In this document: positions 1-64,000 of the stretch, one piece after another
How the letters are laid out: each line of letters begins with the position of its first letter
Numbering within the stretch: the stretch's first letter is position 1
IMG/VR virus record: IMGVR_UViG_3300046514_000687
Span: 1-64,000 of that record
Reading direction: 5' to 3' (one strand)
DNA length: 64,000 nt
From: a virus
The notes under the pieces: model-generated
Told to the model about the DNA's origin: nothing
What the model saw: the letters and a program-made list of their open reading frames with translations, nothing else
Databases searched by the model: none
Position numbers and translations under genes: made by a program

Positions 1-3
1 CAG

Positions 4-747
4 ATGGCCAGCGAGCTGCAGGGCCACGATAGCCTCGCCAAGTACACCCGCCCGGACGGCACGCTGGAGCCCGCGCGCCAGGCCCTCCACGACGCGATCG
101 TCGCCCGCGCTCTCGTCGGCGTCCCCCGCCAGGCCCACCCCACCGCCTACCTCATCGGCGGCGGCGCCGCCGCGGGCAAGAGCACGATGCTGAACAGCGG
201 CGCGGTCACGGTCCCCGCGCGCGGGGCCGCCGTATACGTCGAGCCGGACGAGGTGAAGAACGACCTGCCGGAGTTTAAGGCCGGCCTCGCCAAGCGGGAC
301 CCGAACATCGCCGGCTACGTCCACGCGGAGTCCAGCAACATCGGCAAGCGCGTCCTGAGCGAGGCCATCGGCCGCCACACCGACCTGATCCACGACGCCA
401 TCCACAACACCTCGCTCGGCGCGGTCGAGCAGCGCGTCGCGCGCATGCGCGCCGCCGGCTACCGCGTCGAGGCCAGCTACGCGACCGTCCCGATCCAGAC
501 GGCCGTCGACCGCGCCCAGGCCCGCGGCGAGCGCACCGGCCGCTTCGTCCCGCTCGACGCCATCATGCAGGGCCACGCCGGCGTCGCCGCCATGTTCCCG
601 TCGCTGCTGAGCCACCACGTCTTCGACAAGGTGACGCTGCACGAGACCAGCGGCACGACGCCCCACCTGCTCGCCAGCCAGACCAACGGCCACACCGTCA
701 TCCACGACAGAGCCGGCTACGCGGCGTTCCTGGCGCGGAAGGGCTGA
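4..747 (+). CDS. Zeta-toxin-like P-loop kinase domain; probably the C-terminal part of a longer ORF truncated at the window edge
   Basis: Walker A GGGAAAGKST, then PDEVKxxLPE, VHxESS, GY.V, and RAxxRGERTGRFVP, the layout of zeta/PezT-like kinases. The frame is open to base 1. Confidence 0.75.
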   Translation: MASELQGHDSLAKYTRPDGTLEPARQALHDAIVARALVGVPRQAHPTAYLIGGGAAAGKSTMLNSGAVTVPARGAAVYVEPDEVKNDLPEFKAGLAKRDPNIAGYVHAESSNIGKRVLSEAIGRHTDLIHDAIHNTSLGAVEQRVARMRAAGYRVEASYATVPIQTAVDRAQARGERTGRFVPLDAIMQGHAGVAAMFPSLLSHHVFDKVTLHETSGTTPHLLASQTNGHTVIHDRAGYAAFLARKG

Positions 748-920
748 TGGACTACCCGTCGCTGCTCCGCATGTACCAGGCGCAGACGCTCGGCCTGACG
801 ATGGCTGAGGCGGGGTTCCCGAACACCCTGGAGAACCAGGCCCAGTGGGACCGCTGCGCCGCGCAGATCGCCGAGATCACCGCACGCGGTGGCGTCGTTG
901 AGCTGCCCCAGGACAGCTAG
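747..920 (+). CDS. Small 57-aa protein (MDYPSLLRMY...), candidate antitoxin for the upstream kinase
   Basis: Not in the ORF track; read by hand. Its ATG overlaps the kinase stop (TGATG at 745-749), TAG at 918-920. Function is inferred from position only. Confidence 0.5.
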   Translation: MDYPSLLRMYQAQTLGLTMAEAGFPNTLENQAQWDRCAAQIAEITARGGVVELPQDS

Positions 921-929
921 GAGGCGACT

Positions 930-1073
930 GTGCGGGGCTTCTGGCGCGTGGTCTGGTGCCACCTGGTCCACTCCTGGGACTGGCAGAATCCCCGATGGCG
1001 CGAGGACTACCAGGCGCTGCTCTACCGCTGCCCCTACTGCCGTTGTGAGCGGCAGGCGATGGTGTGGCGCTGA
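930..1073 (+). CDS. Small Cys/His-rich protein (47 aa; C..H.W...CPYC)
   Basis: GGAGG at 920-924, GTG start, and a TGA overlapping the next ATG (1071-1075). Confidence 0.5.
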   Translation: MRGFWRVVWCHLVHSWDWQNPRWREDYQALLYRCPYCRCERQAMVWR

Positions 1074-4000
1074 TGGCCGACCAGTATCTCTTTGACTTAA
1101 CAGTCGGCGGGTACATCGACCCCGCCGGTCGCCCCGTGCCCGTTACAGCGATCAACGCCGCCGCCAGCGAGGTGCAGAGCCGCGCCCGCGACGAGATGGC
1201 CGCCCTCACCAAGCGGCTCGTGGACGGCGACCTCACCCCCGCCCGCTGGGAGCGCCAGGCCAGCGCCATGCTGCGCGAGGCGCACCTCACCGCCACCGCC
1301 CTCGCCGTCGGCGGCTGGGCCCAGGTGCCCGCCTTCGAGGACGACCTGGTGGACCGGCTGACCGGCGAGTTCACCTACCTCGCCGGCTTCCGCACCGCGC
1401 TCCCTGATCTAACGGAAGGCCAGATCGCCGCCCGCGCCGACCTGTACGCCAGCAACGTCTGGGCGACCTACCAGCAGATGCGCGGCGCGCTGGCCGAGCA
1501 GACCGGCATGGACGAGGAGCGCAACGTGACCGACCCCGCGGCCGAGTCCTGCGCCGAGTGCGACGACCTGGAGGCTGACGACTGGGTACCACTGGACACA
1601 CTGCCCGAGGTCGGTGAGCGTGCCTGTCTCGCCCGCTGCCGGTGCACGATCGAGTACCGCGCCGCCGGCGTGGAGGAGAAGCGAGTGCTGGTCGGCGCGG
1701 GCGTGGCGCGGGCCTACAACCCGGACGAGCCGCGCCTCCCCGCCGGTGGTCCCGGCGGTGGGGAGTGGACGAGCGATGGCGGGAGCGACACGGGTGCGCC
1801 TGACTCTCTGGCCACACTCGCCTCAGCGCTCAGTCCGGCGAGCGCTGAGTCCTGGCTCCAACGCGACGCTCACGGCGGGCTGCGCCCCGTAGATGTGGGA
1901 GCCTTGGCGACTACACGGGAGAGCCGGGGCTTCATCGGCACGAGCGGCGCTGGCTACGAGATCACAAGTCAGGCAGTTCACAACCAGATCGGCCAGGAGC
2001 TTGCTGCGGCACACGGCTACCACGGCATAGAGTCGCCCATGACAACCGTGCTGGAGGCCGGCCACCTGATTCGCTACGTCTCGCTGCCCAAGCAGCACGA
2101 GCTGGGCGTCGAGCTGCACGCGCCGCCTTCCGACTCGCAGTGGAGTACGCTGCGGCGGTTTGCAACCAGCCTGCCAGACGCTCGCTTTTTGTTCGATGTT
2201 TACCCCCCTAAGGGAGCGCCCGACTATGCGGCGCGGTTCGGGATCGGAGAGGGGTTCGGCAAGCTGCGCGCCGCGGCAGAACGCGCCTACGGGCCGGTTA
2301 ATGGCGCAGCCCGCGGCCTCTTCCGCGCCTGGGATGAGGCGCAGCACCCCCGCGAGCCCGCCGGCACGAGCGCCGGCGGGGAGTTTGCGGGTGGAGAAGG
2401 TGGCGGCTTGCCTGCGACCGCTCCGGCGACCGGCGAGCGCGACATGGCTGCCAGCCGGTACATCGAGGCCGCCGTTCCGGTCGGGGATGTGGAAGACGAC
2501 ACTCAGACCGGCATCGTTCGGTATGCGGTCGCGCAGGAGCTAGCCTCTGACGTCTACGCTGCCGTGGGCGCCAAGGGGGCGTTCTCGGATCTCGCGGATG
2601 CGACGAAGTGGGTCGACGACCAGATTCGCACCTGGGAAGGCAGCAGTCGGGCAACGCGCATCCTTGGGTTGCACGAGGCGGTGCGCCAGAAGTTCGACCT
2701 GCCTGAGTCCACCATGCGCGGCGTAGCCGACCTCCCGCTTACGCCATCGCCGGAGCAGCGCGCTCTGGTCGATGCCATCTACCGGAATACTCAGGCCCAC
2801 CTCGCCGCGCTCGGGATCAAGGAGCTGACGCTCGTTCGGGGCGGGCTGGTGCAAGATGCGCTGCTACCGCCCGGCATCCGGCACGGCGGTCAGGGCGACC
2901 ACGTGGACGGCACCGCGCAGCTCGCTCCGCTGAACTCCTGGACGAGCCAGCCGCACTGGGCCGAGCGGTTCGCTAACGCCCACGGCCTCGCGCAGGCGCC
3001 GCAAGCCGGCCAACAGCGCACCGCCGTCGTCCTCCAGGCGCGCGTACCAGCAGCGCGCATCTTCAGCACCGGCCGCACCGGGCTCGGCGCTCTCGTTGCT
3101 CACGAGTACGTGGTTCTCGGCGGCCCAACTCCCACGCGCTTCCACGCTGAGGAGCTAAGCGGCGGGTTCCAGTATCGCGCAGCTCGGGCTACGGGGCTTG
3201 TGCCTGTGGATGCGGATCCGGAAAGCCTGGACTGGCTTCGCTGGGCAGTGGCCTACCAGGTGGCTCAGGAGCGCGCCTTCAACCCGGACCAGCCGCGCGA
3301 CGACCAGGGGCGCTGGACGACTAGCGACGACAATAGCCGCGTGAGCGACCTGGCGCCGCCCGGCGAGCCGCCGCCCCACACCGTCAGCAACGACGAGCTG
3401 CGGGGTCTGATCGACTGCGTCTCCGGGGAGTACGCCGACATTCGCCAGCAGGCCGAGCGCGACGACACGGACGCTTCCGCCCGCGAGTACCAGCGCCTCG
3501 GCGACTACCTCCACGCGCTCTACGCCGAGGCGAACCGGCGCGACTTGTTCAAGGCCTACAACCCTGACCAGCCCCGCGACGAGCACGGCCGGTGGACTGA
3601 TAGTGGTGGAACCGTAGTCCCTACGCGCGAGCCGAGCCAGGATGCTGCGGTGGAGGCAGCCCTGTTTGCAGGTGCGTCTACTTCTAGCACCGAGCTAGAA
3701 AAGATCGCTGCCGCGGCGATCGCTGCGCGCATCGAAGCCAACCCCGCTCACGACTCCGCGGCCTTCGACGCAATCTTCCAGAGCCCCTACGACTACGTGC
3801 GGTCGGTCGAGCATGCGTGGCAGCTCGACGCGCAGAGCGTCACGTCTATGCGGTTTGCGGAAGCCGTCGCTCACGCCCTGGATCTCCCGCCGGCGGCCGT
3901 GAGTGCGATGGGTAACCGGGCCGACGCGGGACGCAACGCCGTGCCGATGATGGAGGTGGCTCGCGCGACCTACGCGGAGACCCAGGCGCAGCTCGCCGCT

Positions 4001-7000
4001 GCGGGCCTCCCCAGCGTGGTCCTCTATCGCGGTGTGAACCACTACCACGATGAACTCCCCGCCGGGCTGAAACCCGGCGTGAGTGATAGCCACGCCGATG
4101 TGTCATTCACGGCCCGCCCTCTGACGTCCTGGAGTTCGGACCCCACCGCTGCCGAGCTGTTTGCCCTCCGCCAGCGCAGCTCCGACCGCACCGGCTATGT
4201 CCTGTCTGCACGCGTGCCCGCCAGCCGGATCTTCTCCACCGGGCGCAGCGGGTTTGGCGAGCGCATCGAGCGCGAGTTCCTGGTACTCGGCGGCTCCATG
4301 AAGGCTCGCGCGCACACAGCCCGGACGGCCGGGGGGCAGATTGATGTGACGCGCGCTGCCCCTCGTGAGCCCGTGCTAAACATCGACGCAGACCGCGAGA
4401 ATGCTGACTGGCTGCGCTGGGTCGCGCGTGTGCGCCAGGCGGCCCCCCGCGCCTTTAACCCCGTCGAGCTGGAGTGGGACCCCGCGCAGCACCCGCGTAT
4501 CCCCGCCGGCCAGCCCGGCGCGGGCGAGTTTATCGGCGGCACGGCCAGCGCGCCCGAGGACCCGGCCGCTCGCGCCTGGTACCAGCGCGGCCACGAGGGC
4601 CTGCCCACCCAGCCCGAGGTCAACCGGCTGGCGCGCGAGGTCAGCCGCGGTCTGCGCGCCCAGGTCCCCACCGGCCCCAAGCCGCTGGACCTGATGAACA
4701 TCTGGCACAGCGGCGCGCGCAGTGCCAAGTACCGCGACCTGCGCTCGGCCGTCCAGCAGGAGTTTCACTTGCCTGGCGACTGGGCCACCCACCGTGACCC
4801 CGCTCAGTACAAGCCGCTGGTCCGGGCGATCTACGCTGCTACGCAAAACCAGCTCGCCGCGGCCGGCATCAAGGACGTCACGCTCTACCGCGGCCTGCTG
4901 CTCGGCAACGACACGCTGCCGCCCGGCGTCGGCCCCGGCCGCTCCGGCGGCCACGCCGATACCGTCCACCAGGGGCGCCCGCTGGCCTCCTGGACCAGTA
5001 ACCCCGCCATCCCGCCGGGATTCGCTAAAACCCACCACAAGGACGGCATGACCGCGGTGATCCTCCAGGCGACCTTTCCCGCCAGCAAGGTGTTCAGCAC
5101 CGCCCACACCGGCATCGGCCTGCTGCGCAAAGAGGAGTTCGTTATCCTTGGCGGGCCCCAGCACGTCCGTCTGCATACCCAGGATGCGCGCGGGCGCTGG
5201 GACCTGTATAAGAGCCTGATAGACCACAGTGCGGACGTGGAGAATGACGCCTGGCTCCACGAGGACGACCCCGAGCCGTTGCTGGTCGAGGATCCCGACG
5301 GCACCGTCCACCCCGTTGCTACCCCCGCAGAGCTGGCCGCGGCGCTGGCGGGGATGGGCCTGACGCTCGCGGAGTTCCTCCAGACGCCCGCCGCAGCAGC
5401 GATGCCTGCCAGCCTGCGACCCGCACCGGGTAAAGCGGTCAAGTACTCGCCCGACCAGCCCCGCGACGAACACGGGCGGTTTGCCACAGGTAGTAGCGGC
5501 GATGGCGAAGCCACCAAGCCCAAGCACGACCCGCCGGTGATCGGCGCCGGCCGCGACGCCACCACGCGCCCCGACCCCGAGTACGACCGCCTCCACGCCG
5601 ACCTGCTCCGCCACACCAGCGGCCACCGCATGGACGGCGCGCGCATCGCCACGACGCAGTGGCTGGAGAAACAGCGCGCTGCGGCCGGGATCCCGGACAA
5701 GGGCCAGAAGGTCGCGCTGTGGGGGCTTGCCTGGAACCAGCTCCCCTCAGTAGCCGTCGCACTGGCTCGCTTCTACCAGCAGTACCCTCTAGTTGCGGCC
5801 GACCTGAAGACGGTAGATATCCTGCCCAACCGTCAGTTCCAGGGCGGCACCAAGCAGGTGGTGGCCCATGCCTGGCCCGACGGCCCCGTCAGCCACCTAG
5901 AGGGCAACGGGCTGCGGATGGCACAAGTCGACGACCACTCGCGCGTCCGCAACGGCTGGTTCCCCGAGGGCACGGACAAGGTGCAGGGCATCCTCTGGCA
6001 CGAGCTGGGGCACGTCCTGAACCACCACCTGGACCGCGTAATGGCGACCCGTCCGTTCAACGACCGTGCCGCGGAGGACTGGCGCGACTTCCAGAAGCAC
6101 GAGATGAGCAGCGACCGCCTGTCGCAGTACTCGGTGTCCAAGACCGACCCGAAAGCGAAGTGGCGCGAGGGGTTCGCGGAGTCTTTCGCCCAGTACAACC
6201 TAGCATCTACCGACAAGTGGACCGCCCCGACCTTTAAACTCGCGGCCCTCCTGGAGCATTCCTGGGTCGCGCCGCTGGTCGGCCACCGCAGCAAGAGCGT
6301 GGGCTGGTTCTTCACTCGCGAGTGGGACGAGGCGCAACACCCGCGCGAGCCGGCCGGTAGCCCTCAAGGGGGCGAGTTCGCCGGCGGCGCTGAAGCCGCA
6401 GCCGCTCTCCTCGCTCAGCGCAAGCCCGACCCCTCTGCGCTCCGGGAGACTATCGCCGCAGCCGACGCGGCGGCTGCCGCTGCAGCCGCCCTGAACGGCC
6501 AGTCCGTCGACGACTACAAAGCCTCGGTCGAGGCCAACCTGCGCCGCCTGTATGATGAAGCTGAGATCCACATCCTCCTGCGCGCCGACCGCGTCGGCAA
6601 GCTGCTCAGCGACGGTGAGCTGAAGACCGCCTTCGAGGTGTCTCGCCTGCGGAAGCAGGACGAGAACTACATGGCGTCGCGCAGCCAGATCGAGCAAACC
6701 ATGTTCGGCCTGCCCGCCGATACTCCCGTGGATAACCGCCCAATCTACGGGTCGCTCGCCACCCCCGGCGTCGGGCCGGACATTATCGAGCACGACAGCT
6801 ACGGCGGCACGACGCTGGAGCTGAAGCCTTCCGTCAAGGACCGCGCCACCGCGCTGTGGGGCGACAGCTTCGAGCGCAAGCAGGCTACCGCTGACGGCTC
6901 GGGCTGGTATGCGGCCTCGCCGGCCCCGGTACACGACCCGAAGTGGTACTCGGCGGGCACCTACGCGCGTATTCCGGACGTCGGCGCCGCGGCTGACCCC

Positions 7001-7426
7001 GCGCGCCTGGACACCGTGTCTAACATGAAGGGCGCGGCCTACATCGAGACGCAGATCCACGGCGACGCAGCCCACCCTGCCGTGTCCGTTAGCGATATTG
7101 CCCGCGTCGTCTTCGATAAGCCGCCCTCGGCCAGTGCGGTCAGGGCGCTGGATAAGCTGGGCATCGCCCACGCCTCCTACCAGTTCGAGGCCGAGCCATA
7201 CCCGCCGCACACCGGCCGGCCAGCGGCGCAGGAGTTCGGCCGCCTCCGCGACGCCTACGCCTACCACGGACGCGAGCTGACTATGCTGGCGAAGTTCGGC
7301 GAGCACTACGAGCACTGGACCGGCGACCCGAAGTGGAAGGAGAAGTCCATGAAGTGGCGTGATGACATGCGCCGCTGGCAGGGGGTGACCGAGGCCAGCT
7401 TTGCCAAGTGGGGAGAGCCGCTCTGA
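1073..7426 (+). CDS. MuF-like minor head polyprotein 1: MuF-like domain, unknown domain, ART, small helical domain, ART, ART, HExxH metallopeptidase, DUF3626-like domain
   Basis: The N-terminal domain ends in SCAEC...LP..G.R.CLARCRC, the MuF-type Cys signature. Seven linker repeats, three L[YV]RG...SW[TS]...xxE.VLGG motif sets, WHELGH...EGFAES, and RPIYG...YG...GDS...YIETQIHG. Start placed at the TGATG overlap. Confidence 0.8.
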   Translation: MADQYLFDLTVGGYIDPAGRPVPVTAINAAASEVQSRARDEMAALTKRLVDGDLTPARWERQASAMLREAHLTATALAVGGWAQVPAFEDDLVDRLTGEFTYLAGFRTALPDLTEGQIAARADLYASNVWATYQQMRGALAEQTGMDEERNVTDPAAESCAECDDLEADDWVPLDTLPEVGERACLARCRCTIEYRAAGVEEKRVLVGAGVARAYNPDEPRLPAGGPGGGEWTSDGGSDTGAPDSLATLASALSPASAESWLQRDAHGGLRPVDVGALATTRESRGFIGTSGAGYEITSQAVHNQIGQELAAAHGYHGIESPMTTVLEAGHLIRYVSLPKQHELGVELHAPPSDSQWSTLRRFATSLPDARFLFDVYPPKGAPDYAARFGIGEGFGKLRAAAERAYGPVNGAARGLFRAWDEAQHPREPAGTSAGGEFAGGEGGGLPATAPATGERDMAASRYIEAAVPVGDVEDDTQTGIVRYAVAQELASDVYAAVGAKGAFSDLADATKWVDDQIRTWEGSSRATRILGLHEAVRQKFDLPESTMRGVADLPLTPSPEQRALVDAIYRNTQAHLAALGIKELTLVRGGLVQDALLPPGIRHGGQGDHVDGTAQLAPLNSWTSQPHWAERFANAHGLAQAPQAGQQRTAVVLQARVPAARIFSTGRTGLGALVAHEYVVLGGPTPTRFHAEELSGGFQYRAARATGLVPVDADPESLDWLRWAVAYQVAQERAFNPDQPRDDQGRWTTSDDNSRVSDLAPPGEPPPHTVSNDELRGLIDCVSGEYADIRQQAERDDTDASAREYQRLGDYLHALYAEANRRDLFKAYNPDQPRDEHGRWTDSGGTVVPTREPSQDAAVEAALFAGASTSSTELEKIAAAAIAARIEANPAHDSAAFDAIFQSPYDYVRSVEHAWQLDAQSVTSMRFAEAVAHALDLPPAAVSAMGNRADAGRNAVPMMEVARATYAETQAQLAAAGLPSVVLYRGVNHYHDELPAGLKPGVSDSHADVSFTARPLTSWSSDPTAAELFALRQRSSDRTGYVLSARVPASRIFSTGRSGFGERIEREFLVLGGSMKARAHTARTAGGQIDVTRAAPREPVLNIDADRENADWLRWVARVRQAAPRAFNPVELEWDPAQHPRIPAGQPGAGEFIGGTASAPEDPAARAWYQRGHEGLPTQPEVNRLAREVSRGLRAQVPTGPKPLDLMNIWHSGARSAKYRDLRSAVQQEFHLPGDWATHRDPAQYKPLVRAIYAATQNQLAAAGIKDVTLYRGLLLGNDTLPPGVGPGRSGGHADTVHQGRPLASWTSNPAIPPGFAKTHHKDGMTAVILQATFPASKVFSTAHTGIGLLRKEEFVILGGPQHVRLHTQDARGRWDLYKSLIDHSADVENDAWLHEDDPEPLLVEDPDGTVHPVATPAELAAALAGMGLTLAEFLQTPAAAAMPASLRPAPGKAVKYSPDQPRDEHGRFATGSSGDGEATKPKHDPPVIGAGRDATTRPDPEYDRLHADLLRHTSGHRMDGARIATTQWLEKQRAAAGIPDKGQKVALWGLAWNQLPSVAVALARFYQQYPLVAADLKTVDILPNRQFQGGTKQVVAHAWPDGPVSHLEGNGLRMAQVDDHSRVRNGWFPEGTDKVQGILWHELGHVLNHHLDRVMATRPFNDRAAEDWRDFQKHEMSSDRLSQYSVSKTDPKAKWREGFAESFAQYNLASTDKWTAPTFKLAALLEHSWVAPLVGHRSKSVGWFFTREWDEAQHPREPAGSPQGGEFAGGAEAAAALLAQRKPDPSALRETIAAADAAAAAAAALNGQSVDDYKASVEANLRRLYDEAEIHILLRADRVGKLLSDGELKTAFEVSRLRKQDENYMASRSQIEQTMFGLPADTPVDNRPIYGSLATPGVGPDIIEHDSYGGTTLELKPSVKDRATALWGDSFERKQATADGSGWYAASPAPVHDPKWYSAGTYARIPDVGAAADPARLDTVSNMKGAAYIETQIHGDAAHPAVSVSDIARVVFDKPPSASAVRALDKLGIAHASYQFEAEPYPPHTGRPAAQEFGRLRDAYAYHGRELTMLAKFGEHYEHWTGDPKWKEKSMKWRDDMRRWQGVTEASFAKWGEPL

Positions 7427-9528
7427 TGGTGGCCGTGATCGGGCGCCACGGCGAGGAGGCGCTGCTGATTAGCCTGGAGGACGCGCCGCCCGGCGAGGAC
7501 CACGGCTTCGTGGTATACCCGGCGAAGTTCCGCGCCGGCCCCGTCGTTGGCGTCAGCAGCATTCTTGCGCGCGACCCCGACTGGGAGTGGGTGGATCCGC
7601 CGGACCACGCCGCGGCTCAGGAGCTGCTGGCAGTCCTGCCGCACCCGCCAGTCGCGCCGGCCGCTGAGAAGGCCGTCACCCGCTACAGCCCGGACCAGCC
7701 CCGCGAGCCCGCCGGCTCGCCTGAGGGCGGCCAGTTCGCCGGCGACGTGGGCGGGGCGGGTGGTAGTGCGGCTGACCACCCGCAAGGGCCTACTATTCCA
7801 GAGGCCGGCACCGCTAACGTGGCGGTCAGCCAGCAGGTCACGAGCGAGGACTGGAACGAGGATCCCCGCGAGTACGAGGCCGAGCGCCTAGACCGCCTGC
7901 GCTGGATGTTCGCCGAATCTGGCCTGGAGAACCCCGACCGTGCCGAGACGGTGAGCCAGAACGTTAAGGACATGTGGCACCACGACCACCTAGCGCAACT
8001 CACCTCAGACTTTCGCGCCGCCGCGGCTGCGGAGTTCGGCCTGCCCGGCGCCAAGGAGACGGTCGAGCAGTTCCACAGCGAGTACTGGACGGAGCTGAAG
8101 GCTACCGCGCGCGGGATCTACGACGAGACGCAGCGCCAGCTCCTCAACAACCACGGCGACCTCAGCCACCTGACCCTCTTCCGCGGCATGCAGGTGCCGG
8201 ATGCAGCTGTACCTACCAGCCTGCGCGGGAGCGACGTACACGCCAACGCCACGCTCCAGCTCAAGCCGCTGGACTCCTGGACGACTGACCCCGCGGTGGC
8301 CCATCGCTTCGCTACCGGCACCGACGTCAGTACCGGCATCCGTCCCGGCCACACCGGAGTAGTCCTGCAGGCTCGCTTCCCCATCCAGCGTATCCTGGGG
8401 TGGGACAAAACCGGGATCGGCTTCGGCGGGGAGGCTGAGGTGGTCGTGCTCGGCGGCCCCGCTCATGTGCGGGTGCACCGGACGACCAGCGGGGGCACGG
8501 TAGACGTTACGAAGGCCGCGCCGCTCGACCTGGGCGAGTTCGGCTGGGAGCGCCACAACGACAACTGGCTCTGCACCAACACCGCACTCCAGCGCGCCCT
8601 GCCCGGCTTTGTCCGCGCCTGGGACGAAGAGCAGCACCCCCGCGAGCCGGCGGGGACCTCAGCCGGTGGCGAGTTTGCCAGCGGCGCGGGTGGCAGTTAC
8701 GAGGGCTACCCGGACGGGCCGCGGGACAGCTTCCTGCCGATCAATACTATCGCTACAGCGATGGAGTCAGCTGACCCGTCGCTGTCACCCGGCGATGCCG
8801 TCCAGGCGGCCCAGGACGTGATGCATCGCTGGAACGCTAACCCCAAGGACCCCGCATCCATGCTCTTGATGCTGCAAGCCGCCGAGGTCTTTGGGCTGAC
8901 TGATGCTGAGCCTACGCCGCACAAGCTTCCAATCCCCGAGATTGCCGATCTGCTCATTGCTCCGGTCACCGCGGCCGGTCTGAAGGCGGTGCTGAAGCCG
9001 ATGTACGACGCCACGCAGGCGCACCTGGCGAAGCGCGGGATCGCCGGGGGCACCCTGTATCGCGGCATGATCCTGCCCAGCGCCACGGTCCGGGCGATGG
9101 AGGCCGCGGGCGGGACGCTCCGGCAGCGCGCTCTTTCCTCCTGGACGAGCGACGCTTCCGTCGCTCGCGAGTATGCGGATCCGAAGTATCACCACAACAC
9201 GGACCCGGACATGGTCCCGGTGATCGTGAGTGCCCACGTACCCGCGTCTCGCGTCCTTTCCTCGCCGCAGACGGGTTTCGGCTATGACATGTCAGCCGAG
9301 ATCGTAGTTCTGGGAGGGCCCATTCCCGTGCACGTCCACCGCGTTACGCCCGCCAAAACCGCCGCCTCGGACGGAGCCGCCGCCCGGCCCGTGATCGTCG
9401 AGGACGACCGCGCCGCCGAGTGGCTTCACGCGATGCGCGACCGCCCCCCGGTGCGCTCGTTTACTCGCGAGTGGGACGAGAGCCAGCATCCGCGCGTCCC
9501 CGCCGGCAGCCCCGAGGGCGGGGAGTTT
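1709..9528 (+). repeat. Ten dispersed protein-level linker repeats of two types: [KR]-A/Y-(Y/F)NPDQPR..GR[WF] and R-[AE]-WDE.QHPR.PAG...GGEF
   Basis: Copies begin near 1709, 2324, 3272, 3551, 4448, 5432, 6311, 7669, 8611 and 9451. Confidence 0.9.
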
Positions 9529-10455
9529 GGTGGAGGGGAGGGTAGTCCCCAGGCTGCTGCCGTGCCCTACCAGGGACCGGAACCCCCGTACAGCGAGCGC
9601 ACTGACCCGATCCTGTGGAACCCCGACGGCGGCGAGCCGCTCTACGCCGGCGATATGCGAAGCTGGGGCGAGGCTAACTACGAGCGCCTGGCCGACGAGC
9701 TGCAGAAGGACCCGACGATGCCGTTCGACCCGCCCGGCGGCAAGGAGACCGCGCGCGGGATGTTCCGCAGCTACGCGACAGGCTGGAACGGGGGCGGCGC
9801 CGGCCACGCCGAGCTGATGGCCGTTGCGACGGAGTTCGGCCTTTCGACCGCGGACGTATATCCTGACCCGTTCCACCAAACCTTTGACCCCGCCACGAAA
9901 CCGTGGGACCGGGCACGGATGGCCTGGGCGCGCGCCACCTACGACGCTACTCAGGCAGACTTCAAGGCGCAGGGTCTGAAGGAAGTCACGCTCTATCGGG
10001 GGACTGCCATGATGCCTGACAAGCTCCCCCCCGGCGTGCACGAGAGCCGGGCGCCCGCGAATGCCGACGTGCAGATGCAGCCCCTATCATCCTGGACCAG
10101 CAACCCGCAGGAAGCACGCAGGTTCGCCATCAAGAGTCGCGGCGGCGACCCGACTCCGGTGGTTCTCGCGGCGCGCTTCCCCGTCTCGCGGATCTTCTCG
10201 ACGGTACGCACCGGACCCGGCACCTTCCCCGAGCGCGAGTACGTCGTGCTTCGGGGGAAGACGACCGCGCGTCTGCACGTCGACGTGGAGCACCTAGACC
10301 GCGCCATCACCGGAGGCCCCCTGCCCGTCGTGACCGTAGACGCGACCCGCGAGGACATGAACTGGCTGCACTGGCTATACGGCCGCCCCGCGCCGGTGCC
10401 GCCCTTCGAGCCAGACCGCCCGAATGGTACGATGGACGGAGGAGGCGCCCGATGA
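7426..10455 (+). CDS. Polyprotein 2: ~80-aa N-terminal domain plus three linker-delimited ART modules
   Basis: ATG overlaps the previous TGA (7424-7428). Three linker repeats and three R-S-E motif sets: LFRG/DSWT/EAE, LYRG/SSWT/SAE, LYRG/SSWT/ERE. Confidence 0.8.
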   Translation: MVAVIGRHGEEALLISLEDAPPGEDHGFVVYPAKFRAGPVVGVSSILARDPDWEWVDPPDHAAAQELLAVLPHPPVAPAAEKAVTRYSPDQPREPAGSPEGGQFAGDVGGAGGSAADHPQGPTIPEAGTANVAVSQQVTSEDWNEDPREYEAERLDRLRWMFAESGLENPDRAETVSQNVKDMWHHDHLAQLTSDFRAAAAAEFGLPGAKETVEQFHSEYWTELKATARGIYDETQRQLLNNHGDLSHLTLFRGMQVPDAAVPTSLRGSDVHANATLQLKPLDSWTTDPAVAHRFATGTDVSTGIRPGHTGVVLQARFPIQRILGWDKTGIGFGGEAEVVVLGGPAHVRVHRTTSGGTVDVTKAAPLDLGEFGWERHNDNWLCTNTALQRALPGFVRAWDEEQHPREPAGTSAGGEFASGAGGSYEGYPDGPRDSFLPINTIATAMESADPSLSPGDAVQAAQDVMHRWNANPKDPASMLLMLQAAEVFGLTDAEPTPHKLPIPEIADLLIAPVTAAGLKAVLKPMYDATQAHLAKRGIAGGTLYRGMILPSATVRAMEAAGGTLRQRALSSWTSDASVAREYADPKYHHNTDPDMVPVIVSAHVPASRVLSSPQTGFGYDMSAEIVVLGGPIPVHVHRVTPAKTAASDGAAARPVIVEDDRAAEWLHAMRDRPPVRSFTREWDESQHPRVPAGSPEGGEFGGGEGSPQAAAVPYQGPEPPYSERTDPILWNPDGGEPLYAGDMRSWGEANYERLADELQKDPTMPFDPPGGKETARGMFRSYATGWNGGGAGHAELMAVATEFGLSTADVYPDPFHQTFDPATKPWDRARMAWARATYDATQADFKAQGLKEVTLYRGTAMMPDKLPPGVHESRAPANADVQMQPLSSWTSNPQEARRFAIKSRGGDPTPVVLAARFPVSRIFSTVRTGPGTFPEREYVVLRGKTTARLHVDVEHLDRAITGGPLPVVTVDATREDMNWLHWLYGRPAPVPPFEPDRPNGTMDGGGAR

Positions 10456-10703
10456 CGCAGTACGTCTGTCCCATCTGCTACGGCTGCACGCGCTTCCGCG
10501 ACGTGCCGGCCGGCCAGGACCGGCTCTGCTGCACGGCCTACCCCGCCGGCATCCCCGAGGCCATTCTGTTCAGCCAGGCGGACCACCGCCAGCCCTACGC
10601 CGGCGACGGTGGCCAGCAGTTCGACCCCGCTGATGCCGCCGGCGCCGCCTACGCCGAGACGGTCTTTAACCCCGAGCCGGTGAACGTAGACGCGCCGCCG
10701 TGA
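10452..10703 (+). CDS. Small Cys-rich protein (CxxC...C.AYP.GIP..I.....DH..P..GD.G..F), putative immunity protein
   Basis: ATGA overlap with the last ART, a strong GGAGGAGG RBS, and a TGGTACGAT extended -10 just upstream. The immunity role is inferred. Confidence 0.6.
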   Translation: MTQYVCPICYGCTRFRDVPAGQDRLCCTAYPAGIPEAILFSQADHRQPYAGDGGQQFDPADAAGAAYAETVFNPEPVNVDAPP

Positions 10704-10981
10704 GTGCGGCCGGCGCGCTGGAGTGGATCGGCTACCTCACCGTCAGCCGCGTCTGCGAGGCCGGCCGCCCGGTCCTCCGCTACGAGTGGCGCGGCGGGCC
10801 GCAGATCCTGGTGGACCTGGAGCTGTTCACGAAGATGGAGCCCGGCTTCTGGACCGGCCACGTCCCGCCCCACCTTCGGGAGCGCGCCAGGCTGGGACCG
10901 TTCGCGGTGCGGGTGGTCGGCTACGACGCGGGCTGCGACTGGTACGTGCTGATGCGCGAGGACGGCGATGAGCCAGCCTGA
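10700..10981 (+). CDS. Hypothetical protein
   Basis: GTGA overlap with the previous stop; plausible amino-acid composition. Confidence 0.5.
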   Translation: MSAAGALEWIGYLTVSRVCEAGRPVLRYEWRGGPQILVDLELFTKMEPGFWTGHVPPHLRERARLGPFAVRVVGYDAGCDWYVLMREDGDEPA

Positions 10982-11147
10982 GTCCCCGAACGGCTCGGTC
11001 GCGCCCCCCAGCGAGGACATCCTCCGCGACTTCCTCGTGGCGGTCCGCCGCGGCCTGCTGCTGATCGTCGCCGTAGTGGACCGCGTTTACCCCCGGCCAG
11101 TGCCCCCGGACCGCTGCCCGCGCTGCGACTGGCGCCTCCGCGGCTAG
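10968..11147 (+). CDS. Hypothetical 59-aa protein with an amphipathic helix and C-terminal CxxC
   Basis: Read by hand: GAGGA RBS, then MSQPESP...FLVAVRRGLLLIVAVVDR...CPRC. Confidence 0.45.
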   Translation: MSQPESPNGSVAPPSEDILRDFLVAVRRGLLLIVAVVDRVYPRPVPPDRCPRCDWRLRG

Positions 11148-11200
11148 CCCCGCCGGTGGTCCTGTGTGCGCGTTGTGCTATGCTGGTCGGCAGTGCAGCG

Positions 11201-11286
11201 TGCGGGATGGCGCAGTGGCAGCGCAGCAGTGGCAGCGCAGTGGGCTCATAACCCACAGGTCGCCGGTTCGAATCCGGTTCCCGCAC
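11201..11286 (+). tRNA. tRNA-Met(CAT), initiator-like, with a 14-nt tandem duplication in the D-arm; possibly a pseudo-tRNA
   Basis: Acceptor TGCGGGA/TCCCGCA, anticodon arm GTGGG-CTCATAA-CCCAC, T-arm GCCGG-TTCGAAT-CCGGT. GCAGTGGCAGCGCA is duplicated at 11212-11225 and 11226-11239. Confidence 0.8.
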
Positions 11287-11397
11287 CCCAAGCACCAGGG
11301 GGTACTGGACCCGACTACGCCGGTACGGTCGGCTGCCTGAACTAGCCCCCTGGCGCCCCGGCTGATCTGAGCGGCCCGCACGCCTCATGGCGTCCCG

Positions 11398-11443
11398 GCC
11401 CACACCCGAGTCTTCGTGACTCGCGGGAGTGGGCTTTTTCTTT
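11398..11443 (+). terminator. Hairpin plus U-tract in the leader of the protease gene
   Basis: GCCCAC..CCCGAGTC-TTCGT-GACTCGCGGG.GTGGGC followed by TTTTTCTTT. Confidence 0.5.
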
Positions 11444-11454
11444 GGAGGGACGCC

Positions 11455-13386
11455 ATGCCCGTCGGCACGAGCCGCCGATCTACGCCGTACACCTCCCTCG
11501 CGGAGTGGCGCACGCTCGCCATCGCCGGGAAGGCGAACCCCGACACCGTCCTCCGCAAGGCCTACACCTGCGACAAGATCAGCACCGTCGACGCGGACAA
11601 GCGCCAGAAGCAGTTCACCATCTCCACCGCCAGCGTGGACCGCGAGGGCGACACTGTCGCCCCCGAGGGCTGGGTCCTCAACGACTATGAGCGGAACCCC
11701 GTCGTCCTCTGGGCCCACGACGGCGAGGCGCCCCCCATCGGGCAGACCATCCGCATGGGCGTGGACCAGGGCCGCAAGCTCGTGAGCGTCGCCCAGTTCG
11801 CCCCGCCCGAGGTCTACGCTTTCGCAGACACCATCTACCGCCTGATCGACGGCGGCTACATCCGCGCCGCTAGCGTGGGGTTCCTGCCTATCGAGTTCCA
11901 CTTCGACAATACCCGCCAGTCGGCGAGCGGCTTCCAGCCGCCCTGCAACTTCGTCCGGCAGAGCCTGCTGGAGTGGTCGGTCTGCCCGGTGCCGGCCAAC
12001 CCCGACTGCCTCCTCCAGGCCCGCAGCGCCGGTATCGACCTGGAGCCGCTGCTGGGTTGGGCCGAGCGCATCCTGGAGGAGGGCCACGGCGAGCCGGGCC
12101 TGTGGATCAGCCGCGGTCAGGCGGAGGCGGTCCACCGGCTGCTCGGCACTACCCACCTCTCCCTGCCGAGCTGGGATGCCGCGTGCCCCGCCGGCGGGGC
12201 GTCTGCTGACCCGTTTCGCCTGGACACCCTCACGGTAGACGGCGAGCCGGTGCTGGACCTCGTCGAGCGCGCGGCCAAGCCGAAGCCGGATCCCGAGGAC
12301 GCGCAGGAGCCGCCCGAGACACCTGGCGAGGCGCCGGACGCGGAGGATCAGGCCGAGGGCCCGGAGCCGACCGACGAGGAGGATCCCCGCAAGCCGAAGC
12401 CGAAGGCGGCGGAACGGGCCGCCGCAGACCCCGGCGACGAGGCGATCGAGAAGGACGCGGTGCTGCGCCCGTACCCGAACGAGCACGCCTGCCGCCTCGC
12501 CGACCCCGGCCAGTTCGACAAGTTCCGCCGCGGCACGCGCGACCACGACGGCAAGCGCTACAGCGTCATCTACGCCCGGCCCAAGAGCGGCGACGGCGGC
12601 TGGCAGGAGCAGGCGTACCGCTACGCGACGGGCACCTGGGACGCCAAGGCTGCTCGCGCCCACTGCGACAGCCACGACGGCAGCTTCGAGGCCGCCAAGA
12701 CGGCGAACGCCGAGGCCCCCGTCACGAAGGGCGACGCGCCCCCGGTCGAGGACCCCGCTCAGGTCCCCGACTCGCTGGAGCAGCTGGCGGACTTCATGGC
12801 CGCTGACACACCCCTGGCGGACGCGGACGAGCCGGCTGCTCCAGTCACGCGCGCGACGGCCTACCCCGGCGAGCCGGGAGAGCCGACGGACCCCGAGGAT
12901 ACGGCGGAGGGGCCCGAGACGCCCGGCACCGACCCGGAGGACGCGGCCGAGACCCACGCCCGCAAGGCGCTGGTGACGGCGCAGACCGCCGCCACCCACC
13001 TCCAGAAGGCCGTCGCCGGCATGCGCCAGAAGGCCGCCGCGGGGCTCGACCCCAGCCACCACCTGCACATCGCCAAGGGCCTGATGGACCTGGCCGCCGC
13101 GCATGCGGGCATGGCACACGGCGCGATCAACTGTGCCTGCGGGGCGCCGATGGGCCGCCCCTTCCAGGCCGCCACCGACCCGCCCGTCACGCGCGCCGAA
13201 GAGCCCCCGCCGGAGCGGCGAGTCGTGCTCGTCGACCACACCCCCGAGCCGCCGCCGGCCGCCGCGCCTGACGACGAGGACGTGCTCGCGGACATCGCGC
13301 CCGAGGAGCTGCGCGCCATGGTTCAGGCTGGCGTACAGGCCAGCATCGAGGCTCGCCAGCGGCAAGCCGCCGGCCGAGTGGATTAG
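11455..13386 (+). CDS. HK97-family prohead maturation protease with a long acidic/Pro-rich C-terminal extension
   Basis: STASVDREGD, NPVVLWAH, PIG, ASVGF, LLEWSVCPVPANP. GGAGG precedes the ATG at 11455, and the gene lies directly upstream of the capsid gene. Confidence 0.92.
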   Translation: MPVGTSRRSTPYTSLAEWRTLAIAGKANPDTVLRKAYTCDKISTVDADKRQKQFTISTASVDREGDTVAPEGWVLNDYERNPVVLWAHDGEAPPIGQTIRMGVDQGRKLVSVAQFAPPEVYAFADTIYRLIDGGYIRAASVGFLPIEFHFDNTRQSASGFQPPCNFVRQSLLEWSVCPVPANPDCLLQARSAGIDLEPLLGWAERILEEGHGEPGLWISRGQAEAVHRLLGTTHLSLPSWDAACPAGGASADPFRLDTLTVDGEPVLDLVERAAKPKPDPEDAQEPPETPGEAPDAEDQAEGPEPTDEEDPRKPKPKAAERAAADPGDEAIEKDAVLRPYPNEHACRLADPGQFDKFRRGTRDHDGKRYSVIYARPKSGDGGWQEQAYRYATGTWDAKAARAHCDSHDGSFEAAKTANAEAPVTKGDAPPVEDPAQVPDSLEQLADFMAADTPLADADEPAAPVTRATAYPGEPGEPTDPEDTAEGPETPGTDPEDAAETHARKALVTAQTAATHLQKAVAGMRQKAAAGLDPSHHLHIAKGLMDLAAAHAGMAHGAINCACGAPMGRPFQAATDPPVTRAEEPPPERRVVLVDHTPEPPPAAAPDDEDVLADIAPEELRAMVQAGVQASIEARQRQAAGRVD

Positions 13387-13397
13387 CGGGAGGACGC

Positions 13398-14618
13398 ATG
13401 AACAAGGCCGAGCTGGCTGAGCTGATCCGCGACGTCTGCGGCAAGGTCGTGGAGGAGAAGTGGCAGACGATCGTGTCTGCCGATGCCGTCGGAAACGTGA
13501 CCCGCTACGGGCCGCCGCTGCTGGGCGCGGTGATCGACGAGACCCAGCCCTACTCCCAGGCGATCCAGCGCGTCAGCGCCAGCGAGCAGCGCGGCCTGCG
13601 CGCCGGCCGCCTGATTCGCTGCCTGGCCGCGGCGCGCGGCATCCCCGGCCTCGCCGCGGGGCACGCCCGCAAGGCCTTCCAGGACGAGGCGATGGCCAAG
13701 GCCCTGGAGGCCGGCGACGCGGTCGGCGGCGGCTTCCTGGTCCCGCCTGACTACTCCAGCGACATCATCGAGCTGCTGCGCCCCGTGGCGCGCGTCCGCG
13801 CCGCCGGGCCGACCCTGCTGCCGATGCCGGTCGGCACCGTTAGCATCCCGAAGGTCACCAGCGCCAGCACCGCGACCTACACCGGCGAGGGCCAGAACAT
13901 CCCGATCAGCCAGCCCGGCTTCGGGATGGTCACGCTCACCTGGCGCAAGCTGACCGCGATGGTGCCGATCAGCAACGACCTGATCCGCTTCGCGACCCCG
14001 AACGCCGACGCCTTCGTCCGCGACGACCTGGTCCGGGCGCTGGCGCTGCGCGAGGACCTCGCCTTCCTGCGCGGCGACGGCACCCAGTACACGCCCAAGG
14101 GCTTCCTGCACTGGGCACCCGCGGCGACCAACCTCCTGCCGGCCAACGCCACGATCAGCCTCACCAACGTGACGATCGACCTCGGCTCCATGCTGAACGT
14201 GATGGACGAGGCGAACATCCAGATGGTGCGGCCCGCCTGGTTCATGGCGCCGCGCACCAAGACCTTCCTGATGACCCAGCGCGACGGCCTGGGCAACTTC
14301 GCCTGGCGCACCGAGATGGCCGCCGGCACGCTGATGGGGTTCCCGTTCTACACCACGACGCAGATCCCGACGAACCTCGGCGTCGGCTCCAACGAGTCGG
14401 AGCTGTACCTGGCCGAGATGACGATGGCCGTCCTCGGCGAGTCCGAGCGGCTGCTCATCGACGCCAGCACCGAGGCGGCCTACTGGGACGGCACCCAGCT
14501 CCAGTCCACCTACTCGCGCGACCAGACCGCCATTCGCGCCATCGCCGAGCACGACTTCGCGATGCGCCACGACCAGGCCATCGTGGTCCTGCAGGCCGTC
14601 AAGTGGGGCGCCCCGTAA
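13398..14618 (+). CDS. HK97-fold major capsid protein
   Basis: KAL...GGFLVP....IIELLR, GEG, KL..MVPISN.LI, GDGT..PKG, LMGFP; 406 aa. Confidence 0.93.
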   Translation: MNKAELAELIRDVCGKVVEEKWQTIVSADAVGNVTRYGPPLLGAVIDETQPYSQAIQRVSASEQRGLRAGRLIRCLAAARGIPGLAAGHARKAFQDEAMAKALEAGDAVGGGFLVPPDYSSDIIELLRPVARVRAAGPTLLPMPVGTVSIPKVTSASTATYTGEGQNIPISQPGFGMVTLTWRKLTAMVPISNDLIRFATPNADAFVRDDLVRALALREDLAFLRGDGTQYTPKGFLHWAPAATNLLPANATISLTNVTIDLGSMLNVMDEANIQMVRPAWFMAPRTKTFLMTQRDGLGNFAWRTEMAAGTLMGFPFYTTTQIPTNLGVGSNESELYLAEMTMAVLGESERLLIDASTEAAYWDGTQLQSTYSRDQTAIRAIAEHDFAMRHDQAIVVLQAVKWGAP

Positions 14619-14645
14619 GGGCGCGCGCGTAGCGTACCGACGAGC

Positions 14646-14673
14646 GGGGGCGCCCCGTCAGCGGGGCGCCCCC
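14646..14673. terminator. GC-rich hairpin after the capsid gene (no U-tract)
   Basis: GGGGGCGCCCCG-TCAG-CGGGGCGCCCCC inverted repeat. Confidence 0.5.
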
Positions 14674-14706
14674 CTAGTACGGGCAGCAGCCCGAGGAGCG
14701 AGGACT

Positions 14707-15174
14707 ATGGCCACGAACACTTCCATGCAGCGGGACGTCGGGCGCTACGTCAAGCTCGCTACCGGCCTGATGCCCGTGACCCTGACCGCCGGCGCCGGCA
14801 CCGACAACGTCGATCAGTTCGGTCCCGCGATCAACCGCGACGGCTACCTGTCCGCCCTGGTCGGCCTCAACGTCAGCGCCAGCATGGCCTCCGGCCAGTC
14901 GATCGCCGTCACCGTGCGGGTCCAGGACAGCGCCGACGGCACGACCGGCTGGAATGACTTTCTCGGCGGCGACCCGGCCGTGCCAGCCGCCGTGACGCTG
15001 CTTCAGGCCAACCAGGCCGGCGGCCAGCTCCAGCTCTACAACATCGACCTGAGCGGCGCTAAGACCTTCATCCGCGTCGCTGCCAAGGGTAACCTGAGCG
15101 CCGCGAGCGTGGACACCGCGATCCTGTCGTCCTGCATCGTCCTGGGCGGCGCCCATAACCTGCCAGCCGTATAA
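14707..15174 (+). CDS. Putative head decoration / capsid-associated beta-sandwich protein
   Basis: Follows the capsid gene; V.VQDSADG..W.D and K.FIRV pattern. Confidence 0.55.
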   Translation: MATNTSMQRDVGRYVKLATGLMPVTLTAGAGTDNVDQFGPAINRDGYLSALVGLNVSASMASGQSIAVTVRVQDSADGTTGWNDFLGGDPAVPAAVTLLQANQAGGQLQLYNIDLSGAKTFIRVAAKGNLSAASVDTAILSSCIVLGGAHNLPAV

Positions 15175-15225
15175 CCGCGAGCCAGCCGGGGCGGTTCCGG
15201 CTGGCTCGCTCTAGAGGAGCCTGCC

Positions 15226-15642
15226 ATGCCAGACATGGTGCGCGTGCGCTTCATCCACCACGCCGGCGCCTACAACCCCGACGAGGTCGCCGGCTTTCCG
15301 CCTGACGCCGCGGCGCGGCTGGTCCACCTGGGCGTAGCCCGGCCGGAGCCGTCAGAGACCGCTTCCGCGGTCGAAGTCGCTCTGCTGTCCGCCGAGGAGG
15401 CCGGCCTGGAGGAGGTGAAGCTCGGGCCGGCGCGGGTCCCCGCCAACGCCGACGACCCGGCGAGCCGCGGCCAGCGCATCGCGATGGCCCACTCGGTCCT
15501 GGACTCGACGCCGCTCCCCTCGCCGGGGGGTTTCACCGTTTCCGAAGAGAAGTTCGTGCTTGAGACCGACCAGACTCCGACCCGCGAGGAGACTGCCACC
15601 GAGAAAGCAGCCACGCCGCCGCGCCGTCGCGCGACTACGTAG
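15226..15642 (+). CDS. Hypothetical head-region protein
   Basis: GAGGAG RBS; short VRF....YNP.EVAGF....A..LV..GVA domain with a low-complexity tail. Confidence 0.55.
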   Translation: MPDMVRVRFIHHAGAYNPDEVAGFPPDAAARLVHLGVARPEPSETASAVEVALLSAEEAGLEEVKLGPARVPANADDPASRGQRIAMAHSVLDSTPLPSPGGFTVSEEKFVLETDQTPTREETATEKAATPPRRRATT

Positions 15643-15651
15643 GAGGCACCC

Positions 15652-16338
15652 GTGCCGCTCGCCATCCTGGCTCCGCCCGCGTTCACCGCGCTCTGCCTGG
15701 TGGACTCGGTCATCGCTGAGCTGAAACTGACTCCGGCGACGCTGGGGCCGGACGGCGAGGACACGCTTGCCGCCATGATCCGCGGCGCCTCTGCCACCAT
15801 CGAGCACTACACCGGCCAGCACTTCGGCGCGGCGCGCTACCAGGAGCTGCTGCCCGGCCTGGACATGCCGCAGCTCCTGCTCGGCCGCACCCCGCTCATT
15901 GCTATCGAGGCGGTCCTCTTCCAGCAGGACCCGCTGCTGGACGTAGTCATCGCCGACGCAGACGCGGGGCTAGTCTACCGCGAGCGCGGCTTCGGCTGGA
16001 CCGGCACCTTCGTCTGGGGCGTGCTAAGCGACACACGCGCCGTGGGCAGCGAGCGCCCCGTCTACGCCATCACCTACCGCGCCGGCTACCGGCTACCCGA
16101 GGATACCGCGCCGGTCGACCCCCTGAACCCGCGCCCCAGCGACGGCGCTCCGCTCCTGCCCTACGACATTACTCGCGCCTGCGTCGAGACCGTGAAAGCG
16201 CACTGGGAGGGGCAGAGCGGCGTGCTGATCAAGAGTAAGAGCGCCGCCGATCTGTCGCTGACCTATAACGACATCGCGCCGGGCGACCTGCCGTCCAACG
16301 TGAAGACCATGCTGATTCCCTATCGGCGTGCCGTATGA
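15652..16338 (+). CDS. Head-tail adaptor/connector
   Basis: ASATIEHYTG, ITYRAGY, LP.DI..AC, L.PYRR; gene order. Confidence 0.75.
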   Translation: MPLAILAPPAFTALCLVDSVIAELKLTPATLGPDGEDTLAAMIRGASATIEHYTGQHFGAARYQELLPGLDMPQLLLGRTPLIAIEAVLFQQDPLLDVVIADADAGLVYRERGFGWTGTFVWGVLSDTRAVGSERPVYAITYRAGYRLPEDTAPVDPLNPRPSDGAPLLPYDITRACVETVKAHWEGQSGVLIKSKSAADLSLTYNDIAPGDLPSNVKTMLIPYRRAV

Positions 16339-16709
16339 GTGCGATCGGCAGTTTCTACTCGGAGACCGACGTGGGCGAGTTCGCCGGCCTTGTCGCTAGC
16401 GGCATGTCCACGACGATCACGCTGGAGGAGTTCGTCGGCACGGGCGAGGCCGCCGAGCCCGTCATCCAGGGCAGCGGCATCCCCGCCCGCAAGCAGAAGA
16501 CGCGCTCCAACATCACCCAGTCGCCGACCACCGGCCCGGCCGGCCTCGGCGCCCGCGACATGGGCAGCTACATCTGCCAGACTGCGCTGCCGGTGCGCAG
16601 CGGCTGGCGCCTGACCGACGAGCTCACGGGCGGGCGCCACCGCGTGCTCGGGAACCTAACCGACGCCGGCTGGCCCTACGTTCAGCTCCGCGTGGAGGCC
16701 TGGAACTGA
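16335..16709 (+). CDS. Putative head closure protein
   Basis: Position and size. Confidence 0.5.
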   Translation: MSAIGSFYSETDVGEFAGLVASGMSTTITLEEFVGTGEAAEPVIQGSGIPARKQKTRSNITQSPTTGPAGLGARDMGSYICQTALPVRSGWRLTDELTGGRHRVLGNLTDAGWPYVQLRVEAWN

Positions 16710-17092
16710 TGGCCAACACCACGACCACCACCAGCGGCTACGCGGAGGTCTCCCGGTCGCTTAAGCGCTACAGCCGGCTGTGGCACGACACCACGGGGCG
16801 GGTGCTGACCGCGGAGGCCGCCCTGATCGAGGCCCGGCTGAAGGCCGAGCACCGGTGGCAGAACCGCACCGGCGTCGCCGAGCGCAGCCTGTTCGCGGGC
16901 GCGGTAGACCTGAGTGAGATCCAGGGCTGGCGGGTCACGGCGGGCTACGGCCCCGAGGCGCCCTACAGCGTCTACCTGGAGCTGGCGATGCAGCAGCGGT
17001 GGGCCATTCTGGAGCCGGTCATGCGCTCGCAGTGGCCCCGCTCGGCCCGGAAGGTGGCGACGGCTATCCGCAGCGCCGGCGGGAGCGCATGA
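16709..17092 (+). CDS. HK97 gp10-like neck protein
   Basis: W.NRTG.A..SL, Y.VYLEL, WAIL.P; gene order. Confidence 0.65.
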   Translation: MANTTTTTSGYAEVSRSLKRYSRLWHDTTGRVLTAEAALIEARLKAEHRWQNRTGVAERSLFAGAVDLSEIQGWRVTAGYGPEAPYSVYLELAMQQRWAILEPVMRSQWPRSARKVATAIRSAGGSA

Positions 17093-17643
17093 TGCCGCGG
17101 CTGACGGCCCGACACCGCGCGCCGGCGCTCGCGCCGCAGGCTGCCCTGCTGTCCGCTGCCCCGCCGCCGCCCAGTCTGCGCGACCTCGTGTACGGCGTGT
17201 TCGCCTCGTCCCCGCTGTTCTTAGACCAGCTCGCCCACGGCGTCGACTCTTTCCGCGGCAGCGACGCTAACCCGCAGCCGCTCGGGGACCAGGCCGACTG
17301 CCCCTGGGCCTACGTGGACCTGATGGACGAGGTGGCCGACGGCCTCAACCCGTACCTGCTCAACGGCGTGATCCGCCTGTGGGTGTACGACTACCCGCCG
17401 CGCGGGTTCGCCAAGATCATCCGCGCCCTGTCCTACGCCCAGCAGGTGCTCGCGGACTACATCGCCACCGTGGACGCCGGGCCCGACGTGGCCTACTTCG
17501 CCGACGATGGCACGGGCGCCTGCATCCTGAACCTCACCGAGACGGCCGCCATCAGCGGCCCCGCCGAGGACGTGACGCTGGGTCGCCTCCAGCGCTGGGC
17601 AAGCTGGCCCTACGGGAAGGCATACCAAGGAGTAGCAGCATGA
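17089..17643 (+). CDS. Putative tail terminator/completion protein
   Basis: ATGA overlap at 17089-17092; position ahead of the tail tube gene. Confidence 0.5.
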   Translation: MMPRLTARHRAPALAPQAALLSAAPPPPSLRDLVYGVFASSPLFLDQLAHGVDSFRGSDANPQPLGDQADCPWAYVDLMDEVADGLNPYLLNGVIRLWVYDYPPRGFAKIIRALSYAQQVLADYIATVDAGPDVAYFADDGTGACILNLTETAAISGPAEDVTLGRLQRWASWPYGKAYQGVAA

Positions 17644-17918
17644 GCGAACCCACGGTCTCTCCCGCGCCGACCGCGCCGCCGACCCCGAAGGCAAGCAGCG
17701 CTGCCCCGGTGTGGCGGACCATCCTCGACGGCCACACCGCCTGGCAGGAGCTGACGCGCGACCTGGACGTCGAGTATCGCCCGGACGGTCTCCGCATCGA
17801 GTACGTCGCGCCGGAGACGGCGCGGGCGCTCATGAGCATCCTGTACGGCACGATGCCGACGGCGCCGCGCGGCGGGCACCGCGCTAACGGCGAGCTGTCC
17901 GTCGGACTGGGAGGGTAA
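17640..17918 (+). CDS. Hypothetical protein
   Basis: AGGAG RBS and ATGA overlap. Confidence 0.5.
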   Translation: MSEPTVSPAPTAPPTPKASSAAPVWRTILDGHTAWQELTRDLDVEYRPDGLRIEYVAPETARALMSILYGTMPTAPRGGHRANGELSVGLGG

Positions 17919-17922
17919 GTAT

Positions 17923-18714
17923 ATGGCCGCGACCGTCGTCTACAAACTGTTCGGCTGCAAGCGCGGCGTGATCTGGGTGCCGGCGACGGCCTGCGACGTG
18001 GCCACCGCCCAGGCAACCGGCGGCTCCGGGCTCGTCGTCGGCGTGGGGCAGGGGCTCGACTACGACGGCGCCTCGGTGATCCTGCCGCACAAGATCCAGG
18101 TCGGCACCGAGGTTCAGTACGTCACCGGACTCACCGCGCCCGACAACCTGGCCGTCGTCCGCGCCAAGGACTCCACGGTGCAGGCTGCCCACGCCACCGG
18201 CACCGCCGTGGTGAAACACATCGTGCCCGTCCTGATCCCGAAAACCAACGTTTTCGACGTTAACACGAACATCGTCACCATTCCCTTCACCGGCGACGGC
18301 GACATCGAGAACGTCTACGAGAGCAACGGCATTACCGGGACGCTCGGCACCAGCAAGTTCACGATGGACCTGCTGCGCTGGGTGGCCGGCATCACGCCGC
18401 AACTCACGGGCCTGTACTCCGACGAGACGAACCGCTCGTACCCCGAACTGGGGAACTACCCCGAGGTTCAGATCGATCTGGACTACAAGGCCATAAACGA
18501 GCTGACGAAGCAGCGCACGCGGCTCCGGATCACGATCTGGCAGGCCGACCTCCAGAAGCCGGTTGCCATCGGGAACGCTGGGAACAACACCGCTCAGGGC
18601 ACGAGTTTGCAGTGGTCCGCGGTGGCGACCACGACCGACCTCTTTGGCAACCAGCTCATCGGCGTGTCCGCGACGCCGGTCCACTACAGCTACTCCGAGC
18701 TAGTAGCAGCGTAG
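17923..18714 (+). CDS. Major tail (tube) protein with an inserted small beta domain
   Basis: LFGCK at the N-terminus, FTGDG, and position ahead of chaperone and tape measure. The insert reads I.VGTE..YVT....L.VVRA...T..AAH..G..V. Confidence 0.65.
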   Translation: MAATVVYKLFGCKRGVIWVPATACDVATAQATGGSGLVVGVGQGLDYDGASVILPHKIQVGTEVQYVTGLTAPDNLAVVRAKDSTVQAAHATGTAVVKHIVPVLIPKTNVFDVNTNIVTIPFTGDGDIENVYESNGITGTLGTSKFTMDLLRWVAGITPQLTGLYSDETNRSYPELGNYPEVQIDLDYKAINELTKQRTRLRITIWQADLQKPVAIGNAGNNTAQGTSLQWSAVATTTDLFGNQLIGVSATPVHYSYSELVAA

Positions 18715-18833
18715 TCGGTGCTATACTGGCTCTTGGCTGTGTGGGCGCGGGCGGGTCCGGTAGCCAGTCCGCCCGCGCCCATGCTGGGGCCCCGAGAGAG
18801 GGGCATGCTTAGTCGCCTTCCTGAGGTGCGAGC

Positions 18834-19598
18834 ATGGCCCTGCCCTCGGCCCCAAACGGCATCGCGTCCCCGCGCGTCTGGACCGACGACGACTACGCCT
18901 TCCTCAACGAGCAGAACGGCGGCCCCGTCGAGGTCCCCTTCTTCGGGCCCGACCGCCCCCACGTCATCCTCGACTTCAGCGGCATCGACAACCTGATCCT
19001 CCAGCGCAAGATCGGCAACCCCCTGCTGCGCGCCTCTCAGGAGGTCGCCGAGCTGGCGGCTGCCCGGCGCCTGCGCGAGGCGCGTGAGACTGCCGATGCG
19101 CTAGCTCGCGCGGAGGAGGAGGGCGATGACGAGCCGGAGGACGACGAAGACGAGGACGGGGCCGCAACCCCCGCAGAGACCGCGCTGCTGCCCGCCGAGC
19201 CCGCGCTCGACGGCTGGGAGCAGAGCCGCCGGCTCGCTAGCTTCCACGACGAGGTCGGCAAGGCCATCTGGATCTTCCCGCCCTGGCAGCCGCTGGAGGA
19301 CGCCGTCACGAACGGGCGCCGGCGGGGCGCCGTGTCCGTCCTCAGCCTCACCATGGCCCAGCGCAACCGCCTGGTCGACGTGCTCTATCAGGGGGTCGAG
19401 GCGCTTGCTTCCTTTCGTGAGGAGCCCGTGGCTGCACCAGATCCACTGCATGGCGACGGACTACGGGAAGAGCCCGTCGGACTACCTGATCCCGAACGCG
19501 CCGAGACACCTGAAGTACTGGTTCGACCAGGCGGCGTGGATTCAGGCCGACGACATCCAGCTCGCGCGCCGCGAGGCGGCTCAGACCAGCCCGCCTAG
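18834..19598 (+). CDS. Tail assembly chaperone (gpG-like)
   Basis: Lies between tail tube and tape measure; GAGGT RBS; TCC TTT CGT at 19410-19418. Confidence 0.65.
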   Translation: MALPSAPNGIASPRVWTDDDYAFLNEQNGGPVEVPFFGPDRPHVILDFSGIDNLILQRKIGNPLLRASQEVAELAAARRLREARETADALARAEEEGDDEPEDDEDEDGAATPAETALLPAEPALDGWEQSRRLASFHDEVGKAIWIFPPWQPLEDAVTNGRRRGAVSVLSLTMAQRNRLVDVLYQGVEALASFREEPVAAPDPLHGDGLREEPVGLPDPERAETPEVLVRPGGVDSGRRHPARAPRGGSDQPA

Positions 19599-19758
19599 CA
19601 CCGGCGCGACCGGCGAGGCCGGCGCGGGCGAGGTCTCCTTCTTCGGGCGCGGGCGCTGGGAGGATGCCGACGACGACGCAGATGACATCGCCGAGGACCT
19701 CCGGCGCTACCCCATCGGCGGCCCCGTCCAGAGCGTAGTCCACCACCTGGCGCAGTAA
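19414..19758 (+). CDS. Frameshifted C-terminal extension of the tail chaperone (gpGT-like, +1 frame)
   Basis: The +1 frame reads FVRSPWLHQIHCMATDYGKSPSDYL...YWFDQA and ends 18 nt before the tape measure start. Confidence 0.6.
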   Translation, partial: FVRSPWLHQIHCMATDYGKSPSDYLIPNAPRHLKYWFDQAAWIQADDIQLARREAAQTSPPSTGATGEAGAGEVSFFGRGRWEDADDDADDIAEDLRRYPIGGPVQSVVHHLAQ

Positions 19759-19776
19759 CGCGGCGGGGAGAGTCTG

Positions 19777-22700
19777 ATGGTCTTCGATGCCGGGCGCGTA
19801 GTCTTCTACGGCGACGCCGACCTCAGCGCGGTCGAGACGGCCGTCCAGAACATGGACGGCTACGCCAAGCAGCTCGACACTGCCTTCCAGAACATCGATC
19901 CCGTCCTCCCCCCCATCGACATCAGCCAGGTCGTCCAGAGCCTCGATACCGTCGAGACCACGATGGCGGACGCCTTCCGCGAGGCCGCCGTCGTCACCCC
20001 CAAGCTAGACCCCGCGCCGCTCACCACGGAGACTGACGAGGCCGTCGCCGAAGTCGGCAAGAAGATCGACGAGGTGCCCGACCTCAAGATCGGCGTGGAC
20101 AGCAGCCAGCTCGCTCAGGCCAGCGAGCTGATCACCAGCACGGTCGGCCAGGCCGTCGCCAGCGTCCCAGACATCCAGCTCCACATGGACGACAGCGCGG
20201 TGCTGTCCGACACCGCGCGCGTGCAGGCCGCCCTGGAGGCGGCGTTCGACACGCCCATCGTCATCGCCCCCACCTTCGACGGCGAGCAGGTGCTGACCGA
20301 CGCCGCGGCGCTGACGCAAACCCTGGACGGTGAGTGGACCGACCTGCCGCCGATCAAGCCGACCATCGACACGACCGAGGCGCTGCGCGGCGCGGCTGAC
20401 GCCAGCACCGAGCTGGTGCGCGAGTTCGAGCGCGACATCACCATTACGCCGAAGTTCCAGGGGCAGGAGGTCCTGACCGCCGCCGCGAACCTCAGCGAGG
20501 CCGTCACGGAGACATTGGGCGAAGAGCACCTGGTCGAGGTCAAGCTCGACAAGGAAGCTGCCACCGCGACCGTCGCTGCCAGCCGGAAGGTGGCGGACGA
20601 CGTCGATGCCTCCCTGGAGGACGTGCAGGACATCGTCGTGACCCTCGACGGCGCTCATGCGGTCGCCGAGGCCAGCGACACGTCGGCTGCGGTCAACGAC
20701 AAGCTCCAGGAGGGCGTCCACCCCATCGTCCCGGCGGTAGACAAGGCGCCGGCGGTGGCGGAGGCCGAGCGGGCCGCCGCCGAGATCAACACTAGCCTCC
20801 ACAAGATCAGCCCGATCCTGCCCCACCTCGACCTCAAGGAGATCCACGAGGGCCTGCAGAAGACCGAAGCCATCGCCAACTCCGTCACCGCGGCCATCTC
20901 CAAGATCAGCGGCGGCCGGATCAACATCGACGTGGCGCAGGTAGAGACCGCCGGCGACATCGTGAAGTCCGTCCTGAGCGGCATCACCACGGCCGCGGGG
21001 AGTACCGCCGCGGCCGTGGTGGCCTCTGGCGCCGTCATCGTGGGCGCCTTCCTGCTGATCCGGGAGAAGCTCGAAGAGCTGGGCGAGAAGTGGGAAACCA
21101 CGATGCGCCGCTTCAGCGTGGCGATGGGGGCCACCGGGGCGGAGCTGGAACACTTCCACGAGTCGCTCGTTAAGATCGCCCAGGTCACGGGCAAGGGTCC
21201 CGAGGAGATCGCCGGCGTACTCGGCCAGCTCGCGACCCGCCTCCCGGTTGCCAACGAGGAGCTGGAGAAGCTCACGATCAACGTCCTGAAGTTCGCCAAG
21301 GTGACGGGCCAGGACGCGACGGACGCGGCGGTCAAACTCAGCCAGATCATGACCGCGCTGCACGAGCCGACCGAGAACGCCGCGAAAGACATGGACACCC
21401 TCCTGCGCGTAACGCAGGACACCTTCATCCCCATCGCCCAGCTTGAGGACCAGATGAAGGGGCGGCTAGCTCCGACGCTGCACGCCCTCGGGCTGTCCTT
21501 CGAGGAGATCGCCGGCCTGATCGGCAACATGGCGAAGCAGGGCGACGCCGGCCGCCTGGCACTCTCGGCCTTCAACCGGGTCCTCACCGAGGCGCGGGCC
21601 GCCGGCGAGGCGCCCACGGAGGCCTTCAAGCGGATCGTCCAGCAGCTCCAGGATGTCGGCGACGAGAGCACTTCGCTGGCCCAGCACCTCCAGAAGGAGC
21701 TGGGGCCGTCCTACACCTACCTGGCCAGCCTGGTGAAGAACGGCGCTATCCAGTTCGACGAGTCGAGCGGCACGATCAAGACCAGCAGCGACACGGTCGT
21801 CGACGCAGCCGGCCGCATCAAGTCTGGCTCCGACGTGCTCCAGGCGTCGCTGAACAAGCTGGGCGCCCAGTTCATCGGACTCGGCGAGCAGGTCGCGAAG
21901 TCTGCCGACGGCATGAAGCGGCAGTTCGCCTCGGGCATCGACAACGTCACCGCCGCGCTCTCGGGGTTCATCGCCTTCCTGGAGGCCGCCGACCGCCGCC
22001 TGAAGCAGATGGACGCGGAGAACGAGGAGCGCCGGAAGCAGCGCCAGAAGGACATCGACGCGGCCGGCGGCGTGCTGCCCTTCCTGACCGGTGGGCAGCC
22101 GGCCGCGCCCCCCGCCGCGCCGGCTGCCGCGGAAGGCGAGGCTGGACCATCGACCGCGGCCGCAGACGCCGCGGTGGCGGGCTCCGAGAAGGTGACGGCC
22201 GCTGCCAAGGAGCAGTCCGCGGCGCTTAACAAAGTTGGCACTGAGGCGAAGGGAGCTGCGGCCGCCTACGTGGACCTGGAGCAGGAGGCCAGCCGCGTCG
22301 CTACCGCGCTAAAGAACGTGAAGCCGGGCGAGGGGGCCGCAGAGCAGATCCAGGCGCTGCTGGAGCAGCAGAAGGCCCTGAAGGAGTACGGCGCCGCGCT
22401 CGACGCTCTACCGCCGCACCTGCGCGCGGTCGTCGAGGCGCAGATGCTCCAGGCCGCCGCCGACAAGGACGCGGCGATCAACGCCACCAAGCTCGCGGAG
22501 GCCGCGGCGAAGGCGCGCGACGCCTCCATCGCCAAAACGGGTGCAGCCAACGCGGAGTCCGAGAAGCTCACCGAGCTGGCGGGAAAGTACGCCGACGATG
22601 CCAAGCAGCTACAAGCCCTAGCCGAGGAAGAGCGCTCCCACATCCGGGCCACGACCGACTTCAGCAAGGCTACCGACGACAACATCAAGCTGGCCCTCCG

Positions 22701-25185
22701 GCAGGCGCAGGCCCTTCGCGACGAGAGGGCCGCCCGCGGCGAGGATACGGCCTCTGTCGACGAGGCCATCGCCGAGATGCAGCACGAGCTGACGGCGCGG
22801 CTCCAGAGCGCCACGGCCGCCGAGAAGAACAAGGAGGCCCTCCGCATCCTGGCGGCGGCGCGCGGCGAGAGCACGGCCGCTTCCGATGCCGACGCTGCGG
22901 CTTCCGCTAAAGACGCTGAGGCCACGAATCAGGCCGCCACGGCCGCCGAGAAGCAGGCTGCCGCCGAAGCCGGGCGCGCGGGGGCGATGGATGCCTCCTC
23001 CCAGCAGGCCGCCCGGCTGGGCGCCGAGAACGAGAAGTACGGCAGTGTGATCAGCGGCCTATCCCCGCTGCTCAGCCTCGCCGAGGCCGCCCAGCTCAAG
23101 CTGCTCCAGCAGCAGAAGGAGGCCGGCCCGGTCCTGGACTTCCTCCAGGAGAAGTTCGGCATCACCGCCGAGCAGGCCGAGAAGTACCGCGCCCGCATCG
23201 AGGCCGGCGGCGAGGACGGCAAGCGCGCCGCTGAGCAGATGCTTGCCCTGGGCAAGGGTATCGAGTCAATCAACTTCGCCAGTGCTGACGCCGACGCCAC
23301 CAAGTTCTTCGAGGTGCTGATCAGCGGCATGGATGCCGGCACCCGCAACCAGTACGAGTTCATCAAGCGCACCGAGGGCGCCGACGCGGCCCTCCAGGCG
23401 CTGGTGGCTAACGGCGTGCCGGGCGCGGAGAAGCTCACTAAGGCCATCGGCGGTACTAAGGACCAGATGAAGGAGGCCACGGACCAGGCCGAGGCCTACG
23501 CCAAGGGGCTCGCGGGCTTCCAGCACGACGAGATGGTGAGCAACGCCAAGAAGGCGTTCGACGCGCTCACCGCCGGCTGGACCGGCGCCGATCTGGCCCA
23601 GGCCAAGGCCACCGCCGGCACGCTGGGCTACATCGACGCAGTGCGGTCCATGGCTGACAGCGCGCCGGGCGGGTTCGCCCAGGTCGAGGCCGCGATCAAC
23701 GGCGACACGGCCGCCCTGAAGGCGCTGGAGCTACAGGCGGCGCGTACCAAGGCAGCGTTGGACTCGGCAGCTACTTACAAGGCCACCGGCATCATCACGC
23801 CCGCGCCCGCCGAGCTGCCTGATGCGACGAAGATCCGGGATGAGGCGTTCGCCAAGGCCGATGAGGGGCTCGCCGACCTGAGCCAGAAGACCGACATGGC
23901 GCTGGCCCACGCCGCCGCAGAGTACGCCGACCAGCTCGCCCAGTTCGCCGAGCGCGCGTCGGAGATCAAGGCCACCCTGCAGGAGGCACAGCAGAAGGCC
24001 GCGGAAGCCAGCGCCGACAGCCAGCAAAAGCTCTCCGAGGATCTGGCGAAGGCCGGCGCGTCCTGGGAGGACTCGCTCGCCAAGTACCAGAAGGGCGTCA
24101 AGGAGGCCTGGCGGACCTATAACGAGGCTGTCACCCAAGCGAAGGAGACCCTGAGCGACTCCGAGACCTCTATCGGGAAGACGTTCGACAAGTCGATGGA
24201 GGACATCACCAAGTCCGAGAAGCAGGCCCTTGAGCAGAACATCAAGGCCCACGAGCAGATCGCCAAGCAGCTCAACGCCTCGCTCGCCTCGGCCCTGAAG
24301 CAGCAGTCCGACGCCCAGCAGGCGTTCAACGACCAGCAGAACGCGCTGCTCAACTCGGCCTCCATTGCTGCTGAGAACGCGCGCATCGCCAGCTACGGCT
24401 TCACCGACAGCCAGTCCATCGCCAGCAACAAGCGCGCTGCCGAGATCCAGGCGGCCGGCACCGCGGGGCTCCAGCAAGTGGCCAGCGCCCAGTCGCTGAA
24501 TAAGGCGATGGCCGCAAGCCAGAAGGCCGCCGCCGACGCCCAAACCGCCGCCGCCGACGCGAGCGCCGCCGCAGATAAGGCCTACCAAGACAAGATCGAG
24601 GAGCTGGCAAAGAAGCGCGACGAGGCCGCCAAGAAGGCTCAGGAAGACCTCCAGAAGGCGCGCGAGAAGTACGAGAAGACCGTCGCCAAGGCCACGGCCG
24701 ACCGCGACCGTAAGCTAGAAGACCTGTCTAACGAGCTGGATAAGGCGGCCAAGAAACTGAAGCAGGCGCAGGACGAAGCCTACAAGAATGCGGCTAAGCG
24801 CGAGAAGAAGATCGCCGAAGACCTCCTGAAGGCCCAGCAGAAGTACCAGAAGGACATGGAGAAGCTGGACCGCGATAAGGAGAAGGCGGCCACGAAGTAC
24901 CAGGACCACATCGACGACATCCGCCGCGAGGATGCCAAGCAGCGGCGCAAGTTCATGAACGACAAGGAGAAGGCCCAGAAGGAGTTCGACCGCGCCGTGA
25001 AGCTGCTGAACGAGGGGCTGGGCATGAAGGTGGACAAGGTCCGCACGGTCATCGAGGAGGCCAAGAACAAGTTCGGCAACACCCAGACGTTCCAGATGAC
25101 TGGGCTGAACATCCAGGAGACGAACATCGACTTCCTCCACTTTGCCCACGCGGAGCTGGATAAGGCGATGGCGACGGCGGGGTAG
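19777..25185 (+). CDS. Tape measure protein
   Basis: 1802 aa, Ala-rich and helical; TP901-like core (MGATG.EL, FAKVTGQD, LGLSFEE), Lys/Glu-rich coiled-coil C-terminus. Confidence 0.9.
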   Translation: MVFDAGRVVFYGDADLSAVETAVQNMDGYAKQLDTAFQNIDPVLPPIDISQVVQSLDTVETTMADAFREAAVVTPKLDPAPLTTETDEAVAEVGKKIDEVPDLKIGVDSSQLAQASELITSTVGQAVASVPDIQLHMDDSAVLSDTARVQAALEAAFDTPIVIAPTFDGEQVLTDAAALTQTLDGEWTDLPPIKPTIDTTEALRGAADASTELVREFERDITITPKFQGQEVLTAAANLSEAVTETLGEEHLVEVKLDKEAATATVAASRKVADDVDASLEDVQDIVVTLDGAHAVAEASDTSAAVNDKLQEGVHPIVPAVDKAPAVAEAERAAAEINTSLHKISPILPHLDLKEIHEGLQKTEAIANSVTAAISKISGGRINIDVAQVETAGDIVKSVLSGITTAAGSTAAAVVASGAVIVGAFLLIREKLEELGEKWETTMRRFSVAMGATGAELEHFHESLVKIAQVTGKGPEEIAGVLGQLATRLPVANEELEKLTINVLKFAKVTGQDATDAAVKLSQIMTALHEPTENAAKDMDTLLRVTQDTFIPIAQLEDQMKGRLAPTLHALGLSFEEIAGLIGNMAKQGDAGRLALSAFNRVLTEARAAGEAPTEAFKRIVQQLQDVGDESTSLAQHLQKELGPSYTYLASLVKNGAIQFDESSGTIKTSSDTVVDAAGRIKSGSDVLQASLNKLGAQFIGLGEQVAKSADGMKRQFASGIDNVTAALSGFIAFLEAADRRLKQMDAENEERRKQRQKDIDAAGGVLPFLTGGQPAAPPAAPAAAEGEAGPSTAAADAAVAGSEKVTAAAKEQSAALNKVGTEAKGAAAAYVDLEQEASRVATALKNVKPGEGAAEQIQALLEQQKALKEYGAALDALPPHLRAVVEAQMLQAAADKDAAINATKLAEAAAKARDASIAKTGAANAESEKLTELAGKYADDAKQLQALAEEERSHIRATTDFSKATDDNIKLALRQAQALRDERAARGEDTASVDEAIAEMQHELTARLQSATAAEKNKEALRILAAARGESTAASDADAAASAKDAEATNQAATAAEKQAAAEAGRAGAMDASSQQAARLGAENEKYGSVISGLSPLLSLAEAAQLKLLQQQKEAGPVLDFLQEKFGITAEQAEKYRARIEAGGEDGKRAAEQMLALGKGIESINFASADADATKFFEVLISGMDAGTRNQYEFIKRTEGADAALQALVANGVPGAEKLTKAIGGTKDQMKEATDQAEAYAKGLAGFQHDEMVSNAKKAFDALTAGWTGADLAQAKATAGTLGYIDAVRSMADSAPGGFAQVEAAINGDTAALKALELQAARTKAALDSAATYKATGIITPAPAELPDATKIRDEAFAKADEGLADLSQKTDMALAHAAAEYADQLAQFAERASEIKATLQEAQQKAAEASADSQQKLSEDLAKAGASWEDSLAKYQKGVKEAWRTYNEAVTQAKETLSDSETSIGKTFDKSMEDITKSEKQALEQNIKAHEQIAKQLNASLASALKQQSDAQQAFNDQQNALLNSASIAAENARIASYGFTDSQSIASNKRAAEIQAAGTAGLQQVASAQSLNKAMAASQKAAADAQTAAADASAAADKAYQDKIEELAKKRDEAAKKAQEDLQKAREKYEKTVAKATADRDRKLEDLSNELDKAAKKLKQAQDEAYKNAAKREKKIAEDLLKAQQKYQKDMEKLDRDKEKAATKYQDHIDDIRREDAKQRRKFMNDKEKAQKEFDRAVKLLNEGLGMKVDKVRTVIEEAKNKFGNTQTFQMTGLNIQETNIDFLHFAHAELDKAMATAG

Positions 25186-25188
25186 ACG

Positions 25189-26274
25189 ATGCCGACGATC
25201 AGCAAGCGCAAGGCCTGGGAGTTCACCAGCACCACTCTCATCGAGGGCGTCCCGGCCTATGCCTTCAGCGTGGACGTGCCCAGCAGTCATGCCTGGACCC
25301 GCAATGTCCAGAGCCGCGTGGCGCAGGACCCCTGCGGTGGGCCGCCCACGATCATCGAGCGGGCCGACAGCCCGATGCCCCTGCGCGTCATCACGGTGCC
25401 CTTCCGCATCCCCGGCCCGAACAACAGCGACGGCCAGCTCGGCAAGGTCCGCAACGCCATCTGGTTCGGCGGCGCCTACAAGGTCAAGAACCCGCGCGAG
25501 ACGCTGTACGCCCAGTTCGACCCGACGAGCTGGACGGAGGAGGATACGGGCGTCGCCTGGACGATTACCGTGGCCCTCCACGAGATCCCCGACCCCACCA
25601 TCCCGCTGCCGCCCCTGCCGCCGGTGGGGACCGGCGTGCCCCCCGGCGTGGTGCTCAGCCAGCTGATGGTCCGCCCCAGCCGCGCCGCTCATGACGCCTA
25701 CGACGCCGTCGCCAGCGTGGACGTGGTCGTGCAGTTCCAGGGGCTGGCGGGGTTCACCGCGGATGACTTTGTGGGCCTGTTCCCCGTGGGCACGGCCGGC
25801 TCGACGACCGCCGACAGTGTGGGGTGGATTACCACCGGCAACATCGACGTGGGGACTGCCGCGATTCATCAGAACGACGCGCTGCCCGAGGGCGACTACG
25901 AGGTGCGCGTAAGCTACGGGGCCGGTCCGACGATTCTGGTCGGCCCGACGATCCCGATCAAGCTGACGGGCCTCTACAGTTACACGAATGCCCGCACGGC
26001 CGGCCCGAGCGGCTACGCCAACGTGCCGGTGGGCGGGGCCGTCGGGTTCTCGTGGTGGTCCACCGACGAGGAGGCCGCCACGGACCCCGTGGACGGCGCC
26101 GGCCTGACCAACCAGGACTACGCCCACGCCTTCTGGTCGCACGCCATCGACACGCCCGCCAACCTCAGCGGCACGGAGTACTTCACCGTCGACTCGCGCG
26201 GCACCTACAAGGCCGTCCTGCACCGGGCCAGCGGCGCCGAGGTACTCGCGCCGGTCGCGCTGACAGTGTACTGA
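25189..26274 (+). CDS. Putative distal tail protein
   Basis: Directly follows the tape measure gene. Confidence 0.5.
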   Translation: MPTISKRKAWEFTSTTLIEGVPAYAFSVDVPSSHAWTRNVQSRVAQDPCGGPPTIIERADSPMPLRVITVPFRIPGPNNSDGQLGKVRNAIWFGGAYKVKNPRETLYAQFDPTSWTEEDTGVAWTITVALHEIPDPTIPLPPLPPVGTGVPPGVVLSQLMVRPSRAAHDAYDAVASVDVVVQFQGLAGFTADDFVGLFPVGTAGSTTADSVGWITTGNIDVGTAAIHQNDALPEGDYEVRVSYGAGPTILVGPTIPIKLTGLYSYTNARTAGPSGYANVPVGGAVGFSWWSTDEEAATDPVDGAGLTNQDYAHAFWSHAIDTPANLSGTEYFTVDSRGTYKAVLHRASGAEVLAPVALTVY

Positions 26275-26275
26275 C

Positions 26276-27988
26276 ATGAACCGCTATGGAACGTTCCCCT
26301 ACGGCACGCAGCCCTACGGGTTCCTGCTGGACGCCAACGCCCGGCTCCTGACAGGGATCTACAGCCGGCCGCCGCCGCTGAACCCTCCCACGGTGCCGGG
26401 CCCGCCGGGCCCGACGCCCGTGAACCCGCTGAACGTGGTGCCGCCGAACACGGCACGGCGGCGCACCACCTGCGCGCGCATCTGGTCGTTCGACCTGGAG
26501 AACTGGGCGCTGGGCGAGCCGCTGCCCTCCGTGGCGCCGGGCGCCAGCGAGACCGTGGCGCTAGTCTCCGACCGCTGGGCCGACGCGACGCTCAGCTTCA
26601 GCGTGCAGGACAGCGACCGCTACCTGGACCCCGCCGACCTGGAGCCGCTGGTGCGAGAGGGGCGCGCGGTCGTCGTCGTGCGCCAGGTTACCGACCACCT
26701 GGGCAACACGGCAGTGGAGCAGAGCCCGCCCTACGTGATCCAGGGCGTGCCGAGCCGCAGCGACGACTTCCAGGGCGGCGACTCGCTGGCGATCAGCGCC
26801 GTCGACCGGCTCCAGTACTTCCGCACGCTCGCGGAGTCCAACAACGGGTTCTTCTACATCAAGGGCGCCTGGTGGGTGTTCGCCGCCGCGGCGGCCCTGA
26901 GCATTGTCTACGGCAACGAGGGCCTGCCCCTGCCGGGCATCGAGCACGACGAGGTGCTCGGGGACTCTCACCACAGCTCCTTTCTCCAGTTCCTCCAGGC
27001 GTACCTGCTGGTCCAGCTCGGCGCCGGCAGCGTCCGGGCACTCTGGGACTTCCGCCCCTCCGAGGACATGACGCCGTTTTGGGCAACCGCCTTCGCCAAG
27101 CCGCAGTACTTTGAGAGCCAGGCCGGGGCCACGCTAAGCGGCGGCGGCAGCAGCAGCAGCAACACCACGCCAACGACCGTCCAGCTCAGCTACGGCTCGG
27201 AGGGGTTTATCTTCATCGGCTCACCGGGGCAGCGGATCAGCCACGGCGACATGCTGAACTGGGTGTGGGGCGGCGCTCCCTTTCGGATGAGCTACGGCAC
27301 TGACGGCCACTACATCATCCGCCCCGTGCAGAAGGAGGCGGCGAGCGGGTGGGCCGCGGTCTACCAGCCGACCGGGCAGGGCGGCTTCTACGTGCCGTGG
27401 GAGCGCATGGAGCTGAACCTGTCCAGCCCCAGCACGCGCTCGGTCACCTACCTGCTCACGTTTACGCCCGCAGTTACCCTCGGTGGTGAAGGCGGTGTAG
27501 CGTCCGGGGGAGGTGGCGTAGCGTCGTCCGGCGTGATGACGGCAGCGTTCGGCTATACGGCGGCTGACTGGGCGGCGCTGCAGAGGCTGAACGTCGGCTC
27601 GGCGGTCTCCTGGAACCGGCGCTTCCCGTTTCGTCCAGAGGTGGATACCGCCACCAGCGTCGTTGAGCGGGACGTGGTCACCATTGCTCGCGGCTTCGGC
27701 AACGCCAACGTGGCGGTCTATCCAGGGACCGGGGTGCCGACCAACCCCGGCACGGTCGGCGGCTTCGACGAGTACTGTCGCTATACGCTGGGACTGGTCC
27801 TCGGCCAGGCTGAGCGGATCGTGCTGACTGTGGACTCCGCTGTAACACCGCCCGAGCTGGGCACGACCATGTCCGTGGTGGACCGCCGCAAGGGCATTAA
27901 CGGGACGTATCGCCTGACCACCCTGAGCCGGCCGCTCGGCATCCAGGCGGCTACCTGGTCGCTCAACTGGCTCCGGGACAACGACTGA
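26276..27988 (+). CDS. Putative tail tip / baseplate hub protein
   Basis: Gene order; ISAVDRL; C-terminal P.ELG....V.D...GING.Y.L pattern. Confidence 0.5.
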   Translation: MNRYGTFPYGTQPYGFLLDANARLLTGIYSRPPPLNPPTVPGPPGPTPVNPLNVVPPNTARRRTTCARIWSFDLENWALGEPLPSVAPGASETVALVSDRWADATLSFSVQDSDRYLDPADLEPLVREGRAVVVVRQVTDHLGNTAVEQSPPYVIQGVPSRSDDFQGGDSLAISAVDRLQYFRTLAESNNGFFYIKGAWWVFAAAAALSIVYGNEGLPLPGIEHDEVLGDSHHSSFLQFLQAYLLVQLGAGSVRALWDFRPSEDMTPFWATAFAKPQYFESQAGATLSGGGSSSSNTTPTTVQLSYGSEGFIFIGSPGQRISHGDMLNWVWGGAPFRMSYGTDGHYIIRPVQKEAASGWAAVYQPTGQGGFYVPWERMELNLSSPSTRSVTYLLTFTPAVTLGGEGGVASGGGGVASSGVMTAAFGYTAADWAALQRLNVGSAVSWNRRFPFRPEVDTATSVVERDVVTIARGFGNANVAVYPGTGVPTNPGTVGGFDEYCRYTLGLVLGQAERIVLTVDSAVTPPELGTTMSVVDRRKGINGTYRLTTLSRPLGIQAATWSLNWLRDND

Positions 27989-30666
27989 TGCCGAGAGACC
28001 TGCGCACTATCCTGCGCGACCATCTGCTGTCGATCCTGGCCCAGCGCCAGGAGGCGCTTGCCCAGCAGGCAGAGGACGCGCAGGCCCAGCAGGCTGCGGC
28101 CGCCACGCGCATCGAGACCGCCCCCGCCGCGCAGCCCACCGCTTATCCGGTAACCGACCCCATCCAGCGGACGGAGGCCCTGCCCGTCGCCCAGCCGGTG
28201 CCCACGCGCCAGGGGCCGGACGCCGACCCGCTCGCGCGCACCCAGCCCTCCGGCGTCCCCGCGCCGCCTCCTCAGACCGGCCCGTCCAAGAGCGCGCTGG
28301 ACTTCCAGAAGGAAGAAGCGACGCACGTCTACACGGTCACGCCCGGCATCGGCAACATCAACCCGCAGCTCAGCCAGCCGACGCTCGACATCCCGCAGAG
28401 CATCCAGGACAAGGAGGATGCGCAGCAGCGCCAACAGCAGGAGCAGCGCAGGGAGCCCGAGCCGCCGCCCGAAAAGCCACCGTCCGAGCGCCGCGCCGAG
28501 GCGGCCAAGGAGCTGGAGTCCAACCGCGTCCAGCAGCCTGAGCTGCGCACCCCATCCGCGCCGGTGCCCCCGCCGCCCGAGCCGCCCAAGGCGCCGCCGG
28601 AACCACCCCCGCCGCCCAAGCCGCCCGAGCCCAAGCCGCCCGAGGTAAACCGCTACCTGCAGGAAAACGAGCAGCCCAACGCCGGTGGCAAGGGGCGCCT
28701 AGACCAGGCCGCCATCAGCCGCACCTCTGAGGCCGCGGAGAAGGGCGGCGTAGTCGAGAAAGGCATCAGCGCCATTGAGCGCGAGCAGACCGCGCTCAAA
28801 GAGGGCGTGCCGACCTACACGGGCGCCCAGAAGGAGAGCCTGGAGGCCCACACCGGCGGCTGGAGCGACGAGCGCATGGCGGCGTTCGCGAAGGACCAGT
28901 ACGAGGCCGACAAGAAGATCGCCAAGGACGAGAAGGACACCCTCGACAAGCTGGAGAAGGACAGCCAGGCGCGCGACGCCGAGCCGCCCTGGGTGCGCGA
29001 CTCCGTGGTGCAGGACGACCTCGCCCTGAAGATCGCGCAGATGGACGAGGGTGTGGGCCGCTACAGCCTGACCGGCGTCGCCCAGGACCAGGAGCTACGC
29101 GACCAGGTGTCCGCCCTGTCGCCCGCCGCCCAGGCCGCGATGCAGCCGGCCCTCGATGCTGCCGAAAAGAAGGTGCAGCAGGCCAAGGATGAGGAGCAGG
29201 CGTGGAGCCAGCTCTCGCCCGAGGACCAGAAGACCCGTGCCGCGGCGGGCCTGCAGGGCGGCGCCTACGTCTCCGGCGCCGATGCGGTGCGTGAGAAACG
29301 GGAGGAAGAGCAGCGGGAGGAGGAGCGCAAGGACCAGGATCCGGCCGAGCTGGCAAAGAGCGGCGTCCAGCACCTGATCGACGCGATGGACACGCTGTTT
29401 AAGCCGAACCCGGTCGAGGAGTTCCAGCCCCAGGAGCCGCCGCCCGCCGACCCGCCGCCGGACGAGCAGCGCCCGCCGCCGCTGCCGGAGGAGCGCGGCG
29501 ACGAGGAGCACATCGAGATCCCAGACATCGACACCCAGCCCGACATCCCGGAGCTGGAGGTCACTCATCCGCTGCCCAAACCGTCCTGGGTGGAGCCGGT
29601 CCACGGGCTGAAGATCCGCAAGCCGCCCGAGGAGAACCTGCCCAAGCACCAGGAGCAGCTCGACAAGGCGGCCAGGGAGTTTGGCAAGACCTGGAAGAAC
29701 TACCTGAAGCAGTGCATCTTCCGCAACTCGCGGCCGGTCACTCGCTGGTGGACGGGCCAGGCCACGACACTGAAGGGAGCCCAGGCCAACAGGATCCGGG
29801 TCCTGTTCGACCCGTTCGATAATGACCCGCAGCAGATCCGCCAGCAGGTCGAGACGTTCTTCCCGATCCACGGGAAGCCGCCGGTGACGGTGGAGGTGAT
29901 CTGGATTAGCCAGCCGCCCGAGAAGCGGCCGGAGCAGCCGCCGACGGACAACCTGGTGCTGAAGGCGTATATGTACGGCCAGCAGGAAGGGCCGCCGGTG
30001 GTCGTTCTGACGAAGCCGAAGCCGCCTAACGACAAGCCGGAGTTCCCGCCGCGGCCGAAGAAGCGGCGGGGCGGCAAACTGCCGGATCCCCCGCAGCGGA
30101 CAGCCGTGCCCGCCCACGCGCCTGCCTGGGACCCGCTGCCCTACCCCTCGGAGGCCGGCATCCCCGAGTGGGACCAGTACGACGACTCGGAGCCCTGGGA
30201 CGGCCAGTTCGGGCCGGACCCCAACCCGCCGGTGCACAAGCCGCCGATCCCGCCGTCCTCGCCGCCACCGAACATCCCGCGCGGCCCGGAGCCGAAGCAG
30301 TGGCCCAAGCCGCCCGACCCGCCCGACGACGACGACGGCGGCATGCGACTGGAGTACAAGGCCTATATCAAGAAGCACGGCCAGTACTTCCAGCGCGACA
30401 TGCAGTGGTTCCTGCGGGACCTCCTGAAGAAGGAGATGGAGCCGCTGACGCGCTTCTGGCGGGCGAAGGTCCAGCCGAACGGCGTGGACGTGAAGGCGCG
30501 GACCGTGAAGGTGCGGCCGGAGAAGTGGCCCGGCGACGACGCCGAGCCGCCGACCATGCTGGTTGGCTGGGGCACGCGCAAGTGGACGAACGCCAAGCTC
30601 AAGGGCGAAACCGTCCGCCTTCGCAAGAGTTCGGACAACCGGTGGGTGGTCGATGACCTCATCTAG
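27988..30666 (+). CDS. Large Pro/Glu/Gln-rich protein of unknown function in the tail region
   Basis: TGATG coupling; 892 aa, largely low complexity. Confidence 0.6.
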   Translation: MPRDLRTILRDHLLSILAQRQEALAQQAEDAQAQQAAAATRIETAPAAQPTAYPVTDPIQRTEALPVAQPVPTRQGPDADPLARTQPSGVPAPPPQTGPSKSALDFQKEEATHVYTVTPGIGNINPQLSQPTLDIPQSIQDKEDAQQRQQQEQRREPEPPPEKPPSERRAEAAKELESNRVQQPELRTPSAPVPPPPEPPKAPPEPPPPPKPPEPKPPEVNRYLQENEQPNAGGKGRLDQAAISRTSEAAEKGGVVEKGISAIEREQTALKEGVPTYTGAQKESLEAHTGGWSDERMAAFAKDQYEADKKIAKDEKDTLDKLEKDSQARDAEPPWVRDSVVQDDLALKIAQMDEGVGRYSLTGVAQDQELRDQVSALSPAAQAAMQPALDAAEKKVQQAKDEEQAWSQLSPEDQKTRAAAGLQGGAYVSGADAVREKREEEQREEERKDQDPAELAKSGVQHLIDAMDTLFKPNPVEEFQPQEPPPADPPPDEQRPPPLPEERGDEEHIEIPDIDTQPDIPELEVTHPLPKPSWVEPVHGLKIRKPPEENLPKHQEQLDKAAREFGKTWKNYLKQCIFRNSRPVTRWWTGQATTLKGAQANRIRVLFDPFDNDPQQIRQQVETFFPIHGKPPVTVEVIWISQPPEKRPEQPPTDNLVLKAYMYGQQEGPPVVVLTKPKPPNDKPEFPPRPKKRRGGKLPDPPQRTAVPAHAPAWDPLPYPSEAGIPEWDQYDDSEPWDGQFGPDPNPPVHKPPIPPSSPPPNIPRGPEPKQWPKPPDPPDDDDGGMRLEYKAYIKKHGQYFQRDMQWFLRDLLKKEMEPLTRFWRAKVQPNGVDVKARTVKVRPEKWPGDDAEPPTMLVGWGTRKWTNAKLKGETVRLRKSSDNRWVVDDLI

Positions 30667-33600
30667 TAGGTTCCTCCCCCCTGATGACACAGACCTCGTC
30701 GTCGGCCTCCTGAATGACAACGTCTATACCGACCTCCCCGCCGGCGAGCAGGGCTTTGACCTGATCCACATGGGCCTGACGGACACCCTCATGGCCGGCG
30801 TCTGGGGTGACGGCAACACCATCGACCTCGACGCGCCCCTGAGCGGCTGGGACTCCAGCTACGACGGCATGATCCTGGACCAGATGCTCCATCCCGACGG
30901 GCACTACCTGCCGCGCGACCAGCCCGTGGAGATGGTCCAGGCGCGCGAGATCGATTACAAGCAGGAAGATCACCTCCAGGCCGACCGCGAGCACCAGATT
31001 CAGTGGGAGATGGCCAGCTCGGAAGCCCAGCGCATGAATGACCTGGAAGGGGACATGGAGCGGGCCGACGGGAAGCGGCCCGAGGAGGACCCCAAGATCT
31101 ACGCCCAGCGCCAGAAGCTGTGGCGCCGGGTCCAGATCATCAAGAAGGTCGCCGTCAACGCGGCTGTCCGCGAGGAGCTGTACGGGAAGATCCACACCGC
31201 CATCGACAGCAAGCGCACGCCTGCCAGCAAGTCCAAGCTGGAGATGGAGGAGTATCAGAAGGTCATCGAGAAGTGGATTCGCCACGAGTGGGGGCCGATG
31301 GCCCACGTCGCCCACTCGCGGGTCGGCCTGGTGCTCAAGCTGGACAAGAAGAACCGCCTGGCCCTGGTCCAGATGGTCGAGAACGAGGTCTTCCAGACGG
31401 CCGAGGACGCGTTGATCGAGGCCCGCCGGAAGCTGGTCAGGGACGACAACCAGCGCCAGCGCGACGACACCGAGACGTACCGCCTGCGCAAGATCGAGTG
31501 GGACAAGCACGCGGTGGCGGCGCAGCAGCACCTTAGCGACCTCCAGCTCCACAGCCAGCTCATCGGCCCGGACTCGGCCCTGCTGAAGGACGACGTAGAC
31601 GCCCTGAACGCCGAGTCCGGCACGTTGGAAGCGCTGATCCACGACCTGACGGCCAACGCCGACCTGCGCGTGGACGATCAGGAGATCCTCAACGACGACC
31701 TGCACAACCAGCGCGAGGACGAGGCGATCCTGCGCTCCGACGCGGTGATCACCGCGGCCGACGCGCTGGTGCCGGCGAAGGACAAGGAGATCGCCGACGC
31801 GGACGACGCGCTGCTGGTCGCCACAGAGGCGCGGCGCCACACTCACGAGCTGGCGATGAAGAGCGCGCAGGCCCAGCTCGACTTACTGCAGGCGGCTGGC
31901 GCGGGCGAAGCTGCCATCAAGGCCCAGACGCTCCAGGTGACCATCACCCAGAAGGATATGATCACTGACGAGACGGACCTGTCGAACGGGCGGGCGGCGC
32001 AGGCCAGGCACAGCGCCGAGGCCGCCCAGCACATCAAGGACACCAACAAGCACATCGCCGACGCCGACCAGCACGCGAAGGATCACCGCGACCACACCTC
32101 GGCGATGCAGGACCACCTCCGCGCCGTGCAGCTCCACACCGCCCTCACGCCGCAGCAGCTCGACGCGGTAAACAACGCCATCGCCACCTTCGGCACCCTC
32201 ACCACGCACATCAATACGGACACCCTGCGGCTGATCAACGACACGCTGGATATGGTCGATGACCTCACGCTGGTCTCCGCGGATGCGACCCAGAAACTCT
32301 ACGACGCGAGCCAGCAGCTCGACATGCTGTTCAAGCTGGAGCAGAACAAGGAGCGGCTGCGCGTTGATGCGGAGTACCTGGCCCAGGTAATCATCGACAT
32401 CGAGGCGCTGCGGAAAACGCAGTGGGTGCGCACCGGCGCCGGCACGCCGGTGGTCAAGCACAAGTACATGGTCCACTTCCCCTTCACCCTGACCGCCGCG
32501 CCCACCTCGCTGCTGCGCGGCCCGAAGGCGTGGGACCAGCCCTGGCTCCTCGCACCCGCGGGCCAGACCTGGCTCTACTACATGGGCGTGAGAGACGACG
32601 CGTCGGAGCAGCTCACGCTCTGGCGCGTGGCCCTGCCGCCCAATGACCCGACGTTCAAGTACAAGAACGAAGACGCGACGAAGATCCACCTCCTACCCGG
32701 CAGCCCCGAGGTGCGCAACGCGGGCACCCAGAGCGTGAGCGGACCGGGCATGCAGAGCACGACGCTCTACCTGGAAGAGAGCGCCTTCGAGCGCTCCTCC
32801 CGCCCCGAGATCGCCCCGACGACCTACCCATACCCAACGCTGATCCACCGCTTCCCCGACTTCGGGGAGAACGGCGAGGAGCTGACGATCGTCAAGCCCA
32901 CCAACCCATTCATCCACGCGATGTGGACGAACATGGCGGAGGGTCTGGACACGGACGTCCTGCTCGGCGTGGCGCGGCGTACCGAAGAGCAGCCGAACAT
33001 CACCCCGTACCCCCAGAACCACGGCTACCGCCAGATCCAGGACCTGGCGACTAGTGTGGACGGAGGGCAGACCTGGAACATTCTCCAGCGCGGTCTGATC
33101 ATGGCAAAGAACGTGTCGGTCTTTTACACCGCGGGCGGCTACTGGATTCAGCCGGGCGGCCAGCAGTGGTGGAACGAGGTCGTACTCAACACGGCGGGGT
33201 GGGTCAACGGCGCCGACACGCCCGGCTTCGGAGTCGCCGGCGACCGCGTCGAGACCTGGCTGATTCGCGCGTGGACGGAGGGGCCGCCGGTGCCTGGCGA
33301 CCGGCTCCCCGTGCCGCTCCAGGGCGACTTCCATGCTAACCAGGTGGAGCAGTTCACCATCATGGTCTGGAACACGAAGCACTGGAAGACGCAGGTGCTG
33401 GTGTCTAAGAACGGCGGCTCGCCCACGCCCTACGACTTCTCGCAGCCCGCGGGCTGGGCAGAAACGTGCATCCTGCGACCCACCGGCGACGGCGGGCTGC
33501 GAGCCTACTGGCAGGGGCACGAGCGGCACTTCGTCACGGAGCACCACCTCTCTTCAGACCCCAGCGGCTACTCGCTGACCTACGACGCCAGCGATACCTT

Positions 33601-33883
33601 CCTCTGGGTGGGCGAGCTGCCGGCCGCCAGCGGGAACTGGGCCTGGGAGAAGATCGACATCACGAAGGGGCCGAACCGCATCGTCCACTGCAACCAGGAC
33701 GGCTCGGTCGCGCTCGGCGCGCTCTACGCGGGCAACGACCAGGTGCGCGACATCCAGAGCCACTGGCTCACCGAGGACGGCGGGAACACCTGGCGCCAGC
33801 TTCCCCTGCCGCCCTTCTTTCCGTGGGACCCCCCAAACTACGTTTCCTACCAGATGCAGGGCTGGCTCGTCGACACGCCCTGA
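30653..33883 (+). CDS. Coiled-coil protein with a C-terminal Asp-box (BNR-like) domain; putative tail-tip protein
   Basis: Long heptad-like region followed by SVDGGQTW, SKNGG and TEDGGNTW motifs. Start uncertain. Confidence 0.55.
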   Translation: MTSSSRFLPPDDTDLVVGLLNDNVYTDLPAGEQGFDLIHMGLTDTLMAGVWGDGNTIDLDAPLSGWDSSYDGMILDQMLHPDGHYLPRDQPVEMVQAREIDYKQEDHLQADREHQIQWEMASSEAQRMNDLEGDMERADGKRPEEDPKIYAQRQKLWRRVQIIKKVAVNAAVREELYGKIHTAIDSKRTPASKSKLEMEEYQKVIEKWIRHEWGPMAHVAHSRVGLVLKLDKKNRLALVQMVENEVFQTAEDALIEARRKLVRDDNQRQRDDTETYRLRKIEWDKHAVAAQQHLSDLQLHSQLIGPDSALLKDDVDALNAESGTLEALIHDLTANADLRVDDQEILNDDLHNQREDEAILRSDAVITAADALVPAKDKEIADADDALLVATEARRHTHELAMKSAQAQLDLLQAAGAGEAAIKAQTLQVTITQKDMITDETDLSNGRAAQARHSAEAAQHIKDTNKHIADADQHAKDHRDHTSAMQDHLRAVQLHTALTPQQLDAVNNAIATFGTLTTHINTDTLRLINDTLDMVDDLTLVSADATQKLYDASQQLDMLFKLEQNKERLRVDAEYLAQVIIDIEALRKTQWVRTGAGTPVVKHKYMVHFPFTLTAAPTSLLRGPKAWDQPWLLAPAGQTWLYYMGVRDDASEQLTLWRVALPPNDPTFKYKNEDATKIHLLPGSPEVRNAGTQSVSGPGMQSTTLYLEESAFERSSRPEIAPTTYPYPTLIHRFPDFGENGEELTIVKPTNPFIHAMWTNMAEGLDTDVLLGVARRTEEQPNITPYPQNHGYRQIQDLATSVDGGQTWNILQRGLIMAKNVSVFYTAGGYWIQPGGQQWWNEVVLNTAGWVNGADTPGFGVAGDRVETWLIRAWTEGPPVPGDRLPVPLQGDFHANQVEQFTIMVWNTKHWKTQVLVSKNGGSPTPYDFSQPAGWAETCILRPTGDGGLRAYWQGHERHFVTEHHLSSDPSGYSLTYDASDTFLWVGELPAASGNWAWEKIDITKGPNRIVHCNQDGSVALGALYAGNDQVRDIQSHWLTEDGGNTWRQLPLPPFFPWDPPNYVSYQMQGWLVDTP

Positions 33884-33893
33884 TGGAGGACCG

Positions 33894-35462
33894 ATGACCT
33901 ATCCAGCGACGAAGGAGACGTTTGACCGGCCGGTTAACGCCACCTGGAACCCCGCGCTCAACGCCGGCCTGGGGGGCTGGGAAGGCGGCTCGTTCCCCGA
34001 CGCCGTGGAGACCGGCGCCTGGCTGACCGTCGTGGAGACGCTGGAGGACGTGGTCGGACTAGCGGGCGCCGACCCCGGCAGCGGCAGCCATGAGGCCCGG
34101 CTAAACCGCCTGGAGGGCGACACCGGCTCGCACTTCTCGGTGCAGGACGGCGACGCCACCTCGCCGCTGCTGGGCGACCTCCAGGTGCGCACCGACCTGA
34201 CGCCCTGGCAGATGTTCGGCTATGGGCCGGACGGCTGGGCGCTGGTCGGCGCCGACGCGGTGAGCTTCCAGGGCGTGCCCATCGAGCGCGCGGACCCGAC
34301 CGCAGACGGCCAGGTGCCGACCTTCGACGTCGCCAGCGGCCTAGTGAAGTGGATGGACCCCGGCGGCGCTGCCAGCGACTCGTTCGCCGGGCTGATCACG
34401 GTCAAGGGCATGATGGTGCGCGGCAAGACCGCCGACGGTACCCCGGAGGGCTTCCCGGTGGGCCCGGAGGGCGACGTACTCTCGGTCGTTACCGGGCAAG
34501 CGACCTGGGCGGCGCCCCCGTGGGCGCTGCTGCCGATCGGGCTCCAGCCCGGCGACACGTTCTGGTGGAACGGCACCATCCTCACGCGCCTGGCGCCGGG
34601 CGCGTCGGGGCAGTGGATGCAGACGCAGGGCAGCAGCGGGCCGCGGTGGCATGACCTGCCGGTCAGCTCGCCCGGCTCAGCCATCGCCGCGCCCGCCGGC
34701 AGCGTCCAGGGCAACTTCCTGCTGTTTACGGACCCCGACTGGGACAACTTCGGCAACCCCAGCGACATCTCGCTGGATACCTGGTTCATCCACTGGAACG
34801 CCGGGACGGGACTGCCGGAGTGGGCGCACCTGCCCAGCAGTAGCGGCATGTCTAACCCGATGAGCCACGTGGCGGCCGTGATCATCGGGGGGACGAGCGG
34901 CGCGGCGCTAGAGCTGGTGGCGCCGGTAAGCGGCGACCAGCCGGACAGCGTGTTGGGCCTGACGGGCGGGCAGGTCGCCTGGCACAAGGAGGCCGACCGC
35001 CCCTTCCAGACTTTCAAGGACTGGGTCTATCAGAGTAGCGTGCCGGCTGCGCCCGCCGCGAGCAGCGGGCGGACCTACTGGAAGACCGACGGCAAGTACT
35101 ACGGCAAGAACGCCGCGGGCACCGAGTACGACCTGACGCTCGCGCCCGGCGCCGGCAGCGCGCACGTAGTCCAGGACGAGGGCACGCCGCTCACGGCGCG
35201 GCCGAACCTGAACTTCGTCGGCGCGGGTGTGACCGTGACGGACGACTCGGGCAACAATGCCAGCGTAGTCACCATCCCTACAGGCGGGCACGTGGTCCAG
35301 GACGAGGGGACGCCACTGACCCAGCGCGCCAACCTCAACTTCGCGGGAACGGGCGTGACAGTGACGGACGACAGCGGGAACGGCGCGAGCCTGGTGACGA
35401 TCCCTGGCGCCACGGCCGCCGCCACGGACTACCTCACCGCACTCTGGTACGGGGGGAACTGA
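33894..35462 (+). CDS. Tail fibre-like protein
   Basis: Gly-rich fibre motifs; two ~41-aa tandem repeats (HVVQDEGTPLT.R.NLNF.G.GVTVTDDSGN.AS.VTIP). Confidence 0.65.
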   Translation: MTYPATKETFDRPVNATWNPALNAGLGGWEGGSFPDAVETGAWLTVVETLEDVVGLAGADPGSGSHEARLNRLEGDTGSHFSVQDGDATSPLLGDLQVRTDLTPWQMFGYGPDGWALVGADAVSFQGVPIERADPTADGQVPTFDVASGLVKWMDPGGAASDSFAGLITVKGMMVRGKTADGTPEGFPVGPEGDVLSVVTGQATWAAPPWALLPIGLQPGDTFWWNGTILTRLAPGASGQWMQTQGSSGPRWHDLPVSSPGSAIAAPAGSVQGNFLLFTDPDWDNFGNPSDISLDTWFIHWNAGTGLPEWAHLPSSSGMSNPMSHVAAVIIGGTSGAALELVAPVSGDQPDSVLGLTGGQVAWHKEADRPFQTFKDWVYQSSVPAAPAASSGRTYWKTDGKYYGKNAAGTEYDLTLAPGAGSAHVVQDEGTPLTARPNLNFVGAGVTVTDDSGNNASVVTIPTGGHVVQDEGTPLTQRANLNFAGTGVTVTDDSGNGASLVTIPGATAAATDYLTALWYGGN

Positions 35463-35788
35463 TGGCACAAGTACCGATCCACGTCGGGCACTACGGCGGC
35501 AGCGCGACGAGCGAGCAGGCCATCGGCTCGGCGGTGCCCACGAGCCACACCTGGGAAGTGAAGTGCTGGATCACCAACCGCACGGCTGGCCCGCTGACCT
35601 TCCGCATTCGCCAGGCGTTCGCCGGCGCGGGCGTGGGGAACGAGCAGTACCGGGCCTACGACACCGTGTGTCCGGCGAGCGACCTGATCGCCCTGCCGGT
35701 CTTCACGATGATGGCGTCAGATACGCTGAACTTTACGCAGTCGGCGAACGGCCTGACGGTCATCGCGGACGCGCTGGACGTGACGTGA
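35462..35788 (+). CDS. 108-aa fibre-associated protein (paralogue of 40296..40622)
   Basis: Same length and similar layout (I.N...A...R...A.AGA......YD...P..D). Confidence 0.55.
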   Translation: MAQVPIHVGHYGGSATSEQAIGSAVPTSHTWEVKCWITNRTAGPLTFRIRQAFAGAGVGNEQYRAYDTVCPASDLIALPVFTMMASDTLNFTQSANGLTVIADALDVT

Positions 35789-36726
35789 GTAGCGGCGGCT
35801 TCCTGGTCCCGGCCAAGCGCACGGCGGCTCAGGACATCCTGCGGCGGCGCGGCTACCACGGCCTGCACCTCTCGGATTGCAGCCTGAGCGGCAGCTACCC
35901 CAGCGGCGGTGCGCCGACCGTCCTGACGCGCACCAGCGGGCTGATCTACTTCAGCGACTTTACGGCGGCAGACGGGGCGCTCACCGGGTTCGACTCCTGG
36001 ACGGCACCGCAGGGCACCTGGACCATCTTCTCGAACCAGGCCAAACTCACCAGCAACGGGAGCTTCGACCGCGCGATGCGCCTCACACCGACCTCGACTG
36101 CCATGGTGATCGAGACACGCTGCCAGTACCCTGCGGGCTACCTCGGACACGCGATCATGGCGCTGGACGGCAGCAACTACTGGCAGAGCATCATCGCCGC
36201 GACGGACCGGCAGTTCCGCTCTATCGTGGCCGGCTCAGACGTGGGCGGGCTCCAGAACTCGGGCGGGAACGGGACTGCGGCCAACACCTGGTTCCAGTGG
36301 AAGACGGCCTTCGCGGTAGGGAAGCTGCTCGCGCAGTATGTGAACCGCGCGGCACTCCTCGGCCCGAACTTCAACGACAGCGGGCAGGCGGGCAACTCCG
36401 CCGCCAGCGGCTTCGGACTCGTCTGCTACCAAGCCCAGAACACGCTGTTTGACTCCATCGCGGTCTACAAGTCCACGATCCTCTCGATGGATGGGCTAAG
36501 CGGGTCGATGGCCTGGCGGCTGATGAATGCCAGCAACACGCAGATCGCAGCCTCGCCCACACAATCCGCGGGCGTCGCTAGTAAGGAGATCGGCAACCTG
36601 ATCGACTGCCCGTTCACCGGCTACGTCGAGCTGCACACTAGCACCGCCTTTACCAGCCTGCTCAAGCGCTACCCGTCGACCGGGAACGCCACCGACATCT
36701 ACGGCGGCGACGTCTACCACAACTAG
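35785..36726 (+). CDS. Putative lectin-like beta-sandwich tail protein
   Basis: GTGA overlap; FSDF...DG, GTWTI.SN and C-terminal .FD.I.V pattern. Confidence 0.45.
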   Translation: MSSGGFLVPAKRTAAQDILRRRGYHGLHLSDCSLSGSYPSGGAPTVLTRTSGLIYFSDFTAADGALTGFDSWTAPQGTWTIFSNQAKLTSNGSFDRAMRLTPTSTAMVIETRCQYPAGYLGHAIMALDGSNYWQSIIAATDRQFRSIVAGSDVGGLQNSGGNGTAANTWFQWKTAFAVGKLLAQYVNRAALLGPNFNDSGQAGNSAASGFGLVCYQAQNTLFDSIAVYKSTILSMDGLSGSMAWRLMNASNTQIAASPTQSAGVASKEIGNLIDCPFTGYVELHTSTAFTSLLKRYPSTGNATDIYGGDVYHN

Positions 36727-36738
36727 GAAGAGGGGCTC

Positions 36739-37161
36739 ATGGACGACGCTACCAGCACCGTGCTCATGCGCGAGATGGCCGAGAATCGCCAGAACCGGCA
36801 GCTCGCCCAGCTCTATCAGGGCCTCGCCCGGCTACTGCACGAGGCGCTGGCGCTGCCGGACCAGACGGGCTGCCCTATGGAACCGCTACTGAAGATGGCG
36901 CCCGAGCCGGCGGCTCTGGGCCGCTACGCGGGGCGTCTCGACGCCTGGCTAGAGGTTAAGCGGGCCGAGGCGACAGAGAAGGCCGCCCAGAGGCAGTACG
37001 GGCCATCTGGGGCCTCGTCGCCTCCGCCCACGCTGACCGACGCGGTACGCAACGGAACGCCATCCGACCTCCATGCCGACGCCCCGCCGGCGGGGCGCGT
37101 GGCGGCTGTGCATCCGGCCGCCGATACTGGGGACGGCGGGGCGTCGCCGGAGGGGAGCTAG
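36739..37161 (+). CDS. Hypothetical protein
   Basis: GAGGGG RBS; fills the gap in the operon. Confidence 0.5.
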   Translation: MDDATSTVLMREMAENRQNRQLAQLYQGLARLLHEALALPDQTGCPMEPLLKMAPEPAALGRYAGRLDAWLEVKRAEATEKAAQRQYGPSGASSPPPTLTDAVRNGTPSDLHADAPPAGRVAAVHPAADTGDGGASPEGS

Positions 37162-37163
37162 CT

Positions 37164-37550
37164 GTGTCGACCGCCGGCACCTGGAACCTCTATATCGAGC
37201 AGGGCGCAGACTGGGAGCTGCCGGTCACCTACGGCCTGCAGACCGACCCCGACGACCCGCTGACCTTCGCGCCGGTGGACCTGACGGGCTGGACCGCGCG
37301 CATGGAGATCCGCCAGAAGGCCGGCGGCACCGTCTACGCGACCCTCACCAGCGCCACCGGGGAGATCACCCTGGACGGCGCGAACGAGCCCAACATCGTC
37401 CTCGCCCTGGATAGTGTGATCACTCTGGCCATGCCCAAGGGCAGCGCGGCCTACGACCTGGATCTCGACGACGGCAGCGGGCGCCAGCTCCGCCTCCTGG
37501 AGGGCGCCGTGACGATCAGCCCGGCCGTTACCCAGCCGGCCGTCCCGTGA
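37164..37550 (+). CDS. BppU/LtfC-like beta-sandwich fibre-anchoring protein
   Basis: IEQGADW, PVDLTG.TARM.IR, YDL.L, RLLEG.V.ISP. Confidence 0.65.
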   Translation: MSTAGTWNLYIEQGADWELPVTYGLQTDPDDPLTFAPVDLTGWTARMEIRQKAGGTVYATLTSATGEITLDGANEPNIVLALDSVITLAMPKGSAAYDLDLDDGSGRQLRLLEGAVTISPAVTQPAVP

Positions 37551-38164
37551 GCGGAGACACGCCGCTGGAGGTGGTCGGTGTCCCCGAGGTGCCGGCGCGT
37601 GTCGTGATCCTGGAGCCGGGCGCCCTGGAGGTGGTCACGGTGCCCGGCCCGCTGGCGATCGCGCGCGTGCCGCCCGCGGACGCGATCCGGGTTGTCGAGC
37701 TGCCGGACGCGCCCCTCGCTGTAGTCCGCACGGCCGCGCCCGCGGTCCAGGTCCAGGCCCTGCCCCCGGCGCCGATCCGCGTCGTCGAGGTGGCCGTCAT
37801 GCCGGTGCGCGTAGTCGAGATCGGCCAGCAAGGCCCGGCGGGTCCGCGCGGCCTCACCGGTGACGCCGGGCCCCAAGGACTACCAGGGCCGCAAGGCGAT
37901 CCAGGCGCGCCGGGTGCCGACGGGGCTGATGGGGCGACGCTCACCTACATCTGGGACCAGCCGACAGCCGCGGCGGTCTGGCACGTCGTCCACCCCCTGA
38001 ACAAACGGCCCAGCGTAACCGTGGTCGACAGCAGCCACCGCGTCGTGGTCGGCCAGACCGACTACCTGAGTGATGGCGCGGTAGACCTCACCTTCGCCGG
38101 CGCTTTCGCCGGTGAGGCGTATCTCAACAGGTGGCGAACGCGCGCTACGCAATGGCTGCCCTAA
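37547..38164 (+). CDS. Collagen-like fibre protein
   Basis: About 13 Gly-X-Y triplets, then W.V.H.LN..PSVTVVD...G.AYLN. Confidence 0.7.
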   Translation: MSGDTPLEVVGVPEVPARVVILEPGALEVVTVPGPLAIARVPPADAIRVVELPDAPLAVVRTAAPAVQVQALPPAPIRVVEVAVMPVRVVEIGQQGPAGPRGLTGDAGPQGLPGPQGDPGAPGADGADGATLTYIWDQPTAAAVWHVVHPLNKRPSVTVVDSSHRVVVGQTDYLSDGAVDLTFAGAFAGEAYLNRWRTRATQWLP

Positions 38165-38174
38165 GGAGCTGCTG

Positions 38175-39281
38175 ATGGCCGTGCTGCCGATCCTCGTCCA
38201 CCTGGACCTGGGCCTCAACGAGATCCAGAACGTCCTGCTCCAGCAGCTCGCTGCCGACCCGTCGCCACTCGAAGCGCGCATCTACTACAACACCGTCGCC
38301 CACGAGGTGCGCTTCTACAACGGCTCGGCCTGGATCAGCGTCCCTGGCAGTGGCGGCGGCACCGTCTCGGCGGTTACCGGCACCGCGCCCATCGTGTCCT
38401 CGGGCGGCACCACGCCGGCCATCTCTATCGTCGCGGCTACCGGCTCAGTACCGGGCTCGATGTCTGCGGCAGACTTCGCCAAGCTGGCCGCTGCCACCGC
38501 GGCTGCCACTTCGTCCACCCTCGCCCTGCGCGACAGCTCGGGGCGCCTCGCCGTCGCCAGCCCGAGCGCCGCCGGCGACGCGGCAAACAAGGGCTACGTT
38601 GATGGGCTGATGAACGGCGCCGACTGGGGCGAGTCCTGCGTCCTGGTCAGCACCAGCAACATCGCCAGCCTCAGCGGCGTGGCGACGAGCATCGACGGCG
38701 TGACCGCCACGGCGGGCATGCGCGTCCTGCTCACCGCGCAGACCACGGCTAGCCAGAACGGTCCCTGGGTCGTCGCCTCGGGCGCCTGGACGCGGCCGGT
38801 GGACTACGCCGCCGCTGCGACGATCACCCCGAACCGCAGCTACTTCATCGAGCAGGGCACCGCGAAGCACGACACGGGCTGGACGCTCTCGACCGATACG
38901 GCCGTCACCGTCGACACGACGAGCACCGCCTGGACGCAGTTCAGCGGGCTCGGCGAGGTGACCGCGGGCAACGGCCTGACCAAGACCGGCGATACCATCT
39001 CGGTGCTCGCCGCCGACGGGTCCATCACCGTCGCTGTCGGCGGTATCTCAGTCACGGCTCCACCGCTGCGCTTCTCGGTCAACGTCGGGGACGGCGCCTC
39101 GACGGCCATCGTCATCACCCACAGCCTGGGCACCCGCGACGTGCAGGTCCAGGTCTACCGCAACTCGACGCCCTGGGATACGGTGCTCTGCGACGTGGAG
39201 CGGACCAGCACGACCACCTGCACGCTGCGCTTCAACGTGGCGCCGACGTCGAACCAGTTCCGCGCCGTGGTCCTGGCCTAG
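38175..39281 (+). CDS. Tail fibre / virion structural protein
   Basis: AANKGYVD, RVLL.AQT.ASQNG.WV, AGNGLTKTG, H.LGTRDV.V; AAGGAG RBS. Confidence 0.65.
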   Translation: MAVLPILVHLDLGLNEIQNVLLQQLAADPSPLEARIYYNTVAHEVRFYNGSAWISVPGSGGGTVSAVTGTAPIVSSGGTTPAISIVAATGSVPGSMSAADFAKLAAATAAATSSTLALRDSSGRLAVASPSAAGDAANKGYVDGLMNGADWGESCVLVSTSNIASLSGVATSIDGVTATAGMRVLLTAQTTASQNGPWVVASGAWTRPVDYAAAATITPNRSYFIEQGTAKHDTGWTLSTDTAVTVDTTSTAWTQFSGLGEVTAGNGLTKTGDTISVLAADGSITVAVGGISVTAPPLRFSVNVGDGASTAIVITHSLGTRDVQVQVYRNSTPWDTVLCDVERTSTTTCTLRFNVAPTSNQFRAVVLA

Positions 39282-39285
39282 TCTC

Positions 39286-40293
39286 GTGATCGCCCTAACG
39301 CCGGTCCAGGTGCCGGCCGGCACGATCACCATTCCCGCGTTCGGCTTCTGGGAAGAGACGAACAGCGGGCTCTACCGGCCCGCCAGCGGCTACGTCGGCG
39401 TGGTGATCGCGGGCGCGGAGGTGGGCCGGTTCGGGGCTAGCGGCCTGGGCATCGGCACCCCCGCGCCGGCCGCGCCCCTCGACCTGCTGCCGGGCAAGAT
39501 GGCCTGGCAGTACTCGGGCGGCGGCTTCCGCCACTGGCTCGACACCGTGCACCAGGGCGGCGCTGCGGCGGGCAACAAGATCCGCTTCTGGACGAACACC
39601 GGCGGCAGTGCGGGCACCTCGTCAGCGCCGAACACCGGCAACCAGCTCTCAGCCACCATCGAAGGGGCCAACGGCGGCTCGCTAATCCTCGGCTCGGCTG
39701 CGGGCACGGTCCCGCTGAGTTTCCCCGGCGCTGTCGGCGGCAAGATCAGCCTCTACGACACGGGCGCGGGCAGCTTCGGCTGGGGCATCCAGTCCAACCT
39801 GCTCCAGGCATACCTGAACAGCACCGGCGACCGCTTCGGCTTCGGCTACGGCACCAGCGGCAGCTTCACCGAGCTGTTCTCGATGCTGGGGACGGGCCGC
39901 CTCGGCATCGGCATCACGACGCCGGCGGCGATGCTCGACGTGGTGGGCGGCAGCGCCAGCGCGAGCGGCGGCGGCGTGACGGGCCTGGCCGGCAAACTCC
40001 TGCTGCCGACCTACGGGGGCAACACCAGCGGCACGGACACCAACCGCGGCCTGTACGTCACCGGCAACGGCGGCACGGCGGGATCGGGCGGGGCGGTCGT
40101 GAACCACGCCATCTACGTCGACTCGACGGCGCCCAGCCTGTTTGCCTCAACGGGCTTCGGCATCGGCAACGTCGCCTATGTCTGGCCCAGCGCGAATGCC
40201 GCGGGCGCCCTGGAAAACGACGGCGCCGGCACCCTATCCTGGGTGGACCCCGCGGCCCACCTGAAGACCTCGTTCATGTTCATGGGGGGCTAA
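39286..40293 (+). CDS. Tail fibre-like protein
   Basis: Repeated LGIG...P.A.LD motifs; ends in NDGAG.LSW...SFMFMGG. Confidence 0.65.
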   Translation: MIALTPVQVPAGTITIPAFGFWEETNSGLYRPASGYVGVVIAGAEVGRFGASGLGIGTPAPAAPLDLLPGKMAWQYSGGGFRHWLDTVHQGGAAAGNKIRFWTNTGGSAGTSSAPNTGNQLSATIEGANGGSLILGSAAGTVPLSFPGAVGGKISLYDTGAGSFGWGIQSNLLQAYLNSTGDRFGFGYGTSGSFTELFSMLGTGRLGIGITTPAAMLDVVGGSASASGGGVTGLAGKLLLPTYGGNTSGTDTNRGLYVTGNGGTAGSGGAVVNHAIYVDSTAPSLFASTGFGIGNVAYVWPSANAAGALENDGAGTLSWVDPAAHLKTSFMFMGG

Positions 40294-40295
40294 CC

Positions 40296-40622
40296 ATGGC
40301 GCTGGTGCAGAAAACGGTCAACAGCACGCCGGCCGCGGCCACGGTGACCGACCTGTACACGCCCGGCTCGGGCAAGTGGGCGGCGTGCAGCTCGCTCATC
40401 ATCCACAACGACAACGCCGCGCTCACGGTGAACGTCCGCGTCATGTTCGCCCCCGCGGGCGCCGCGGACGCGAACAGCCACCGCTTCTACGACTTCCCGA
40501 TCCCCCCCGGCGACACCTTCGTGGCGACCATCGGCCTGGTCGTAAACGGCACCGACGTCATCCGCGTCTACTCCGACACGCTGCGGACCAACTTCTTCCT
40601 CTCGATGCAGGAAGGCCCGTAG
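40296..40622 (+). CDS. 108-aa fibre-associated protein
   Basis: LYTP, SSL.I.N, YD.PI...DT....IG.....D.IRV. Confidence 0.6.
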   Translation: MALVQKTVNSTPAAATVTDLYTPGSGKWAACSSLIIHNDNAALTVNVRVMFAPAGAADANSHRFYDFPIPPGDTFVATIGLVVNGTDVIRVYSDTLRTNFFLSMQEGP

Positions 40623-41963
40623 ATGAGCCAGGGCTTCACCGGCGCGGGCCAGGGCGCGGCGCGGCTGGCGAGTACCGCCAGCACGGCCAGCCTCACGCTG
40701 CCCGCCGGCCCGATGATCGCCACCTACCCGATCAGCGGCACCAGTCCGATCACCGCGATCACCGCGGCGCAGGATGGCCGTCTGGCCCTGCTGGAGTTCG
40801 CCAGCACCGGCTGCCGCGTGGTGATGGGCGGCAACCTGCTGATCAACGGCGACTACCTGAGCAGCGTCAGCGGCGTGCTGATGCTGATCGCGAACGGCGG
40901 CAACTGGGAGGAGGTCACCCGGACCAGTGCCATCCTCCAGCCCTACAACGCCTGCCCCAACGGCGGCTTCGAGGGCTGGCAGTTCGGCACCAGCTTCGCC
41001 GCGATTGCCGACGCGGTCTACTTCGCGGATCGCTGGGTCTCCAACAAGTCCGGCGCCGGCATCTGGACCATCGCCCAGGACAGCAGCGTGCCGGCCGTCG
41101 CCTGGAACGCGGCAGCCGCGAGCTGGTCCGCCAAGGTCACCGTCACGACTGCCGACGCGTCGATCGCCGCGGGCGACCTCTACGCCATCTACACGGCCAT
41201 CGAGGGCTACGACATCCGGGACCTGATGAACGGCTTCGCGGTGTCGTGGTGGGCGAGGGCGCACCGCACCGGCACCTACTGCGCGTCGTTCGTCAACAAG
41301 GCGTTCAACCGGTCCTACATCGTCGAGTACACCATCGCCGTGGCCGACACCTGGCAGTACTTCACGGCGGTCGTGCCGGCGCCGATCGGCACCTGGACGC
41401 TCGACACGCAGATCGGCATGTACTGCCTGTTCTCGCTGGCGATGGGCTCGACCTTCGGCTCGGGGGCGTCGGCGAGCACCTGGCTCTCGACAGGCTCCTA
41501 CACGACCGCGAACCAGATCAACGGCGTGGCGGCCACGTCCGACACGTTCTCGCTGTGGGGCCTGAACGTCGTGCCAGGCACGGTGCCGCAGCCGTACCAC
41601 CCGATGCCCTTCCCGCTCCTGTGGGAGCGCCTGCGGCGCTACTGCCAGAAGTTCGCAGCGGGCACCTCGGGTGCCTACGCCACTTCCTTCAGCAACAGTA
41701 CGACGGACGCCTACGCCGTGCTCTACCTGCCTACCTCGATGCTGGGAGTGCCGACCAGCGTCTTCTCGGCTGCATCGACGTTCTGGCACTACCAGCTGAG
41801 CGGCACGTTCACGCCGACTGCCATCGTAACCGCTGCCGCGGGGCCGGACCGCGTACGCTGCTACATGAGCGGCATGAGTGGGCTGACGAACGGGGCCGCG
41901 GGGTTGATGATGGACTCTGGTGCAGGTAGCTCGTCGATCCTGCTGACTGCGAACCCCACATGA
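40623..41963 (+). CDS. Putative receptor-binding protein A
   Basis: NGGF..WQ.GT, ADRW, IEG, ERLRRY.Q; paralogue of the next gene. Confidence 0.65.
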   Translation: MSQGFTGAGQGAARLASTASTASLTLPAGPMIATYPISGTSPITAITAAQDGRLALLEFASTGCRVVMGGNLLINGDYLSSVSGVLMLIANGGNWEEVTRTSAILQPYNACPNGGFEGWQFGTSFAAIADAVYFADRWVSNKSGAGIWTIAQDSSVPAVAWNAAAASWSAKVTVTTADASIAAGDLYAIYTAIEGYDIRDLMNGFAVSWWARAHRTGTYCASFVNKAFNRSYIVEYTIAVADTWQYFTAVVPAPIGTWTLDTQIGMYCLFSLAMGSTFGSGASASTWLSTGSYTTANQINGVAATSDTFSLWGLNVVPGTVPQPYHPMPFPLLWERLRRYCQKFAAGTSGAYATSFSNSTTDAYAVLYLPTSMLGVPTSVFSAASTFWHYQLSGTFTPTAIVTAAAGPDRVRCYMSGMSGLTNGAAGLMMDSGAGSSSILLTANPT

Positions 41964-43399
41964 GCCAGGGCCTCACCGGCGTCGCCCAGGCACCCGCCTA
42001 CTCGGCGAACGTGGCGAGCGCGACGACGGTCACGCTGCCCAACGCGCCGATGGACTGCACCTACCCGGTGACCGGGACTACGACGATCACGAGCATTACG
42101 GCTGGGCAGGCCGGCCGCAAGGCACGGTTGATCTTCCAGAGCGCCAACTGCACAGTCGTCAACGGCTCGAACCTCAAACTGGCCGGACGATCGTTCGTCT
42201 CGACCGTGAACCGGATGCTGACGCTGGTCAGCGACGGGACGAACTGGGTCGAGGAGAGCCGAGGAGAGTTTGGAACGCTGGTCCCGGTCACGCAGAACTT
42301 CGGAGACGTAGCTGCGGCCGGGACCGGCGATCAGGCCGCCGACATCTACCACGTTCACGGCATGCCGCCCTATCCCGCGCCCAACGCGCTCTACAACGGA
42401 GACTTCTCGGTAGCGCAGCTCGGGCCGACTGCCGCCCCCTTCGCCAACGCACAGGCGGCACTCGACGGCTGGCAGTGTCTCAACACCAGCGCCGCCGTTC
42501 TGACCCACAACCAGCTTGCCGCCGCCACTTCCGTCATCGGGACGATGAACCTCAGCACCTACTCCTACATCAACACCACGACGGCCGACGCCAGCATCGC
42601 GGCGGGCGACCTCGCCGGGGTCTATCAGCAGATCGAGGGCTACGACGCCCGCGCCATCGCGGCGAACGGCGGGGCGTTCTCGGGCTGGTTCTACTCCAAC
42701 GTCGGCGGCACGTTCTCTATATCGCTGGCGAACCGCGACGCCACCTGGTCCTACATTCGAGAAGTGGTGATCTCTGCGAATACCTGGACCTATGTGACGA
42801 CGACGTTCCCGAGCGGCTACGGGACAATCTCCCTGCCGGGCGACTTCCGGACCAACCGGGGCTTTTACTTCTACATCGCACTCGCGGCGGGCTCGACCTA
42901 CACGACCGCTCCGAACGTCTGGACGAACGCCAACAAGGTCGCCTCAACGAACCAGACGAACTTCGTCGGGACGATCTCGAACGCCTTCTACATAAGCGGT
43001 CTGAACTTGGTTCCTGGTCTAGTGCCACAGCCGTTCTACCCCGCGACCTATGAGCAGCAGTTGGCCCGTTGTCAGCGGTACCGGCAGATCATCGCAACAT
43101 ACCCGATGGCCCTACCGATGGGGCAAGCCATCAACGGCAGTACGATCAATGGCGGCGGTCGCGGTCTACTGGTGCCCATGTGCGGAACGCCTTCGGCCAC
43201 CATCTCCAGCACGGGTCACTTCTCAGCGTTAAAGGCTGACGGGAGCAATGTGGCGCTGGGAAGCTTATCGTTCACGTTCAATCCAGAAGCCTACTACTAT
43301 GCGGCATCAATCACCAGTGGCCTCGTGGCGGGTAATGCGGTGACTGTCTACGGGAGTAACGGTAGTGCTCTAGTGTACGCCTCAGCGTACCCTGCGTAG
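41960..43399 (+). CDS. Putative receptor-binding protein B
   Basis: NGDF.VAQ, QQIEG, LARCQRY; shares its N-terminal ~100 aa with the previous gene. Confidence 0.65.
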   Translation: MSQGLTGVAQAPAYSANVASATTVTLPNAPMDCTYPVTGTTTITSITAGQAGRKARLIFQSANCTVVNGSNLKLAGRSFVSTVNRMLTLVSDGTNWVEESRGEFGTLVPVTQNFGDVAAAGTGDQAADIYHVHGMPPYPAPNALYNGDFSVAQLGPTAAPFANAQAALDGWQCLNTSAAVLTHNQLAAATSVIGTMNLSTYSYINTTTADASIAAGDLAGVYQQIEGYDARAIAANGGAFSGWFYSNVGGTFSISLANRDATWSYIREVVISANTWTYVTTTFPSGYGTISLPGDFRTNRGFYFYIALAAGSTYTTAPNVWTNANKVASTNQTNFVGTISNAFYISGLNLVPGLVPQPFYPATYEQQLARCQRYRQIIATYPMALPMGQAINGSTINGGGRGLLVPMCGTPSATISSTGHFSALKADGSNVALGSLSFTFNPEAYYYAASITSGLVAGNAVTVYGSNGSALVYASAYPA

Positions 43400-43404
43400 G
43401 AGTA

Positions 43405-43884
43405 ATGGTGGCACAATACCAACTGCACTACACTGAAAAACTCATCATCCAGCACCTGGCTGATGGCTCACAGCGCCAGATCCCCGTGTCGGAGGACAAC
43501 GGCGACTACCTGGCCTACCTGGCGTGGGTAGCAGCCGGTAACACGCCAGACCCAGCTGACCCCGCATCCCCACCGGATCCCCAGGAGGTCGCCGACAACG
43601 ACTTGCTCGACGGGATGAAGGCCGACTACCAGCAGCTCAAGGCCGGCCTGAATGCCATCGAGGCGACCACGGCGAGCCTGACCCAGCACGCCACCACGCT
43701 GAGCAACATCACGCTTACCGGCCTCACCCTGGCGCAGCTCGAAACGCAGCTCCAGCAGACCCTGCGAGCGCTCGGCACGGACCTCGGGACGATGATCGAC
43801 AACACCGACAAGCTGGCTCGCGGCATGGAACGGATGCTGAGCGCGACGGCCATCTTCGTCCGCCACAGCCGGCCGGGCGCCTGA
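43405..43884 (+). CDS. Putative tail fibre assembly/chaperone protein
   Basis: IP...DN.DY..YL.WV..GNTP.PAD motif directly after the fibre gene. Confidence 0.6.
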   Translation: MVAQYQLHYTEKLIIQHLADGSQRQIPVSEDNGDYLAYLAWVAAGNTPDPADPASPPDPQEVADNDLLDGMKADYQQLKAGLNAIEATTASLTQHATTLSNITLTGLTLAQLETQLQQTLRALGTDLGTMIDNTDKLARGMERMLSATAIFVRHSRPGA

Positions 43885-43919
43885 GTACGCCCGGCCGTAT
43901 AGTAGAACCAGGTGGTGCC

Positions 43920-44225
43920 GTGACGGAACTCCTCCAGTTCACTCCAGGCTCGGACGTCGTGCAGTTCAGCGCGGGCGAGATCGCGCTGATTACTGGGCTC
44001 TTGATGGCACTGACGGGCGCTATCAGCGCCATCTGGTTCGCCTACAACCGCTCCATGCAAACGCACATCGAGGGGCTGACGCGGGAGTGTAACGCTCTGC
44101 GCGGCATCGCCTTCGAGGCCCTAGGGCTGCTCGGGCAAGTCGCGCGCGAGCAGATGACCGCGGAGCAGCAGCACGCGCTGGCCGCCCTGCACGCGCGGCT
44201 CACCGCTCACACGGGGGACGCCTAG
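43920..44225 (+). CDS. Small membrane protein (holin-like)
   Basis: One hydrophobic helix followed by a coiled coil; lies before the endolysin. Confidence 0.45.
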   Translation: MTELLQFTPGSDVVQFSAGEIALITGLLMALTGAISAIWFAYNRSMQTHIEGLTRECNALRGIAFEALGLLGQVAREQMTAEQQHALAALHARLTAHTGDA

Positions 44226-44242
44226 CCTCGTGAGTCGCACCT

Positions 44243-44437
44243 ATGTCGTGCCGTTCCGTCGTCGCCGAAGAGGTCTTGCGCGCGCGCGCACTCCAGCGCC
44301 TGCTCTGGTGGCAGGAGGCCGAGCGCCTGGCGGTGCCGCAGGCTGCGCGCACTCGCGCCTGCTTCATGCGCTGGCTAATGGAGCGGCGCTACGGGGACCG
44401 GCCCGGCCGCCGCGTGATCGACGGCCCGGTCGTCTAG
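44243..44437 (+). CDS. Hypothetical protein
   Basis: Short ORF filling the gap before the endolysin promoter. Confidence 0.35.
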   Translation: MSCRSVVAEEVLRARALQRLLWWQEAERLAVPQAARTRACFMRWLMERRYGDRPGRRVIDGPVV

Positions 44438-44495
44438 GGTGCGGGCGTGCTACGATAGGCGCGGCGATTCCGCCAGTACCGGGAAGGGGACGCCC

Positions 44496-45608
44496 ATGCG
44501 ACCCTACACCGCCGAGGACGTGATCGCCGCGGCCACCGCCGCCGGCGCCGACGAGACGCTCGCGCCGATCATGGCCGCCGCCGCGATGAGCGAGGGCGGC
44601 GGCGACCTCGACGCCGCCGGCGACTACGATAGCGCGGGCGTCGCACACTCCTTCGGCCCCTACCAGATCAACGACATCAACAACGTCCCACGCAGCGTGA
44701 GTACCGACCTCCAGGCGTCCACCGACTGGATGTTCCAGCACGAGTTCGAGCGCGCTTATGCGACCGGCACCGCCAACGGTCTCGTGGCCGAGCGCCTGGC
44801 GCGCTGGTGCTGCATGGCCGCCGAGCGCCCCTACGGCTGGGGCGGTGCGGGCGACCCCGGCCTCGACAGCTCGGCCGCCGACCGCTACGCGGCGCACTGG
44901 CTGGGCATCGTCGCGGGTACCGAGCCCAAGCCGCCGCCGGCCGCGGGGCCGCCCTTCGCCTATAACCCCGACGTGCCCGCGCAACTCCAGTACCAGAGCT
45001 GGACCTGCTCGATCCGCTCTACGATGTGGATGCTCAGCAGCCTGGGCTACCCGGTGAACGTCGCCACCCAGCAGGACCTGATGACGCCCTGGCCGGTCGG
45101 GGTCAACGTGGGCCTGCTCGCCCGCGACGGCAGCGGCCTAGCCCAGTTCATCCGCGACACCTACGGCCTGCCCTGCTACAACGTCTACGAAGCCACCTGG
45201 GACGACGTGCTCGCCGTGGCGGGCCGCTACCCCTGCGCGCTGGGCGGCGTGGGCTGGTACCACTGGGTCGGGGTGCGCCGCGTCGAGGAGGACGGCGGGC
45301 TGGGCCTGGCGAACCCGGCGCCCGGCTACCGCGAGATCTGGAACTACCTCAGCCAGGACCAGTTCGAGGGGCCGCTCGGCCCGTTCGCCCTGGTCGTCAT
45401 CGAGGTCGGAGAGGAGGACCCCGTGGCCATCGCCGAACTGGAAGCCCAGAACGCGGAGCTGATCAGCAAGCTCGGCTACCTGCAGGGCGACGTGGCGAAC
45501 GGCATTCAGCAGGGGCTGGACGGCGCGGTCGCCGCGACGGACGACGCCGCGCGGGCGCCCGCCTACGACGCCATCCAGGCCGGGATCAACACCCTCCGGA
45601 ACGCCTGA
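44496..45608 (+). CDS. Putative endolysin: lysozyme-like domain plus C39-like cysteine peptidase
   Basis: AAMSEGG...GD....SFGPYQIN; Q.QSWTCS...HWVGV...LANPA (Cys-His-Asn). Confidence 0.7.
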   Translation: MRPYTAEDVIAAATAAGADETLAPIMAAAAMSEGGGDLDAAGDYDSAGVAHSFGPYQINDINNVPRSVSTDLQASTDWMFQHEFERAYATGTANGLVAERLARWCCMAAERPYGWGGAGDPGLDSSAADRYAAHWLGIVAGTEPKPPPAAGPPFAYNPDVPAQLQYQSWTCSIRSTMWMLSSLGYPVNVATQQDLMTPWPVGVNVGLLARDGSGLAQFIRDTYGLPCYNVYEATWDDVLAVAGRYPCALGGVGWYHWVGVRRVEEDGGLGLANPAPGYREIWNYLSQDQFEGPLGPFALVVIEVGEEDPVAIAELEAQNAELISKLGYLQGDVANGIQQGLDGAVAATDDAARAPAYDAIQAGINTLRNA

Positions 45609-45865
45609 TGCTACCCCACGACCGGGCCAACCTCGACGCGCTGGTGCGGATGGCTGGGCGCGACAGTAAGAATACCTGGCCGCTACTGGAGTGGCTGGGC
45701 GTGCACGGGATGACCGCCACGCTGCGCTGGGCGCCGCGGGCGCAGCTCTGGGCCTGCGAGTGGGAAGAGGGCGGCGTCGGCTCGCTGACCGGCGGGGCAA
45801 GTTCGCCGGTCGCCCACCACGCCGTGATCGAGTGCGGCAAGACGATCCTGGAGGGAACGGCGTGA
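45608..45865 (+). CDS. Hypothetical protein
   Basis: TGATG coupling to the endolysin. Confidence 0.45.
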   Translation: MLPHDRANLDALVRMAGRDSKNTWPLLEWLGVHGMTATLRWAPRAQLWACEWEEGGVGSLTGGASSPVAHHAVIECGKTILEGTA

Positions 45866-46037
45866 GCAGGCAGGACGGCGGGCAGGACGGCGGGCATGCC
45901 TGCTACCGCTGCGGGCACCCCGCTCCGTCATCCGCGCCGCCCCGCACCCTTGCCGCGCTGTGCCCAGCCTGCGTAGCAGCGCAGCGCGCCGGAAAGGGAC
46001 TGCCGCCAGGCAGCGTCACTAAGTAGGGAGATCCCCA

Positions 46038-46955
46038 ATGGCCGATTCATTGCACAGTGCCTATCCTGAGTTCTTCGGCGGCGCGGTGATCGCCCCGCCC
46101 ATCCCCCGCAGCTCCGGCCTCTACGCCGGCATCGACGACCCCTTCGCCACTCTCTCGGCCCTCCAGGCCAACCAGCGCAACGACCTGCGCGACTACGTGA
46201 CCGAGGCCGGCGACCGCACCGGCCAGTCGCTGGCCATCCCCGTCCGCAACCAGGGTCGCTTCGGCGCCTGCACCGGTTTTACCGGCACGGCCGTCCGCGC
46301 TGCCCTCGCCGCGCGCTACCACCTGGAGCGCGGCGAGGCGCCGGAGGTGGGCGACACGCCGTCGGCCCGCTACGCCTACCTGAAGACGCGCCAGCTCGAC
46401 GGCGACGCGACCGTGGACCACGGCGCCAGCATGGAGAGCGCTTGCCGCGTCTACCCGCTGTTCGGCGTCTCGCCAGCGCGGTTCGATCCCTGGGACGACG
46501 CCGCCGCGGCGAAGGGCGACATGGTCTGGCTGAACCACACGCCGACGAAGGAGGCCGATGACGGCGCCCAGTTCTTCGGGGCCAGCGGCTACGCCCGGCT
46601 GAACGGCCAGGGGCTCAGCCTAATCGCCAGCATCGTGCAGTGCATCGCCGACGGCTACCCGGCCCTGCTCGCCTTCGGCGTGCCGCAAAGCTTCATGGAA
46701 ACCGGGCCGGACGGCAAGGTCAAGATGCCGGGCGCCAGCGAGCCGAGCCAGGGGGGGCATGCCAACGCGGCCTTCGCGGTATTCCTCGATAATAGCTTTC
46801 CCGGTGGAGGTTGCATCCTGCACCAGAACTCCTGGACGGAGAGCTGGGGCCAAGCGGGGTGGGGGTACCTGCCCTTCGCGTGGGCAACGACAAAGATCCA
46901 GGCCGGCCAGGGCATCGGCACCTACTGGTTGGGCGAAGCTCACACAGTACGCTAA
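46038..46955 (+). CDS. Papain-like (C1A) cysteine peptidase
   Basis: PVRNQG.FGACTGF, GGHA, QNSW..SWG..GWGY. Confidence 0.88.
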   Translation: MADSLHSAYPEFFGGAVIAPPIPRSSGLYAGIDDPFATLSALQANQRNDLRDYVTEAGDRTGQSLAIPVRNQGRFGACTGFTGTAVRAALAARYHLERGEAPEVGDTPSARYAYLKTRQLDGDATVDHGASMESACRVYPLFGVSPARFDPWDDAAAAKGDMVWLNHTPTKEADDGAQFFGASGYARLNGQGLSLIASIVQCIADGYPALLAFGVPQSFMETGPDGKVKMPGASEPSQGGHANAAFAVFLDNSFPGGGCILHQNSWTESWGQAGWGYLPFAWATTKIQAGQGIGTYWLGEAHTVR

Positions 46956-46996
46956 ACCGCGTGGGCCGGCTCCTTATACGCGTATAAGGGAATCGG

Positions 46997-47503
46997 GTGA
47001 GCATCCACATCGGTGACGCGAACCCCTACTACGCCTTCCTGGCTCTGCTACGCGGCCAGGACGAGATGCAGCAGGCACTCGCGCGCATCGAGCGCAACCA
47101 GGCCACGCTGGGAGCCGCGGTGGCGCGCATCGAGCTGAAGGAGGGGACGATCATGGCGCTGACCCAGGCGGAGCAGGACGCCATCGCCGCGCTCACGGCG
47201 AAGATCACGGAGATCGGCGGTGACGTGGACGCAGTCGTCGAGGCAGTCAAGGGCAACCTGGTCAACCTCCAGAGCCAGGTGGCGGCACTCACGGAGCTAC
47301 GCGACCAGCTTCAGGCCAACGATGCGGCCGACGCGGCGCAGATCGCCTCGCTGAGCACGACGATCACGGCGCTCAACGAGGCCGCGGCATCGTCGGAGTC
47401 TGAGGTGCTCGCCGCGCTGCACGGCCTGGGCGGCCACCTCGACGACCTGGACACCCACGTCGAGGGCCTGGCGCCCGCGCCCCCGCCGCCGCCGGCGCCA
47501 TGA
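46997..47503 (+). CDS. Coiled-coil protein
   Basis: Heptad-rich; a possible internal start at 47153 follows GAGGGG. Confidence 0.5.
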   Translation: MSIHIGDANPYYAFLALLRGQDEMQQALARIERNQATLGAAVARIELKEGTIMALTQAEQDAIAALTAKITEIGGDVDAVVEAVKGNLVNLQSQVAALTELRDQLQANDAADAAQIASLSTTITALNEAAASSESEVLAALHGLGGHLDDLDTHVEGLAPAPPPPPAP

Positions 47504-47925
47504 AGAACCCCCTGGCGCAGCTTCTCGGCCTGGCTCCGCGGCCCCTGAAGCGCCTGGACCGGCCGGAGTGGACCTGGCGGCAGAGCGGTAAGCATCGCGG
47601 GACCGGCGACGGCTGGGCGGCGACGGTTAAGCTCGACCGGTGCCTGACGCTGAACGGCGGCGCGCCCGGGGAAGGCATGGTGATCGAGACCTGGCGGCTG
47701 CCGGTCGTATCTTTCGAGGCCCGGCCGCCCGAGGGCCGGATCGCGAACCCGCTCGCGGAGCTGGTGCCGTCGGTCGGCCTCCCGACGCCCAACCTGTTCC
47801 GGCCGGTGGGACGCACGGCGTCGGGCGACCCGGTATACCTGGATAGCCGCGGTCGGCGGCGCGTTTACCCGGCCGCGCCGCAGAGCCGGGCTAACCCCGC
47901 ACTTTCGAATCCGATCCACCGCTAG
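47500..47925 (+). CDS. Hypothetical protein
   Basis: ATGA overlap. Confidence 0.4.
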   Translation: MKNPLAQLLGLAPRPLKRLDRPEWTWRQSGKHRGTGDGWAATVKLDRCLTLNGGAPGEGMVIETWRLPVVSFEARPPEGRIANPLAELVPSVGLPTPNLFRPVGRTASGDPVYLDSRGRRRVYPAAPQSRANPALSNPIHR

Positions 47926-47988
47926 GAGCTGGACGGGGCCGCGAGTTCGGGCAGGCTCGCGGCGCCCGTCGAGCCAGGGGAGGACACC

Positions 47989-49122
47989 GTGGCAGACCTG
48001 GACGAGGCGCGCGGGCGGTTCGAGGCGATCCAGGCCGAGTGCGACCGCGACGACCTGCGCCACACCGTCATCACGCAGCCCAGCGACAGCATGACAAAGG
48101 CCCAGCTCACCCAGCTCTGCCAGGACAACAACGCCTTTGCGGCCGACATCCAGGCCGCGCTGGGGATCGTCTGGGAGCACGCCGCGGCGGGGCTAGGCGC
48201 GCTGGCCGGCGACCAGCCGGGCCCGCCGCCCGAGCCGCCGCCCGCCGAGCAGTGGAATGGGCCGGCAGCGGGCTTCTACGGTAGCCAGCACTACGGCTCC
48301 GGCGCCCGCGCCTGGGGCAACCTGACGATCCCCCACGGCATCCCCCGCGGCGCGCTGTTCCAGGTCCACGGCGGGGGCTGGATGATGGGCGATCCCTACC
48401 AGGCCGGCCCGCTCGTGGACGCCGTGGTAGTCGATGACTATGTGCCGCTGCTGGAGGGCCAGTACGGCCTGTCCGAGGGGCACCGCTACGGCCTCCAGGT
48501 GATGGCCTCCTACGCGGCGCAGCGCTGGGGCGTGATCGTCTGGGAGCCGGCCTACAGCTACTCCAGCGGCGATCCGGACGTCTGCCTGCGCGACGTGACG
48601 GCGGCGGTCACCTGGCTGCGTCAGCAGCTCGCCGCGTGGGGCGTGCCGAGCTTGCCGATCGTCTACGCCGGCCACAGCGCCGGGGGGCAGCTTAGCCTGC
48701 GCGCCGCGCTGGACCCCGCCCTGCCGGCGCCCGCCGCCTGGCTCGGCATGGCTGCCGCGGGCCTAACCGTCCACCGCACTGCCGACGTGCAAGACGCGCC
48801 TGGCGGTTTCGGCCAGGGCGGCACGGGCTGGATCTTCCAAACGGCGTGGGGCAACCCGGCCAACTGGCCGAGCTACGCGCCGGACACCCACCTGCACGAC
48901 CGCGGTGAGCGCTTTCCCCTGTACGTCGAGCAGGGCAATCAGAACGGCCGGGATGATGGGTCCGTGCTGGTCCGCTGGGCCGCCAACTTCACCCCGCTAG
49001 CAGTAGGAGCTGGGTGGCCCACTCAATACCACGAGCAAAGTGGCGCTAATCACTTTGCGATCCGGTTTGACCAGTCTCCAACTACCAGAGCGGATATGGA
49101 CAAGATCTGGTCTGAGGTCTAG
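47989..49122 (+). CDS. Alpha/beta hydrolase (HSL-like esterase/lipase)
   Basis: VHGGGW, GHSAGG, G..D..V and a C-terminal GANH. Confidence 0.85.
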   Translation: MADLDEARGRFEAIQAECDRDDLRHTVITQPSDSMTKAQLTQLCQDNNAFAADIQAALGIVWEHAAAGLGALAGDQPGPPPEPPPAEQWNGPAAGFYGSQHYGSGARAWGNLTIPHGIPRGALFQVHGGGWMMGDPYQAGPLVDAVVVDDYVPLLEGQYGLSEGHRYGLQVMASYAAQRWGVIVWEPAYSYSSGDPDVCLRDVTAAVTWLRQQLAAWGVPSLPIVYAGHSAGGQLSLRAALDPALPAPAAWLGMAAAGLTVHRTADVQDAPGGFGQGGTGWIFQTAWGNPANWPSYAPDTHLHDRGERFPLYVEQGNQNGRDDGSVLVRWAANFTPLAVGAGWPTQYHEQSGANHFAIRFDQSPTTRADMDKIWSEV

Positions 49123-49130
49123 GCGGCACC

Positions 49131-49487
49131 GTGTTCGTAGCCGCTGTCATCGTGGAGAGATTCTCCAATACGCATCACTGCCACCTGGAGACCGTGCCCC
49201 CGCGGCGTGGCGAGTGGGGCTGCTTCCTGGACCTGAAGTACGAAGTAGAGCGCCACTACGGCACTCAGGTCAGCTTCTACTACCGGGATATCGGCAGTGC
49301 GAAGGCCGTGCCGGTGGGCTGGGTCTTCCAGTGCAACGACGGCGAGGCGGTCATTGAAACCTGGGTCAGCGTCGTCGACGCGGCTACGCTGAAGTACATC
49401 GACATCCGCCACCTGGCGGCGCTGATCCCGGCCGATCCGCCGCATCCGAGCATCCTGCACCCCGCGAGCAGCGGCACGTGGGACTGA
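49131..49487 (+). CDS. Hypothetical protein
   Basis: Plausible composition; fits the operon. Confidence 0.45.
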   Translation: MFVAAVIVERFSNTHHCHLETVPPRRGEWGCFLDLKYEVERHYGTQVSFYYRDIGSAKAVPVGWVFQCNDGEAVIETWVSVVDAATLKYIDIRHLAALIPADPPHPSILHPASSGTWD

Positions 49488-49494
49488 CCGCGCC

Positions 49495-49827
49495 ATGGGC
49501 GCCGCGTGCCCCCGCTGCGGTGGCTCGCTGCTGTTCGAGCGCGACGACGCCACGCGCGGCCAGGTGGCGGCCTGCCTGATGTGCGGGGAGCGGCTGTGGC
49601 TGAGCGGGATGCCGACCGATTACGCGCCGCCGATCCGCAGCGGACCGCGCCCGCGGCCGGAGCAGGTACGGGGCCAGATCGACGGGCGGCGGCTGCTGTT
49701 CGAGCCGGCGCAGGTGGCCGCCATCCAGGCGGCGCTCGACGCGGGCGTGCCGGTGCAGCGCGTGGCGCGGCGGTTCGGCTGCGCCTACGAGACGATCCGG
49801 CGGATCAAGCGGGGCGAGTACCGCTAG
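49495..49827 (+). CDS. Zn-ribbon plus C-terminal HTH protein
   Basis: CPRCGG...CLMCG; VARRFGC..ETIRRIK.G. Confidence 0.7.
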   Translation: MGAACPRCGGSLLFERDDATRGQVAACLMCGERLWLSGMPTDYAPPIRSGPRPRPEQVRGQIDGRRLLFEPAQVAAIQAALDAGVPVQRVARRFGCAYETIRRIKRGEYR

Positions 49828-49839
49828 GAGGAGGGGCTC

Positions 49840-50232
49840 GTGGAGTGGCTGATCAGCATCTTCAGCACCGGCTGGGTGAAGGCGGTGGTCGTCCTGATGT
49901 TCGCCAACGTCGCCACGGGCATCGCCGTCGCCCTGTACACGGGCGTATTCGACCTGGGCGACCTGGCGAGCTGGCTGCGCAGCCGGGCCGTGCCGTACCT
50001 GCTGGGCGGCGCGGCGGCGAAGCTGGCCGTCCAGATCGGCGGCGCGGACCTCGGGATCACGCCGGACATGGCCGACGCGGTGTGGGCCTTCGTGATCCTA
50101 GCCCTGGTGGGCCACATCATCCAGAACCTCCGTGAGCTGGGCCTGCCGCTGTCGCAGCAGTTCGGCGCGCCGCGGTCCGACTCGCTGAGCCCGCCCAGCC
50201 CGCCGCTCGTCGAGCCACCCCCGCGGCCCTAG
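49840..50232 (+). CDS. Holin-like membrane protein
   Basis: Three hydrophobic segments; TGIAVA....F; I.QNL.ELG.P; AGGAGGAGG RBS. Confidence 0.6.
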   Translation: MEWLISIFSTGWVKAVVVLMFANVATGIAVALYTGVFDLGDLASWLRSRAVPYLLGGAAAKLAVQIGGADLGITPDMADAVWAFVILALVGHIIQNLRELGLPLSQQFGAPRSDSLSPPSPPLVEPPPRP

Positions 50233-50321
50233 TGGTACACTGGGCTCGCCGCTGATCACGGCACGGCAGGCGGCCCGACCCGTCTGCTGCGACGTCTGGG
50301 CCACTACGTCAGCCGTCGCCG

Positions 50322-50359
50322 CCGATGCCTCGTGAGCGCACACACTCGCGAGGCATCGG
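50322..50359. terminator. Long hairpin between convergent operons
   Basis: CCGATGCCTCGTGAG-N8-CTCGCGAGGCATCGG. Confidence 0.6.
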
Positions 50360-50364
50360 TGTGT

Positions 50365-50736
50365 CTAGTCGTCGGGCAGCATCAGCGCCCGGCGGAAGAT
50401 GCCGACGATCTGGGCGTGCTTGGCCGCGGCCTCCTCCCAGGTGTCCCAGCTCCAGCTCATCTCCGATCCCTTGTCCTCCGGGCCATCCTGCATCTGCAGC
50501 AGCGTCTCGAAGAGGGCGACCGGCTGCCCGGTGAGCAGGCTCTGCGCGCTCTGGCCGAGGAAGACCGTGCTGACGCTGGCGGAGCGCTCGGTGGCCGGGT
50601 CTTTCCAGCGCCAGAGGCCGACGCGCCGCGCCGCGATGTCCTCCACCAGCACTCCCCAGGCGAGCGCGTCCGGCGCCGGCACGGGCGTCTGTCCGTCTAA
50701 GACCCAGAGGCCACGGCTGAGCTGCGGGTCGCTCAC
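50365..50736 (-). CDS. Hypothetical phage protein
   Basis: VSTVFLG...FET...TWEEA..H; overlaps the stop of the endonuclease gene. Confidence 0.6.
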   Translation of the reverse strand: MSDPQLSRGLWVLDGQTPVPAPDALAWGVLVEDIAARRVGLWRWKDPATERSASVSTVFLGQSAQSLLTGQPVALFETLLQMQDGPEDKGSEMSWSWDTWEEAAAKHAQIVGIFRRALMLPDD

Positions 50737-51386
50737 CAGTGCACGTACTCCCGCGCGGCCAGGAGGTCGGCCGCGAGTCGCCTAATATCCCCACCGCGCT
50801 CGCCCTGCAACAGTGCCTGGCCCCCACGGCGCCAATAAACAGCCAGCATTACAATCTGGCGCCAGATTGCATAGTCGTGCGCCTTCTTAGTCCGTAACGG
50901 ATAGGCGTCAAAGTGCGGGATAATGGCGCTGTACAGCACGTCCCGATGGCCGACCTTCCATGTCAGGGTCGGATGTTCGCTAGGAGACACCCGCTTCCCG
51001 GCGTAGAGAGCGCCAATGCCGGTAGTCTCCCGGACTTCCTCAAGAACTGCGCGGTCGTCATCTCGCAACTTGATCTCGAAACAAAGGGTCAGGTGGCCTC
51101 TCAGTACCGAGGCCCGAAAGTGTCCCTCGCCATCGGTCAACCCAGTAAGCCAGGCGCCAAACAAGGGGTCGTAGGCTGGGATCTGCAGTGGCGGCGGCTG
51201 AAACTCTGACCTCACCTGATCCGCTCGTTCTCGTAAAAGCGCCTTCTCACGACGGTAGTAGTAGGTCTTGCGGCTTGCCTTGCGGCAGGTGCGGCAAGCG
51301 CGGAATCCATCGGGCGTCCAGTATAGGTTGCTACCGGAGTACGGATGCCCGGCTGGGCAATGGGTATGCTGCACGGCTCCTACCAC
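50733..51386 (-). CDS. Free-standing LAGLIDADG homing endonuclease with an N-terminal Cys/His zinc-finger
   Basis: WLTGLTDGEGHF, F.I.LR.DD..VL, IIPHFD.YPL.TKK..DY..W; N-terminal THCP.GHPY...N....DG.R.CR.C. Confidence 0.88.
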   Translation of the reverse strand: MVGAVQHTHCPAGHPYSGSNLYWTPDGFRACRTCRKASRKTYYYRREKALLRERADQVRSEFQPPPLQIPAYDPLFGAWLTGLTDGEGHFRASVLRGHLTLCFEIKLRDDDRAVLEEVRETTGIGALYAGKRVSPSEHPTLTWKVGHRDVLYSAIIPHFDAYPLRTKKAHDYAIWRQIVMLAVYWRRGGQALLQGERGGDIRRLAADLLAAREYVHW

Positions 51387-51665
51387 TGGATGTACTCCAG
51401 GGTGGGGTCGCCACCTGGGCGGCGCCTACCGGTAGCGATGTCTCGATACCATCCGGTAGGCTCTCCCTCTCCACTCCAAAGCTGGAAGGCGACTACAGCC
51501 GCCCACAGGTCCGGGTATCAGTAGGTGGCGTCGTAGGTGATCGCCCGCCGGTCGGCGCTGACCGTCAGCCGCGGCAGCGTGTAGCCGAGGTTCAGGTCGA
51601 GCACGCGGCCGTCCGGAAACTCGCGGCTCAGCCAGCCGCGGTCGGGGGTGCAGGGCGCATAGAGT

Positions 51666-51896
51666 TCATCCACGGTTTCTCCGATCCACGACCGCCTGCG
51701 CGATCGCCTCCCGCGTCGCCTCGCAGACCGGCGCGACAGGCAGCTCGCGCGCGACGGCTAGCGCAATCACGGCACACTTCAGGCAGAAGCGGCCCAGCTC
51801 GCCGCCCTGCCCGGCCACGACGGCCAGGACCGCGCTGCGCCGGCAGCGGCCCGCGTCGCAGCGGCGCACCAGGGGTGCGAGGTACGGTTCGGGCAT
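51666..51896 (-). CDS. Small Cys-rich hypothetical protein
   Basis: GGAGG RBS; C....C and C..C. Confidence 0.45.
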   Translation of the reverse strand: MPEPYLAPLVRRCDAGRCRRSAVLAVVAGQGGELGRFCLKCAVIALAVARELPVAPVCEATREAIAQAVVDRRNRG

Positions 51897-51904
51897 GATG
51901 CCTC

Positions 51905-52060
51905 CTACGCACAGCGCGAGCAGATGCGAGCGTTGCCGGGCGCTCGCCACAGCGGACACTGTCGCGCCTCGAACACGGCATAGGAGCAGCGCCAGGCCGC
52001 CCCGCAGACCGGGCAGCGGTGAGTATGCGCCGCGACGTCACGCTTGCTGCGGTGGCCCAT
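51905..52060 (-). CDS. Small Zn-finger-like protein
   Basis: GAGGAGG RBS; H.H.CP.CG..W.C. Confidence 0.45.
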   Translation of the reverse strand: MGHRSKRDVAAHTHRCPVCGAAWRCSYAVFEARQCPLWRAPGNARICSRCA

Positions 52061-52478
52061 CGGTGACCTCCTCCTCCGCCGGCGGGGTCCGCCAGTCCGG
52101 CACGGCGAGCCCGTAGGACTCGGCGAGGTAGCGCACCGCCAGAGCCTGCACGTCAGCGGTGCGGAGCCCCAGGTCGGCGGCAAGCTGCTGCTGCGTGCCC
52201 AGCTCCTCGTCGTCGGCGGCCCAGGTGCGAAAGGCCAGGTCGCGCGTCGGCCAGCGCACCATGTAGCGCTGGATCGCCGTCACGTCCGTCTCAGGAATCG
52301 CGCGCTGCGCCAGCGCCGCGAGCGCCTGCCGGATCACGAGGCTGCGGGACCACTGCGCGTCGAGAGCCAGGTGGGCCAGGGGCGCGGTCAGGCGCTCGAT
52401 GAGCGGCTCTACAAGCGCCATCATCTCGGAGTCGATCCACCACCGCGCCTTGACGCGGTGGGCTAGTTCGGTTTCCAT
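52038..52478 (-). CDS. Putative DNA-binding regulator (ribbon-helix-helix-like)
   Basis: First gene of the leftward operon; beta-strand-like N-terminus, then SRS.VIRQAL; GAGGAGG RBS and its own TATAAT. Confidence 0.5.
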   Translation of the reverse strand: METELAHRVKARWWIDSEMMALVEPLIERLTAPLAHLALDAQWSRSLVIRQALAALAQRAIPETDVTAIQRYMVRWPTRDLAFRTWAADDEELGTQQQLAADLGLRTADVQALAVRYLAESYGLAVPDWRTPPAEEEVTDGPPQQA

Positions 52479-52515
52479 GCGTGCCTCCTCGCGGGTTGGC
52501 TAAACCCGCTACCTC

Positions 52516-52552
52516 ATTATAAACTATCTCGTTACCCCGCGAGGGTACCTAC
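52516..52552 (-). promoter_or_regulatory. Leftward promoter with an inverted copy of the operator-like element
   Basis: Minus strand: GTAGGTACC-N7-GGTAAC (52552-52531), then TATAAT (52521-52516). Confidence 0.7.
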
Positions 52553-52571
52553 TGGCCATATCACGCGGGAT

Positions 52572-52613
52572 GGGTTATAATCTAGCGTAGGTACCCACAT
52601 GGGGTACCGCAGC
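52572..52613 (+). promoter_or_regulatory. 42-bp promoter/operator repeat, copy 1
   Basis: GGGTTATAATCTAGCGTAGGTACC-CACATGG-GGTACCGCAGC, then AGGAGG and ATG. Confidence 0.88.
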
Positions 52614-52630
52614 CGCAGGAGGAACGCCAG

Positions 52631-53953
52631 ATGAACCGCCCAACCCACCGGTGCGCCAGGTGCGGCACCGCGACTAACCACCCGACGTGGGTCGCCCACC
52701 GCCCCTACTGCGCTGCCCACTACCGCCTGGTCGCCGTCCCCTACTGCAACGGGTCCACTCCGTGCAGCCCGCAGTGCCCCACGCCGCGCAGGGAGGCCTA
52801 ACCGTGGCAAGCAAGGCTCAGCACCGCCGCTGGCACCGCATGTGGGTCGAGGATGCCCGACAGCGCGAGGACGACGCTTTCGTGATCGTCGCCACGGGCC
52901 TGCGCGGGGAGGCCTACACCCCCGACTGGATGAGCGGGACCACCTTCGAGGACTACGAGGCCGTCTACGCCCTGCTGGCCAGCCCCTACGGGTACGAGGA
53001 CCGCAGCGAGTACAGCCGCATCGACGTTTACACGGGTTCTCGCGCCCGCGAGTACGAGATCACCACCTGGGTCGATCCCGTCTGGTCGTGGGTGCGCCCC
53101 GAGGAGGTGAGCTAGATGGCCGCCAAGACTCCCGCCCGCGGGTACGTCACCGCCGCGCTGGCCCTCCGGGGCCTGCACCCCAACCGGCTGAGCCGGTCGG
53201 CCAAGACCGGCCGCTGGACCGCCCGCTGGAGCTACTACTACCGCCACGGGCGGGACTCCGAGAGCTTCGCCGAGCGGGTCGGCGAGGTCTTGGGCGCCAA
53301 CGTGGTTGACCACGGGGACCGCTGGGCCCCCTGGCCCCGCGACAGCTACTGGTGGGTCGAGTTCGAGTTCACGACGGTGGAGGACTAGATGGACCGCGAC
53401 TACGGGAGCCTGCAAAACCTGCTCGCGGGGAACGCCCGCAGCGCCGAGCCGGTCGTCGGGGAGGGGGCGACCATCATCTGGTGGAGCGACCGCTTCCCCG
53501 CCACGGTCGAGCGCGTCAGCCCGAGCGGCAAGACCGCCTGGCTGCGCGAGGACCGCAGCATCCGCCTGGACAGCCACGGGATGAGCGACAGCCAGTCCTA
53601 CCGCTTCGAGCCCGACCCCGCGGGCCGCGAGTCGGTTGCCAAGCGGAAGCGGGACGGGCGCTGGAAGACCACGGGCGGGCAGGTCGTCCAGTTCGGCAGC
53701 CGCAGCCGCTTCCTCGACTACAGCTTCTGAGTTCGACTCGATTCGATTCTATTCGCGCCGGAGGATAACGATGATCTACACCCAGGACGAGCTGGAGGAC
53801 GCCGTGGCCGAGCTGGCCGACGAGGACCCGTCGAGCTGGCCGGTCGCCTGCCGCGGGCGGTGCGCGCGGGCCGGCGGGTGCGACTGCGAGGTCGAGACCG
53901 ACGGCGAGTGCTCCCACTCCTGCCCCAGCATCCTGCTCGCCAGCGGTTTCTAG
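52631..53953 (+). other. Early gene cluster 1: small hypothetical CDSs 52631-52801, 52804-53115, 53116-53388, 53389-53730, 53771-53953
   Basis: Each has a GGAGG-type RBS and abutting stop/start; the first and last are Cys-rich. Confidence 0.7.
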
Positions 53954-53978
53954 CGGAGTGGTCAGGACCGCACGGCAT

Positions 53979-54020
53979 GGGTTATAATCTAGTGTAGGTA
54001 CCTCACAGGGGTACCGCAGC
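53979..54020 (+). promoter_or_regulatory. 42-bp promoter/operator repeat, copy 2
   Basis: GGGTTATAATCTAGTGTAGGTACC-TCACAGG-GGTACCGCAGC, then AAGGAGG and ATG. Confidence 0.88.
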
Positions 54021-54034
54021 ACAAGGAGGAACCG

Positions 54035-54421
54035 ATGTCTCAGCAACTCCGATGCACCGCCGCCGTCACCCTGAAGATGCGCGGCTGGCGCCCCTGGGTC
54101 CTTCCCTGCGGCCGGCCGGTCCCCGCGGGCAATCGCTGCCCCGAGCACGCCGCACAGCAGCGGCTCACCGTCAAGCGCGCGCGGCGCGGCTAGGAGGAGC
54201 CGATGCGCCAGGAAACTCGCTGCCAGTGCGGGTGGGTCGGCTACCCTCGCCACCTCGACGCGCACATCCGCGTCGAGCACCACGTCGGCGACCCGCCCCC
54301 TAAGCGGCCCGGCTTTCGCGCTGCGCTCGACCACTGCAAGCGCAGCGCGGGCCACGGGCTCACCTTCAGGACCTGCGACGCGCCGGAGTGCGTCGCTTAC
54401 TGGGATGCCGCTGGCCGCTAG
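54035..54421 (+). other. Two small Cys-rich CDSs (54035-54193, 54203-54421)
   Basis: AGGAG RBSs; C...C and C.H motifs. Confidence 0.6.
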
Positions 54422-54444
54422 GCCACCTACGCGCGTGAGAGGAG

Positions 54445-55221
54445 ATGGACATGGCTGAAGAACGAGGGTGCGGCGAGCGGATCGCTGGCGGGGTGTACCT
54501 GGAGACCCGCCTGTCGCCCACGGGTCACCCACTAGAGTGTTTCTTCATGGACCCGCCGGGGCCGGTGAACACCGGCGGGCTGGGCATCACGCCCCGCGGC
54601 GTGAGCCTGATCACCGGGGAGGGCGGCGTCACCCACGTCTGGGACCTCGTCGGCGGCGACAGCTACCCCAACGTCGCGGACATCATCGAGGAGGGCCGGC
54701 GCCTGGGGTTCAGCCGCCGCATCGCCAGCACGGCCGACTTCAGCCGCCTCACGCGGTCGTCGCGGCTGATCCTGCTCCACCCCCGCGCGATCATCTTCAC
54801 CGATCACCAGCGGTACCTCGACGCGGAGCAGACCATCGACGGCCTGCTGCGCTCCTGCTGCCCGCAGGTCGTCGCGGGAGAGCACTGCGGGCGCCGCCTC
54901 GGCCCCGCCCACCCCACCGCGCCCGACCGCCTCTGCGGGCGGTACTGGTACCACGACATCACCGGCGGGGTGGAGCCTGACGCGGCCGACAGCGAGAGCG
55001 GCCGGGCCGTCGAGGGCGAGGTCCAGCGGACGGTCGGTAGGACTCGCTACTTCGCCTACCCCCGCCCGGAGGGGTGCGTGCCCGAGTACCGGGTGGGGAT
55101 CATCGGCGCCTTCCCAATCAGCGGCCTGGCCGTCGTTGCCGATCCCCTGGAGGGAAAGCACGAGGAGGGCTACGCCGCCGCGAAGCACAGCAGCCTGCCC
55201 GTCACCATCGAGCGCGACTAG
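54445..55221 (+). CDS. Hypothetical protein (ERGCG.R..GGVY N-terminus)
   Basis: GAGGAG RBS; globular composition. Confidence 0.65.
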   Translation: MDMAEERGCGERIAGGVYLETRLSPTGHPLECFFMDPPGPVNTGGLGITPRGVSLITGEGGVTHVWDLVGGDSYPNVADIIEEGRRLGFSRRIASTADFSRLTRSSRLILLHPRAIIFTDHQRYLDAEQTIDGLLRSCCPQVVAGEHCGRRLGPAHPTAPDRLCGRYWYHDITGGVEPDAADSESGRAVEGEVQRTVGRTRYFAYPRPEGCVPEYRVGIIGAFPISGLAVVADPLEGKHEEGYAAAKHSSLPVTIERD

Positions 55222-55249
55222 GCGCACCACCCGCGCAAGGAGGAGAACC

Positions 55250-56065
55250 GTGGACGAGGACACCGAGAACACCCAGCCCGCGCTCCTGCCGGCCGAGCGG
55301 CCGGAGGGCCGCCCCGCCACCGTGCCCTGCCACCAGATCGCCTTCAGCAGCCCGCTGGAGCCCAGCCCCAGCCTCCGCCGGTCGGTAGCGGCGGTGGGGA
55401 TCCTCCAGCCGCTGCTGATCCGCCGGAACCCCAACGGAGACAGCCTCTGCCCCTGGGTGGTCACCGACGGCAACCGACGCCTGCGCGCCGCGCTACTGGC
55501 CGACCTGACCAGCGTGCCGACGCTGATCATCGAGGGCGACGCCAACTGGGGCGCGGTCGCCCAGCTCAGCACGAACGCCACTCGCTCGCAGAACCTGGCG
55601 GCCGACCTCAAGAGCGTGGAGCAGCTCGCTACGGCGGGCTACACGGCGAAGGAGATCGGCCAGGCCGTCGGGCTCACCCGCGTTCAGGTAGAGCGCCTGC
55701 TGGGTATGCAGCGGTTGGACCCGGTACTGCGGCAAGGGCTCGACGACGGGAAGCTGACGCTGGGCACGGCGACCGAAGCGGCGAAGCTGCCGGTGGTCAG
55801 CCAGGAGGCGCTGGCCGAGAAGTTCACCAACGAGGGCAAGCTGACGGGCGGGGACATCGCGGAGCAGAAGACCGCCCGCGCCGCGCAGGCGCTCGCGATG
55901 ACCGACGTGGACGAGTTCCTGGTGGACGCGCCGACGCTGCCCGAGCACGAGGAGCGAGCGCGGTTCGTCAGCCTCGCTCGCCAGGCCCACGACTACGCGG
56001 TGCAGGACAACCGCGCCGCCGCCATCGCCACCCTGGAGACCCTGATTAGCGCCCTGGAGAGTTAG
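55250..56065 (+). CDS. ParB/Srx-like domain protein with HTH
   Basis: SV..VGILQPL.IR, V.DGNRRLRAA, N..R.., then EIGQAVG.T...V; GTG start after AGGAGG. Confidence 0.82.
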   Translation: MDEDTENTQPALLPAERPEGRPATVPCHQIAFSSPLEPSPSLRRSVAAVGILQPLLIRRNPNGDSLCPWVVTDGNRRLRAALLADLTSVPTLIIEGDANWGAVAQLSTNATRSQNLAADLKSVEQLATAGYTAKEIGQAVGLTRVQVERLLGMQRLDPVLRQGLDDGKLTLGTATEAAKLPVVSQEALAEKFTNEGKLTGGDIAEQKTARAAQALAMTDVDEFLVDAPTLPEHEERARFVSLARQAHDYAVQDNRAAAIATLETLISALES

Positions 56066-56105
56066 CGGAAGACCCACCGGGCCGAGTGGCCCTCACTGGC
56101 CCGGT

Positions 56106-56147
56106 GGGTTATAATCAAGTGTAGGTACCCCCGCAAGGTACCGCAGC
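56106..56147 (+). promoter_or_regulatory. 42-bp promoter/operator repeat, copy 3
   Basis: GGGTTATAATCAAGTGTAGGTACC-CCCGCAA-GGTACCGCAGC; preceded by a hairpin at 56073-56108. Confidence 0.88.
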
Positions 56148-56156
56148 ACAAAGCGC

Positions 56157-57026
56157 GTGGAGGAACAGATGGACACCAAGCAGACCAAGGAGCCGTCGGT
56201 CCGGCAGGCTTGCGCAGAGGCCGCGCGCGGGCTCCTCGCAGCCCACGGGGAGCTGCGAGCGCTGGACGCCTGGAACGGCAGCCGCGTGCCGGCGGAGGCG
56301 AAGCGGTCGCTGAACGCGGTGATCGCAGACTGGGTGGCGCGCAACGAGCCGCCGCTGTCGGTCCACGCCCGCCTGGCGGCGCTGATCAACGCGGAGCACC
56401 CCGTGGTGGGGGAGGTCCGCTACCAGGTCCGCCTGGCGATGGTCCACCACCTGCGCGACGGCTGGGCAGGCACCGGCGCGGGTGCGCCGGTCGAGACGAT
56501 TCCCCCACTCGACGAGCCGACCCCCGACCTGCCGCCCAGCGGCCTCGACGTGGAGACGCTGGTACGGCAGGCGCTTGCCGAGACCGCGCCGGAGGCAGAG
56601 CCGGAAGCTGCACCGGAGCCGCCCGCGCCCGCTACCCCCGACGCCTGGGAGTGCGGCCTCTGCGGCCTGGTCATCGCTGACCAGGCCGCGCTGGTCACTC
56701 ACATCGCTGACTGCGAGGGGCCAATCGCGCCGACGGAGGAGGAACCCCTGCCCCCCGCCGGCCCCGCCCTGGTGTTTAGCTACGGCGGCACCGAGATCCA
56801 CCGCGAGCCGGCGCCGGAGGAGCCGGCCGGCTCAGCCTCGCCGGTGGACGACTCCGGCGGGCGCTACGAGTGCGCCCTGTGCGGCATGGTCACGGAGGGC
56901 CAGGCGGTGCTGGAGGCCCACCTCGCTCAGTGCACCGGCACGGGGAGCAGCGGGCGGTCGAGCCGCCGCGGCAGCGCGGTGCCGAAGCCGGCGAGCAAGA
57001 AGCGCAGTGCCAAGAGTCGCCGCTAG
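56157..57026 (+). CDS. Protein with two C2HC/C2H2-like zinc fingers and a basic tail
   Basis: [WY]EC.LCG......A.L..H.A.C occurs twice. Confidence 0.6.
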   Translation: MEEQMDTKQTKEPSVRQACAEAARGLLAAHGELRALDAWNGSRVPAEAKRSLNAVIADWVARNEPPLSVHARLAALINAEHPVVGEVRYQVRLAMVHHLRDGWAGTGAGAPVETIPPLDEPTPDLPPSGLDVETLVRQALAETAPEAEPEAAPEPPAPATPDAWECGLCGLVIADQAALVTHIADCEGPIAPTEEEPLPPAGPALVFSYGGTEIHREPAPEEPAGSASPVDDSGGRYECALCGMVTEGQAVLEAHLAQCTGTGSSGRSSRRGSAVPKPASKKRSAKSRR

Positions 57027-57090
57027 GCGCAGTCGGCAGCACGGGCGCGCCCCGCCGGCGGGGCGCGCCCGGTCGCACAGGGAGGCACTC

Positions 57091-57480
57091 GTGAGCTACC
57101 TCATCGTCCAGAACGCCGACTCGCGCTTCCGCCGCCACCTGGCGCTGGCCACCGGGCCGGGCCGGGTGTACGGTCAGCCAAACCCTGCCGTCCGCGCGCT
57201 GTGCGGCCAGTGGCCGGGCAAGGGCACTGCCATCGGGACGCCCGGCGCGGAGTGGGCGCGGTCCTGGGACGCTACCCAGCCGCAGCCCGATCCGTTCAAC
57301 CAGTGGATCTGCCCGGACTGCGAGGCCAGCCTGACCGCCGAGCGCGAGGGCTACGACTGGCTGCTGCCGCCCAGCGACCGCCTGGGACACCTGCGGGAGC
57401 GAGTGCAGCGCCTAGCCACCGAGGTCGCAGCCCTGCGCGCGCAATACGTGCCGCCGGAGAGCACGGAGGACGCCGGCTGA
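57091..57480 (+). CDS. Hypothetical Zn-binding protein
   Basis: GGAGG plus GTG; H...ALCG...CPDC. Confidence 0.55.
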   Translation: MSYLIVQNADSRFRRHLALATGPGRVYGQPNPAVRALCGQWPGKGTAIGTPGAEWARSWDATQPQPDPFNQWICPDCEASLTAEREGYDWLLPPSDRLGHLRERVQRLATEVAALRAQYVPPESTEDAG

Positions 57481-58244
57481 TGGAGATGGAGACCGAGATC
57501 CGCATCGAGCAGCAGAACGACGGGCGCTGGCTGGTGATCCTGGTGCGGCCGGTGCTGGAGCAGGCCTACGGACCCTACGACCTGCCGGAGGCCCAGCGCC
57601 AGGCCGACCGGCTGCGCAACCTGTACCGCAGCGAGAACGGCGCCGTCTTAGAGCGGGTGGCTCAGGCCGTCCACGACGGGATGCAGGCCGACGGGCTCAA
57701 GCCGTCGGCCTGCATCGCCGGAGCCGCCGCGATCCGCGACCTGCTGAGCAGCGACGCAGCCGACGAGACGGCGGGCATCTTGCCCGTGGAGCTGGTCGCC
57801 GTGACGGCTGCCGCCTTCAACGCGCCGGGCTGGCGGCTCCTGCTGGCGCACAGCGACCCGCACCGCGACCCGGCGCGCTGGGCCGCCGACGGCGCGTGGA
57901 GCGTCGGGCTGGGGTTCGGCGCGGACCCGGAGCCGGGCCGCTGGCCGGGCCACCTGGTCGCGGTGGTCGACCGCCGCTGGCTGGTGGACCCGACGCTGGG
58001 CCAGGCCAGCCGCCCGGACCGGGGCCTAACCCTCCCGGATATCCTGGTCCTGCCGCTCACCGAGCGGTGGGTGCGGGGGCGCGAGGACACCGTGATCCGC
58101 CTGCCCGGCGACACCACCGTGACCGTCGCGCGGCGGCGCAATGCCCCGTCTTTCCAGCACAGCCCGGACTGGCGGGAGTCCAGGCGCCGCACTCAGCGCG
58201 TGGCTGCGGCGCTGGCCCTGCTCCAGGCTGAGGAGGCGAGGTGA
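57480..58244 (+). CDS. Putative transglutaminase/papain-fold protein
   Basis: SACI.GA...GHLVAVV...LVDPTLGQ, a Cys-His-Asp order. Confidence 0.5.
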   Translation: MEMETEIRIEQQNDGRWLVILVRPVLEQAYGPYDLPEAQRQADRLRNLYRSENGAVLERVAQAVHDGMQADGLKPSACIAGAAAIRDLLSSDAADETAGILPVELVAVTAAAFNAPGWRLLLAHSDPHRDPARWAADGAWSVGLGFGADPEPGRWPGHLVAVVDRRWLVDPTLGQASRPDRGLTLPDILVLPLTERWVRGREDTVIRLPGDTTVTVARRRNAPSFQHSPDWRESRRRTQRVAAALALLQAEEAR

Positions 58245-58983
58245 TGGCTAAACTGCCGGTCAACCTGGCGCGCTGCCAGGAGTGCCTCCAGACCTTCACG
58301 ATCACCCCGCTGCGCTGGCAGCCCAAGCCGCGACACTGTAGCCTGCGTTGCGTCTGGCGCGGCGAGGCGCGGCGGGCACGCGCGGACGCGGGGCTGCCGG
58401 CCTGGTTCCCCGCCGTGCCCGTCAGCCGCACCTGTCCCGACTGCGGGGAGACGAAGAACGTCGACCTCTTCGGCCGCCGCAGCTCAGTCCAGCCCGAGTA
58501 TGTGCAGTCCTACTGCATCAGCTGTCGCAGCCGCTACGACAGCCGGAGGAACTAGCCATGCCCGACGAGTTCTGCCCCAGCGAGACCGCGCACAGCATCG
58601 CGCCCGACGGGACTACCTACCACCCCCACGGACCCGACGATCCTTGCGACCTGCTGCTGCCGGGCGGGTACGCGCTCAGCGTGATCGGGCCGGGCGAGCT
58701 AGTCGACACCTGGTCGCACCGCTGGGGCACCGACTGGGCGCCGATGGCCGAGCGGGATATCGACATGGCCAGCGCCCTGGTCGCCCTGATGCGGCACCCC
58801 GGTGAGGCACACAGCAGCCGGGACGGAGCGCGGGGCACCTACCCCGACTACACTATGGTGCCGGGCTCAGCGCACATCTGGTGCGCCGTTTGCGGCGAGC
58901 TGGTCGGCGCGCACGCCGAGGTCGTCCAGGACGCCATTAGCTGGACGCCGGCCCCCGACGATCCGGGCTGGTGGCAGCGGTGA
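58241..58983 (+). other. Two Cys-rich hypothetical CDSs (58241-58555, 58558-58983)
   Basis: CxxC pairs; RBS and gene overlaps. Confidence 0.55.
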
Positions 58984-59441
58984 GCGCGGTCGCGCGTCCC
59001 CGTACCCCCGAGGGCCGGTACCGGACCGCTGCCGCGCCCGGCATGACCGGCCCGGAGCTGCGCCGATGGCGGCGGTGCTCCGGCCTGACGCAGCGCGAGC
59101 TGGCGTACCGCGTCGGCTACCAGCCGCCCAACGTCACGGCGATGGAGACCGGCGCGCGGCCGGTCATGCCGGCCGTCGAGGCGTACGTGCGCGCCCACCC
59201 GGCGCCGGAGCACACCGGCGACTACACACTCGACCCAGCAGGCCTGGAGCGCGCGCTACGGACCTTCGGCTCGTACGCCGTGTTCGCTCGCTGGTGGGGG
59301 GTGGCGGAACTCACGCTGCGGCGCTGGCGGTTCGGGGAGCAGTCGCTCCCCATGCCGCTCCGCGCGTGGCTGCGCGCGGGCGCTCCGCACCGCTGGGACG
59401 GCTGCACACACTGGCACCGGCGCCGCCGAGACCACTGGTAG
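58980..59441 (+). CDS. XRE-family HTH protein (possibly two HTHs)
   Basis: MTG.ELRRWR...GLTQRELA..VG.....V..METG.RP; second FARWWGV...TLRRW. Confidence 0.8.
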   Translation: MSAVARPRTPEGRYRTAAAPGMTGPELRRWRRCSGLTQRELAYRVGYQPPNVTAMETGARPVMPAVEAYVRAHPAPEHTGDYTLDPAGLERALRTFGSYAVFARWWGVAELTLRRWRFGEQSLPMPLRAWLRAGAPHRWDGCTHWHRRRRDHW

Positions 59442-59454
59442 ACCCCGCGCGGAT

Positions 59455-59496
59455 AGGTTATAATCTAGCGTAGGTACCCCCGCAAGGTACCGCAGC
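59455..59496 (+). promoter_or_regulatory. 42-bp promoter/operator repeat, copy 4
   Basis: AGGTTATAATCTAGCGTAGGTACC-CCCGCAA-GGTACCGCAGC, then AGGAGG and GTG. Confidence 0.88.
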
Positions 59497-59511
59497 AACA
59501 GGAGGCGCCAA

Positions 59512-61928
59512 GTGACCTACGAGACCTGCCCGGTCTGCCAGAACATCGGCGGCGCTGGCAACGCCGACTGCCCCGGCCACGACGACGAGATCCCCGAGGA
59601 CTTCCGCCCCGCCGGCCTGGACCGCGAGACCGCCAGCGCCATCTGGAGCACCAAGCGGTGCGACGGGTGCGGGCGGACCCTCCCCGCCGCTGAGATCGTG
59701 GTCGTAGGCCGCGGGTGGGTCAACTGCGGGGACTGCGCCGCCGCCCCCGCCACGCCCCCGCCGTACTGCCAGGACCCCGAGCGCTGCGGCCAGAACGACC
59801 CCATCAGCGAACAGTATGGGTTCACTCACATCGCCTACTGCCAGAGCTGCGAGGCCGCTCACGCGCTGGAGGAGCGCGGGATGCCGCTGATCGCGGGCGC
59901 CAGCGAGGAGACCCTCAGCCAGCGCATCGACCGGGAGCTGGCCGAGGAGGCCGTCCAGGCCGAGGTCGACTTCGCCCAGGGCCGCTGCTGGGTCTGCCAG
60001 CGCAAGCTCGCCGACTACCCTAGCCTCATCAGCCAGCGAGAGTGCTACTTCTGCAGCCAGGAGCTAGCCTGCTTGGTCGCCGAGGCCGAGGCGGAGTTCG
60101 GCGTCAAGTTCCAGAAGGAGGTCTAGATGGACACCACTGCACCCCGCCTGACCGTCGCCGCCCTGGCCGACCGCCTGCTGGCCCTGCTGCCCGCGCTGGC
60201 CGACGACGAGGGCGCCGTAGTGGAGGCTCACGCCAGCGTCGTGCTGGCCCGCCGCGACCTCGCCAACGCCGAGATGCACGCCTGGGACCAGGACCTCGTG
60301 GAGGGCTCCAACGCCGAGAAGCGCGCCACCAGCCTGCGGAAGCAGACGCTCCAGGAGATCATCGAGGTCGAGCGCGCGGAGGGGCGCCTGCGCCGCGCGC
60401 AGTCCACCCTGCGGGTCCACGAGCAGGAGGCGCGGAGCCTGCGGGCGATCATCCCCGCGCTGGACACGCGCCTTATCGTCACGGAGCGGGAGTGAGCGAT
60501 GGACCAGTGCCACTACCACCCGGCGGTCGCCGGGTGGCGCGTCTGTCCGGGCTGCGCGATCACGCTCTGCGTGATGTGCCCGGCGGAGGTCGCCGGCGGC
60601 CAGCTCGCCTGCCGCCGCTGCGGCTACGTCATCGGGCAGTTCCGCCAAGCGCCGCAGAGAGAGGAGCCCCCGTGGCCGAGAGTCTAACGATCCCGCTGGT
60701 AGGGCCGGCGCGGGCGCCCTGCGCCTGGCCTGTGCTGCCGGCCTGCCCGCACCTGGCGCGGGTCTACGTGGAGGCGCCGCCCGGCAGCGGCGCGTTCGTC
60801 GGGGTCTGCCGCGCCCACCAGCGGCGCTGGGAGCGTCAGTTCGCCGCGCAGATCGCCGCGCACTACAGGCGCCCCGCCGGCGGGGCGCCTGGCGAAGGGG
60901 GGTAAGCGATGCGGTCCAGGGCGAGCAAGTTCTACGACACGCTAGATTACGAGGTCAGCAACGCCCGCGGGATTGCCTACGCGTTGCGCGAGGAGATCGG
61001 CAGCTACTGGCGCCACATGCACCGCTGCCGCAAAGAGGCTGCCCAGGCAGCGGCCGATCCGCCCGCCGACGCCTACACTCGCACCAGCACGCGGATCAGC
61101 GCCGACCGGAGCGAGAGGCAGCTCCGCCTCCTACTCGGCATCCGGCGCGAGGGCCTGGGCCGGTGAGCGAGCCGTGGCGCGGACCCCACCACAGCGACGA
61201 CCGCATCTCCTACGAGGCCACAGTCGCCCGGCAGGGCGCGCGGATCGTGGCTGGACCGCGACACTACTGCCCCGGCTGCGGGCTCGACCTGCCCTGTGCG
61301 AACACGGAGCCGGAGGGCTGCTGGGCCTGCGTCAGCGGGCGGGGGTTCGACATCTGCCCGGCCTGCATGCTCATCGCAGTGGGACAGCGATGAGCGCCCC
61401 GAGACTGCGGTTCAGCCTGGTCCACCGGACGAGGGACGGCGAGCACGTCGTCCAGCAAGCCGACCACTACGCCGCCATCGCCCAGGCCGCGACGGAGTGG
61501 CTTGCGCGCTGGCGCGCGGGGCGCCTGACCGTGGGGCGGAGCCACTGCCGCGCCTGGGGCGTGAACGCCCACGCCTGGCGGCTGGTCGGCCCGCCGCCAG
61601 ACTACGACGCGAGCTGGCTAGTCATCGTCGATGCGAGGAGGCTCCTGCCATGAGCGAGCGCCAGGCTAGTAACACGGGAGGGCCGGTTTCCGCCGCGCTC
61701 CTCGCCTTCGTCCGCGCCTACGCAAACGCCGACCACCTGGACGCCGACCAGAGCGAGGTAGCGCTCTTCCGCGCCTGGCTTGCCGCCGTCGGCGTACTCG
61801 GCGTCCGGGCCGAGGTTCCGCCCCGCGCTCAGACTGTCATGCGCGAGCATCCCGAGCTGTCCGAACTGCGCTTCGGGCCGGGTGGCGCCGACGACCTGCG
61901 GCTGGAGCCGCGCGGGGAGGATGCTTGA
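59512..61928 (+). other. Early gene cluster 4: small CDSs 59512-60126, 60127-60495, 60499-60687, 60672-60905, 60909-61166, 61163-61393, 61390-61653, 61650-61928
   Basis: Chained stop/start overlaps; many CxxC motifs; 60127-60495 is coiled-coil. Confidence 0.65.
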
Positions 61929-63133
61929 GCCGACGATGGCGTCTGTCTGCCGTGCTGCTGCTCGCCGGCCTGGGGCTCGCTCCGCCGGCCGGTGCGGCGC
62001 CGAGTGCGGCCATCACGGTGACCCCGTTCCTGCCGCCCGACTGCGCGGGCTTCAGCGGCGCGGCCCACGTGGGCACCGGCGTGATCACCGCGCCGGTGGG
62101 CCAGGTGATCGTGGCGGTCGCGGTCCACGACGGCAACGCCAGCCCGGTACTCGGGCCGAACCAGTGCATCCAGTTCACGACCGACGGCGCTTTCGTCAGC
62201 CCGCCCGGCCACGACTGCTACACGGTAAGCGGACTGGGGACCGCCGCGGTGACGGTGAGCGACGCGCCGCAGATGGACTGCGGGGGGATCAGCTTCGTGC
62301 AGGTGCTCACGCAGGCTGCGCTTACGCCCACGCAGACACCGACGCCCACGAGCACGCCCAGTTCCACGCCCCCGAGCACGCCCACGGGCACGCCCAGCCC
62401 TACGCCGACGGCCACGAGCACCGGCACCTCGCCCAGCACCGGGACCGCCACGCCATCGCCAACCGGCACGGTCACGGAGACGCCCAGTGCGACGCCCTCA
62501 CAAACGCCATCTCCCACCAGTGGGATTCCGGCTACTGCGACTCCAACGGGCCTACCTACTCTACTGCCGACGGTAGAGCCTACCGGGACGCCGAGTCCGA
62601 ATCCCCCTGGGACTGCGTCGCCCACGGCGACCGCTACCACCATGGCTAGCCTGACGCCGACCAGCACCGCGACCGGAGGGCCGAATGCGACGCCGACGCC
62701 GACGCCACCTCTCAGCGGAGGGGCTACTCCTACTGGCACTGCGACGGGCCTACCTACTCTGGTGCCGCCAGCGGAGCCTACCGCTACAGCATCTCCGCTT
62801 CCGACCCTACCTCTACCGCCGACCGCGACTGTGACACCGACTGTCCCAACAATCATTATTGGGACACCGACTGTCCCAATAACCGTTGCTGCGACACCCA
62901 CGGCGACTGCGCTGGTGATCAGCCTGCCGCCGGTCCCGCTGCCCCCGCCGGGCGGGATCCAGCGGGGCCTGCCGGCGCCGCTCCTAGCCGAGCGCGGCGG
63001 CCCCGCCGGATACCCGTTAGCCGAGGCCGCCGGGGAAACCGAGGTGCCGGTGGTGCCCGAGGTGCCGACGGTGCTGCTGCTCCTGACCGGCGCCCTGCTC
63101 ATCTGGCTCGCGCGCCACTGGAGGCGCCGGTGA
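61925..63133 (+). CDS. Secreted Pro/Thr-rich surface protein with a PEP-CTERM-like C-terminal anchor
   Basis: Signal peptide, small Cys-containing domain, (TP)n stalk, and VPEVPTVLLLLTGALLIWLARHWRRR. Confidence 0.75.
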   Translation: MSRRWRLSAVLLLAGLGLAPPAGAAPSAAITVTPFLPPDCAGFSGAAHVGTGVITAPVGQVIVAVAVHDGNASPVLGPNQCIQFTTDGAFVSPPGHDCYTVSGLGTAAVTVSDAPQMDCGGISFVQVLTQAALTPTQTPTPTSTPSSTPPSTPTGTPSPTPTATSTGTSPSTGTATPSPTGTVTETPSATPSQTPSPTSGIPATATPTGLPTLLPTVEPTGTPSPNPPGTASPTATATTMASLTPTSTATGGPNATPTPTPPLSGGATPTGTATGLPTLVPPAEPTATASPLPTLPLPPTATVTPTVPTIIIGTPTVPITVAATPTATALVISLPPVPLPPPGGIQRGLPAPLLAERGGPAGYPLAEAAGETEVPVVPEVPTVLLLLTGALLIWLARHWRRR

Positions 63134-63345
63134 AGAACCGCCGAGTCCTGGTCCGCATCGTCGAGTCGGTCTACTACGACGTAGAGGTAGAGATTCCCGA
63201 CGGCCGCGCCACGGTCGAATACCTAGATGCCCTGGCGACCGCCGACTGCCTGGGCGATCTCGTCGACCCGACCCAGGCTAACGTCACCACGCGCACCTGG
63301 GAACCCATCGGGGAGCCCCCCTGGCCGGCAGCCCAGCCGCGCTAG
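63130..63345 (+). CDS. Hypothetical protein
   Basis: GGAGG RBS and GTGA overlap. Confidence 0.55.
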   Translation: MKNRRVLVRIVESVYYDVEVEIPDGRATVEYLDALATADCLGDLVDPTQANVTTRTWEPIGEPPWPAAQPR

Positions 63346-63443
63346 AAGGGCCATTCCTGCGCCTGAGCGGCCCGGAGCGGGTACTCCGGGCCGCCGGCGT
63401 GTAAACTCACAGCCAGTAAGCAGAAGGGCGCCTAGGAGCGCGC

Positions 63444-64000
63444 GTGCGCGGGACCAGCCTCGCGGGCACCGTCCGAGCGGCGGCAGTGACGGCCTGGCAC
63501 GTCAGCGACTACGGGCCGGACCTCTGGCGGCTAATCTTTCCCGTGCAGGCGCTCCGCGCCTTCGACGGCTACCCCGTCGAGCTGGTCGACGGGCGCGCGC
63601 CGAACGCCTGGCAGCGCATCAGCAGCCACGCCGTCCTGCTCTCCCGCCCATCCGCCGCCACCACCGCCTGGTTCGACGTGGTGCGCGACGCCCAGCTCGT
63701 GCTGCTCGCCGACTTCGACGACGACGTGTTCACCGACGCCTACTACGCCCAGTGGGCGCGGTTCAGCGAGGGCGACACCGGCGAGCAGGCCTTTCAGGAA
63801 GCGCAGGCCCGCAACCTCCGCAGCCTCCGCAATATGCACGGCGCCACGGTCACCAGCCCGGCGCTGGCCGCGCTCATCGACACTGCCGCGCCGCGGCTGC
63901 CCGTGGCGGTGGTGCCGAACGCGATTCCCTGGGCGTACTGGCGGCGCCGCTGCCGGGCCGGCGGGCAGGCTCCGTCGGGCAGTCCGACTATCGGCTGGCT
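63444..64000 (+). CDS. Glycosyltransferase-like protein (GT-B/GT4-like), partial
   Basis: Read by hand and absent from the ORF track: WRL..P...L, DFDDD, VTSPALA, VVPNAI, TIGW; open to the window end. Confidence 0.7.
   Translation, partial: MRGTSLAGTVRAAAVTAWHVSDYGPDLWRLIFPVQALRAFDGYPVELVDGRAPNAWQRISSHAVLLSRPSAATTAWFDVVRDAQLVLLADFDDDVFTDAYYAQWARFSEGDTGEQAFQEAQARNLRSLRNMHGATVTSPALAALIDTAAPRLPVAVVPNAIPWAYWRRRCRAGGQAPSGSPTIGW

What the first reader, a model, noticed from the sequence alone, without database searches (positions are those of the whole stretch)
1073..10455. Linker-delimited effector array: two tandem head polyproteins carrying ten modules next to the HK97 prohead protease
Seen: every module starts with one of two related motifs, ([KR]A(Y/F)NPDQPR..GRW or R[AE]WDE.QHPR.PAG...GGEF; 10 copies), always directly after a Lys/Arg. 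Cargo includes 6 ART domains, an HExxH metallopeptidase, a DUF3626-like domain and two unknown domains, behind a MuF-like N-terminus. Known: MuF-fused polymorphic toxins and phage polyvalent proteins exist, HK97 protease cleaves after Lys, and T4 internal proteins carry a targeting peptide removed by the prohead protease. Inference: the polyproteins are packaged in the capsid and cut into individual effectors that all begin with the same tag, which may serve packaging or ejection. Polyprotein 2 has no MuF domain, so the tag alone may be enough for loading.
Basis: partly seen in the sequence, partly recalled or inferred. Interest (0 to 1): 0.92.

Follow-up and report, generated by a model that had tools for sequence, protein, structure and literature searches.

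The report
Tagged effector arrays in phage head
Three neighbouring head genes of a 111-kb high-GC phage string 14 enzyme and other add-on modules (half of them ADP-ribosyltransferases) behind the portal and a head protein, and 13 of them start with the same ~20-residue peptide, which also heads thousands of capsid-cargo modules in other phages and which I could not find described in the literature.

Summary
The motif occurs 10 times in the two ORFs (2,000 shuffles: mean 0.016). Three more copies sit in the portal gene, which wraps around the record end. It occurs nowhere else in the genome.

The two motif types are one peptide: basic residue, aromatic, [NDS]-P-x-Q-(H)-P-R-x3-G…[FW]. A short helix often precedes it and a Gly-rich spacer follows.

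A profile of the 13 copies finds 3,898 protein clusters in 1.84 billion. The top hits carry 3-14 copies each, next to ART, Zeta-toxin, portal, MuF, Acb1 and topoisomerase domains. The genes lie in head modules with HK97-type capsid and S78 protease.

The peptide is a header, not a tail. It is often N-terminal and rarely C-terminal, and a domain-sized module follows it. Orthologous modules move between portal and MuF-position carriers with breakpoints at the tag.

AlphaFold puts both tags flanking one ART module outside its folded core.

Cleavage by the prohead protease, and loading by the tag alone, remain untested inferences. The architecture itself is the known phage polyvalent protein. No paper I could search describes the tag.

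This scan has already noted the same tag on other genomes (e1-5352191, e1-3066955, e1-5328300).

The parts
1..747 (+). End of the portal polyprotein (~1,559 aa). It starts near genome position 106946 and runs across the record end. The part in the window is the Zeta-toxin module. Upstream, outside the window, lie the portal domain, a 2H phosphoesterase, a small unknown module and one ART, with three header tags.
   Evidence: Pfam Zeta_toxin E 1.2e-24. Circular join and motif scan. PHROG portal E 6.8e-61. TIGR02258 2H E 9e-6.
747..1073 (+). Two small ORFs (747-920, 57 aa; 931-1073, 47 aa, Cys/His-rich). TGATG stop/start overlaps chain them to the genes on either side.
   Evidence: Read from the sequence. 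Function not tested.
1073..7426 (+). Polyprotein 1 (P0001). It has an N-terminal ~210-aa head-protein domain in the MuF position, followed by seven header-tagged modules: unknown, ART1, a 67-aa helical module, ART2, ART3, an HExxH zincin-like module and a DUF3626-like module.
1697..1798 (+). Header tag 1 (RAYNPDEPR…GGEW)
   Evidence: 48 bits.
2312..2413 (+). Header tag 2 (RAWDEAQHPR…GGEF)
3260..3361 (+). Header tag 3 (RAFNPDQPR..GRW)
3539..3640 (+). Header tag 4 (KAYNPDQPR..GRW)
4457..4558 (+). Header tag 5, a double copy (RAFNP… then EWDPAQHPR…AGEF)
5426..5527 (+). Header tag 6 (KYSPDQPR..GRF)
6305..6406 (+). Header tag 7 (REWDEAQHPR…GGEF)
7426..10455 (+). Polyprotein 2 (P0002). An ~85-aa N-terminal segment is followed by three header-tagged ARTs (ART4-6). 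The protein ends in a decayed header.
   Evidence: (the database copy P0028 starts at Met7).
7666..7767 (+). Header tag 8, the hybrid form (RYSPDQPREPAG..GGQF)
8602..8703 (+). Header tag 9 (RAWDEEQHPR…GGEF)
   Evidence: Lies in a pLDDT<50 stretch of the model, after a predicted helix.
9454..9555 (+). Header tag 10 (REWDESQHPR…GGEF)
10390..10455 (+). Decayed header at the C-terminus of P0002 (…NWLHW…PPFEPDRPNG… then stop)
   Evidence: Aligns with the next-module headers of the other ARTs.
11416..13386 (+). Prohead protease (S78/HK97 type, residues ~45-210) with a long C-terminal extension.
   Evidence: PHROG head maturation protease E 4.9e-10 and 2e-7. TIGR01543 E 4.4e-5, below the cut-off. Asp, His and Ser invariant in 29 sequences.
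13398..14618 (+). HK97-type major capsid protein with a ~100-aa delta region. The inferred maturation site is …AMAK|ALEAG….
   Evidence: Pfam PF05065 E 3.8e-46. Alignment with real HK97 gp5 K103|S104.

Best explanation
These are phage-type polyvalent proteins. Three translationally coupled head genes are involved: a portal fusion, a gene in the MuF position, and a third gene without a recognisable carrier. Together they place 14 add-on modules inside the capsid: 7 ARTs, a Zeta toxin, a 2H phosphoesterase, a zincin-like peptidase, a DUF3626-like domain and three unknown modules. They would be delivered to the next host with the DNA.

Every module except the 2H domain, which follows a Pro-rich spacer, is preceded by a conserved header. 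The header is an often helical leader, then [KR]-x0-1-[FYW]-[NDS]-P-x-Q-(H)-P-R-x3-G…[FW], then a Gly-rich spacer.

The header is a widespread label of capsid-interior cargo in phages with an HK97-type capsid and an S78 protease.

Most likely mechanism (inferred, not shown): the header is the element that the head-assembly machinery recognises. The prohead protease would cut at or near it, with a basic residue at P1, and so free the modules from portal, head protein and each other inside the prohead. In stand-alone cargo genes the leader plus header would also give the address for loading, as the capsid targeting sequence does in T4.

Shown here: the array, the header's position, its breadth, its head-module context, selection on the peptide, and module shuffling at the tag.

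Inferred: encapsidation, cleavage, the cut position and delivery.
For: Occurrence. There are 13 copies confined to three consecutive head genes. The count is far above chance.

One peptide. The two motif types are bridged by a hybrid form.

Selection acts on the peptide, not the DNA. Copies with identical residues differ at synonymous sites, including an AGC/TCA serine switch.

Breadth. The profile finds 3,898 clusters at E<=1e-3 and 398 at E<=1e-10. The top 150 proteins carry 716 copies.

Header position.
- The first tag is within 30 residues of the N-terminus in 56 of 146 proteins. The last tag is within 100 residues of the C-terminus in only 6 of 146.
- Median spacing is 256 aa, and 10 of 490 spacings are below 120 aa.
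- 153 complete viral ORFs show the same picture.

Module unit.
- The same ART occurs as a stand-alone gene that starts with leader plus tag and ends right after the ART core.
- In relative P0006, modules 70-80% identical to ours sit at other positions. One is on the MuF-position protein there and on the portal here. The alignment ends fall at the tags.

Carriers. The tag directly follows portal, MuF-position and S78 protease domains. All three carriers face the capsid interior; for these carriers loading is already assured. That favours a release or processing role.

Context.
- Neighbouring ORFs match Phage_capsid PF05065 (11), portal (8), S78 plus S78_2 (7) and terminases.
- 22 of 28 loci with such a capsid gene also hold an S78-like protease.
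- In bacterial genomes 112 of 120 pattern loci are confirmed by the HMM.

Protease and cut site. The protease keeps the His/Ser dyad. HK97 K103|S104 aligns with K|A in this capsid protein and in 24 of 28 capsid proteins of tag-bearing loci. In this phage 9 of 13 tags contain [KR]-A-hydrophobic, like the K-A-L of the capsid site.

Structure. Both tags flanking ART4 lie in stretches with pLDDT below 50, outside the folded core.
Against: There is no direct evidence that these proteins are in virions or that they are cut.

The conserved stretch (~20 residues) is much longer than a usual cleavage site.

In most other phages the tag reads K-[YF]-[DSN]-P. That does not resemble their capsid site K|A-L-S.

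The best-kept residues are P-R…G, not the upstream Lys (51%). The cut, if any, could equally lie after Arg.

Tags only a few residues from the N-terminus need no cut to separate modules.

The association with HK97/S78 heads could be a lineage effect.

The AlphaFold alignment was shallow (12 rows), so low pLDDT does not prove disorder.
Confidence: 0.45

Rival explanations
1. The header is an uncut loading or anchoring peptide. It binds a component of the prohead interior (capsid delta region, scaffold-like part of the protease protein, or portal) and tethers each module, as cargo-loading peptides do in encapsulins. Release, if any, happens otherwise.
For: The conserved stretch has the length of a docking peptide. 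It is kept across phages with GC from 0.38 to 0.74. Stand-alone tag-headed genes and P0002 have no other recognisable address. Shells are HK97-fold.
Against: Tags also precede modules already fused to portal, protease or the MuF-position protein, where a loading signal is redundant. Cargo tethered to the portal could not leave with the DNA unless it were cut. One tag per module would give multivalent binding with no obvious use.
Confidence: 0.2
2. The header acts after release, in ejection or in the new host. It would be an N-terminal signal for threading unfolded modules through the portal and tail channel, or a site that recruits a conserved host factor such as a chaperone to pull in or refold each module.
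For: The header sits at the N-terminus of every module and is predicted to be unstructured, with a Gly-rich spacer. The modules are of many unrelated folds, so only a fold-independent step is shared. From memory, not tested: the Y-x-P-x-Q-P-R-x-P core recalls proline-rich peptides that bind DnaK or the ribosome.
Against: No data bear on it. The hosts are very diverse, so the partner would have to be universal. The tight link to one capsid/protease type fits an assembly role better.
Confidence: 0.1
3. The tag is a passive joint. It would be a flexible linker kept mainly because it lets modules recombine between genes and phages, like the conserved pre-toxin motifs of polymorphic toxins, with no recognition partner.
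For: Orthologous modules change place and carrier, with breakpoints at the tags. Arrays vary from 1 to 14 copies. Split and fused forms coexist.
Against: Copies within this genome share at most short identical DNA stretches and differ at synonymous sites, so the peptide is under selection, not the DNA. A passive linker would not keep P-R and G at more than 90% and Q at 74% across thousands of clusters. It would also not head proteins at their extreme N-terminus.
Confidence: 0.1
4. The polyproteins are cut at the tags by their own zincin-like metallopeptidase module. This is the processing route that Iyer et al. 2017 proposed for polyvalent proteins.
For: P0001 carries an HExxH module whose nearest Atlas clusters are ATLF/M90-like. 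PMC5512222 proposes autoprocessing by such domains.
Against: Only 2 of 42 tag-array proteins scanned have an ATLF-type domain. P0002, the portal polyprotein and the many single-tag genes have none. So it cannot be the general partner of the tag.
Confidence: 0.05

Closest known systems
Phage-type polyvalent proteins (Iyer, Burroughs, Anand, de Souza, Aravind 2017, PMC5512222; also PMC9503650)
   Same: Giant multidomain proteins encoded with head genes. Effector domains (ART, 2H, zincin peptidase, P-loop kinase-like toxins) are fused to portal, MuF or the capsid-processing serine peptidase and are predicted to be packaged and injected.
   Different: Those papers contain no 'linker' or 'spacer' wording and no such motif. 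They propose processing by zincin peptidases. Here a specific conserved header delimits every module, and the array spans three genes with seven paralogous ARTs.
MuF polymorphic toxins of temperate phages (Jamet et al. 2017, PMC5576092)
   Same: A head protein in the MuF position carries C-terminal toxin domains. Modules are exchangeable.
   Different: The N-terminus here does not match PF04233. There are many modules rather than one. That paper mentions no linker or cleavage.
T4 capsid targeting sequence of internal proteins and Alt (reviews PMC9026906, PMC3012670)
   Same: A short N-terminal peptide on proteins carried in the head. It is removed by the prohead protease, and the cargo includes an ART injected with the DNA.
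   Different: The sequence is unrelated. The protease family and specificity differ: T4 gp21 cuts after Glu in L/I-x-E (my own knowledge), whereas an S78 enzyme is present here. The T4 signal is not known to recur inside polyproteins.
Encapsulin cargo-loading peptides
   Same: A short conserved peptide on a flexible linker directs diverse enzymes into an HK97-fold shell.
   Different: Those peptides are terminal, single and uncut (my own knowledge). The sequence is unrelated. Binding was not tested here.
Pre-toxin junction motifs of polymorphic toxins (for example VENN in CdiA; Zhang et al. 2012, PMC3482391)
   Same: A conserved short motif marks the border where variable toxin modules are swapped.
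   Different: Those motifs mark one C-terminal toxin on a secreted protein. Here the motif repeats before every module of capsid-internal proteins.

Membership tests
Phage-type polyvalent proteins (Iyer et al. 2017) | Several (2-15) unrelated effector domains in one polypeptide | tested here: met
   P0001 has 7 modules, P0002 has 3 and the portal protein has 4.
Phage-type polyvalent proteins (Iyer et al. 2017) | Encoded among head or packaging genes, or fused to a virion domain (portal, MuF) | tested here: met
   Portal fusion. The genes lie between the portal and the protease and capsid genes.
Phage-type polyvalent proteins (Iyer et al. 2017) | Packaged in the virion and delivered on infection | not testable with these tools
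   Needs virion proteomics.
MuF / SPP1 gp7 minor head proteins (PF04233) and MuF toxins | N-terminal domain matches the MuF family | tested here: inconclusive
   Pfam and NCBIfam give no hit at E<=1. The PHROG match is phrog_24776, 'unknown function'. An Atlas Mu_F cluster scores only 0.94 with 167 shared features. The Foldseek BFVD match 'minor capsid protein' has probability 0.85 and E 0.13. Only the gene position and a C..C…CRC motif fit.
MuF / SPP1 gp7 minor head proteins (PF04233) and MuF toxins | Cognate immunity gene next to the toxin | not tested
   Small ORFs at 747-1073 and 10452-10981 have no informative family.
R-S-E ADP-ribosyltransferases | Arg, Ser-x-Ser and catalytic Glu motifs in order | tested here: met
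   The (L/F)xRG, SW(T/S)S and E-x-V-x-L-G blocks are kept in all 7 paralogues.
R-S-E ADP-ribosyltransferases | ART fold or family match | tested here: met
   Pfam DRAT 33 bits against a cut-off of 25 on P0002. Foldseek top matches are Vis toxin (probability 0.96), ExoS, ART2.2 and SpvB. The model core has pLDDT 70-90.
HK97-type prohead protease (S78) | Family match and catalytic His and Ser | tested here: met
   PHROG head maturation protease. TIGR01543 E 4.4e-5, below the cut-off. His62 and Ser114 of the aligned domain are invariant in 29 sequences.
HK97-type prohead protease (S78) | Cuts the capsid protein, and here the tags, after Lys | not testable with these tools
   Only the alignment of K|A with HK97 K103|S104 is available.
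T4-type capsid targeting sequence | N-terminal peptide that is sufficient for loading and is removed by the prohead protease | not testable with these tools
   Header position is shown. Function is not.
Zeta toxin (PF06414) | Family match above the cut-off | tested here: met
   87 bits against a cut-off of 22.3.

The most novel reading that the evidence does not exclude
The leader-plus-tag header is a universal, portable address and release label for proteins carried inside HK97-type phage heads. It would be necessary and sufficient to load a foreign protein into the prohead and to have it cut free by the S78 protease. Its presence would then mark, genome-wide, the set of proteins a phage injects, including anti-defence enzymes such as Acb1 and 2H phosphoesterases.
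Probability: 0.3. Interest if true: 0.85.

Novelty: new variant of a known kind. Interest (0 to 1): 0.68.

Why it matters
Which proteins a phage injects with its DNA is hard to learn from sequence alone. A short label that heads cargo modules in thousands of phage protein clusters would change that. It would let injected effectors and counter-defence enzymes be listed directly from genomes.

It would also explain how huge portal- and head-protein fusions can release their cargo. And it would offer a handle for loading chosen proteins into HK97-type capsids.

This window is an extreme and clean case for testing it: 13 tags, three carriers, seven paralogous ARTs, and the protease and capsid genes next door.

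Tried and rejected
Tools that gave nothing:
- Complex prediction of the protease domain (alignment A5) with the header (A6) returned no answer: scores 0.20 and 0.18 against a mark of 0.32, and no controls were run. This is evidence neither way.

Searches in cultured phages:
- tblastn of 34- and 49-residue tag pieces against cultured phages found nothing at E<=1 and E<=10. This search is too insensitive for so short a peptide, so it says nothing about absence.
- tblastn of P0002 found only weak ART matches.
- P0014 hits in Pseudomonas phage H66 gp60 and Mycobacterium phage Smeagan gp3 are to modules without the tag.

Ideas checked and dropped:
- Does the 'PNEHACRL' domain of the protease protein co-occur with tags? 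There were 0 hits in 120 loci.
- Is 'RKAF' in the capsid protein, or 'RKAY' in the protease, a tag-like cleavage site? RKAF belongs to the common K-x-AF-x-x-Y-V-R-x-G delta-region motif upstream of the real site.
- Could a programmed frameshift join P0001 and P0002? There is no slippery site, only a TGATG overlap.

Literature. Searches for the motif strings and for cleavage or targeting of MuF and polyvalent proteins found no description.

One caution on my own analysis: the iterative portal search drifted (17 to 104 hits). Only the strict phmmer result was used.


Full report
**What is there**

The window is the first 64 kb of a single 111,030-bp contig of about 70% G+C. Its last 152 nt repeat its first 152 nt with one mismatch. 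The record is therefore circular or terminally redundant.

Two large ORFs lie at 1064-7426 (P0001, 2120 aa) and 7408-10455 (P0002, 1015 aa). The ORF open at the window start (1-747) is a Zeta-toxin domain. Joined across the record end, it is the tail of a ~1,559-aa protein. That protein begins with a portal domain (PHROG E 6.8e-61). It continues with a Pro-rich spacer, a 2H phosphoesterase, a small unknown module and an ART.

TGATG stop/start overlaps chain the portal gene, two small ORFs, P0001 and P0002. Downstream come an S78/HK97-type prohead protease with a long C-terminal extension, an HK97-type capsid protein and a head-tail adaptor.

**The observation**

The motif core occurs 10 times in P0001 and P0002 and three more times in the portal protein. 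It occurs nowhere else in six frames of the genome. Shuffled sequences give 0.016 copies on average.

The two motif types align as one peptide, bridged by a hybrid copy. Copies with identical residues differ at synonymous sites, including AGC versus TCA for serine. Selection therefore acts on the peptide and not on the DNA.

Every copy has Lys or Arg one or two residues before the aromatic residue.

The seven ART modules are paralogues with the R, S-W-T-S and E blocks kept. Evidence that they are ARTs:
- A Pfam DRAT match above the cut-off on P0002.
- A model whose folded core matches the Vis toxin, ExoS, ART2.2 and SpvB.

The HExxH module is nearest to ATLF/M90-like clusters. DUF3626 is a weak match. 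The N-terminal 212 residues of P0001 match no MuF model. Only the gene position and a Cys-rich motif recall MuF.

**How general is it?**

A profile of the 13 copies was scored against 1.84 billion representative proteins. It gave 3,898 hits at E<=1e-3 and 398 at E<=1e-10. The best are proteins of 1,000-4,000 aa with 3-14 copies each.

In the top 150 proteins I located 716 copies. The consensus is a hydrophobic residue, then K-[YF]-[DSN]-P-x-Q-P-R-[D]-[PED]-x-G. It ends either in R-W or in x-P-x-G-G-[QE]-[WF].

Forty-two of these proteins carry ADPrib_exo_Tox, ART-PolyVal, Zeta_toxin, PARP, portal, Mu_F, DUF3626, Acb1, topoisomerase IB, histidine phosphatase, GNAT and ATLF domains. No conjugation family is among the 25 families listed.

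Of these, 111 were confirmed by the profile, with G+C from 0.38 to 0.74. It also hit more than 120 bacterial genome contigs, of which 112 were confirmed.

A random sample of 150 neighbouring ORFs matched Phage_capsid PF05065 (11), terminase, Phage_portal (8), Peptidase_S78 (4) plus S78_2 (3), and Mu_F (3). Of 28 loci with such a capsid gene, 22 also hold an S78-like protease within the short stretch fetched.

**The tag is a header**

In the 146 top proteins:
- The first tag lies within 30 residues of the N-terminus in 56.
- The last tag lies within 100 residues of the C-terminus in only 6.
- Tags are a median of 256 residues apart, and 10 of 490 spacings are below 120.

An independent set of 153 complete viral ORFs behaves the same way.

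In other phages the same ART is a separate gene of about 320-340 codons. It begins with a leader plus tag and stops right after the ART core. So the acidic Trp-containing helix that follows each ART here belongs to the next header, not to the ART.

P0002 ends in a decayed header, as if a further module had been lost.

In relative P0006, modules 70-80% identical to ours sit at other positions. One lies on the MuF-position protein there and on the portal protein here. The alignments start and end at tags.

Elsewhere the tag directly follows portal domains and S78 protease domains. One 1,381-aa protein reads tag, module, tag, module, protease, coiled coil, capsid protein.

**Structure**

An AlphaFold model of P0002 residues 60-440 used a 12-row alignment. 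It folds only residues 151-359 with confidence. Both tags lie in stretches with pLDDT below 50, and the second is preceded by a predicted helix. The alignment is shallow and the other tags were not modelled.

**Mechanism**

Tags precede modules even on carriers that are built into the head anyway. A pure loading signal therefore does not explain them. Cargo on the portal must be cut free if it is to leave with the DNA.

The protease keeps its His/Ser dyad. HK97 gp5, read from NC_002167, has K103|S104. This aligns with K|A in this capsid protein and in 24 of 28 capsid proteins of tag-bearing loci. That HK97 is cut there is established knowledge. A basic P1 residue is thus plausible, and 9 of the 13 local tags contain [KR]-A-hydrophobic, like the local capsid site.

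Several points count against a simple cleavage site:
- The tag is about 20 residues long.
- Its general form (K-[YF]-x-P) differs from K|A-L-S.
- Its best-kept residues are P-R…G.
- Many tags sit at the very N-terminus.

I therefore favour (0.45) a combined recognition and processing header, by analogy with the T4 capsid targeting sequence. The cut position is left open. The rivals are an uncut anchor (0.2), an ejection or refolding signal (0.1), a passive recombination joint (0.1) and self-processing by the zincin module (0.05). That module is present in only 2 of 42 arrays.

**Comparison and novelty**

The architecture is that of phage polyvalent proteins and of portal-, MuF- and peptidase-fused effectors (PMC5512222, PMC9503650). 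Those papers and the MuF-toxin paper (PMC5576092) contain no linker, spacer or cleavage-motif description. String and keyword searches of the held library found none either. I cannot exclude a description in papers outside that library.

Earlier follow-ups of this scan reached the same reading on other genomes. I re-derived it here independently.

The case is a new variant of a known kind. The tag is the new part, and this phage is an unusually rich example.

Noticed in passing
window 745-1075 and 7424-7428: Portal polyprotein, a 57-aa ORF (747-920), a 47-aa Cys/His-rich ORF (931-1073), P0001 and P0002 are chained by TGATG stop/start overlaps. The two small ORFs directly follow the Zeta-toxin module and could be antitoxin or immunity genes.
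   Followed up: partly
window 10390-10455: P0002 ends in a degenerate copy of the helix-plus-tag header (…NWLHW…FEPDRPNG…stop). This suggests that a downstream module was lost.
   Followed up: partly
genome ends (window 1-152 = genome 110879-111030): The record ends overlap by 152 nt with one mismatch (Arg/Ser in the Zeta module). This is either terminal redundancy or an assembly overlap of a circular contig. The portal gene runs across it.
   Followed up: yes
P0159 (JGI metagenome protein, 1381 aa): A single polypeptide reads tag, module, tag, module, S78 protease, coiled coil, HK97 capsid protein. Cargo is fused to the capsid protein's own precursor.
   Followed up: partly
L097:10272-11972, L102:1-1002, L026:759-2666; L072:2887-4596, L010:5498-7507, L056:9136-11151: In other phages the tag sits directly after the S78 protease domain (first three loci) or directly after the portal domain (last three).
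   Followed up: partly
window 12430-12680 (P0004 residues ~340-420): The protease protein carries a compact domain with a P-N-E-H-A-C-R-L motif between acidic, Pro-rich stretches. No family was found, and it does not co-occur with tags in 120 viral loci.
   Followed up: partly
L119:4217-6049 and L092:4422-6269: Tag-headed stand-alone cargo genes carry a PI3/PI4-kinase-like domain (Pfam E 3.7e-8 and 2.1e-10). They lie in runs of five consecutive tag-bearing genes.
   Followed up: no
window 3341-3541: A 67-aa helical module lies between two tags. Its only hit is a noise-level match to the Tsi2 antitoxin family (E 0.022). It may be a small inhibitor or adaptor carried in the array.
   Followed up: no

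Follow-up and report, generated by a model that had tools for sequence, protein, structure and literature searches.

Predicted R-S-E ADP-ribosyltransferase domains arrayed in giant head-module polyproteins of an uncultured phage

Across three giant head proteins of an uncultured phage (111-kb genome), seven to nine ADP-ribosylating enzyme domains are predicted, among them six R-S-E modules in the window, the 64,000-nt stretch of DNA analysed here. A first-pass annotation of the window had taken these six for enzymes in their own right, on a par with the T4 genes Alt, ModA and ModB, an interpretation that we replace, as the modules are domains of polyvalent head polyproteins. The region probably (about 0.7) encodes virion cargo rather than six toxin genes, namely polyvalent effectors that would be packaged in the head, processed by a protease and injected. 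This reading builds on the observed domain identities, the ART fold, intact catalytic residues, gene order, linkers and family spread.

Head module and giant polyproteins

The first and last 152 nt of the record overlap (151/152 identical), and the genome therefore appears complete. Its head module is ordered large terminase, portal polyprotein, P0001, P0002, protease/scaffold and major capsid protein, with the giant-ORF region placed between the portal gene and the prohead protease and major capsid genes (Table 1). Three consecutive genes of this module encode polyvalent proteins of giant size, namely P0001, P0002 and a 1559-aa portal fusion. The portal ORF starts at G000:C1:106931 (genome coordinates) and continues across the overlapping record ends, and a library protein of the same length (P0052), which equals the joined ORF with 3 mismatches, confirms the fusion. 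Pfam matches in this one frame to Phage_portal (3.8e-37), 2_5_RNA_ligase2 (1.6e-10) and Zeta_toxin, together with an ART copy, give the portal protein an effector set of 2H phosphoesterase, ART and Zeta toxin domains. That copy, ART7, is located outside the window at G000:C1:109961-110752; it adds a seventh to the six counted in the window, and a shortened eighth copy is probable in the same protein.

Table 1. Positions of the annotated features in the window
Feature	Positions	Strand	Details
Portal polyprotein, C-terminal end; Zeta-toxin-like P-loop kinase domain	1..747	+	Pfam Zeta_toxin 1.3e-24
Polyprotein 1 (P0001, 2120 aa), MuF position, directly 3' of portal gene	1064..7426	+	single open frame
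P0001 N-terminal head-anchoring domain, MuF-like by position	1064..1708	+	phrog_24776 7.6e-24; C-R-C-T motif at nt 1637
ART1, linker to linker	2330..3277	+	Arg592, Ser625, Glu681; loop A-H-E (3098-3106)
ART2	3557..4474	+	Arg989, Ser1022, Glu1071; loop E-R-E (4268-4276); DRAT 0.028
ART3	4475..5443	+	Arg1276, Ser1309, Glu1358; loop K-E-E (5129-5137), kept in orthologues
HExxH zincin-like metallopeptidase candidate	5444..6322	+	H-E-L-G-H at nt 5999; motif read in sequence
SopF/DUF3626-like ART-fold domain, end of P0001, different ART clade	6323..7423	+	phrog_8314 1.1e-14
Polyprotein 2 (P0002, 1015 aa from GTG 7408)	7408..10455	+	ORF coupled to polyprotein 1
ART4	7684..8619	+	Arg259, Ser290, Glu344; loop E-A-E (8431-8439); DRAT 9.9e-4; folded with AF2
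ART5	8620..9471	+	Arg552, Ser578, Glu631; loop S-A-E (9292-9300)
ART6	9472..10452	+	Arg864, Ser895, Glu944; loop E-R-E (10231-10239); DRAT 0.034
Two small coupled ORFs, 83 aa (Cys-rich) and 93 aa	10452..10981	+	third-position GC 0.90 and 0.94
Prohead protease and scaffold-like protein	11416..13386	+	phrog_80 4.9e-10, phrog_3244 2e-7, phrog_617 5.1e-20
Major capsid protein, HK97-like	13398..14618	+	phrog_10 5.6e-51

A third-position GC of 0.84 supports the giant-ORF reading frame, and P0001 has a near-identical library protein of equal length (P0005, 2120 aa). Polyproteins 1 and 2 are translationally coupled; the likely start of the latter is ATG 7426, which overlaps the polyprotein 1 TGA (TGATG) and is where the library protein P0007 (1009 aa) begins. 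The six R-S-E ARTs described at the first pass therefore stand as six homologous modules, but as domains of two giant ORFs (1064-7426 and 7408/7426-10455), not as six genes. In P0001, three of them share the chain with the HExxH and SopF-like domains. The N-terminal domain of P0001 also opens P0008, P0013, P0050 and P0057; its C-R-C-T motif is one that we take to be typical of MuF, and an Atlas lead pointed to Phage_Mu_F (score 0.94), while Pfam gave no Phage_Mu_F (PF04233) match in this domain or elsewhere in the genome. For the HExxH domain, Pfam and PHROG gave no match; homologues of it are found in P0158, P0008 (twice), P0050 and P0057.

The C-terminal domain of P0001 scored 21.1 bits (1.7e-4) with the Pfam DUF3626 profile, below the cut-off of 27; a tblastn search with it found L5 gp2 (1e-12), Tierra gp9 and TP901-1 ORF33, all of which pass that cut-off (27.6-36.2 bits). 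Its AF2 model (pLDDT 74) matched SopF (7dn8_A) in Foldseek with an E of 1.6e-5 and probability 1.00 (TM 0.45/0.52, 316 columns), DarT being the next match. SopF (DUF3626, PF12294), a Salmonella effector delivered by type III secretion, has the V-ATPase subunit ATP6V0C as its ADP-ribosylation target and needs host ARF GTPase; the P0001 domain is alike in fold, which does not imply the same ARF GTPase dependence.

Downstream of P0002, the start of the 83-aa ORF overlaps the polyprotein stop (ATGA), and the only profile match of the two small ORFs was phrog_33375 (unknown function); they are candidate partners, immunity proteins or head accessory proteins. The prohead protease, with a weak Peptidase_S78 match (Pfam, 0.024), is a candidate for the enzyme that cuts the linkers described below, and the major capsid protein is 42-47% identical to capsid proteins of Burkholderia phages.

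This gene order resembles that of MuF toxins, an example being EFV from an Enterococcus faecalis prophage (Jamet et al. 2017, PMC5576092), in which a minor head protein encoded beside the portal gene carries a C-terminal ART and is followed by small ORFs, and for which co-delivery with DNA has been proposed. If the proteins were polymorphic toxins of this type, with which lysogens attack rival bacteria and against which the small downstream ORFs confer immunity, the two small, strongly coding ORFs 3' of P0002 would be accounted for, since MuF toxins often have ART domains and then small ORFs of <150 aa (PMC5576092). We nevertheless regard this explanation as quite unlikely. Each MuF toxin has a single toxin domain, and reports of such toxins come almost exclusively from temperate phages, whereas three to four ART-type domains per protein are found here, and a search of the 111-kb genome with Phage_integrase and Resolvase profiles detected no tyrosine or serine integrase. 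It is hard to see how two small ORFs would counter eight or nine enzymes, and the Pfam MuF domain is missing, as are ADP-ribosylglycohydrolase (PF03747, detected in control genomes) and Macro domains across the 111-kb genome. With no such reversing enzyme in the genome, action on the host is a better fit than a toxin paired with an antidote.

Catalytic residues and fold of the ART modules

The Y..TQ, SW[TS] and E..V[LI].G motifs were all recovered at the reported places in six in-frame, + strand modules, along with each of the six x-x-E triplets at its reported position (Table 1), and the N-terminal helical part is indeed more divergent than the core (20% vs 41.5% mean pairwise identity). Identity to ART1 ranged from 26 to 38% in the six-module alignment, and 21/21 pairwise BLASTP comparisons of the seven copies were significant (1.8e-76 to 4e-6, database size 1e8). 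The Arg of the aromatic-Arg-Gly motif in strand 1 is invariant (7/7 copies; 302/304 family domains), as is the catalytic Glu in the loop before strand 5 (296/304 in the family); S-W-T/S in strand 2 is kept in the six window copies and reads S-W-T-G in ART7, with Ser present in 273/304 family domains. Such retention across 304 domains points to selection on catalysis. It argues, with the invariance of Arg, Ser and Glu in all seven copies, against mostly structural internal head proteins or pseudo-enzymes that act as capsid filler or DNA-ejection aids; this we consider very improbable, even though the repeated modular build and large mass resemble those of the internal-body and internal proteins of other phages.

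Motifs, Pfam and fold searches support the assignment of the modules as ART-fold domains of the R-S-E class, in agreement with the original proposal. A structural comparison with ARTC folds, which had been suggested along with it, found the ART fold for the AF2 model of ART4 (pLDDT 75.6, pTM 0.76). Foldseek matched this model to Vis toxin (E 5.9e-4, probability 0.97) and also to TreX, cholera A1 and C3, and VIA placed TreX on top (Z 7.2, rmsd 3.0 over 100 residues), followed by C2-I, CPILE-a, PltA, VIP2, Certhrax, C3bot2 and pertussis S1, R-S-E ARTs accounting for at least 20 of the top 40 rows and R-S-E toxins dominating the list. Because VIA Z values are only 5-7, a range where unrelated folds can appear, the assignment also leans on motifs and Pfam. 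DRAT (PF07357) reached 33 bits on the whole of P0002 against a gathering cut-off of 25 and stayed below it on single modules (13.8-18.8 bits), with matches covering profile positions ~147-255 of 256, the catalytic C-terminal half; it matched 8/25 family members, with relatives scoring up to 65-83 bits. No other Pfam ART family matched the R-S-E modules at E up to 1, and the Alt/VIP2 Pfam family had no sequence match to them. In BFVD, the ART4 model matched a 'Phage head morphogenesis domain-containing protein' (3.2e-11), and Alt-like viral models lay far beneath the best matches. Placement of the modules in the H-Y-D (Tox-ART-HYD2 / N4-like) clade was rejected, the conserved positions being Arg, Ser and Glu.

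C3, VIP2, iota, C2-I, Vis and TreX are secreted or Rhs-delivered toxins, not virion cargo. The modules share with them a helical N-terminal subdomain and a beta-core with Arg, Ser-x-Ser/Thr and an ExE-type loop, at identities of 8-18% and with the Z values given above. DraT, an arginine-specific ART that regulates nitrogenase, has the same R-S-ExE active-site type, and DRAT is the only curated ART family matched; unlike DraT, the modules have no DraG partner (PF03747 search of the 111-kb genome), lie in a phage head module and differ in the N-terminal helical subdomain. In total, the array comprises seven DRAT-like R-S-E ART domains, the probable shortened eighth and the SopF/DUF3626-like ART-fold domain.

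Only 3/7 copies have a Glu two residues ahead of the catalytic Glu, compared with 86% of the 304 family domain instances. The absence of this first Glu of ExE in the other four would suit enzymes that act mainly as NAD+ glycohydrolases, or that ADP-ribosylate nucleic acids or small molecules instead of proteins, and so disable NAD+-dependent or nucleotide-signalling defences. The same proteins also have a 2H phosphoesterase and a SopF/DarT-like domain with the DNA-modifying DarT among its fold neighbours, which point the same way, as do the NADases and DNA-modifying members known among R-S-E enzymes (PMC9503650). However, most of the enzymes in DRAT, the nearest curated family, and among the best fold matches (Vis, TreX, C2-I, VIP2, C3) modify proteins, and ExE, the arginine-type loop, is the family norm, which makes this alternative unlikely in our judgement.

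Family spread and age of the copies

The DRAT-like ART family spans 3709 metagenome clusters and has no Pfam or NCBIfam model of its own; none of the clusters looked up bore an ART name, and the best matches were giant proteins with 2-11 copies each. The phylogeny that the first-pass annotation had proposed as a check on in-situ duplication contradicts it, several modules being nearer to those of other phages than to any copy in the same genome: ART7, ART3 and ART2 each grouped with modules of P0008, P0057, P0158 or P0013, and ART4 and ART5 were placed elsewhere in the tree. Recent tandem amplification of one ART gene in situ could draw on the 52% identity of ART1 and ART7 and on the five copies that fall within one 14-leaf clade, but identities of only 29-44% between all other pairs add to the tree in making it a very unlikely origin. 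Judged by sequence, the copies are old paralogues, common to and shuffled among related phages.

The odd KEE loop also occurs in four orthologous modules, spread over three other proteins; for a G-x-E loop the figures are two orthologous modules and two other proteins. Since both are kept in orthologues, the diversity of the catalytic loop looks functional, not a product of decay. Loops that vary between paralogues and are kept within orthologues, combined with divergent N-terminal helical subdomains, suggest that the paralogues hit different acceptors. Seven paralogues with intact catalytic residues and a specificity-determining loop that differs by lineage form a natural panel for asking how changes in the ARTT-loop and helical subdomain retarget ADP-ribosylation.

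Delivery, precedents and linkers

We infer packaging, cleavage and injection from gene order plus precedent. In this scheme, the portal and the N-terminal head domains would bring the polyprotein chains into the procapsid, where cleavage at or close to the linkers would fall to the prohead protease and/or the internal HExxH domain. Once released, the enzymes, predicted to be active ARTs, would exit together with the DNA and, early in infection, transfer ADP-ribose from host NAD+ to host molecules, their putative targets. Twelve portal-fused cargo chains per virion, of ~1100 aa each, would be bulky unless processed.

To our knowledge, T4 Alt is almost the only head-packaged ART that has been studied at the bench. 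This R-S-E ART, processed by the prohead protease, is injected with the DNA and ADP-ribosylates host proteins (PMC5512222, PMC9503650); unlike the modules here, it is the single-domain product of its own gene. Polyvalent proteins, found in phages and conjugative elements, are giant multi-effector polypeptides whose genes sit in the virion module and which are anchored through portal or MuF domains (Iyer, Burroughs, Anand, de Souza, Aravind 2017, PMC5512222). ART is their commonest modifying domain, with up to 12 copies, of the H-Y-D clade, in a Pseudomonas prophage protein, and a peptidase domain within them is the predicted processing enzyme (PMC5512222). P0001 and the portal protein resemble them in having at least two unrelated effector domains per polypeptide, in the virion-module context and in the in-frame Phage_portal fusion. 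The array differs from the H-Y-D arrays in being R-S-E and DRAT-like, and its HExxH domain has no Pfam family; genuine polyvalent proteins were said in 2017 to lack the R-S-E family (PMC5512222). Head-packaged, injected ARTs are a known strategy, of which this phage probably has a version with an unnamed enzyme family and an uncommon multi-copy arrangement, and an R-S-E family other than Alt serves as a building block of giant, putatively injected polyproteins in uncultured phages.

All domains are delimited by 13 conserved linkers of the QHPR...GGEF or DQPRD..GRW type (consensus: aromatic, D/N/S, P/E, x, Q, H/P, P, R, then G...[FW], usually with a basic residue before). No mention of a conserved linker motif was found in the polyvalent-protein paper, in which 'linker' and 'HPR' have 0 occurrences (PMC5512222). 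Tentatively, and with less than even odds, tailed phages may share an undescribed, general 'cargo code' in the form of this linker, which would combine an encapsidation mark with prohead-protease cut sites; the DRAT-like family would then be a major unnamed class of injected effectors, and the paralogues (ExE, KEE, G-x-E, AHE, SAE) modifiers each of a different host acceptor, including non-arginine or non-protein ones. If so, a single virion would bring in eight or nine different ADP-ribosylating activities. The 13 linkers provide concrete, testable candidates for cleavage or packaging signals, with a possible use in loading foreign proteins into capsids. The linker motif also occurs in 40/153 other family proteins.

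Gene layout and record ends

The six modules at 2324-10455 that the first-pass annotation had described as R-S-E ADP-ribosyltransferases (ARTs) are present, but they are not six genes: they lie inside two long plus-strand open frames encoding polyprotein 1 (P0001) and polyprotein 2 (P0002), both with a third-position G+C of 0.84. The P0001 TGA overlaps a P0002 ATG (TGATG, nt 7424-7428) with a GGGGAGAG box upstream, which is, by its layout, a classic translational-coupling arrangement. A public protein library holds near-identical counterparts of 2120 aa and 1009 aa, so both frames and the ATG start at 7426 are seen in independent assemblies.

The IMG/VR virus record comprises 111,030 bases (~70% G+C), with the window as its first 64 kb, and window positions 1-152 correspond to its other end (whole-record coordinates G000:C1:110879-111030; 151/152 nt identical). 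The assembly therefore closes on itself, and the frame opening at G000:C1:106931 continues into window 1-747 as a portal polyprotein, matched by a 1559-aa library protein with three mismatches to the joined frame. Because both ends carry the same 152 nt, the genome is probably complete, circularly closed or terminally redundant, at ~110.9 kb; the record label for the same genome reads linear, 83% complete. The genes run in the order large terminase, portal polyprotein, P0001, P0002, two small coupled ORFs, protease/scaffold (matching phrog_80 and phrog_3244, and weakly Peptidase_S78), major capsid protein, head-tail adaptor and tape-measure protein. The first small ORF is Cys-rich (C-P-I-C ... 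C-C). A gap of ~316 nt (window 747-1064) separates the portal polyprotein from P0001; its sole ORF, at 889-1095, is probably non-coding (third-position G+C 0.59).

Table. Coordinates of the polyproteins, ART loops and associated features
Feature	Position	Strand	Details
Portal polyprotein	G000:C1:106931-111030 + window 1-747 (L008:11931-16028)		1559 aa
ART7	G000:C1:109961-110752		in portal polyprotein
P0001	window 1064-7426	+	2120 aa, long open frame
ART1 loop	window 3098-3106		AHE
ART2 loop	window 4268-4276		ERE
ART3 loop	window 5129-5137		KEE
HExxH domain	window 5444-6322		H-E-L-G-H at nt 5999; upstream of SopF-like domain
SopF/DUF3626-like domain	window 6386-7423		C-terminal P0001, aa 1775-2120; also bounded as 6323-7423
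P0002	window 7408-10455	+	1015 aa, long open frame
ART4 loop	window 8431-8439		EAE
ART5 loop	window 9292-9300		SAE
ART6 loop	window 10231-10239		ERE
Acidic tail examples	window 3215-3250, 4390-4425, 8550-8585		about 105-120 nt past catalytic Glu codon
Two small ORFs	window 10452-10981		83 and 93 aa; coupled to P0002 end; third-position G+C 0.90-0.94

Identity and fold of the ART modules

All motif positions in the first-pass annotation were correct and its six x-x-E triplets exact. Aligning the six showed no variation in the Arg of Y/F-R-G, the Ser-Trp of S-W-T/S or the Glu, and ART2-ART6 showed 26-38% identity to ART1; every pair of copies was significant by BLASTP. The N-terminal helical part was far more divergent than the core (20% versus 41.5% mean pairwise identity), as had been proposed. 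Every copy is followed, ~35-40 residues past the catalytic Glu, by an acidic tail (D-x-D-x-x-N-x-D-W-L-R/H), whose D-x-D-x-x-N-x-D-W-L form also occurs in ~16% of the ART family domains; the tail may act in docking, as an inhibitor in cis or as a cleavage signal.

DRAT was the sole Pfam ART family matched, by P0002 (33 bits, cut-off 25), by single modules at 14-19 bits, by 8 of 25 family members (best E 8.3e-10) and by relatives reaching 65.6 and 83 bits. NCBIfam gave no match for P0001 or P0002, and a profile of the six aligned modules found none in the PDB by sequence. An AlphaFold2 model of ART4 (25-sequence alignment; pLDDT 75.6, pTM 0.76) showed a beta core preceded by six helices. Foldseek against the PDB placed Vis toxin on top (E 5.9e-4, probability 0.97), followed by TreX/TreTu, cholera toxin A1, C3 and ART2.2. 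An independent structure search ranked TreX first (Z 7.2, rmsd 3.0, 100 residues), then C2-I, CPILE-a, PltA, VIP2, Certhrax, C3bot2, Vis, pertussis S1, HopU1, C3larvin and Scabin (Z 4.8-5.6); taken alone, Z values of this size can arise from chance arrangements, yet the list is almost purely one of R-S-E toxins, in agreement with the motifs and Pfam. On the basis of the motifs, Pfam DRAT and the fold of the model, we identify the modules as ART domains. Among viral predicted structures, the ART4 model matched best to uncharacterised Bacillus phage SP-15 proteins (7.9e-13) and to a 'Phage head morphogenesis domain-containing protein' of 1390 aa (3.2e-11), with Alt-like models much lower. A DraT/DraG-type or toxin-antidote pairing was rejected, since neither an ADP-ribosylglycohydrolase (ARH) nor a Macro domain was found in the 111-kb genome; tyrosine and serine integrases were likewise not found there.

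Portal polyprotein, linkers and the other domains of P0001

Searching the genome with the six-module profile located a seventh copy, ART7, with a G-T-E loop, in the portal polyprotein. This protein matches Phage_portal (3.8e-37), a 2H phosphoesterase (2_5_RNA_ligase2, 1.6e-10) and a Zeta-toxin-like kinase (1.3e-24), in the order portal, Pro-rich spacer, 2H phosphoesterase, candidate short ART, ART7 and kinase. A candidate eighth copy occupies the shorter segment that separates ART7 from the 2H domain: it scored E 0.049 against the six-module alignment and E 0.002 against a 268-sequence family profile, with the W-R-A-G Arg, the S-A-S Ser and E-A-E in register, and a protein-language-model (Atlas) search yielded leads only, to ADPrib_exo_Tox and Mod-type ARTs.

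Every domain of the portal polyprotein, P0001 and P0002 is bounded by one linker, present in 13 copies of two flavours (W-D-E-x-Q-H-P-R-x-P-A-G-...-G-G-E-F and F/Y-N-P-D-Q-P-R-D-x-x-G-R-W), most of which have a basic residue one or two positions upstream. The linker motif recurred in 40 of 153 other ART family proteins from unrelated assemblies, and no description of it was found in the literature searched.

The N-terminal 215 aa of P0001 matched phrog_24776 (7.6e-24), and this segment also begins several related polyproteins. Pfam MuF had no match there or elsewhere in the genome; position and an Atlas lead hint that the segment may be MuF-like. The HExxH domain had no family match, and homologues occur in related polyproteins, with two in P0008, the P0001 orthologue of a related phage. 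The C-terminal domain matched phrog_8314 (1.1e-14) and, weakly, DUF3626 (1.7e-4; 21 bits, cut-off 27). With tblastn it retrieved mycobacteriophage L5 gp2 (1e-12), Tierra gp9 (annotated 'capsid maturation protease and ADP-ribosyltransferase'), a Nodularia phage 'DUF3626 domain-containing protein' and TP901-1 ORF33, all four of which passed the DUF3626 cut-off; TP901-1 ORF33 is Phage_Mu_F plus DUF3626, and Tierra gp9 fuses the SopF/DUF3626-like domain to a capsid maturation protease. A model of the P0001 domain from ten sequences (pLDDT 74) matched SopF 7dn8 first (E 1.6e-5, probability 1.00, over 316 columns), with DarT next; SopF, which contains DUF3626 (PMC6682159), has been described as an ADP-ribosyltransferase of ATP6V0C (e.g. 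PMC10333799). Given these DUF3626 relatives and the SopF and DarT matches of the model, the C-terminal domain of P0001 has an ART fold and belongs to a different ART clade.

History, spread and proposed role of the copies

Whether the copies arose by in-situ duplication had been put forward for a phylogeny, and a maximum-likelihood tree of 268 domains rejected recent local amplification. ART1, 2, 3, 6 and 7 fell in one 14-leaf clade with modules of five other proteins, in which ART7 paired with one P0008 module and ART3 with another; ART4 and ART5 lay outside it. P0008, whose SopF-like domain shares 79% identity with that of P0001, yet carries the orthologue of the portal-borne ART7. Because of these pairings and this orthologue, we read the copies as old paralogues shuffled between head proteins. 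The odd loops are inherited: four modules orthologous to ART3 carry K-E-E and both ART7 orthologues carry G-x-E, which argues for a function that is maintained and differentiated. In ARTC-type enzymes, the first Q/E-x-E residue and the helical subdomain help set acceptor choice (C3 versus iota and C2 toxins), so the pattern of loops and helical subdomains is the one to be expected of a multi-target battery.

Against 1.84 billion representatives, the six-module profile matched 3709 clusters with an E cut-off of 1e-3, of which 2479 also passed 1e-10. The best 150 of the 3709, in a ranking that favours multi-copy proteins, were mostly 700-7000 aa long and matched the profile over 2-11 stretches each; one of them, of 7059 aa, has 11 copies. 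P0006 is a relative with 11 copies. All 20 clusters looked up were metagenomic, and unnamed or named for another fused domain (GNAT, DnaQ-like exonuclease). Over 304 domain instances, the Arg was conserved in 302, the Ser in 273 and the Glu in 296, with a Glu two positions before the catalytic one in 262 (86%); this first Glu of ExE is missing in 4 of the 7 copies of this phage, which is unusual for the family. The longest contig for both P0010 and P0016, relatives with four copies each, is 102,061 bases, and if they share one contig, ART batteries of similar size exist elsewhere.

Close relatives were sparse: a megablast search with the 9.4-kb region gave no match among 50,697 phage records, tblastn of P0002 only three weak Bacillus phage matches, and searches with the major capsid protein and with an ART pattern identified no relative among 185,579 species genomes. 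The nearest isolated-phage capsid proteins were from Burkholderia phages (42-47% identity, too distant to name a host). No ART copy appeared in the available stretches of eight capsid-related IMG/VR contigs (42-57% identity), mostly short fragments that carry little weight; close ART3 relatives were not found in IMG/VR, and single-domain word-index searches were nearly empty.

The reading with the best support is that the modules are effectors packaged in the head, following the polyvalent-protein concept of Iyer et al. 2017 (PMC5512222) and the example of T4 Alt. The portal, together with the N-terminal head domain of P0001, would anchor them; the prohead protease, the HExxH domain or both would cleave at the linkers or close to them; and the modules would enter the host along with the DNA and ADP-ribosylate host molecules there. 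Polyvalent proteins also include multi-copy ART arrays, but of the H-Y-D clade (PMC5512222); a later survey described Alt/VIP2 and N4-type ARTs that occur singly in fusion with MuF or portal (PMC9503650), and MuF toxins bearing one ART have been described from temperate phages (PMC5576092). New here are an abundant DRAT-like ART family for which no dedicated curated model exists, its layout of seven to nine ART-type domains across three head polyproteins encoded one after another in an apparently non-temperate phage, loop variants conserved by lineage, and the linker and tail motifs.

Elsewhere in the genome, a 574-aa ORF (L008:5576-7300; G000:C1:100576-102300) matched phrog_842, 'beta-glucosyl-HMC-alpha-glucosyltransferase' (4.2e-32), a hint of possible glycosylation of the phage DNA.

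What the first reader, a model, noticed from the sequence alone, without database searches (positions are those of the whole stretch)
3175..10380. Each ART is followed by a second K/R site and a conserved acidic-Trp peptide: candidate cleavable in-cis inhibitor
After every ART core: YRAARA..VPVDADPESLDWLRW; VTRAA..LNIDADRENADWLRW; YKS.LIDHSADVENDAWLH (with a longer helical extension); VTKAA..GWERHNDNWLC; AKTAA..VIVEDDRAAEWLH; LDRAI..VTVDATREDMNWLHW. The peptide follows all 6 ART modules and none of the non-ART modules. In five cases it is bracketed by basic-residue sites, and in the sixth it is C-terminal. Inference: it is a fused immunity/pro-peptide that keeps the ART off in the producing cell and is removed during capsid maturation, arming the toxin only in the virion. 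This would explain how six toxins coexist with so few separate immunity genes.
Basis: partly seen in the sequence, partly recalled or inferred. Interest (0 to 1): 0.88.

Follow-up and report, generated by a model that had tools for sequence, protein, structure and literature searches.

The report
Detachable partner peptide of phage ADP-ribosyltransferases
The short acidic-tryptophan peptide after each toxin-like enzyme (ADP-ribosyltransferase) in this phage's head polyproteins is the signature of an unnamed mini-domain that other phages encode as a tiny separate gene beside the same enzyme, so it is a real partner of the enzyme, and a built-in off-switch is plausible but unproven.

Summary
All six ART modules in the window carry a W-L-centred acidic peptide 15-20 residues past the ART core. 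So does a seventh ART in the portal polyprotein outside the window. None of about ten non-ART modules has it.

The peptide lies outside the canonical ART fold, between two predicted disordered stretches. It is modelled with high local confidence, which fits docking but does not show it. It is the start of a widespread, unannotated ~60-aa element with the motif Phi-x-Phi-D-x-D-x-x-N-A-D-W-Phi-[KR], which I call "NADW".

An unbiased DNA-pattern scan of viral contigs gave 79 matches:
- 22 are fused behind an ART of this family.
- 44 are separate small ORFs immediately after an ORF that ends in such an ART.

Bacillus phages SP-15 and HSE3 have a NADW-then-ART gene pair.

Three things are not shown: inhibition, occupancy of the NAD cleft, and excision by the prohead protease.

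Against a strictly ART-specific plug:
- About three quarters of related ART modules lack the element.
- NADW is also fused to GIY-YIG, UDG and Mrr-type enzymes.
- It also occurs alone in bacterial genomes.

An earlier scan report on other DNA (e1-5929455) reached the same reading.

The parts
1064..7426 (+). Head polyprotein 1 (2120 aa). Order: MuF-region N-terminal module, unknown module, ART1, small helical module, ART2, ART3, HExxH module, DUF3626-like module. Modules are separated by HPRxPAGxxxGGEF or NPDQPRDxxGRW linkers.
7408..10455 (+). Head polyprotein 2 (1015 aa): a ~96-aa leader, then ART4, ART5, ART6. Its start overlaps the end of polyprotein 1 by 19 nt.
2387..3148 (+). ART1 module (N-terminal helical part plus R-S-E core; VRG, SWT, AHE)
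3173..3190 (+). First basic junction after ART1 (YRAARA), in the spacer between the core and the peptide
   Evidence: a cleavage role is inferred
3197..3247 (+). NADW-type peptide 1 (LVPVDADPESLDWLRWA)
   Evidence: (8.1 bits with the external profile)
3617..4318 (+). ART2 module (YRG, SWS, ERE). This is the module modelled by AlphaFold2.
4346..4354 (+). VTR junction after ART2. It lies in model residues 240-250, where pLDDT is under 50.
4373..4423 (+). NADW-type peptide 2 (VLNIDADRENADWLRWV), the canonical copy. It forms a helix with pLDDT about 90 in the model.
   Evidence: (16.1 bits, best hit in the genome)
4532..5176 (+). ART3 module (YRG, SWT, KEE)
5216..5266 (+). NADW-type peptide 3 (LIDHSADVENDAWLHED)
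5318..5416 (+). Helical extension after peptide 3 (ATPAELAAALAGMGLTLAEFLQTPAAAAMPASL). It aligns to the C-terminal half of free-standing NADW proteins, so ART3 carries the full-length element.
   Evidence: profile positions 24-56, 6.6 bits
7738..8481 (+). ART4 module (FRG, SWT, EAE). It is the only module that passes Pfam DRAT.
8506..8514 (+). VTK junction after ART4
8530..8580 (+). Degenerate peptide 4 (LGEFGWERHNDNWLCTN)
   Evidence: not found by the external profile
8677..9342 (+). ART5 module (YRG, SWT, SAE)
9385..9435 (+). Degenerate peptide 5 (RPVIVEDDRAAEWLHAM)
9529..10281 (+). ART6 module (YRG, SWT, ERE)
10327..10377 (+). Degenerate peptide 6 (VVTVDATREDMNWLHWL), 25 residues from the C-terminus of polyprotein 2
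3272..3316 (+). Linker after peptide 1 (ERAFNPDQPRDDQGRW), with the second basic junction R|AF
4448..4531 (+). Linker after peptide 2 (PRAFNPVELEWDPAQHPRIPAGQPGAGEF). It is disordered in the model.
8614..8676 (+). Linker after peptide 4 (VRAWDEEQHPREPAGTSAGGEF)
9466..9528 (+). Linker after peptide 5 (FTREWDESQHPRVPAGSPEGGEF)
1..747 (+). Zeta-toxin module, the C-terminal end of the portal polyprotein. That protein starts at genome position 106928 and also holds ART7 with its peptide, outside the window.
11416..13386 (+). Prohead protease (S78-like) with a long scaffold-like tail that carries three PVT[KR] sites. It is the candidate processing enzyme.
13398..14618 (+). HK97-fold major capsid protein. 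NVTRY lies at residue 34 and ARKAFQDE at residue 92, near the expected delta-domain boundary.

Best explanation
The acidic-Trp peptide is the N-terminal signature (Phi-x-Phi-D-x-D-x-x-N-A-D-W-Phi-[KR]) of an unannotated mini-domain, here called NADW. The domain is about 60 aa when complete.

It is a dedicated partner of one clade of phage R-S-E ADP-ribosyltransferases. In this phage it is fused behind all seven ARTs of that clade. The copy after ART3 is full length, those after ART1, ART2 and ART7 are motif-only, and those after ART4-6 are degenerate. In many other phages it is a separate, translationally coupled small gene next to the ART gene.

Proposed mechanism: the element is tethered by a flexible spacer, folds back onto its ART and occludes the conserved catalytic cleft. 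This would keep the ART modules latent while the polyproteins are made and loaded into proheads. Cuts at the flanking basic junctions would turn the cis element into a dissociable one: VT[KR]|A-type before the peptide and [KR]|A[FYW][ND] at the linker after it. The prohead protease is the likely agent. The peptide would then be lost on unfolding and dilution during ejection.

Shown: the motif, its position outside the ART fold, and its fused and split forms beside ART genes. Predicted: that it is modelled confidently, which is consistent with docking back on the ART. Inferred: inhibition, the docking site, cleavage and release.
For: 1. The peptide is ART-specific within the polyproteins: 7 of 7 ARTs against 0 of about 10 other modules.

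2. It lies outside the ART fold.
- Matches to C3, VIP2, iota, Certhrax and Vis ARTs (Z 5-6) end at model residue 238-240.
- 61 of 304 related ARTs end at a protein C-terminus right after the core.

3. Two AlphaFold2 models of modules only 24% identical place the motif with high confidence after a weakly modelled spacer.
- ART2: spacer residues 240-250 have pLDDT under 50, and the helix at 260-275 has pLDDT about 90.
- L065: the motif block has pLDDT 85, with a beta-bridge.

4. The unbiased DNA-pattern scan of viral contigs gave 79 matches.
- 22 are fused after an ART.
- 44 lie in a separate ORF starting within 200 nt after an ORF that ends with an ART. Many starts overlap the stop codon, ATGA-style, as in L027 and L032.
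- Only about 8 look like chance.

5. In the split loci the gene order is MuF-ART, NADW, then scaffold or protease, then capsid. That is the immunity-gene position described for MuF toxins (PMC5576092).

6. Bacillus phages SP-15 and HSE3 have a NADW-then-ART pair. In SP-15 the pair is bracketed by annotated terminators.

7. The motif is far more conserved than the ART cores: 78% against 54% in P0004, and 92% against 64% in P0008. This argues for contact with a very conserved surface, and the catalytic cleft is the obvious candidate (inference).

8. A weak geometric hint comes from the structural alignments. Alignments to latent pertussis toxin S1 (6ro0_A) and oxidised EcPltA (4z9c_A) run out to the motif, reaching model 2 residues 303 and 302, the W of NADW. 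Alignments to the truncated active forms stop earlier. In latent S1 the C-terminus fills the NAD site (PMC9079181).

9. Precedents:
- Bsi blocks the prophage ART Bxa (PMC11699363).
- The N-terminal extension of Tri1 occludes Tre1.
- The MTX and pierisin linkers inhibit until proteolysis (PMC8120803).
Against: - No coordinates were obtainable, so the docking site is unknown. High pLDDT of a helix is not proof of docking.
- Only 73 of 304 related ART modules carry the element, and 170 internal ART modules go straight into a linker.
- NADW, with an equally conserved motif, is also fused behind LEM-3-like GIY-YIG, UDG and Mrr-type domains. It also stands at the N-terminus of NUDIX, HD, InPase, TopoIB, kinase-like and MuF proteins.
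- About 15 NADW genes in bacterial genomes have no ART of this family in the 8-kb locus.
- In SP-15 and HSE3 the pair is not in the head module. There a co-expressed inhibitor is harder to rationalise.
- In this phage the peptides are less conserved than the ART cores (18-33% against 38-43%).
- There is no proteomic evidence for any cleavage.
Confidence: 0.4

Rival explanations
1. Non-inhibitory coupler or adaptor. NADW binds the ART on a non-catalytic surface. The pair would work as a docking device that holds separately encoded cargo proteins to the MuF- or portal-anchored ART protein, like a non-covalent version of the polyprotein link. Alternatively it would act as a targeting or regulatory subunit that directs the ART to its substrate, for example DNA-bound proteins.
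For: - About 30 of 64 longer NADW proteins carry the element at their extreme N-terminus, ahead of typical cargo enzymes: NUDIX, HD, InPase, TopoIB, kinase-like and MuF.
- In all six viral or genomic loci with context, such proteins follow an ART-ending ORF: L029, L040, L043, L056, L082, L137.
- Fusions to DNA enzymes (GIY-YIG, UDG, Mrr) suit a general binding module.
- The SP-15 and HSE3 pair lies outside the head module.
Against: - Within polyproteins the covalent link already exists, so a coupler in cis has no obvious use. Yet it is kept on 7 of 7 ARTs.
- The 60-aa stand-alone form brings no cargo.
- The near-invariant polar motif (D, D, N, D, K) implies contact with a very conserved surface. 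Outside the active site such surfaces are rare at 25% ART identity (inference).
Confidence: 0.28
2. Capsid, DNA or ejection tether. NADW would be a small helical binding domain that anchors cut-off modules to the packaged DNA or the capsid interior, so that they stay in the head and leave with the DNA. In this reading it does not bind the ART at all.
For: - It occurs with nucleases, UDG, TopoIB and ParB-like domains.
- The C-terminal half resembles small helical binding domains. The villin-headpiece-like match has E 0.4-0.8.
- It sits in head-cargo polyproteins.
Against: - A general tether should follow other cargo modules too, but it follows 0 of about 10 in this phage.
- ART1, ART2 and ART7 keep only the N-terminal motif, without the helical half.
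- Pfam VHP finds nothing in five NADW-bearing records.
- It does not explain tight pairing with the ART outside head modules in SP-15.
Confidence: 0.12
3. Acceptor tag or pseudosubstrate. The motif would be the site that these ARTs recognise and ADP-ribosylate, in cis as auto-modification and in trans on NADW-tagged enzymes.
For: - Invariant polar residues surround the Trp.
- The same tag sits on many unrelated enzymes.
- Auto-modification is common among ARTs (general knowledge).
Against: - The most conserved basic residue is Lys, not Arg, although several cores have the Arg-type ExE motif.
- No data bear on modification.
- Host-encoded tagged nucleases would gain nothing from carrying a phage-ART target.
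Confidence: 0.08
4. Integral or obligatory structural piece of this ART subfamily. It would be needed for folding or activity and could be supplied in trans by fragment complementation.
For: - Fused and split forms both exist.
- The motif is modelled with high confidence, which is consistent with packing on the ART.
Against: - The canonical fold is complete without it.
- Most family members lack it.
- It occurs with non-ART proteins.
Confidence: 0.07

Closest known systems
MuF polymorphic toxins with a small downstream immunity gene; Bxa with its structural immunity protein Bsi (PMC5576092, PMC11699363)
   Same: - A head-module protein ends in an ART.
- A tiny ORF follows, translationally coupled, ahead of the scaffold, protease and capsid genes.
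- Bsi binds Bxa and is modelled in its active site.
   Different: - Here the small partner is fused in cis, seven times, inside cleavable polyproteins.
- NADW has no Pfam, PHROG or NCBIfam family. Relatedness to Bsi was not tested, because no Bsi sequence was to hand.
- NADW also occurs on non-ART proteins.
Protease- or reduction-released inhibitory segments of ART toxins: the MTX and pierisin-1 linker, the pertussis toxin S1 C-terminus, cholera toxin A1-A2 nicking (PMC8120803, PMC9079181)
   Same: - A segment directly C-terminal to the ART core keeps the enzyme latent until it is cut or released.
- Structural alignments of both models to latent S1 and PltA reach the motif.
   Different: - There is no sequence similarity.
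- Those toxins act on eukaryotic cells and are activated in the target or its gut. Here activation would be by a phage prohead protease inside the capsid.
- Occlusion is not shown here.
Tre1-Tri1 and TreX-TriX ART toxin-immunity pairs (PDB 6DRH, 8S2M; PMC8120803)
   Same: - An R-S-E ART is neutralised by a partner that inserts a short extension into the active site.
- These ARTs appear among the structural matches (Z 4.6-5.0).
   Different: - Tri1 is also an ADP-ribosylhydrolase. This phage has neither an ARH nor a macro domain.
- Delivery is by T6SS or Rhs, not by a virion.
Polyvalent proteins of phages (Iyer et al. 2017, PMC5512222; Iyer et al. 2022, PMC9503650)
   Same: Many disparate enzyme modules sit in giant head-associated proteins fused to MuF or portal. 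ARTs are the commonest modules, and processing by peptidases is proposed.
   Different: [quoted passage not shown] Here seven R-S-E ARTs are.
- My term searches of the two papers turned up no description of a peptide following the ART.

Membership tests
R-S-E clade ADP-ribosyltransferases (C3, VIP2, iota and Alt-like) | Arg on strand 1, an S-x-S motif, and a catalytic Glu in an [EQ]-x-E strand | tested here: met
   R, S-W-[TS] and E are invariant in all six window modules and across 25-40 relatives. The first residue of x-x-E varies: E in ART2, ART4 and ART6; A, K and S in ART1, ART3 and ART5.
R-S-E clade ADP-ribosyltransferases (C3, VIP2, iota and Alt-like) | ART fold | tested here: met
   Every top structural match of both models is an ART (Vis, VIP2, iota-like, Certhrax, C3, HopU1). 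Z is 5-6.2, rmsd 4-5 A, with 150-180 residues aligned. Z is modest, so this shows the fold, not the subfamily.
DraT (Pfam PF07357) | Score above the Pfam gathering cut-off over most of the model | tested here: inconclusive
   Only ART4 passes (33 bits against 25), and it covers only model positions 153-255 of 256. The other five modules give no hit.
Toxin-immunity pair of the MuF polymorphic-toxin type | A small gene adjacent to the toxin domain, co-oriented and coupled | tested here: met
   Met in relatives: 44 of 79 viral pattern matches, plus SP-15 and HSE3. In this window the element is fused, not separate.
Toxin-immunity pair of the MuF polymorphic-toxin type | The partner binds the toxin and neutralises it | not testable with these tools
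   The only evidence is confident modelling of the motif by AlphaFold2, which is indirect. Needs an assay.
Toxin-immunity pair of the MuF polymorphic-toxin type | The partner is specific to its toxin family | tested here: inconclusive
   Specificity is strong in phage contexts (66 of about 71 genuine matches). However, 9 of 64 longer proteins have NADW behind GIY-YIG, UDG, Mrr or unknown domains, and bacterial copies without an ART exist.
Autoinhibited ART toxins (pierisin/MTX linker, pertussis S1 C-terminus) | The segment after the core occupies the NAD or substrate cleft | not testable with these tools
   Model coordinates are not released. There is only a range-level hint from alignments to 6ro0_A and 4z9c_A.
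Autoinhibited ART toxins (pierisin/MTX linker, pertussis S1 C-terminus) | Activation by proteolysis at a defined site | not tested
   Candidate basic junctions lie in predicted disordered segments and are enriched in the head proteins. There is no proteomics.
Phage polyvalent proteins (Iyer 2017) | Several unrelated enzymatic domains in one head-associated polypeptide fused to MuF or portal | tested here: met
   The portal polyprotein runs portal, 2H-like, X, ART7, Zeta. Polyprotein 1 holds the MuF-region module, ARTs, an HExxH module and a DUF3626-like module. They lie next to the S78 protease and the HK97 capsid gene.
Villin headpiece or HeH-type mini-domain (for the C-terminal half of NADW) | A significant match to the family profile | tested here: inconclusive
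   PDB sequence hits to villin headpieces reach only E 0.4-0.8. Pfam VHP finds nothing in five NADW-bearing records.

The most novel reading that the evidence does not exclude
NADW would be a universal latency switch for virion-delivered ARTs. It would plug the catalytic cleft in cis or in trans, be cut loose by the prohead protease, and be shed on ejection, so that each toxin is armed only in the next host. The NADW copies fused to host nucleases (Mrr, GIY-YIG) or sitting beside them (GmrSD-like neighbour) would be the host's counter-move: a built-in anti-ART shield on defence enzymes that phage ARTs target.
Probability: 0.15. Interest if true: 0.88.

Novelty: new variant of a known kind. Interest (0 to 1): 0.68.

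Why it matters
Phage-packaged ARTs are thought to be common early-infection weapons. How a phage tolerates many of them during its own late gene expression is not known.

This work defines a discrete, testable element:
- It is a family of at least 428 sequence clusters, all labelled hypothetical.
- It travels with one ART clade, either as a fused peptide or as a tiny neighbouring gene.
- The family includes cultured Bacillus phages, so experiments are feasible.

If the element is an inhibitor, three things follow. It gives a minimal 15-20-residue ART-blocking peptide. It links capsid maturation proteolysis to toxin arming. It explains missing immunity genes in this clade. If it is a coupler, it is a new docking pair for loading cargo into capsids.

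Tried and rejected
- Complex prediction with ART2 core, NAD and the 50-residue peptide segment gave no verdict (score 0.00, controls not run). It counts neither for nor against binding.
The gene context of the 150 representative proteins, and of the non-ART NADW fusions, could therefore not be read.
- The search for homologous proteins with the ART2 module found one weak hit.
- The search for related loci in genome contigs failed or found nothing. In viral contigs it gave only 4 loci.
- tblastn of the ART2 module against cultured phages gave no match at 1e-6.
- A PDB sequence search with the ART profile gave nothing at E up to 1.
- Foldseek against the PDB gave nothing at E up to 0.001.
- A column-wise comparison of ART cores with and without the motif, meant to find a docking surface, gave only noise.
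- The ESM Atlas look-up of the free NADW protein gave no usable neighbours.
- Pfam, PHROGs and NCBIfam gave no family for the peptide or for the free protein.
- No ADP-ribosylhydrolase or macro domain was found in the phage record.
- The genome contigs pattern scan was mostly chance matches, as expected for 596 Gb.
- I rejected 'part of the linker or protease site only', because the element exists as its own gene beside ART genes outside any polyprotein.

Full report
**Setting**

The window is the first 64 kb of a 111,030-nt IMG/VR virus record with about 70% G+C. The ends of the record overlap by about 150 nt.

The head module contains:
- a portal polyprotein, genome 106928 to the record end, continuing into window 1-747;
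- polyprotein 1, at 1064-7426;
- polyprotein 2, at 7408-10455;
- an S78-like prohead protease with a scaffold-like tail, at 11416-13386;
- an HK97-fold capsid gene, at 13398-14618.

Modules are separated by HPRxPAGxxxGGEF or NPDQPRDxxGRW linkers.

**The observation**

Six paralogous modules, 31-39% identical, have invariant R, S-W-[TS] and E residues. Only ART4 passes Pfam DRAT. After each core there is a spacer of 14-18 residues holding a basic junction, then a peptide with an invariant W-L pair. A seventh ART of the family in the portal polyprotein has SPVDEDAVSADWLRV.

I built a profile only from motifs of other phages and scanned the six-frame translation of the whole genome. The peptides after ART2, ART7 and ART1 ranked first to third, and ART3 ranked sixth. 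ART4-6 were not detected, and no non-ART module scored. Three of the peptides are degenerate copies.

A possible eighth ART-like module sits in the portal polyprotein. It is short and resembles CT/TreX-type ARTs, but only at E about 0.5. It has no such peptide.

**Is the peptide part of the ART fold?**

No. The AlphaFold2 model of the ART2 module has pLDDT 82 and pTM 0.80, and shows:
- the fold over residues about 4-238;
- a segment at 240-250 with pLDDT under 50, which holds the VTR junction;
- a helix at 260-275 with pLDDT about 90, which is NADWLRWVARVRQ;
- a disordered linker.

All top matches to solved structures are R-S-E ARTs. Alignments to C3, VIP2, iota and Certhrax end at residue 238-240.

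A profile search of 1.84 billion representative proteins found 3743 relatives. Most are giant multi-module proteins. Among 304 ART domains in the best 150 proteins:
- 61 end at a protein C-terminus right after the core;
- 73 are followed by the motif;
- 170 run straight into a linker.

**What the peptide is**

Seventy-six instances give the consensus Phi-x-Phi-D-x-D-x-x-N-A-D-W-[LIP]-[KR]-[TR]. The motif is often followed by WDLP and a helical stretch of about 35 residues.

I scanned IMG/VR with a degenerate DNA pattern for D-x-D-x-x-N-A-D-W-x-K. The pattern says nothing about what lies upstream. It gave 79 matches. Classified with an ART profile:
- 22 are fused behind an ART in the same ORF.
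- 44 lie in a separate ORF that begins within 200 nt after an ORF ending in an ART.
- 2 are at a locus edge.
- 3 look genuine but have no ART detected upstream.
- About 8 look like chance.

The separate ORFs encode proteins of 55-130 aa that start 2-8 residues before the motif. A typical start is MxxNIDADLxNADWTKxxWDLP...GMSxxxFKxLPVYK. Starts often overlap the upstream stop codon.

In L027 the gene order is MuF, ART, NADW, scaffold, capsid. In L032 it is portal, MuF-ART, NADW, protease, capsid. This is the position where Jamet et al. placed presumptive immunity genes of MuF toxins (PMC5576092).

The free protein family has at least 428 clusters, all called hypothetical. It has no Pfam, PHROG or NCBIfam model.

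Two cultured Bacillus phages carry the reverse order:
- SP15_257 (69 aa) precedes SP15_258 (469 aa; ART at E 5e-55) by 7 nt, between annotated terminators.
- HSE3 gp022 precedes gp023 with a 1-nt overlap.

The long extension after ART3 in this window aligns to the C-terminal half of the free proteins. ART3 therefore carries a full element, and ART1, ART2 and ART7 carry only its N-terminal motif.

**Does it dock, and where?**

A second model was made of a distant fused homologue (L065, 24% identical to ART2). It has pLDDT 81.6 and again models the motif with confidence: the block has pLDDT 85, with a beta-bridge at Phi-x-Phi. The complex job gave no verdict.

The only geometric hint is at the level of aligned ranges. 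Structural alignments to latent pertussis toxin S1 (6ro0_A) and oxidised EcPltA (4z9c_A) extend to model residues 282 and 283 in model 1. In model 2 they extend to 303 and 302, the W of NADW. Alignments to the truncated active forms (7skk_A, 4z9d_A) and to C3, VIP2 and iota stop earlier. In latent S1 the C-terminus, residues 180-235, fills the NAD site (PMC9079181). With Z about 3 this is a lead, not a result.

**Cleavage**

VT[KR] occurs 10 times in the five head proteins against 2.0 expected; 1 of 2000 shuffles reached the observed count. [KR]A[FYW][NDQ] occurs 9 times against 0.67 expected. The sites include:
- the ART2 and ART4 junctions;
- most linkers;
- three PVT[KR] sites in the protease tail;
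- NVTRY and ARKAFQDE in the capsid N-terminal region.

Paralogy among the linkers inflates the counts. The protease and capsid sites are independent of that. Both junctions around peptide 2 fall in segments with pLDDT under 50. Processing by the prohead protease is plausible but inferred.

**Evidence that complicates the inhibitor reading**

A census of 64 longer NADW proteins gave:
- 25 with ART followed by NADW;
- about 30 with NADW at the extreme N-terminus of NUDIX, HD, InPase, TopoIB, kinase-like, MuF, DUF7669 or unknown proteins;
- 9 with NADW behind a non-ART domain: LEM-3-like GIY-YIG, UDG, Mrr_cat or unknown.

The motif is equally conserved in all three classes. Where context is known (L029, L040, L043, L056, L082, L137), the N-terminal type follows an ART-ending ORF.

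In bacterial genomes about 15 genuine-looking NADW genes have no ART of this family in the 8-kb locus. One lies next to a GmrSD-like gene and one after a PD-(D/E)XK gene. Two related ABC-F ATPases end in INLDEDPxNADW[LI]K.

In other phages the motif is more conserved than the ART cores. In this phage it is less conserved.

**Reading**

Firm: the peptide is a genuine, separable, ART-associated element of a new family.

Most likely, at about 0.4, it is an immunity-type latency element that covers the catalytic cleft and is released after proteolysis and ejection. This is by analogy with Bsi (PMC11699363), Tri1, MTX/pierisin and pertussis S1 (PMC8120803; PMC9079181).

Nearly as likely, at about 0.3, it is a non-inhibitory docking or targeting partner. 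Less likely readings are a DNA or capsid tether, an acceptor tag, or an obligatory structural piece.

**Earlier scan work**

A report on another genome (e1-5929455) describes a 'detachable partner peptide of phage ADP-ribosyltransferases' with the same fused and split logic. I could not check that it is the same motif. It is not independent evidence.

Noticed in passing
window 1-747, and genome 106928-111028 (outside the window): The record's ends overlap by about 150 nt with one amino-acid difference, so the genome is circularly permuted or terminally redundant. This reveals a third polyprotein: portal, then a 2H-phosphoesterase-like module (HCTL...HVTL), module X, ART7 with its NADW peptide, and a Zeta toxin.
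   Followed up: partly
genome 109325-109822 (L011:817-1314), outside the window: Module X of the portal polyprotein has R, S-A-S and E-A-E motifs. It weakly matches LT-IIB A chain and TreX ART toxins (E about 0.5). It may be an unrelated mini-ART, and it is not followed by a NADW peptide.
   Followed up: partly
L090:2838-4655 and L116:5609-7441 (bacterial MAG contigs): Two related ABC-F-type ATPases (two ABC_tran domains each) end in a tail that matches the NADW motif almost perfectly: INLDEDPxNADW[LI]K followed by basic residues. This is unexplained.
   Followed up: no
L164:6102-6620, L141:7730-7939, L128:2798-3508, L107:145-597: These are full NADW domains in bacterial genomes with no ART of this family in the locus. 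One follows a GmrSD-like (DUF262/Mrr_N) gene. One follows a PD-(D/E)XK gene plus an unknown 250-aa ORF. One is fused to an unknown 170-aa domain after a DUF1643 gene.
   Followed up: partly
L016:3431-3817, L035:2528-2911, L037:6828-7187, L053:3399-3758: A second, longer type of free NADW protein (120-129 aa). It has NADWPK[RQ] followed by a conserved C-terminal domain ending in WGVKATVVS. It is also placed directly after an ART-ending ORF.
   Followed up: no
window 1727, 2345, 3290, 3569, 4490, 5456, 6338, 7696, 8635, 9487 (linker starts): The inter-module linkers have counterparts in hundreds of unrelated polyvalent proteins. Examples are KYNRNHDxxGRF, GGPGSGNxGHxGxPGxxGGS and KHLxGxHDQxxHG.W. 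Other reports in this scan describe similar tags.
   Followed up: no
window 10452-10703 and 10700-10981: Two small ORFs follow polyprotein 2. The first is Cys-rich (CPICYGC...CC) and weakly hits a PHROG of unknown function. Their roles are unknown.
   Followed up: no
window 11200-11290: ARAGORN calls a 91-nt tRNA-like gene with an undetermined anticodon, just upstream of the protease gene.
   Followed up: no
window 5483-6337 and 6380-7423: There is an HExxH (HELGHVLNHH) module with no Pfam match, and a module that weakly matches DUF3626 (E 2e-4, below the cut-off) and phrog_8314. These are further cargo modules of unknown function.
   Followed up: no
alignment A5, profile positions 23-56: The C-terminal half of the free NADW proteins (SxEEFxxxLKxxGMSxxxFKxLPVYK) resembles the villin-headpiece signature and a kinetoplastid bL28m segment (E 0.016-0.8). 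Pfam VHP does not detect it.
   Followed up: partly
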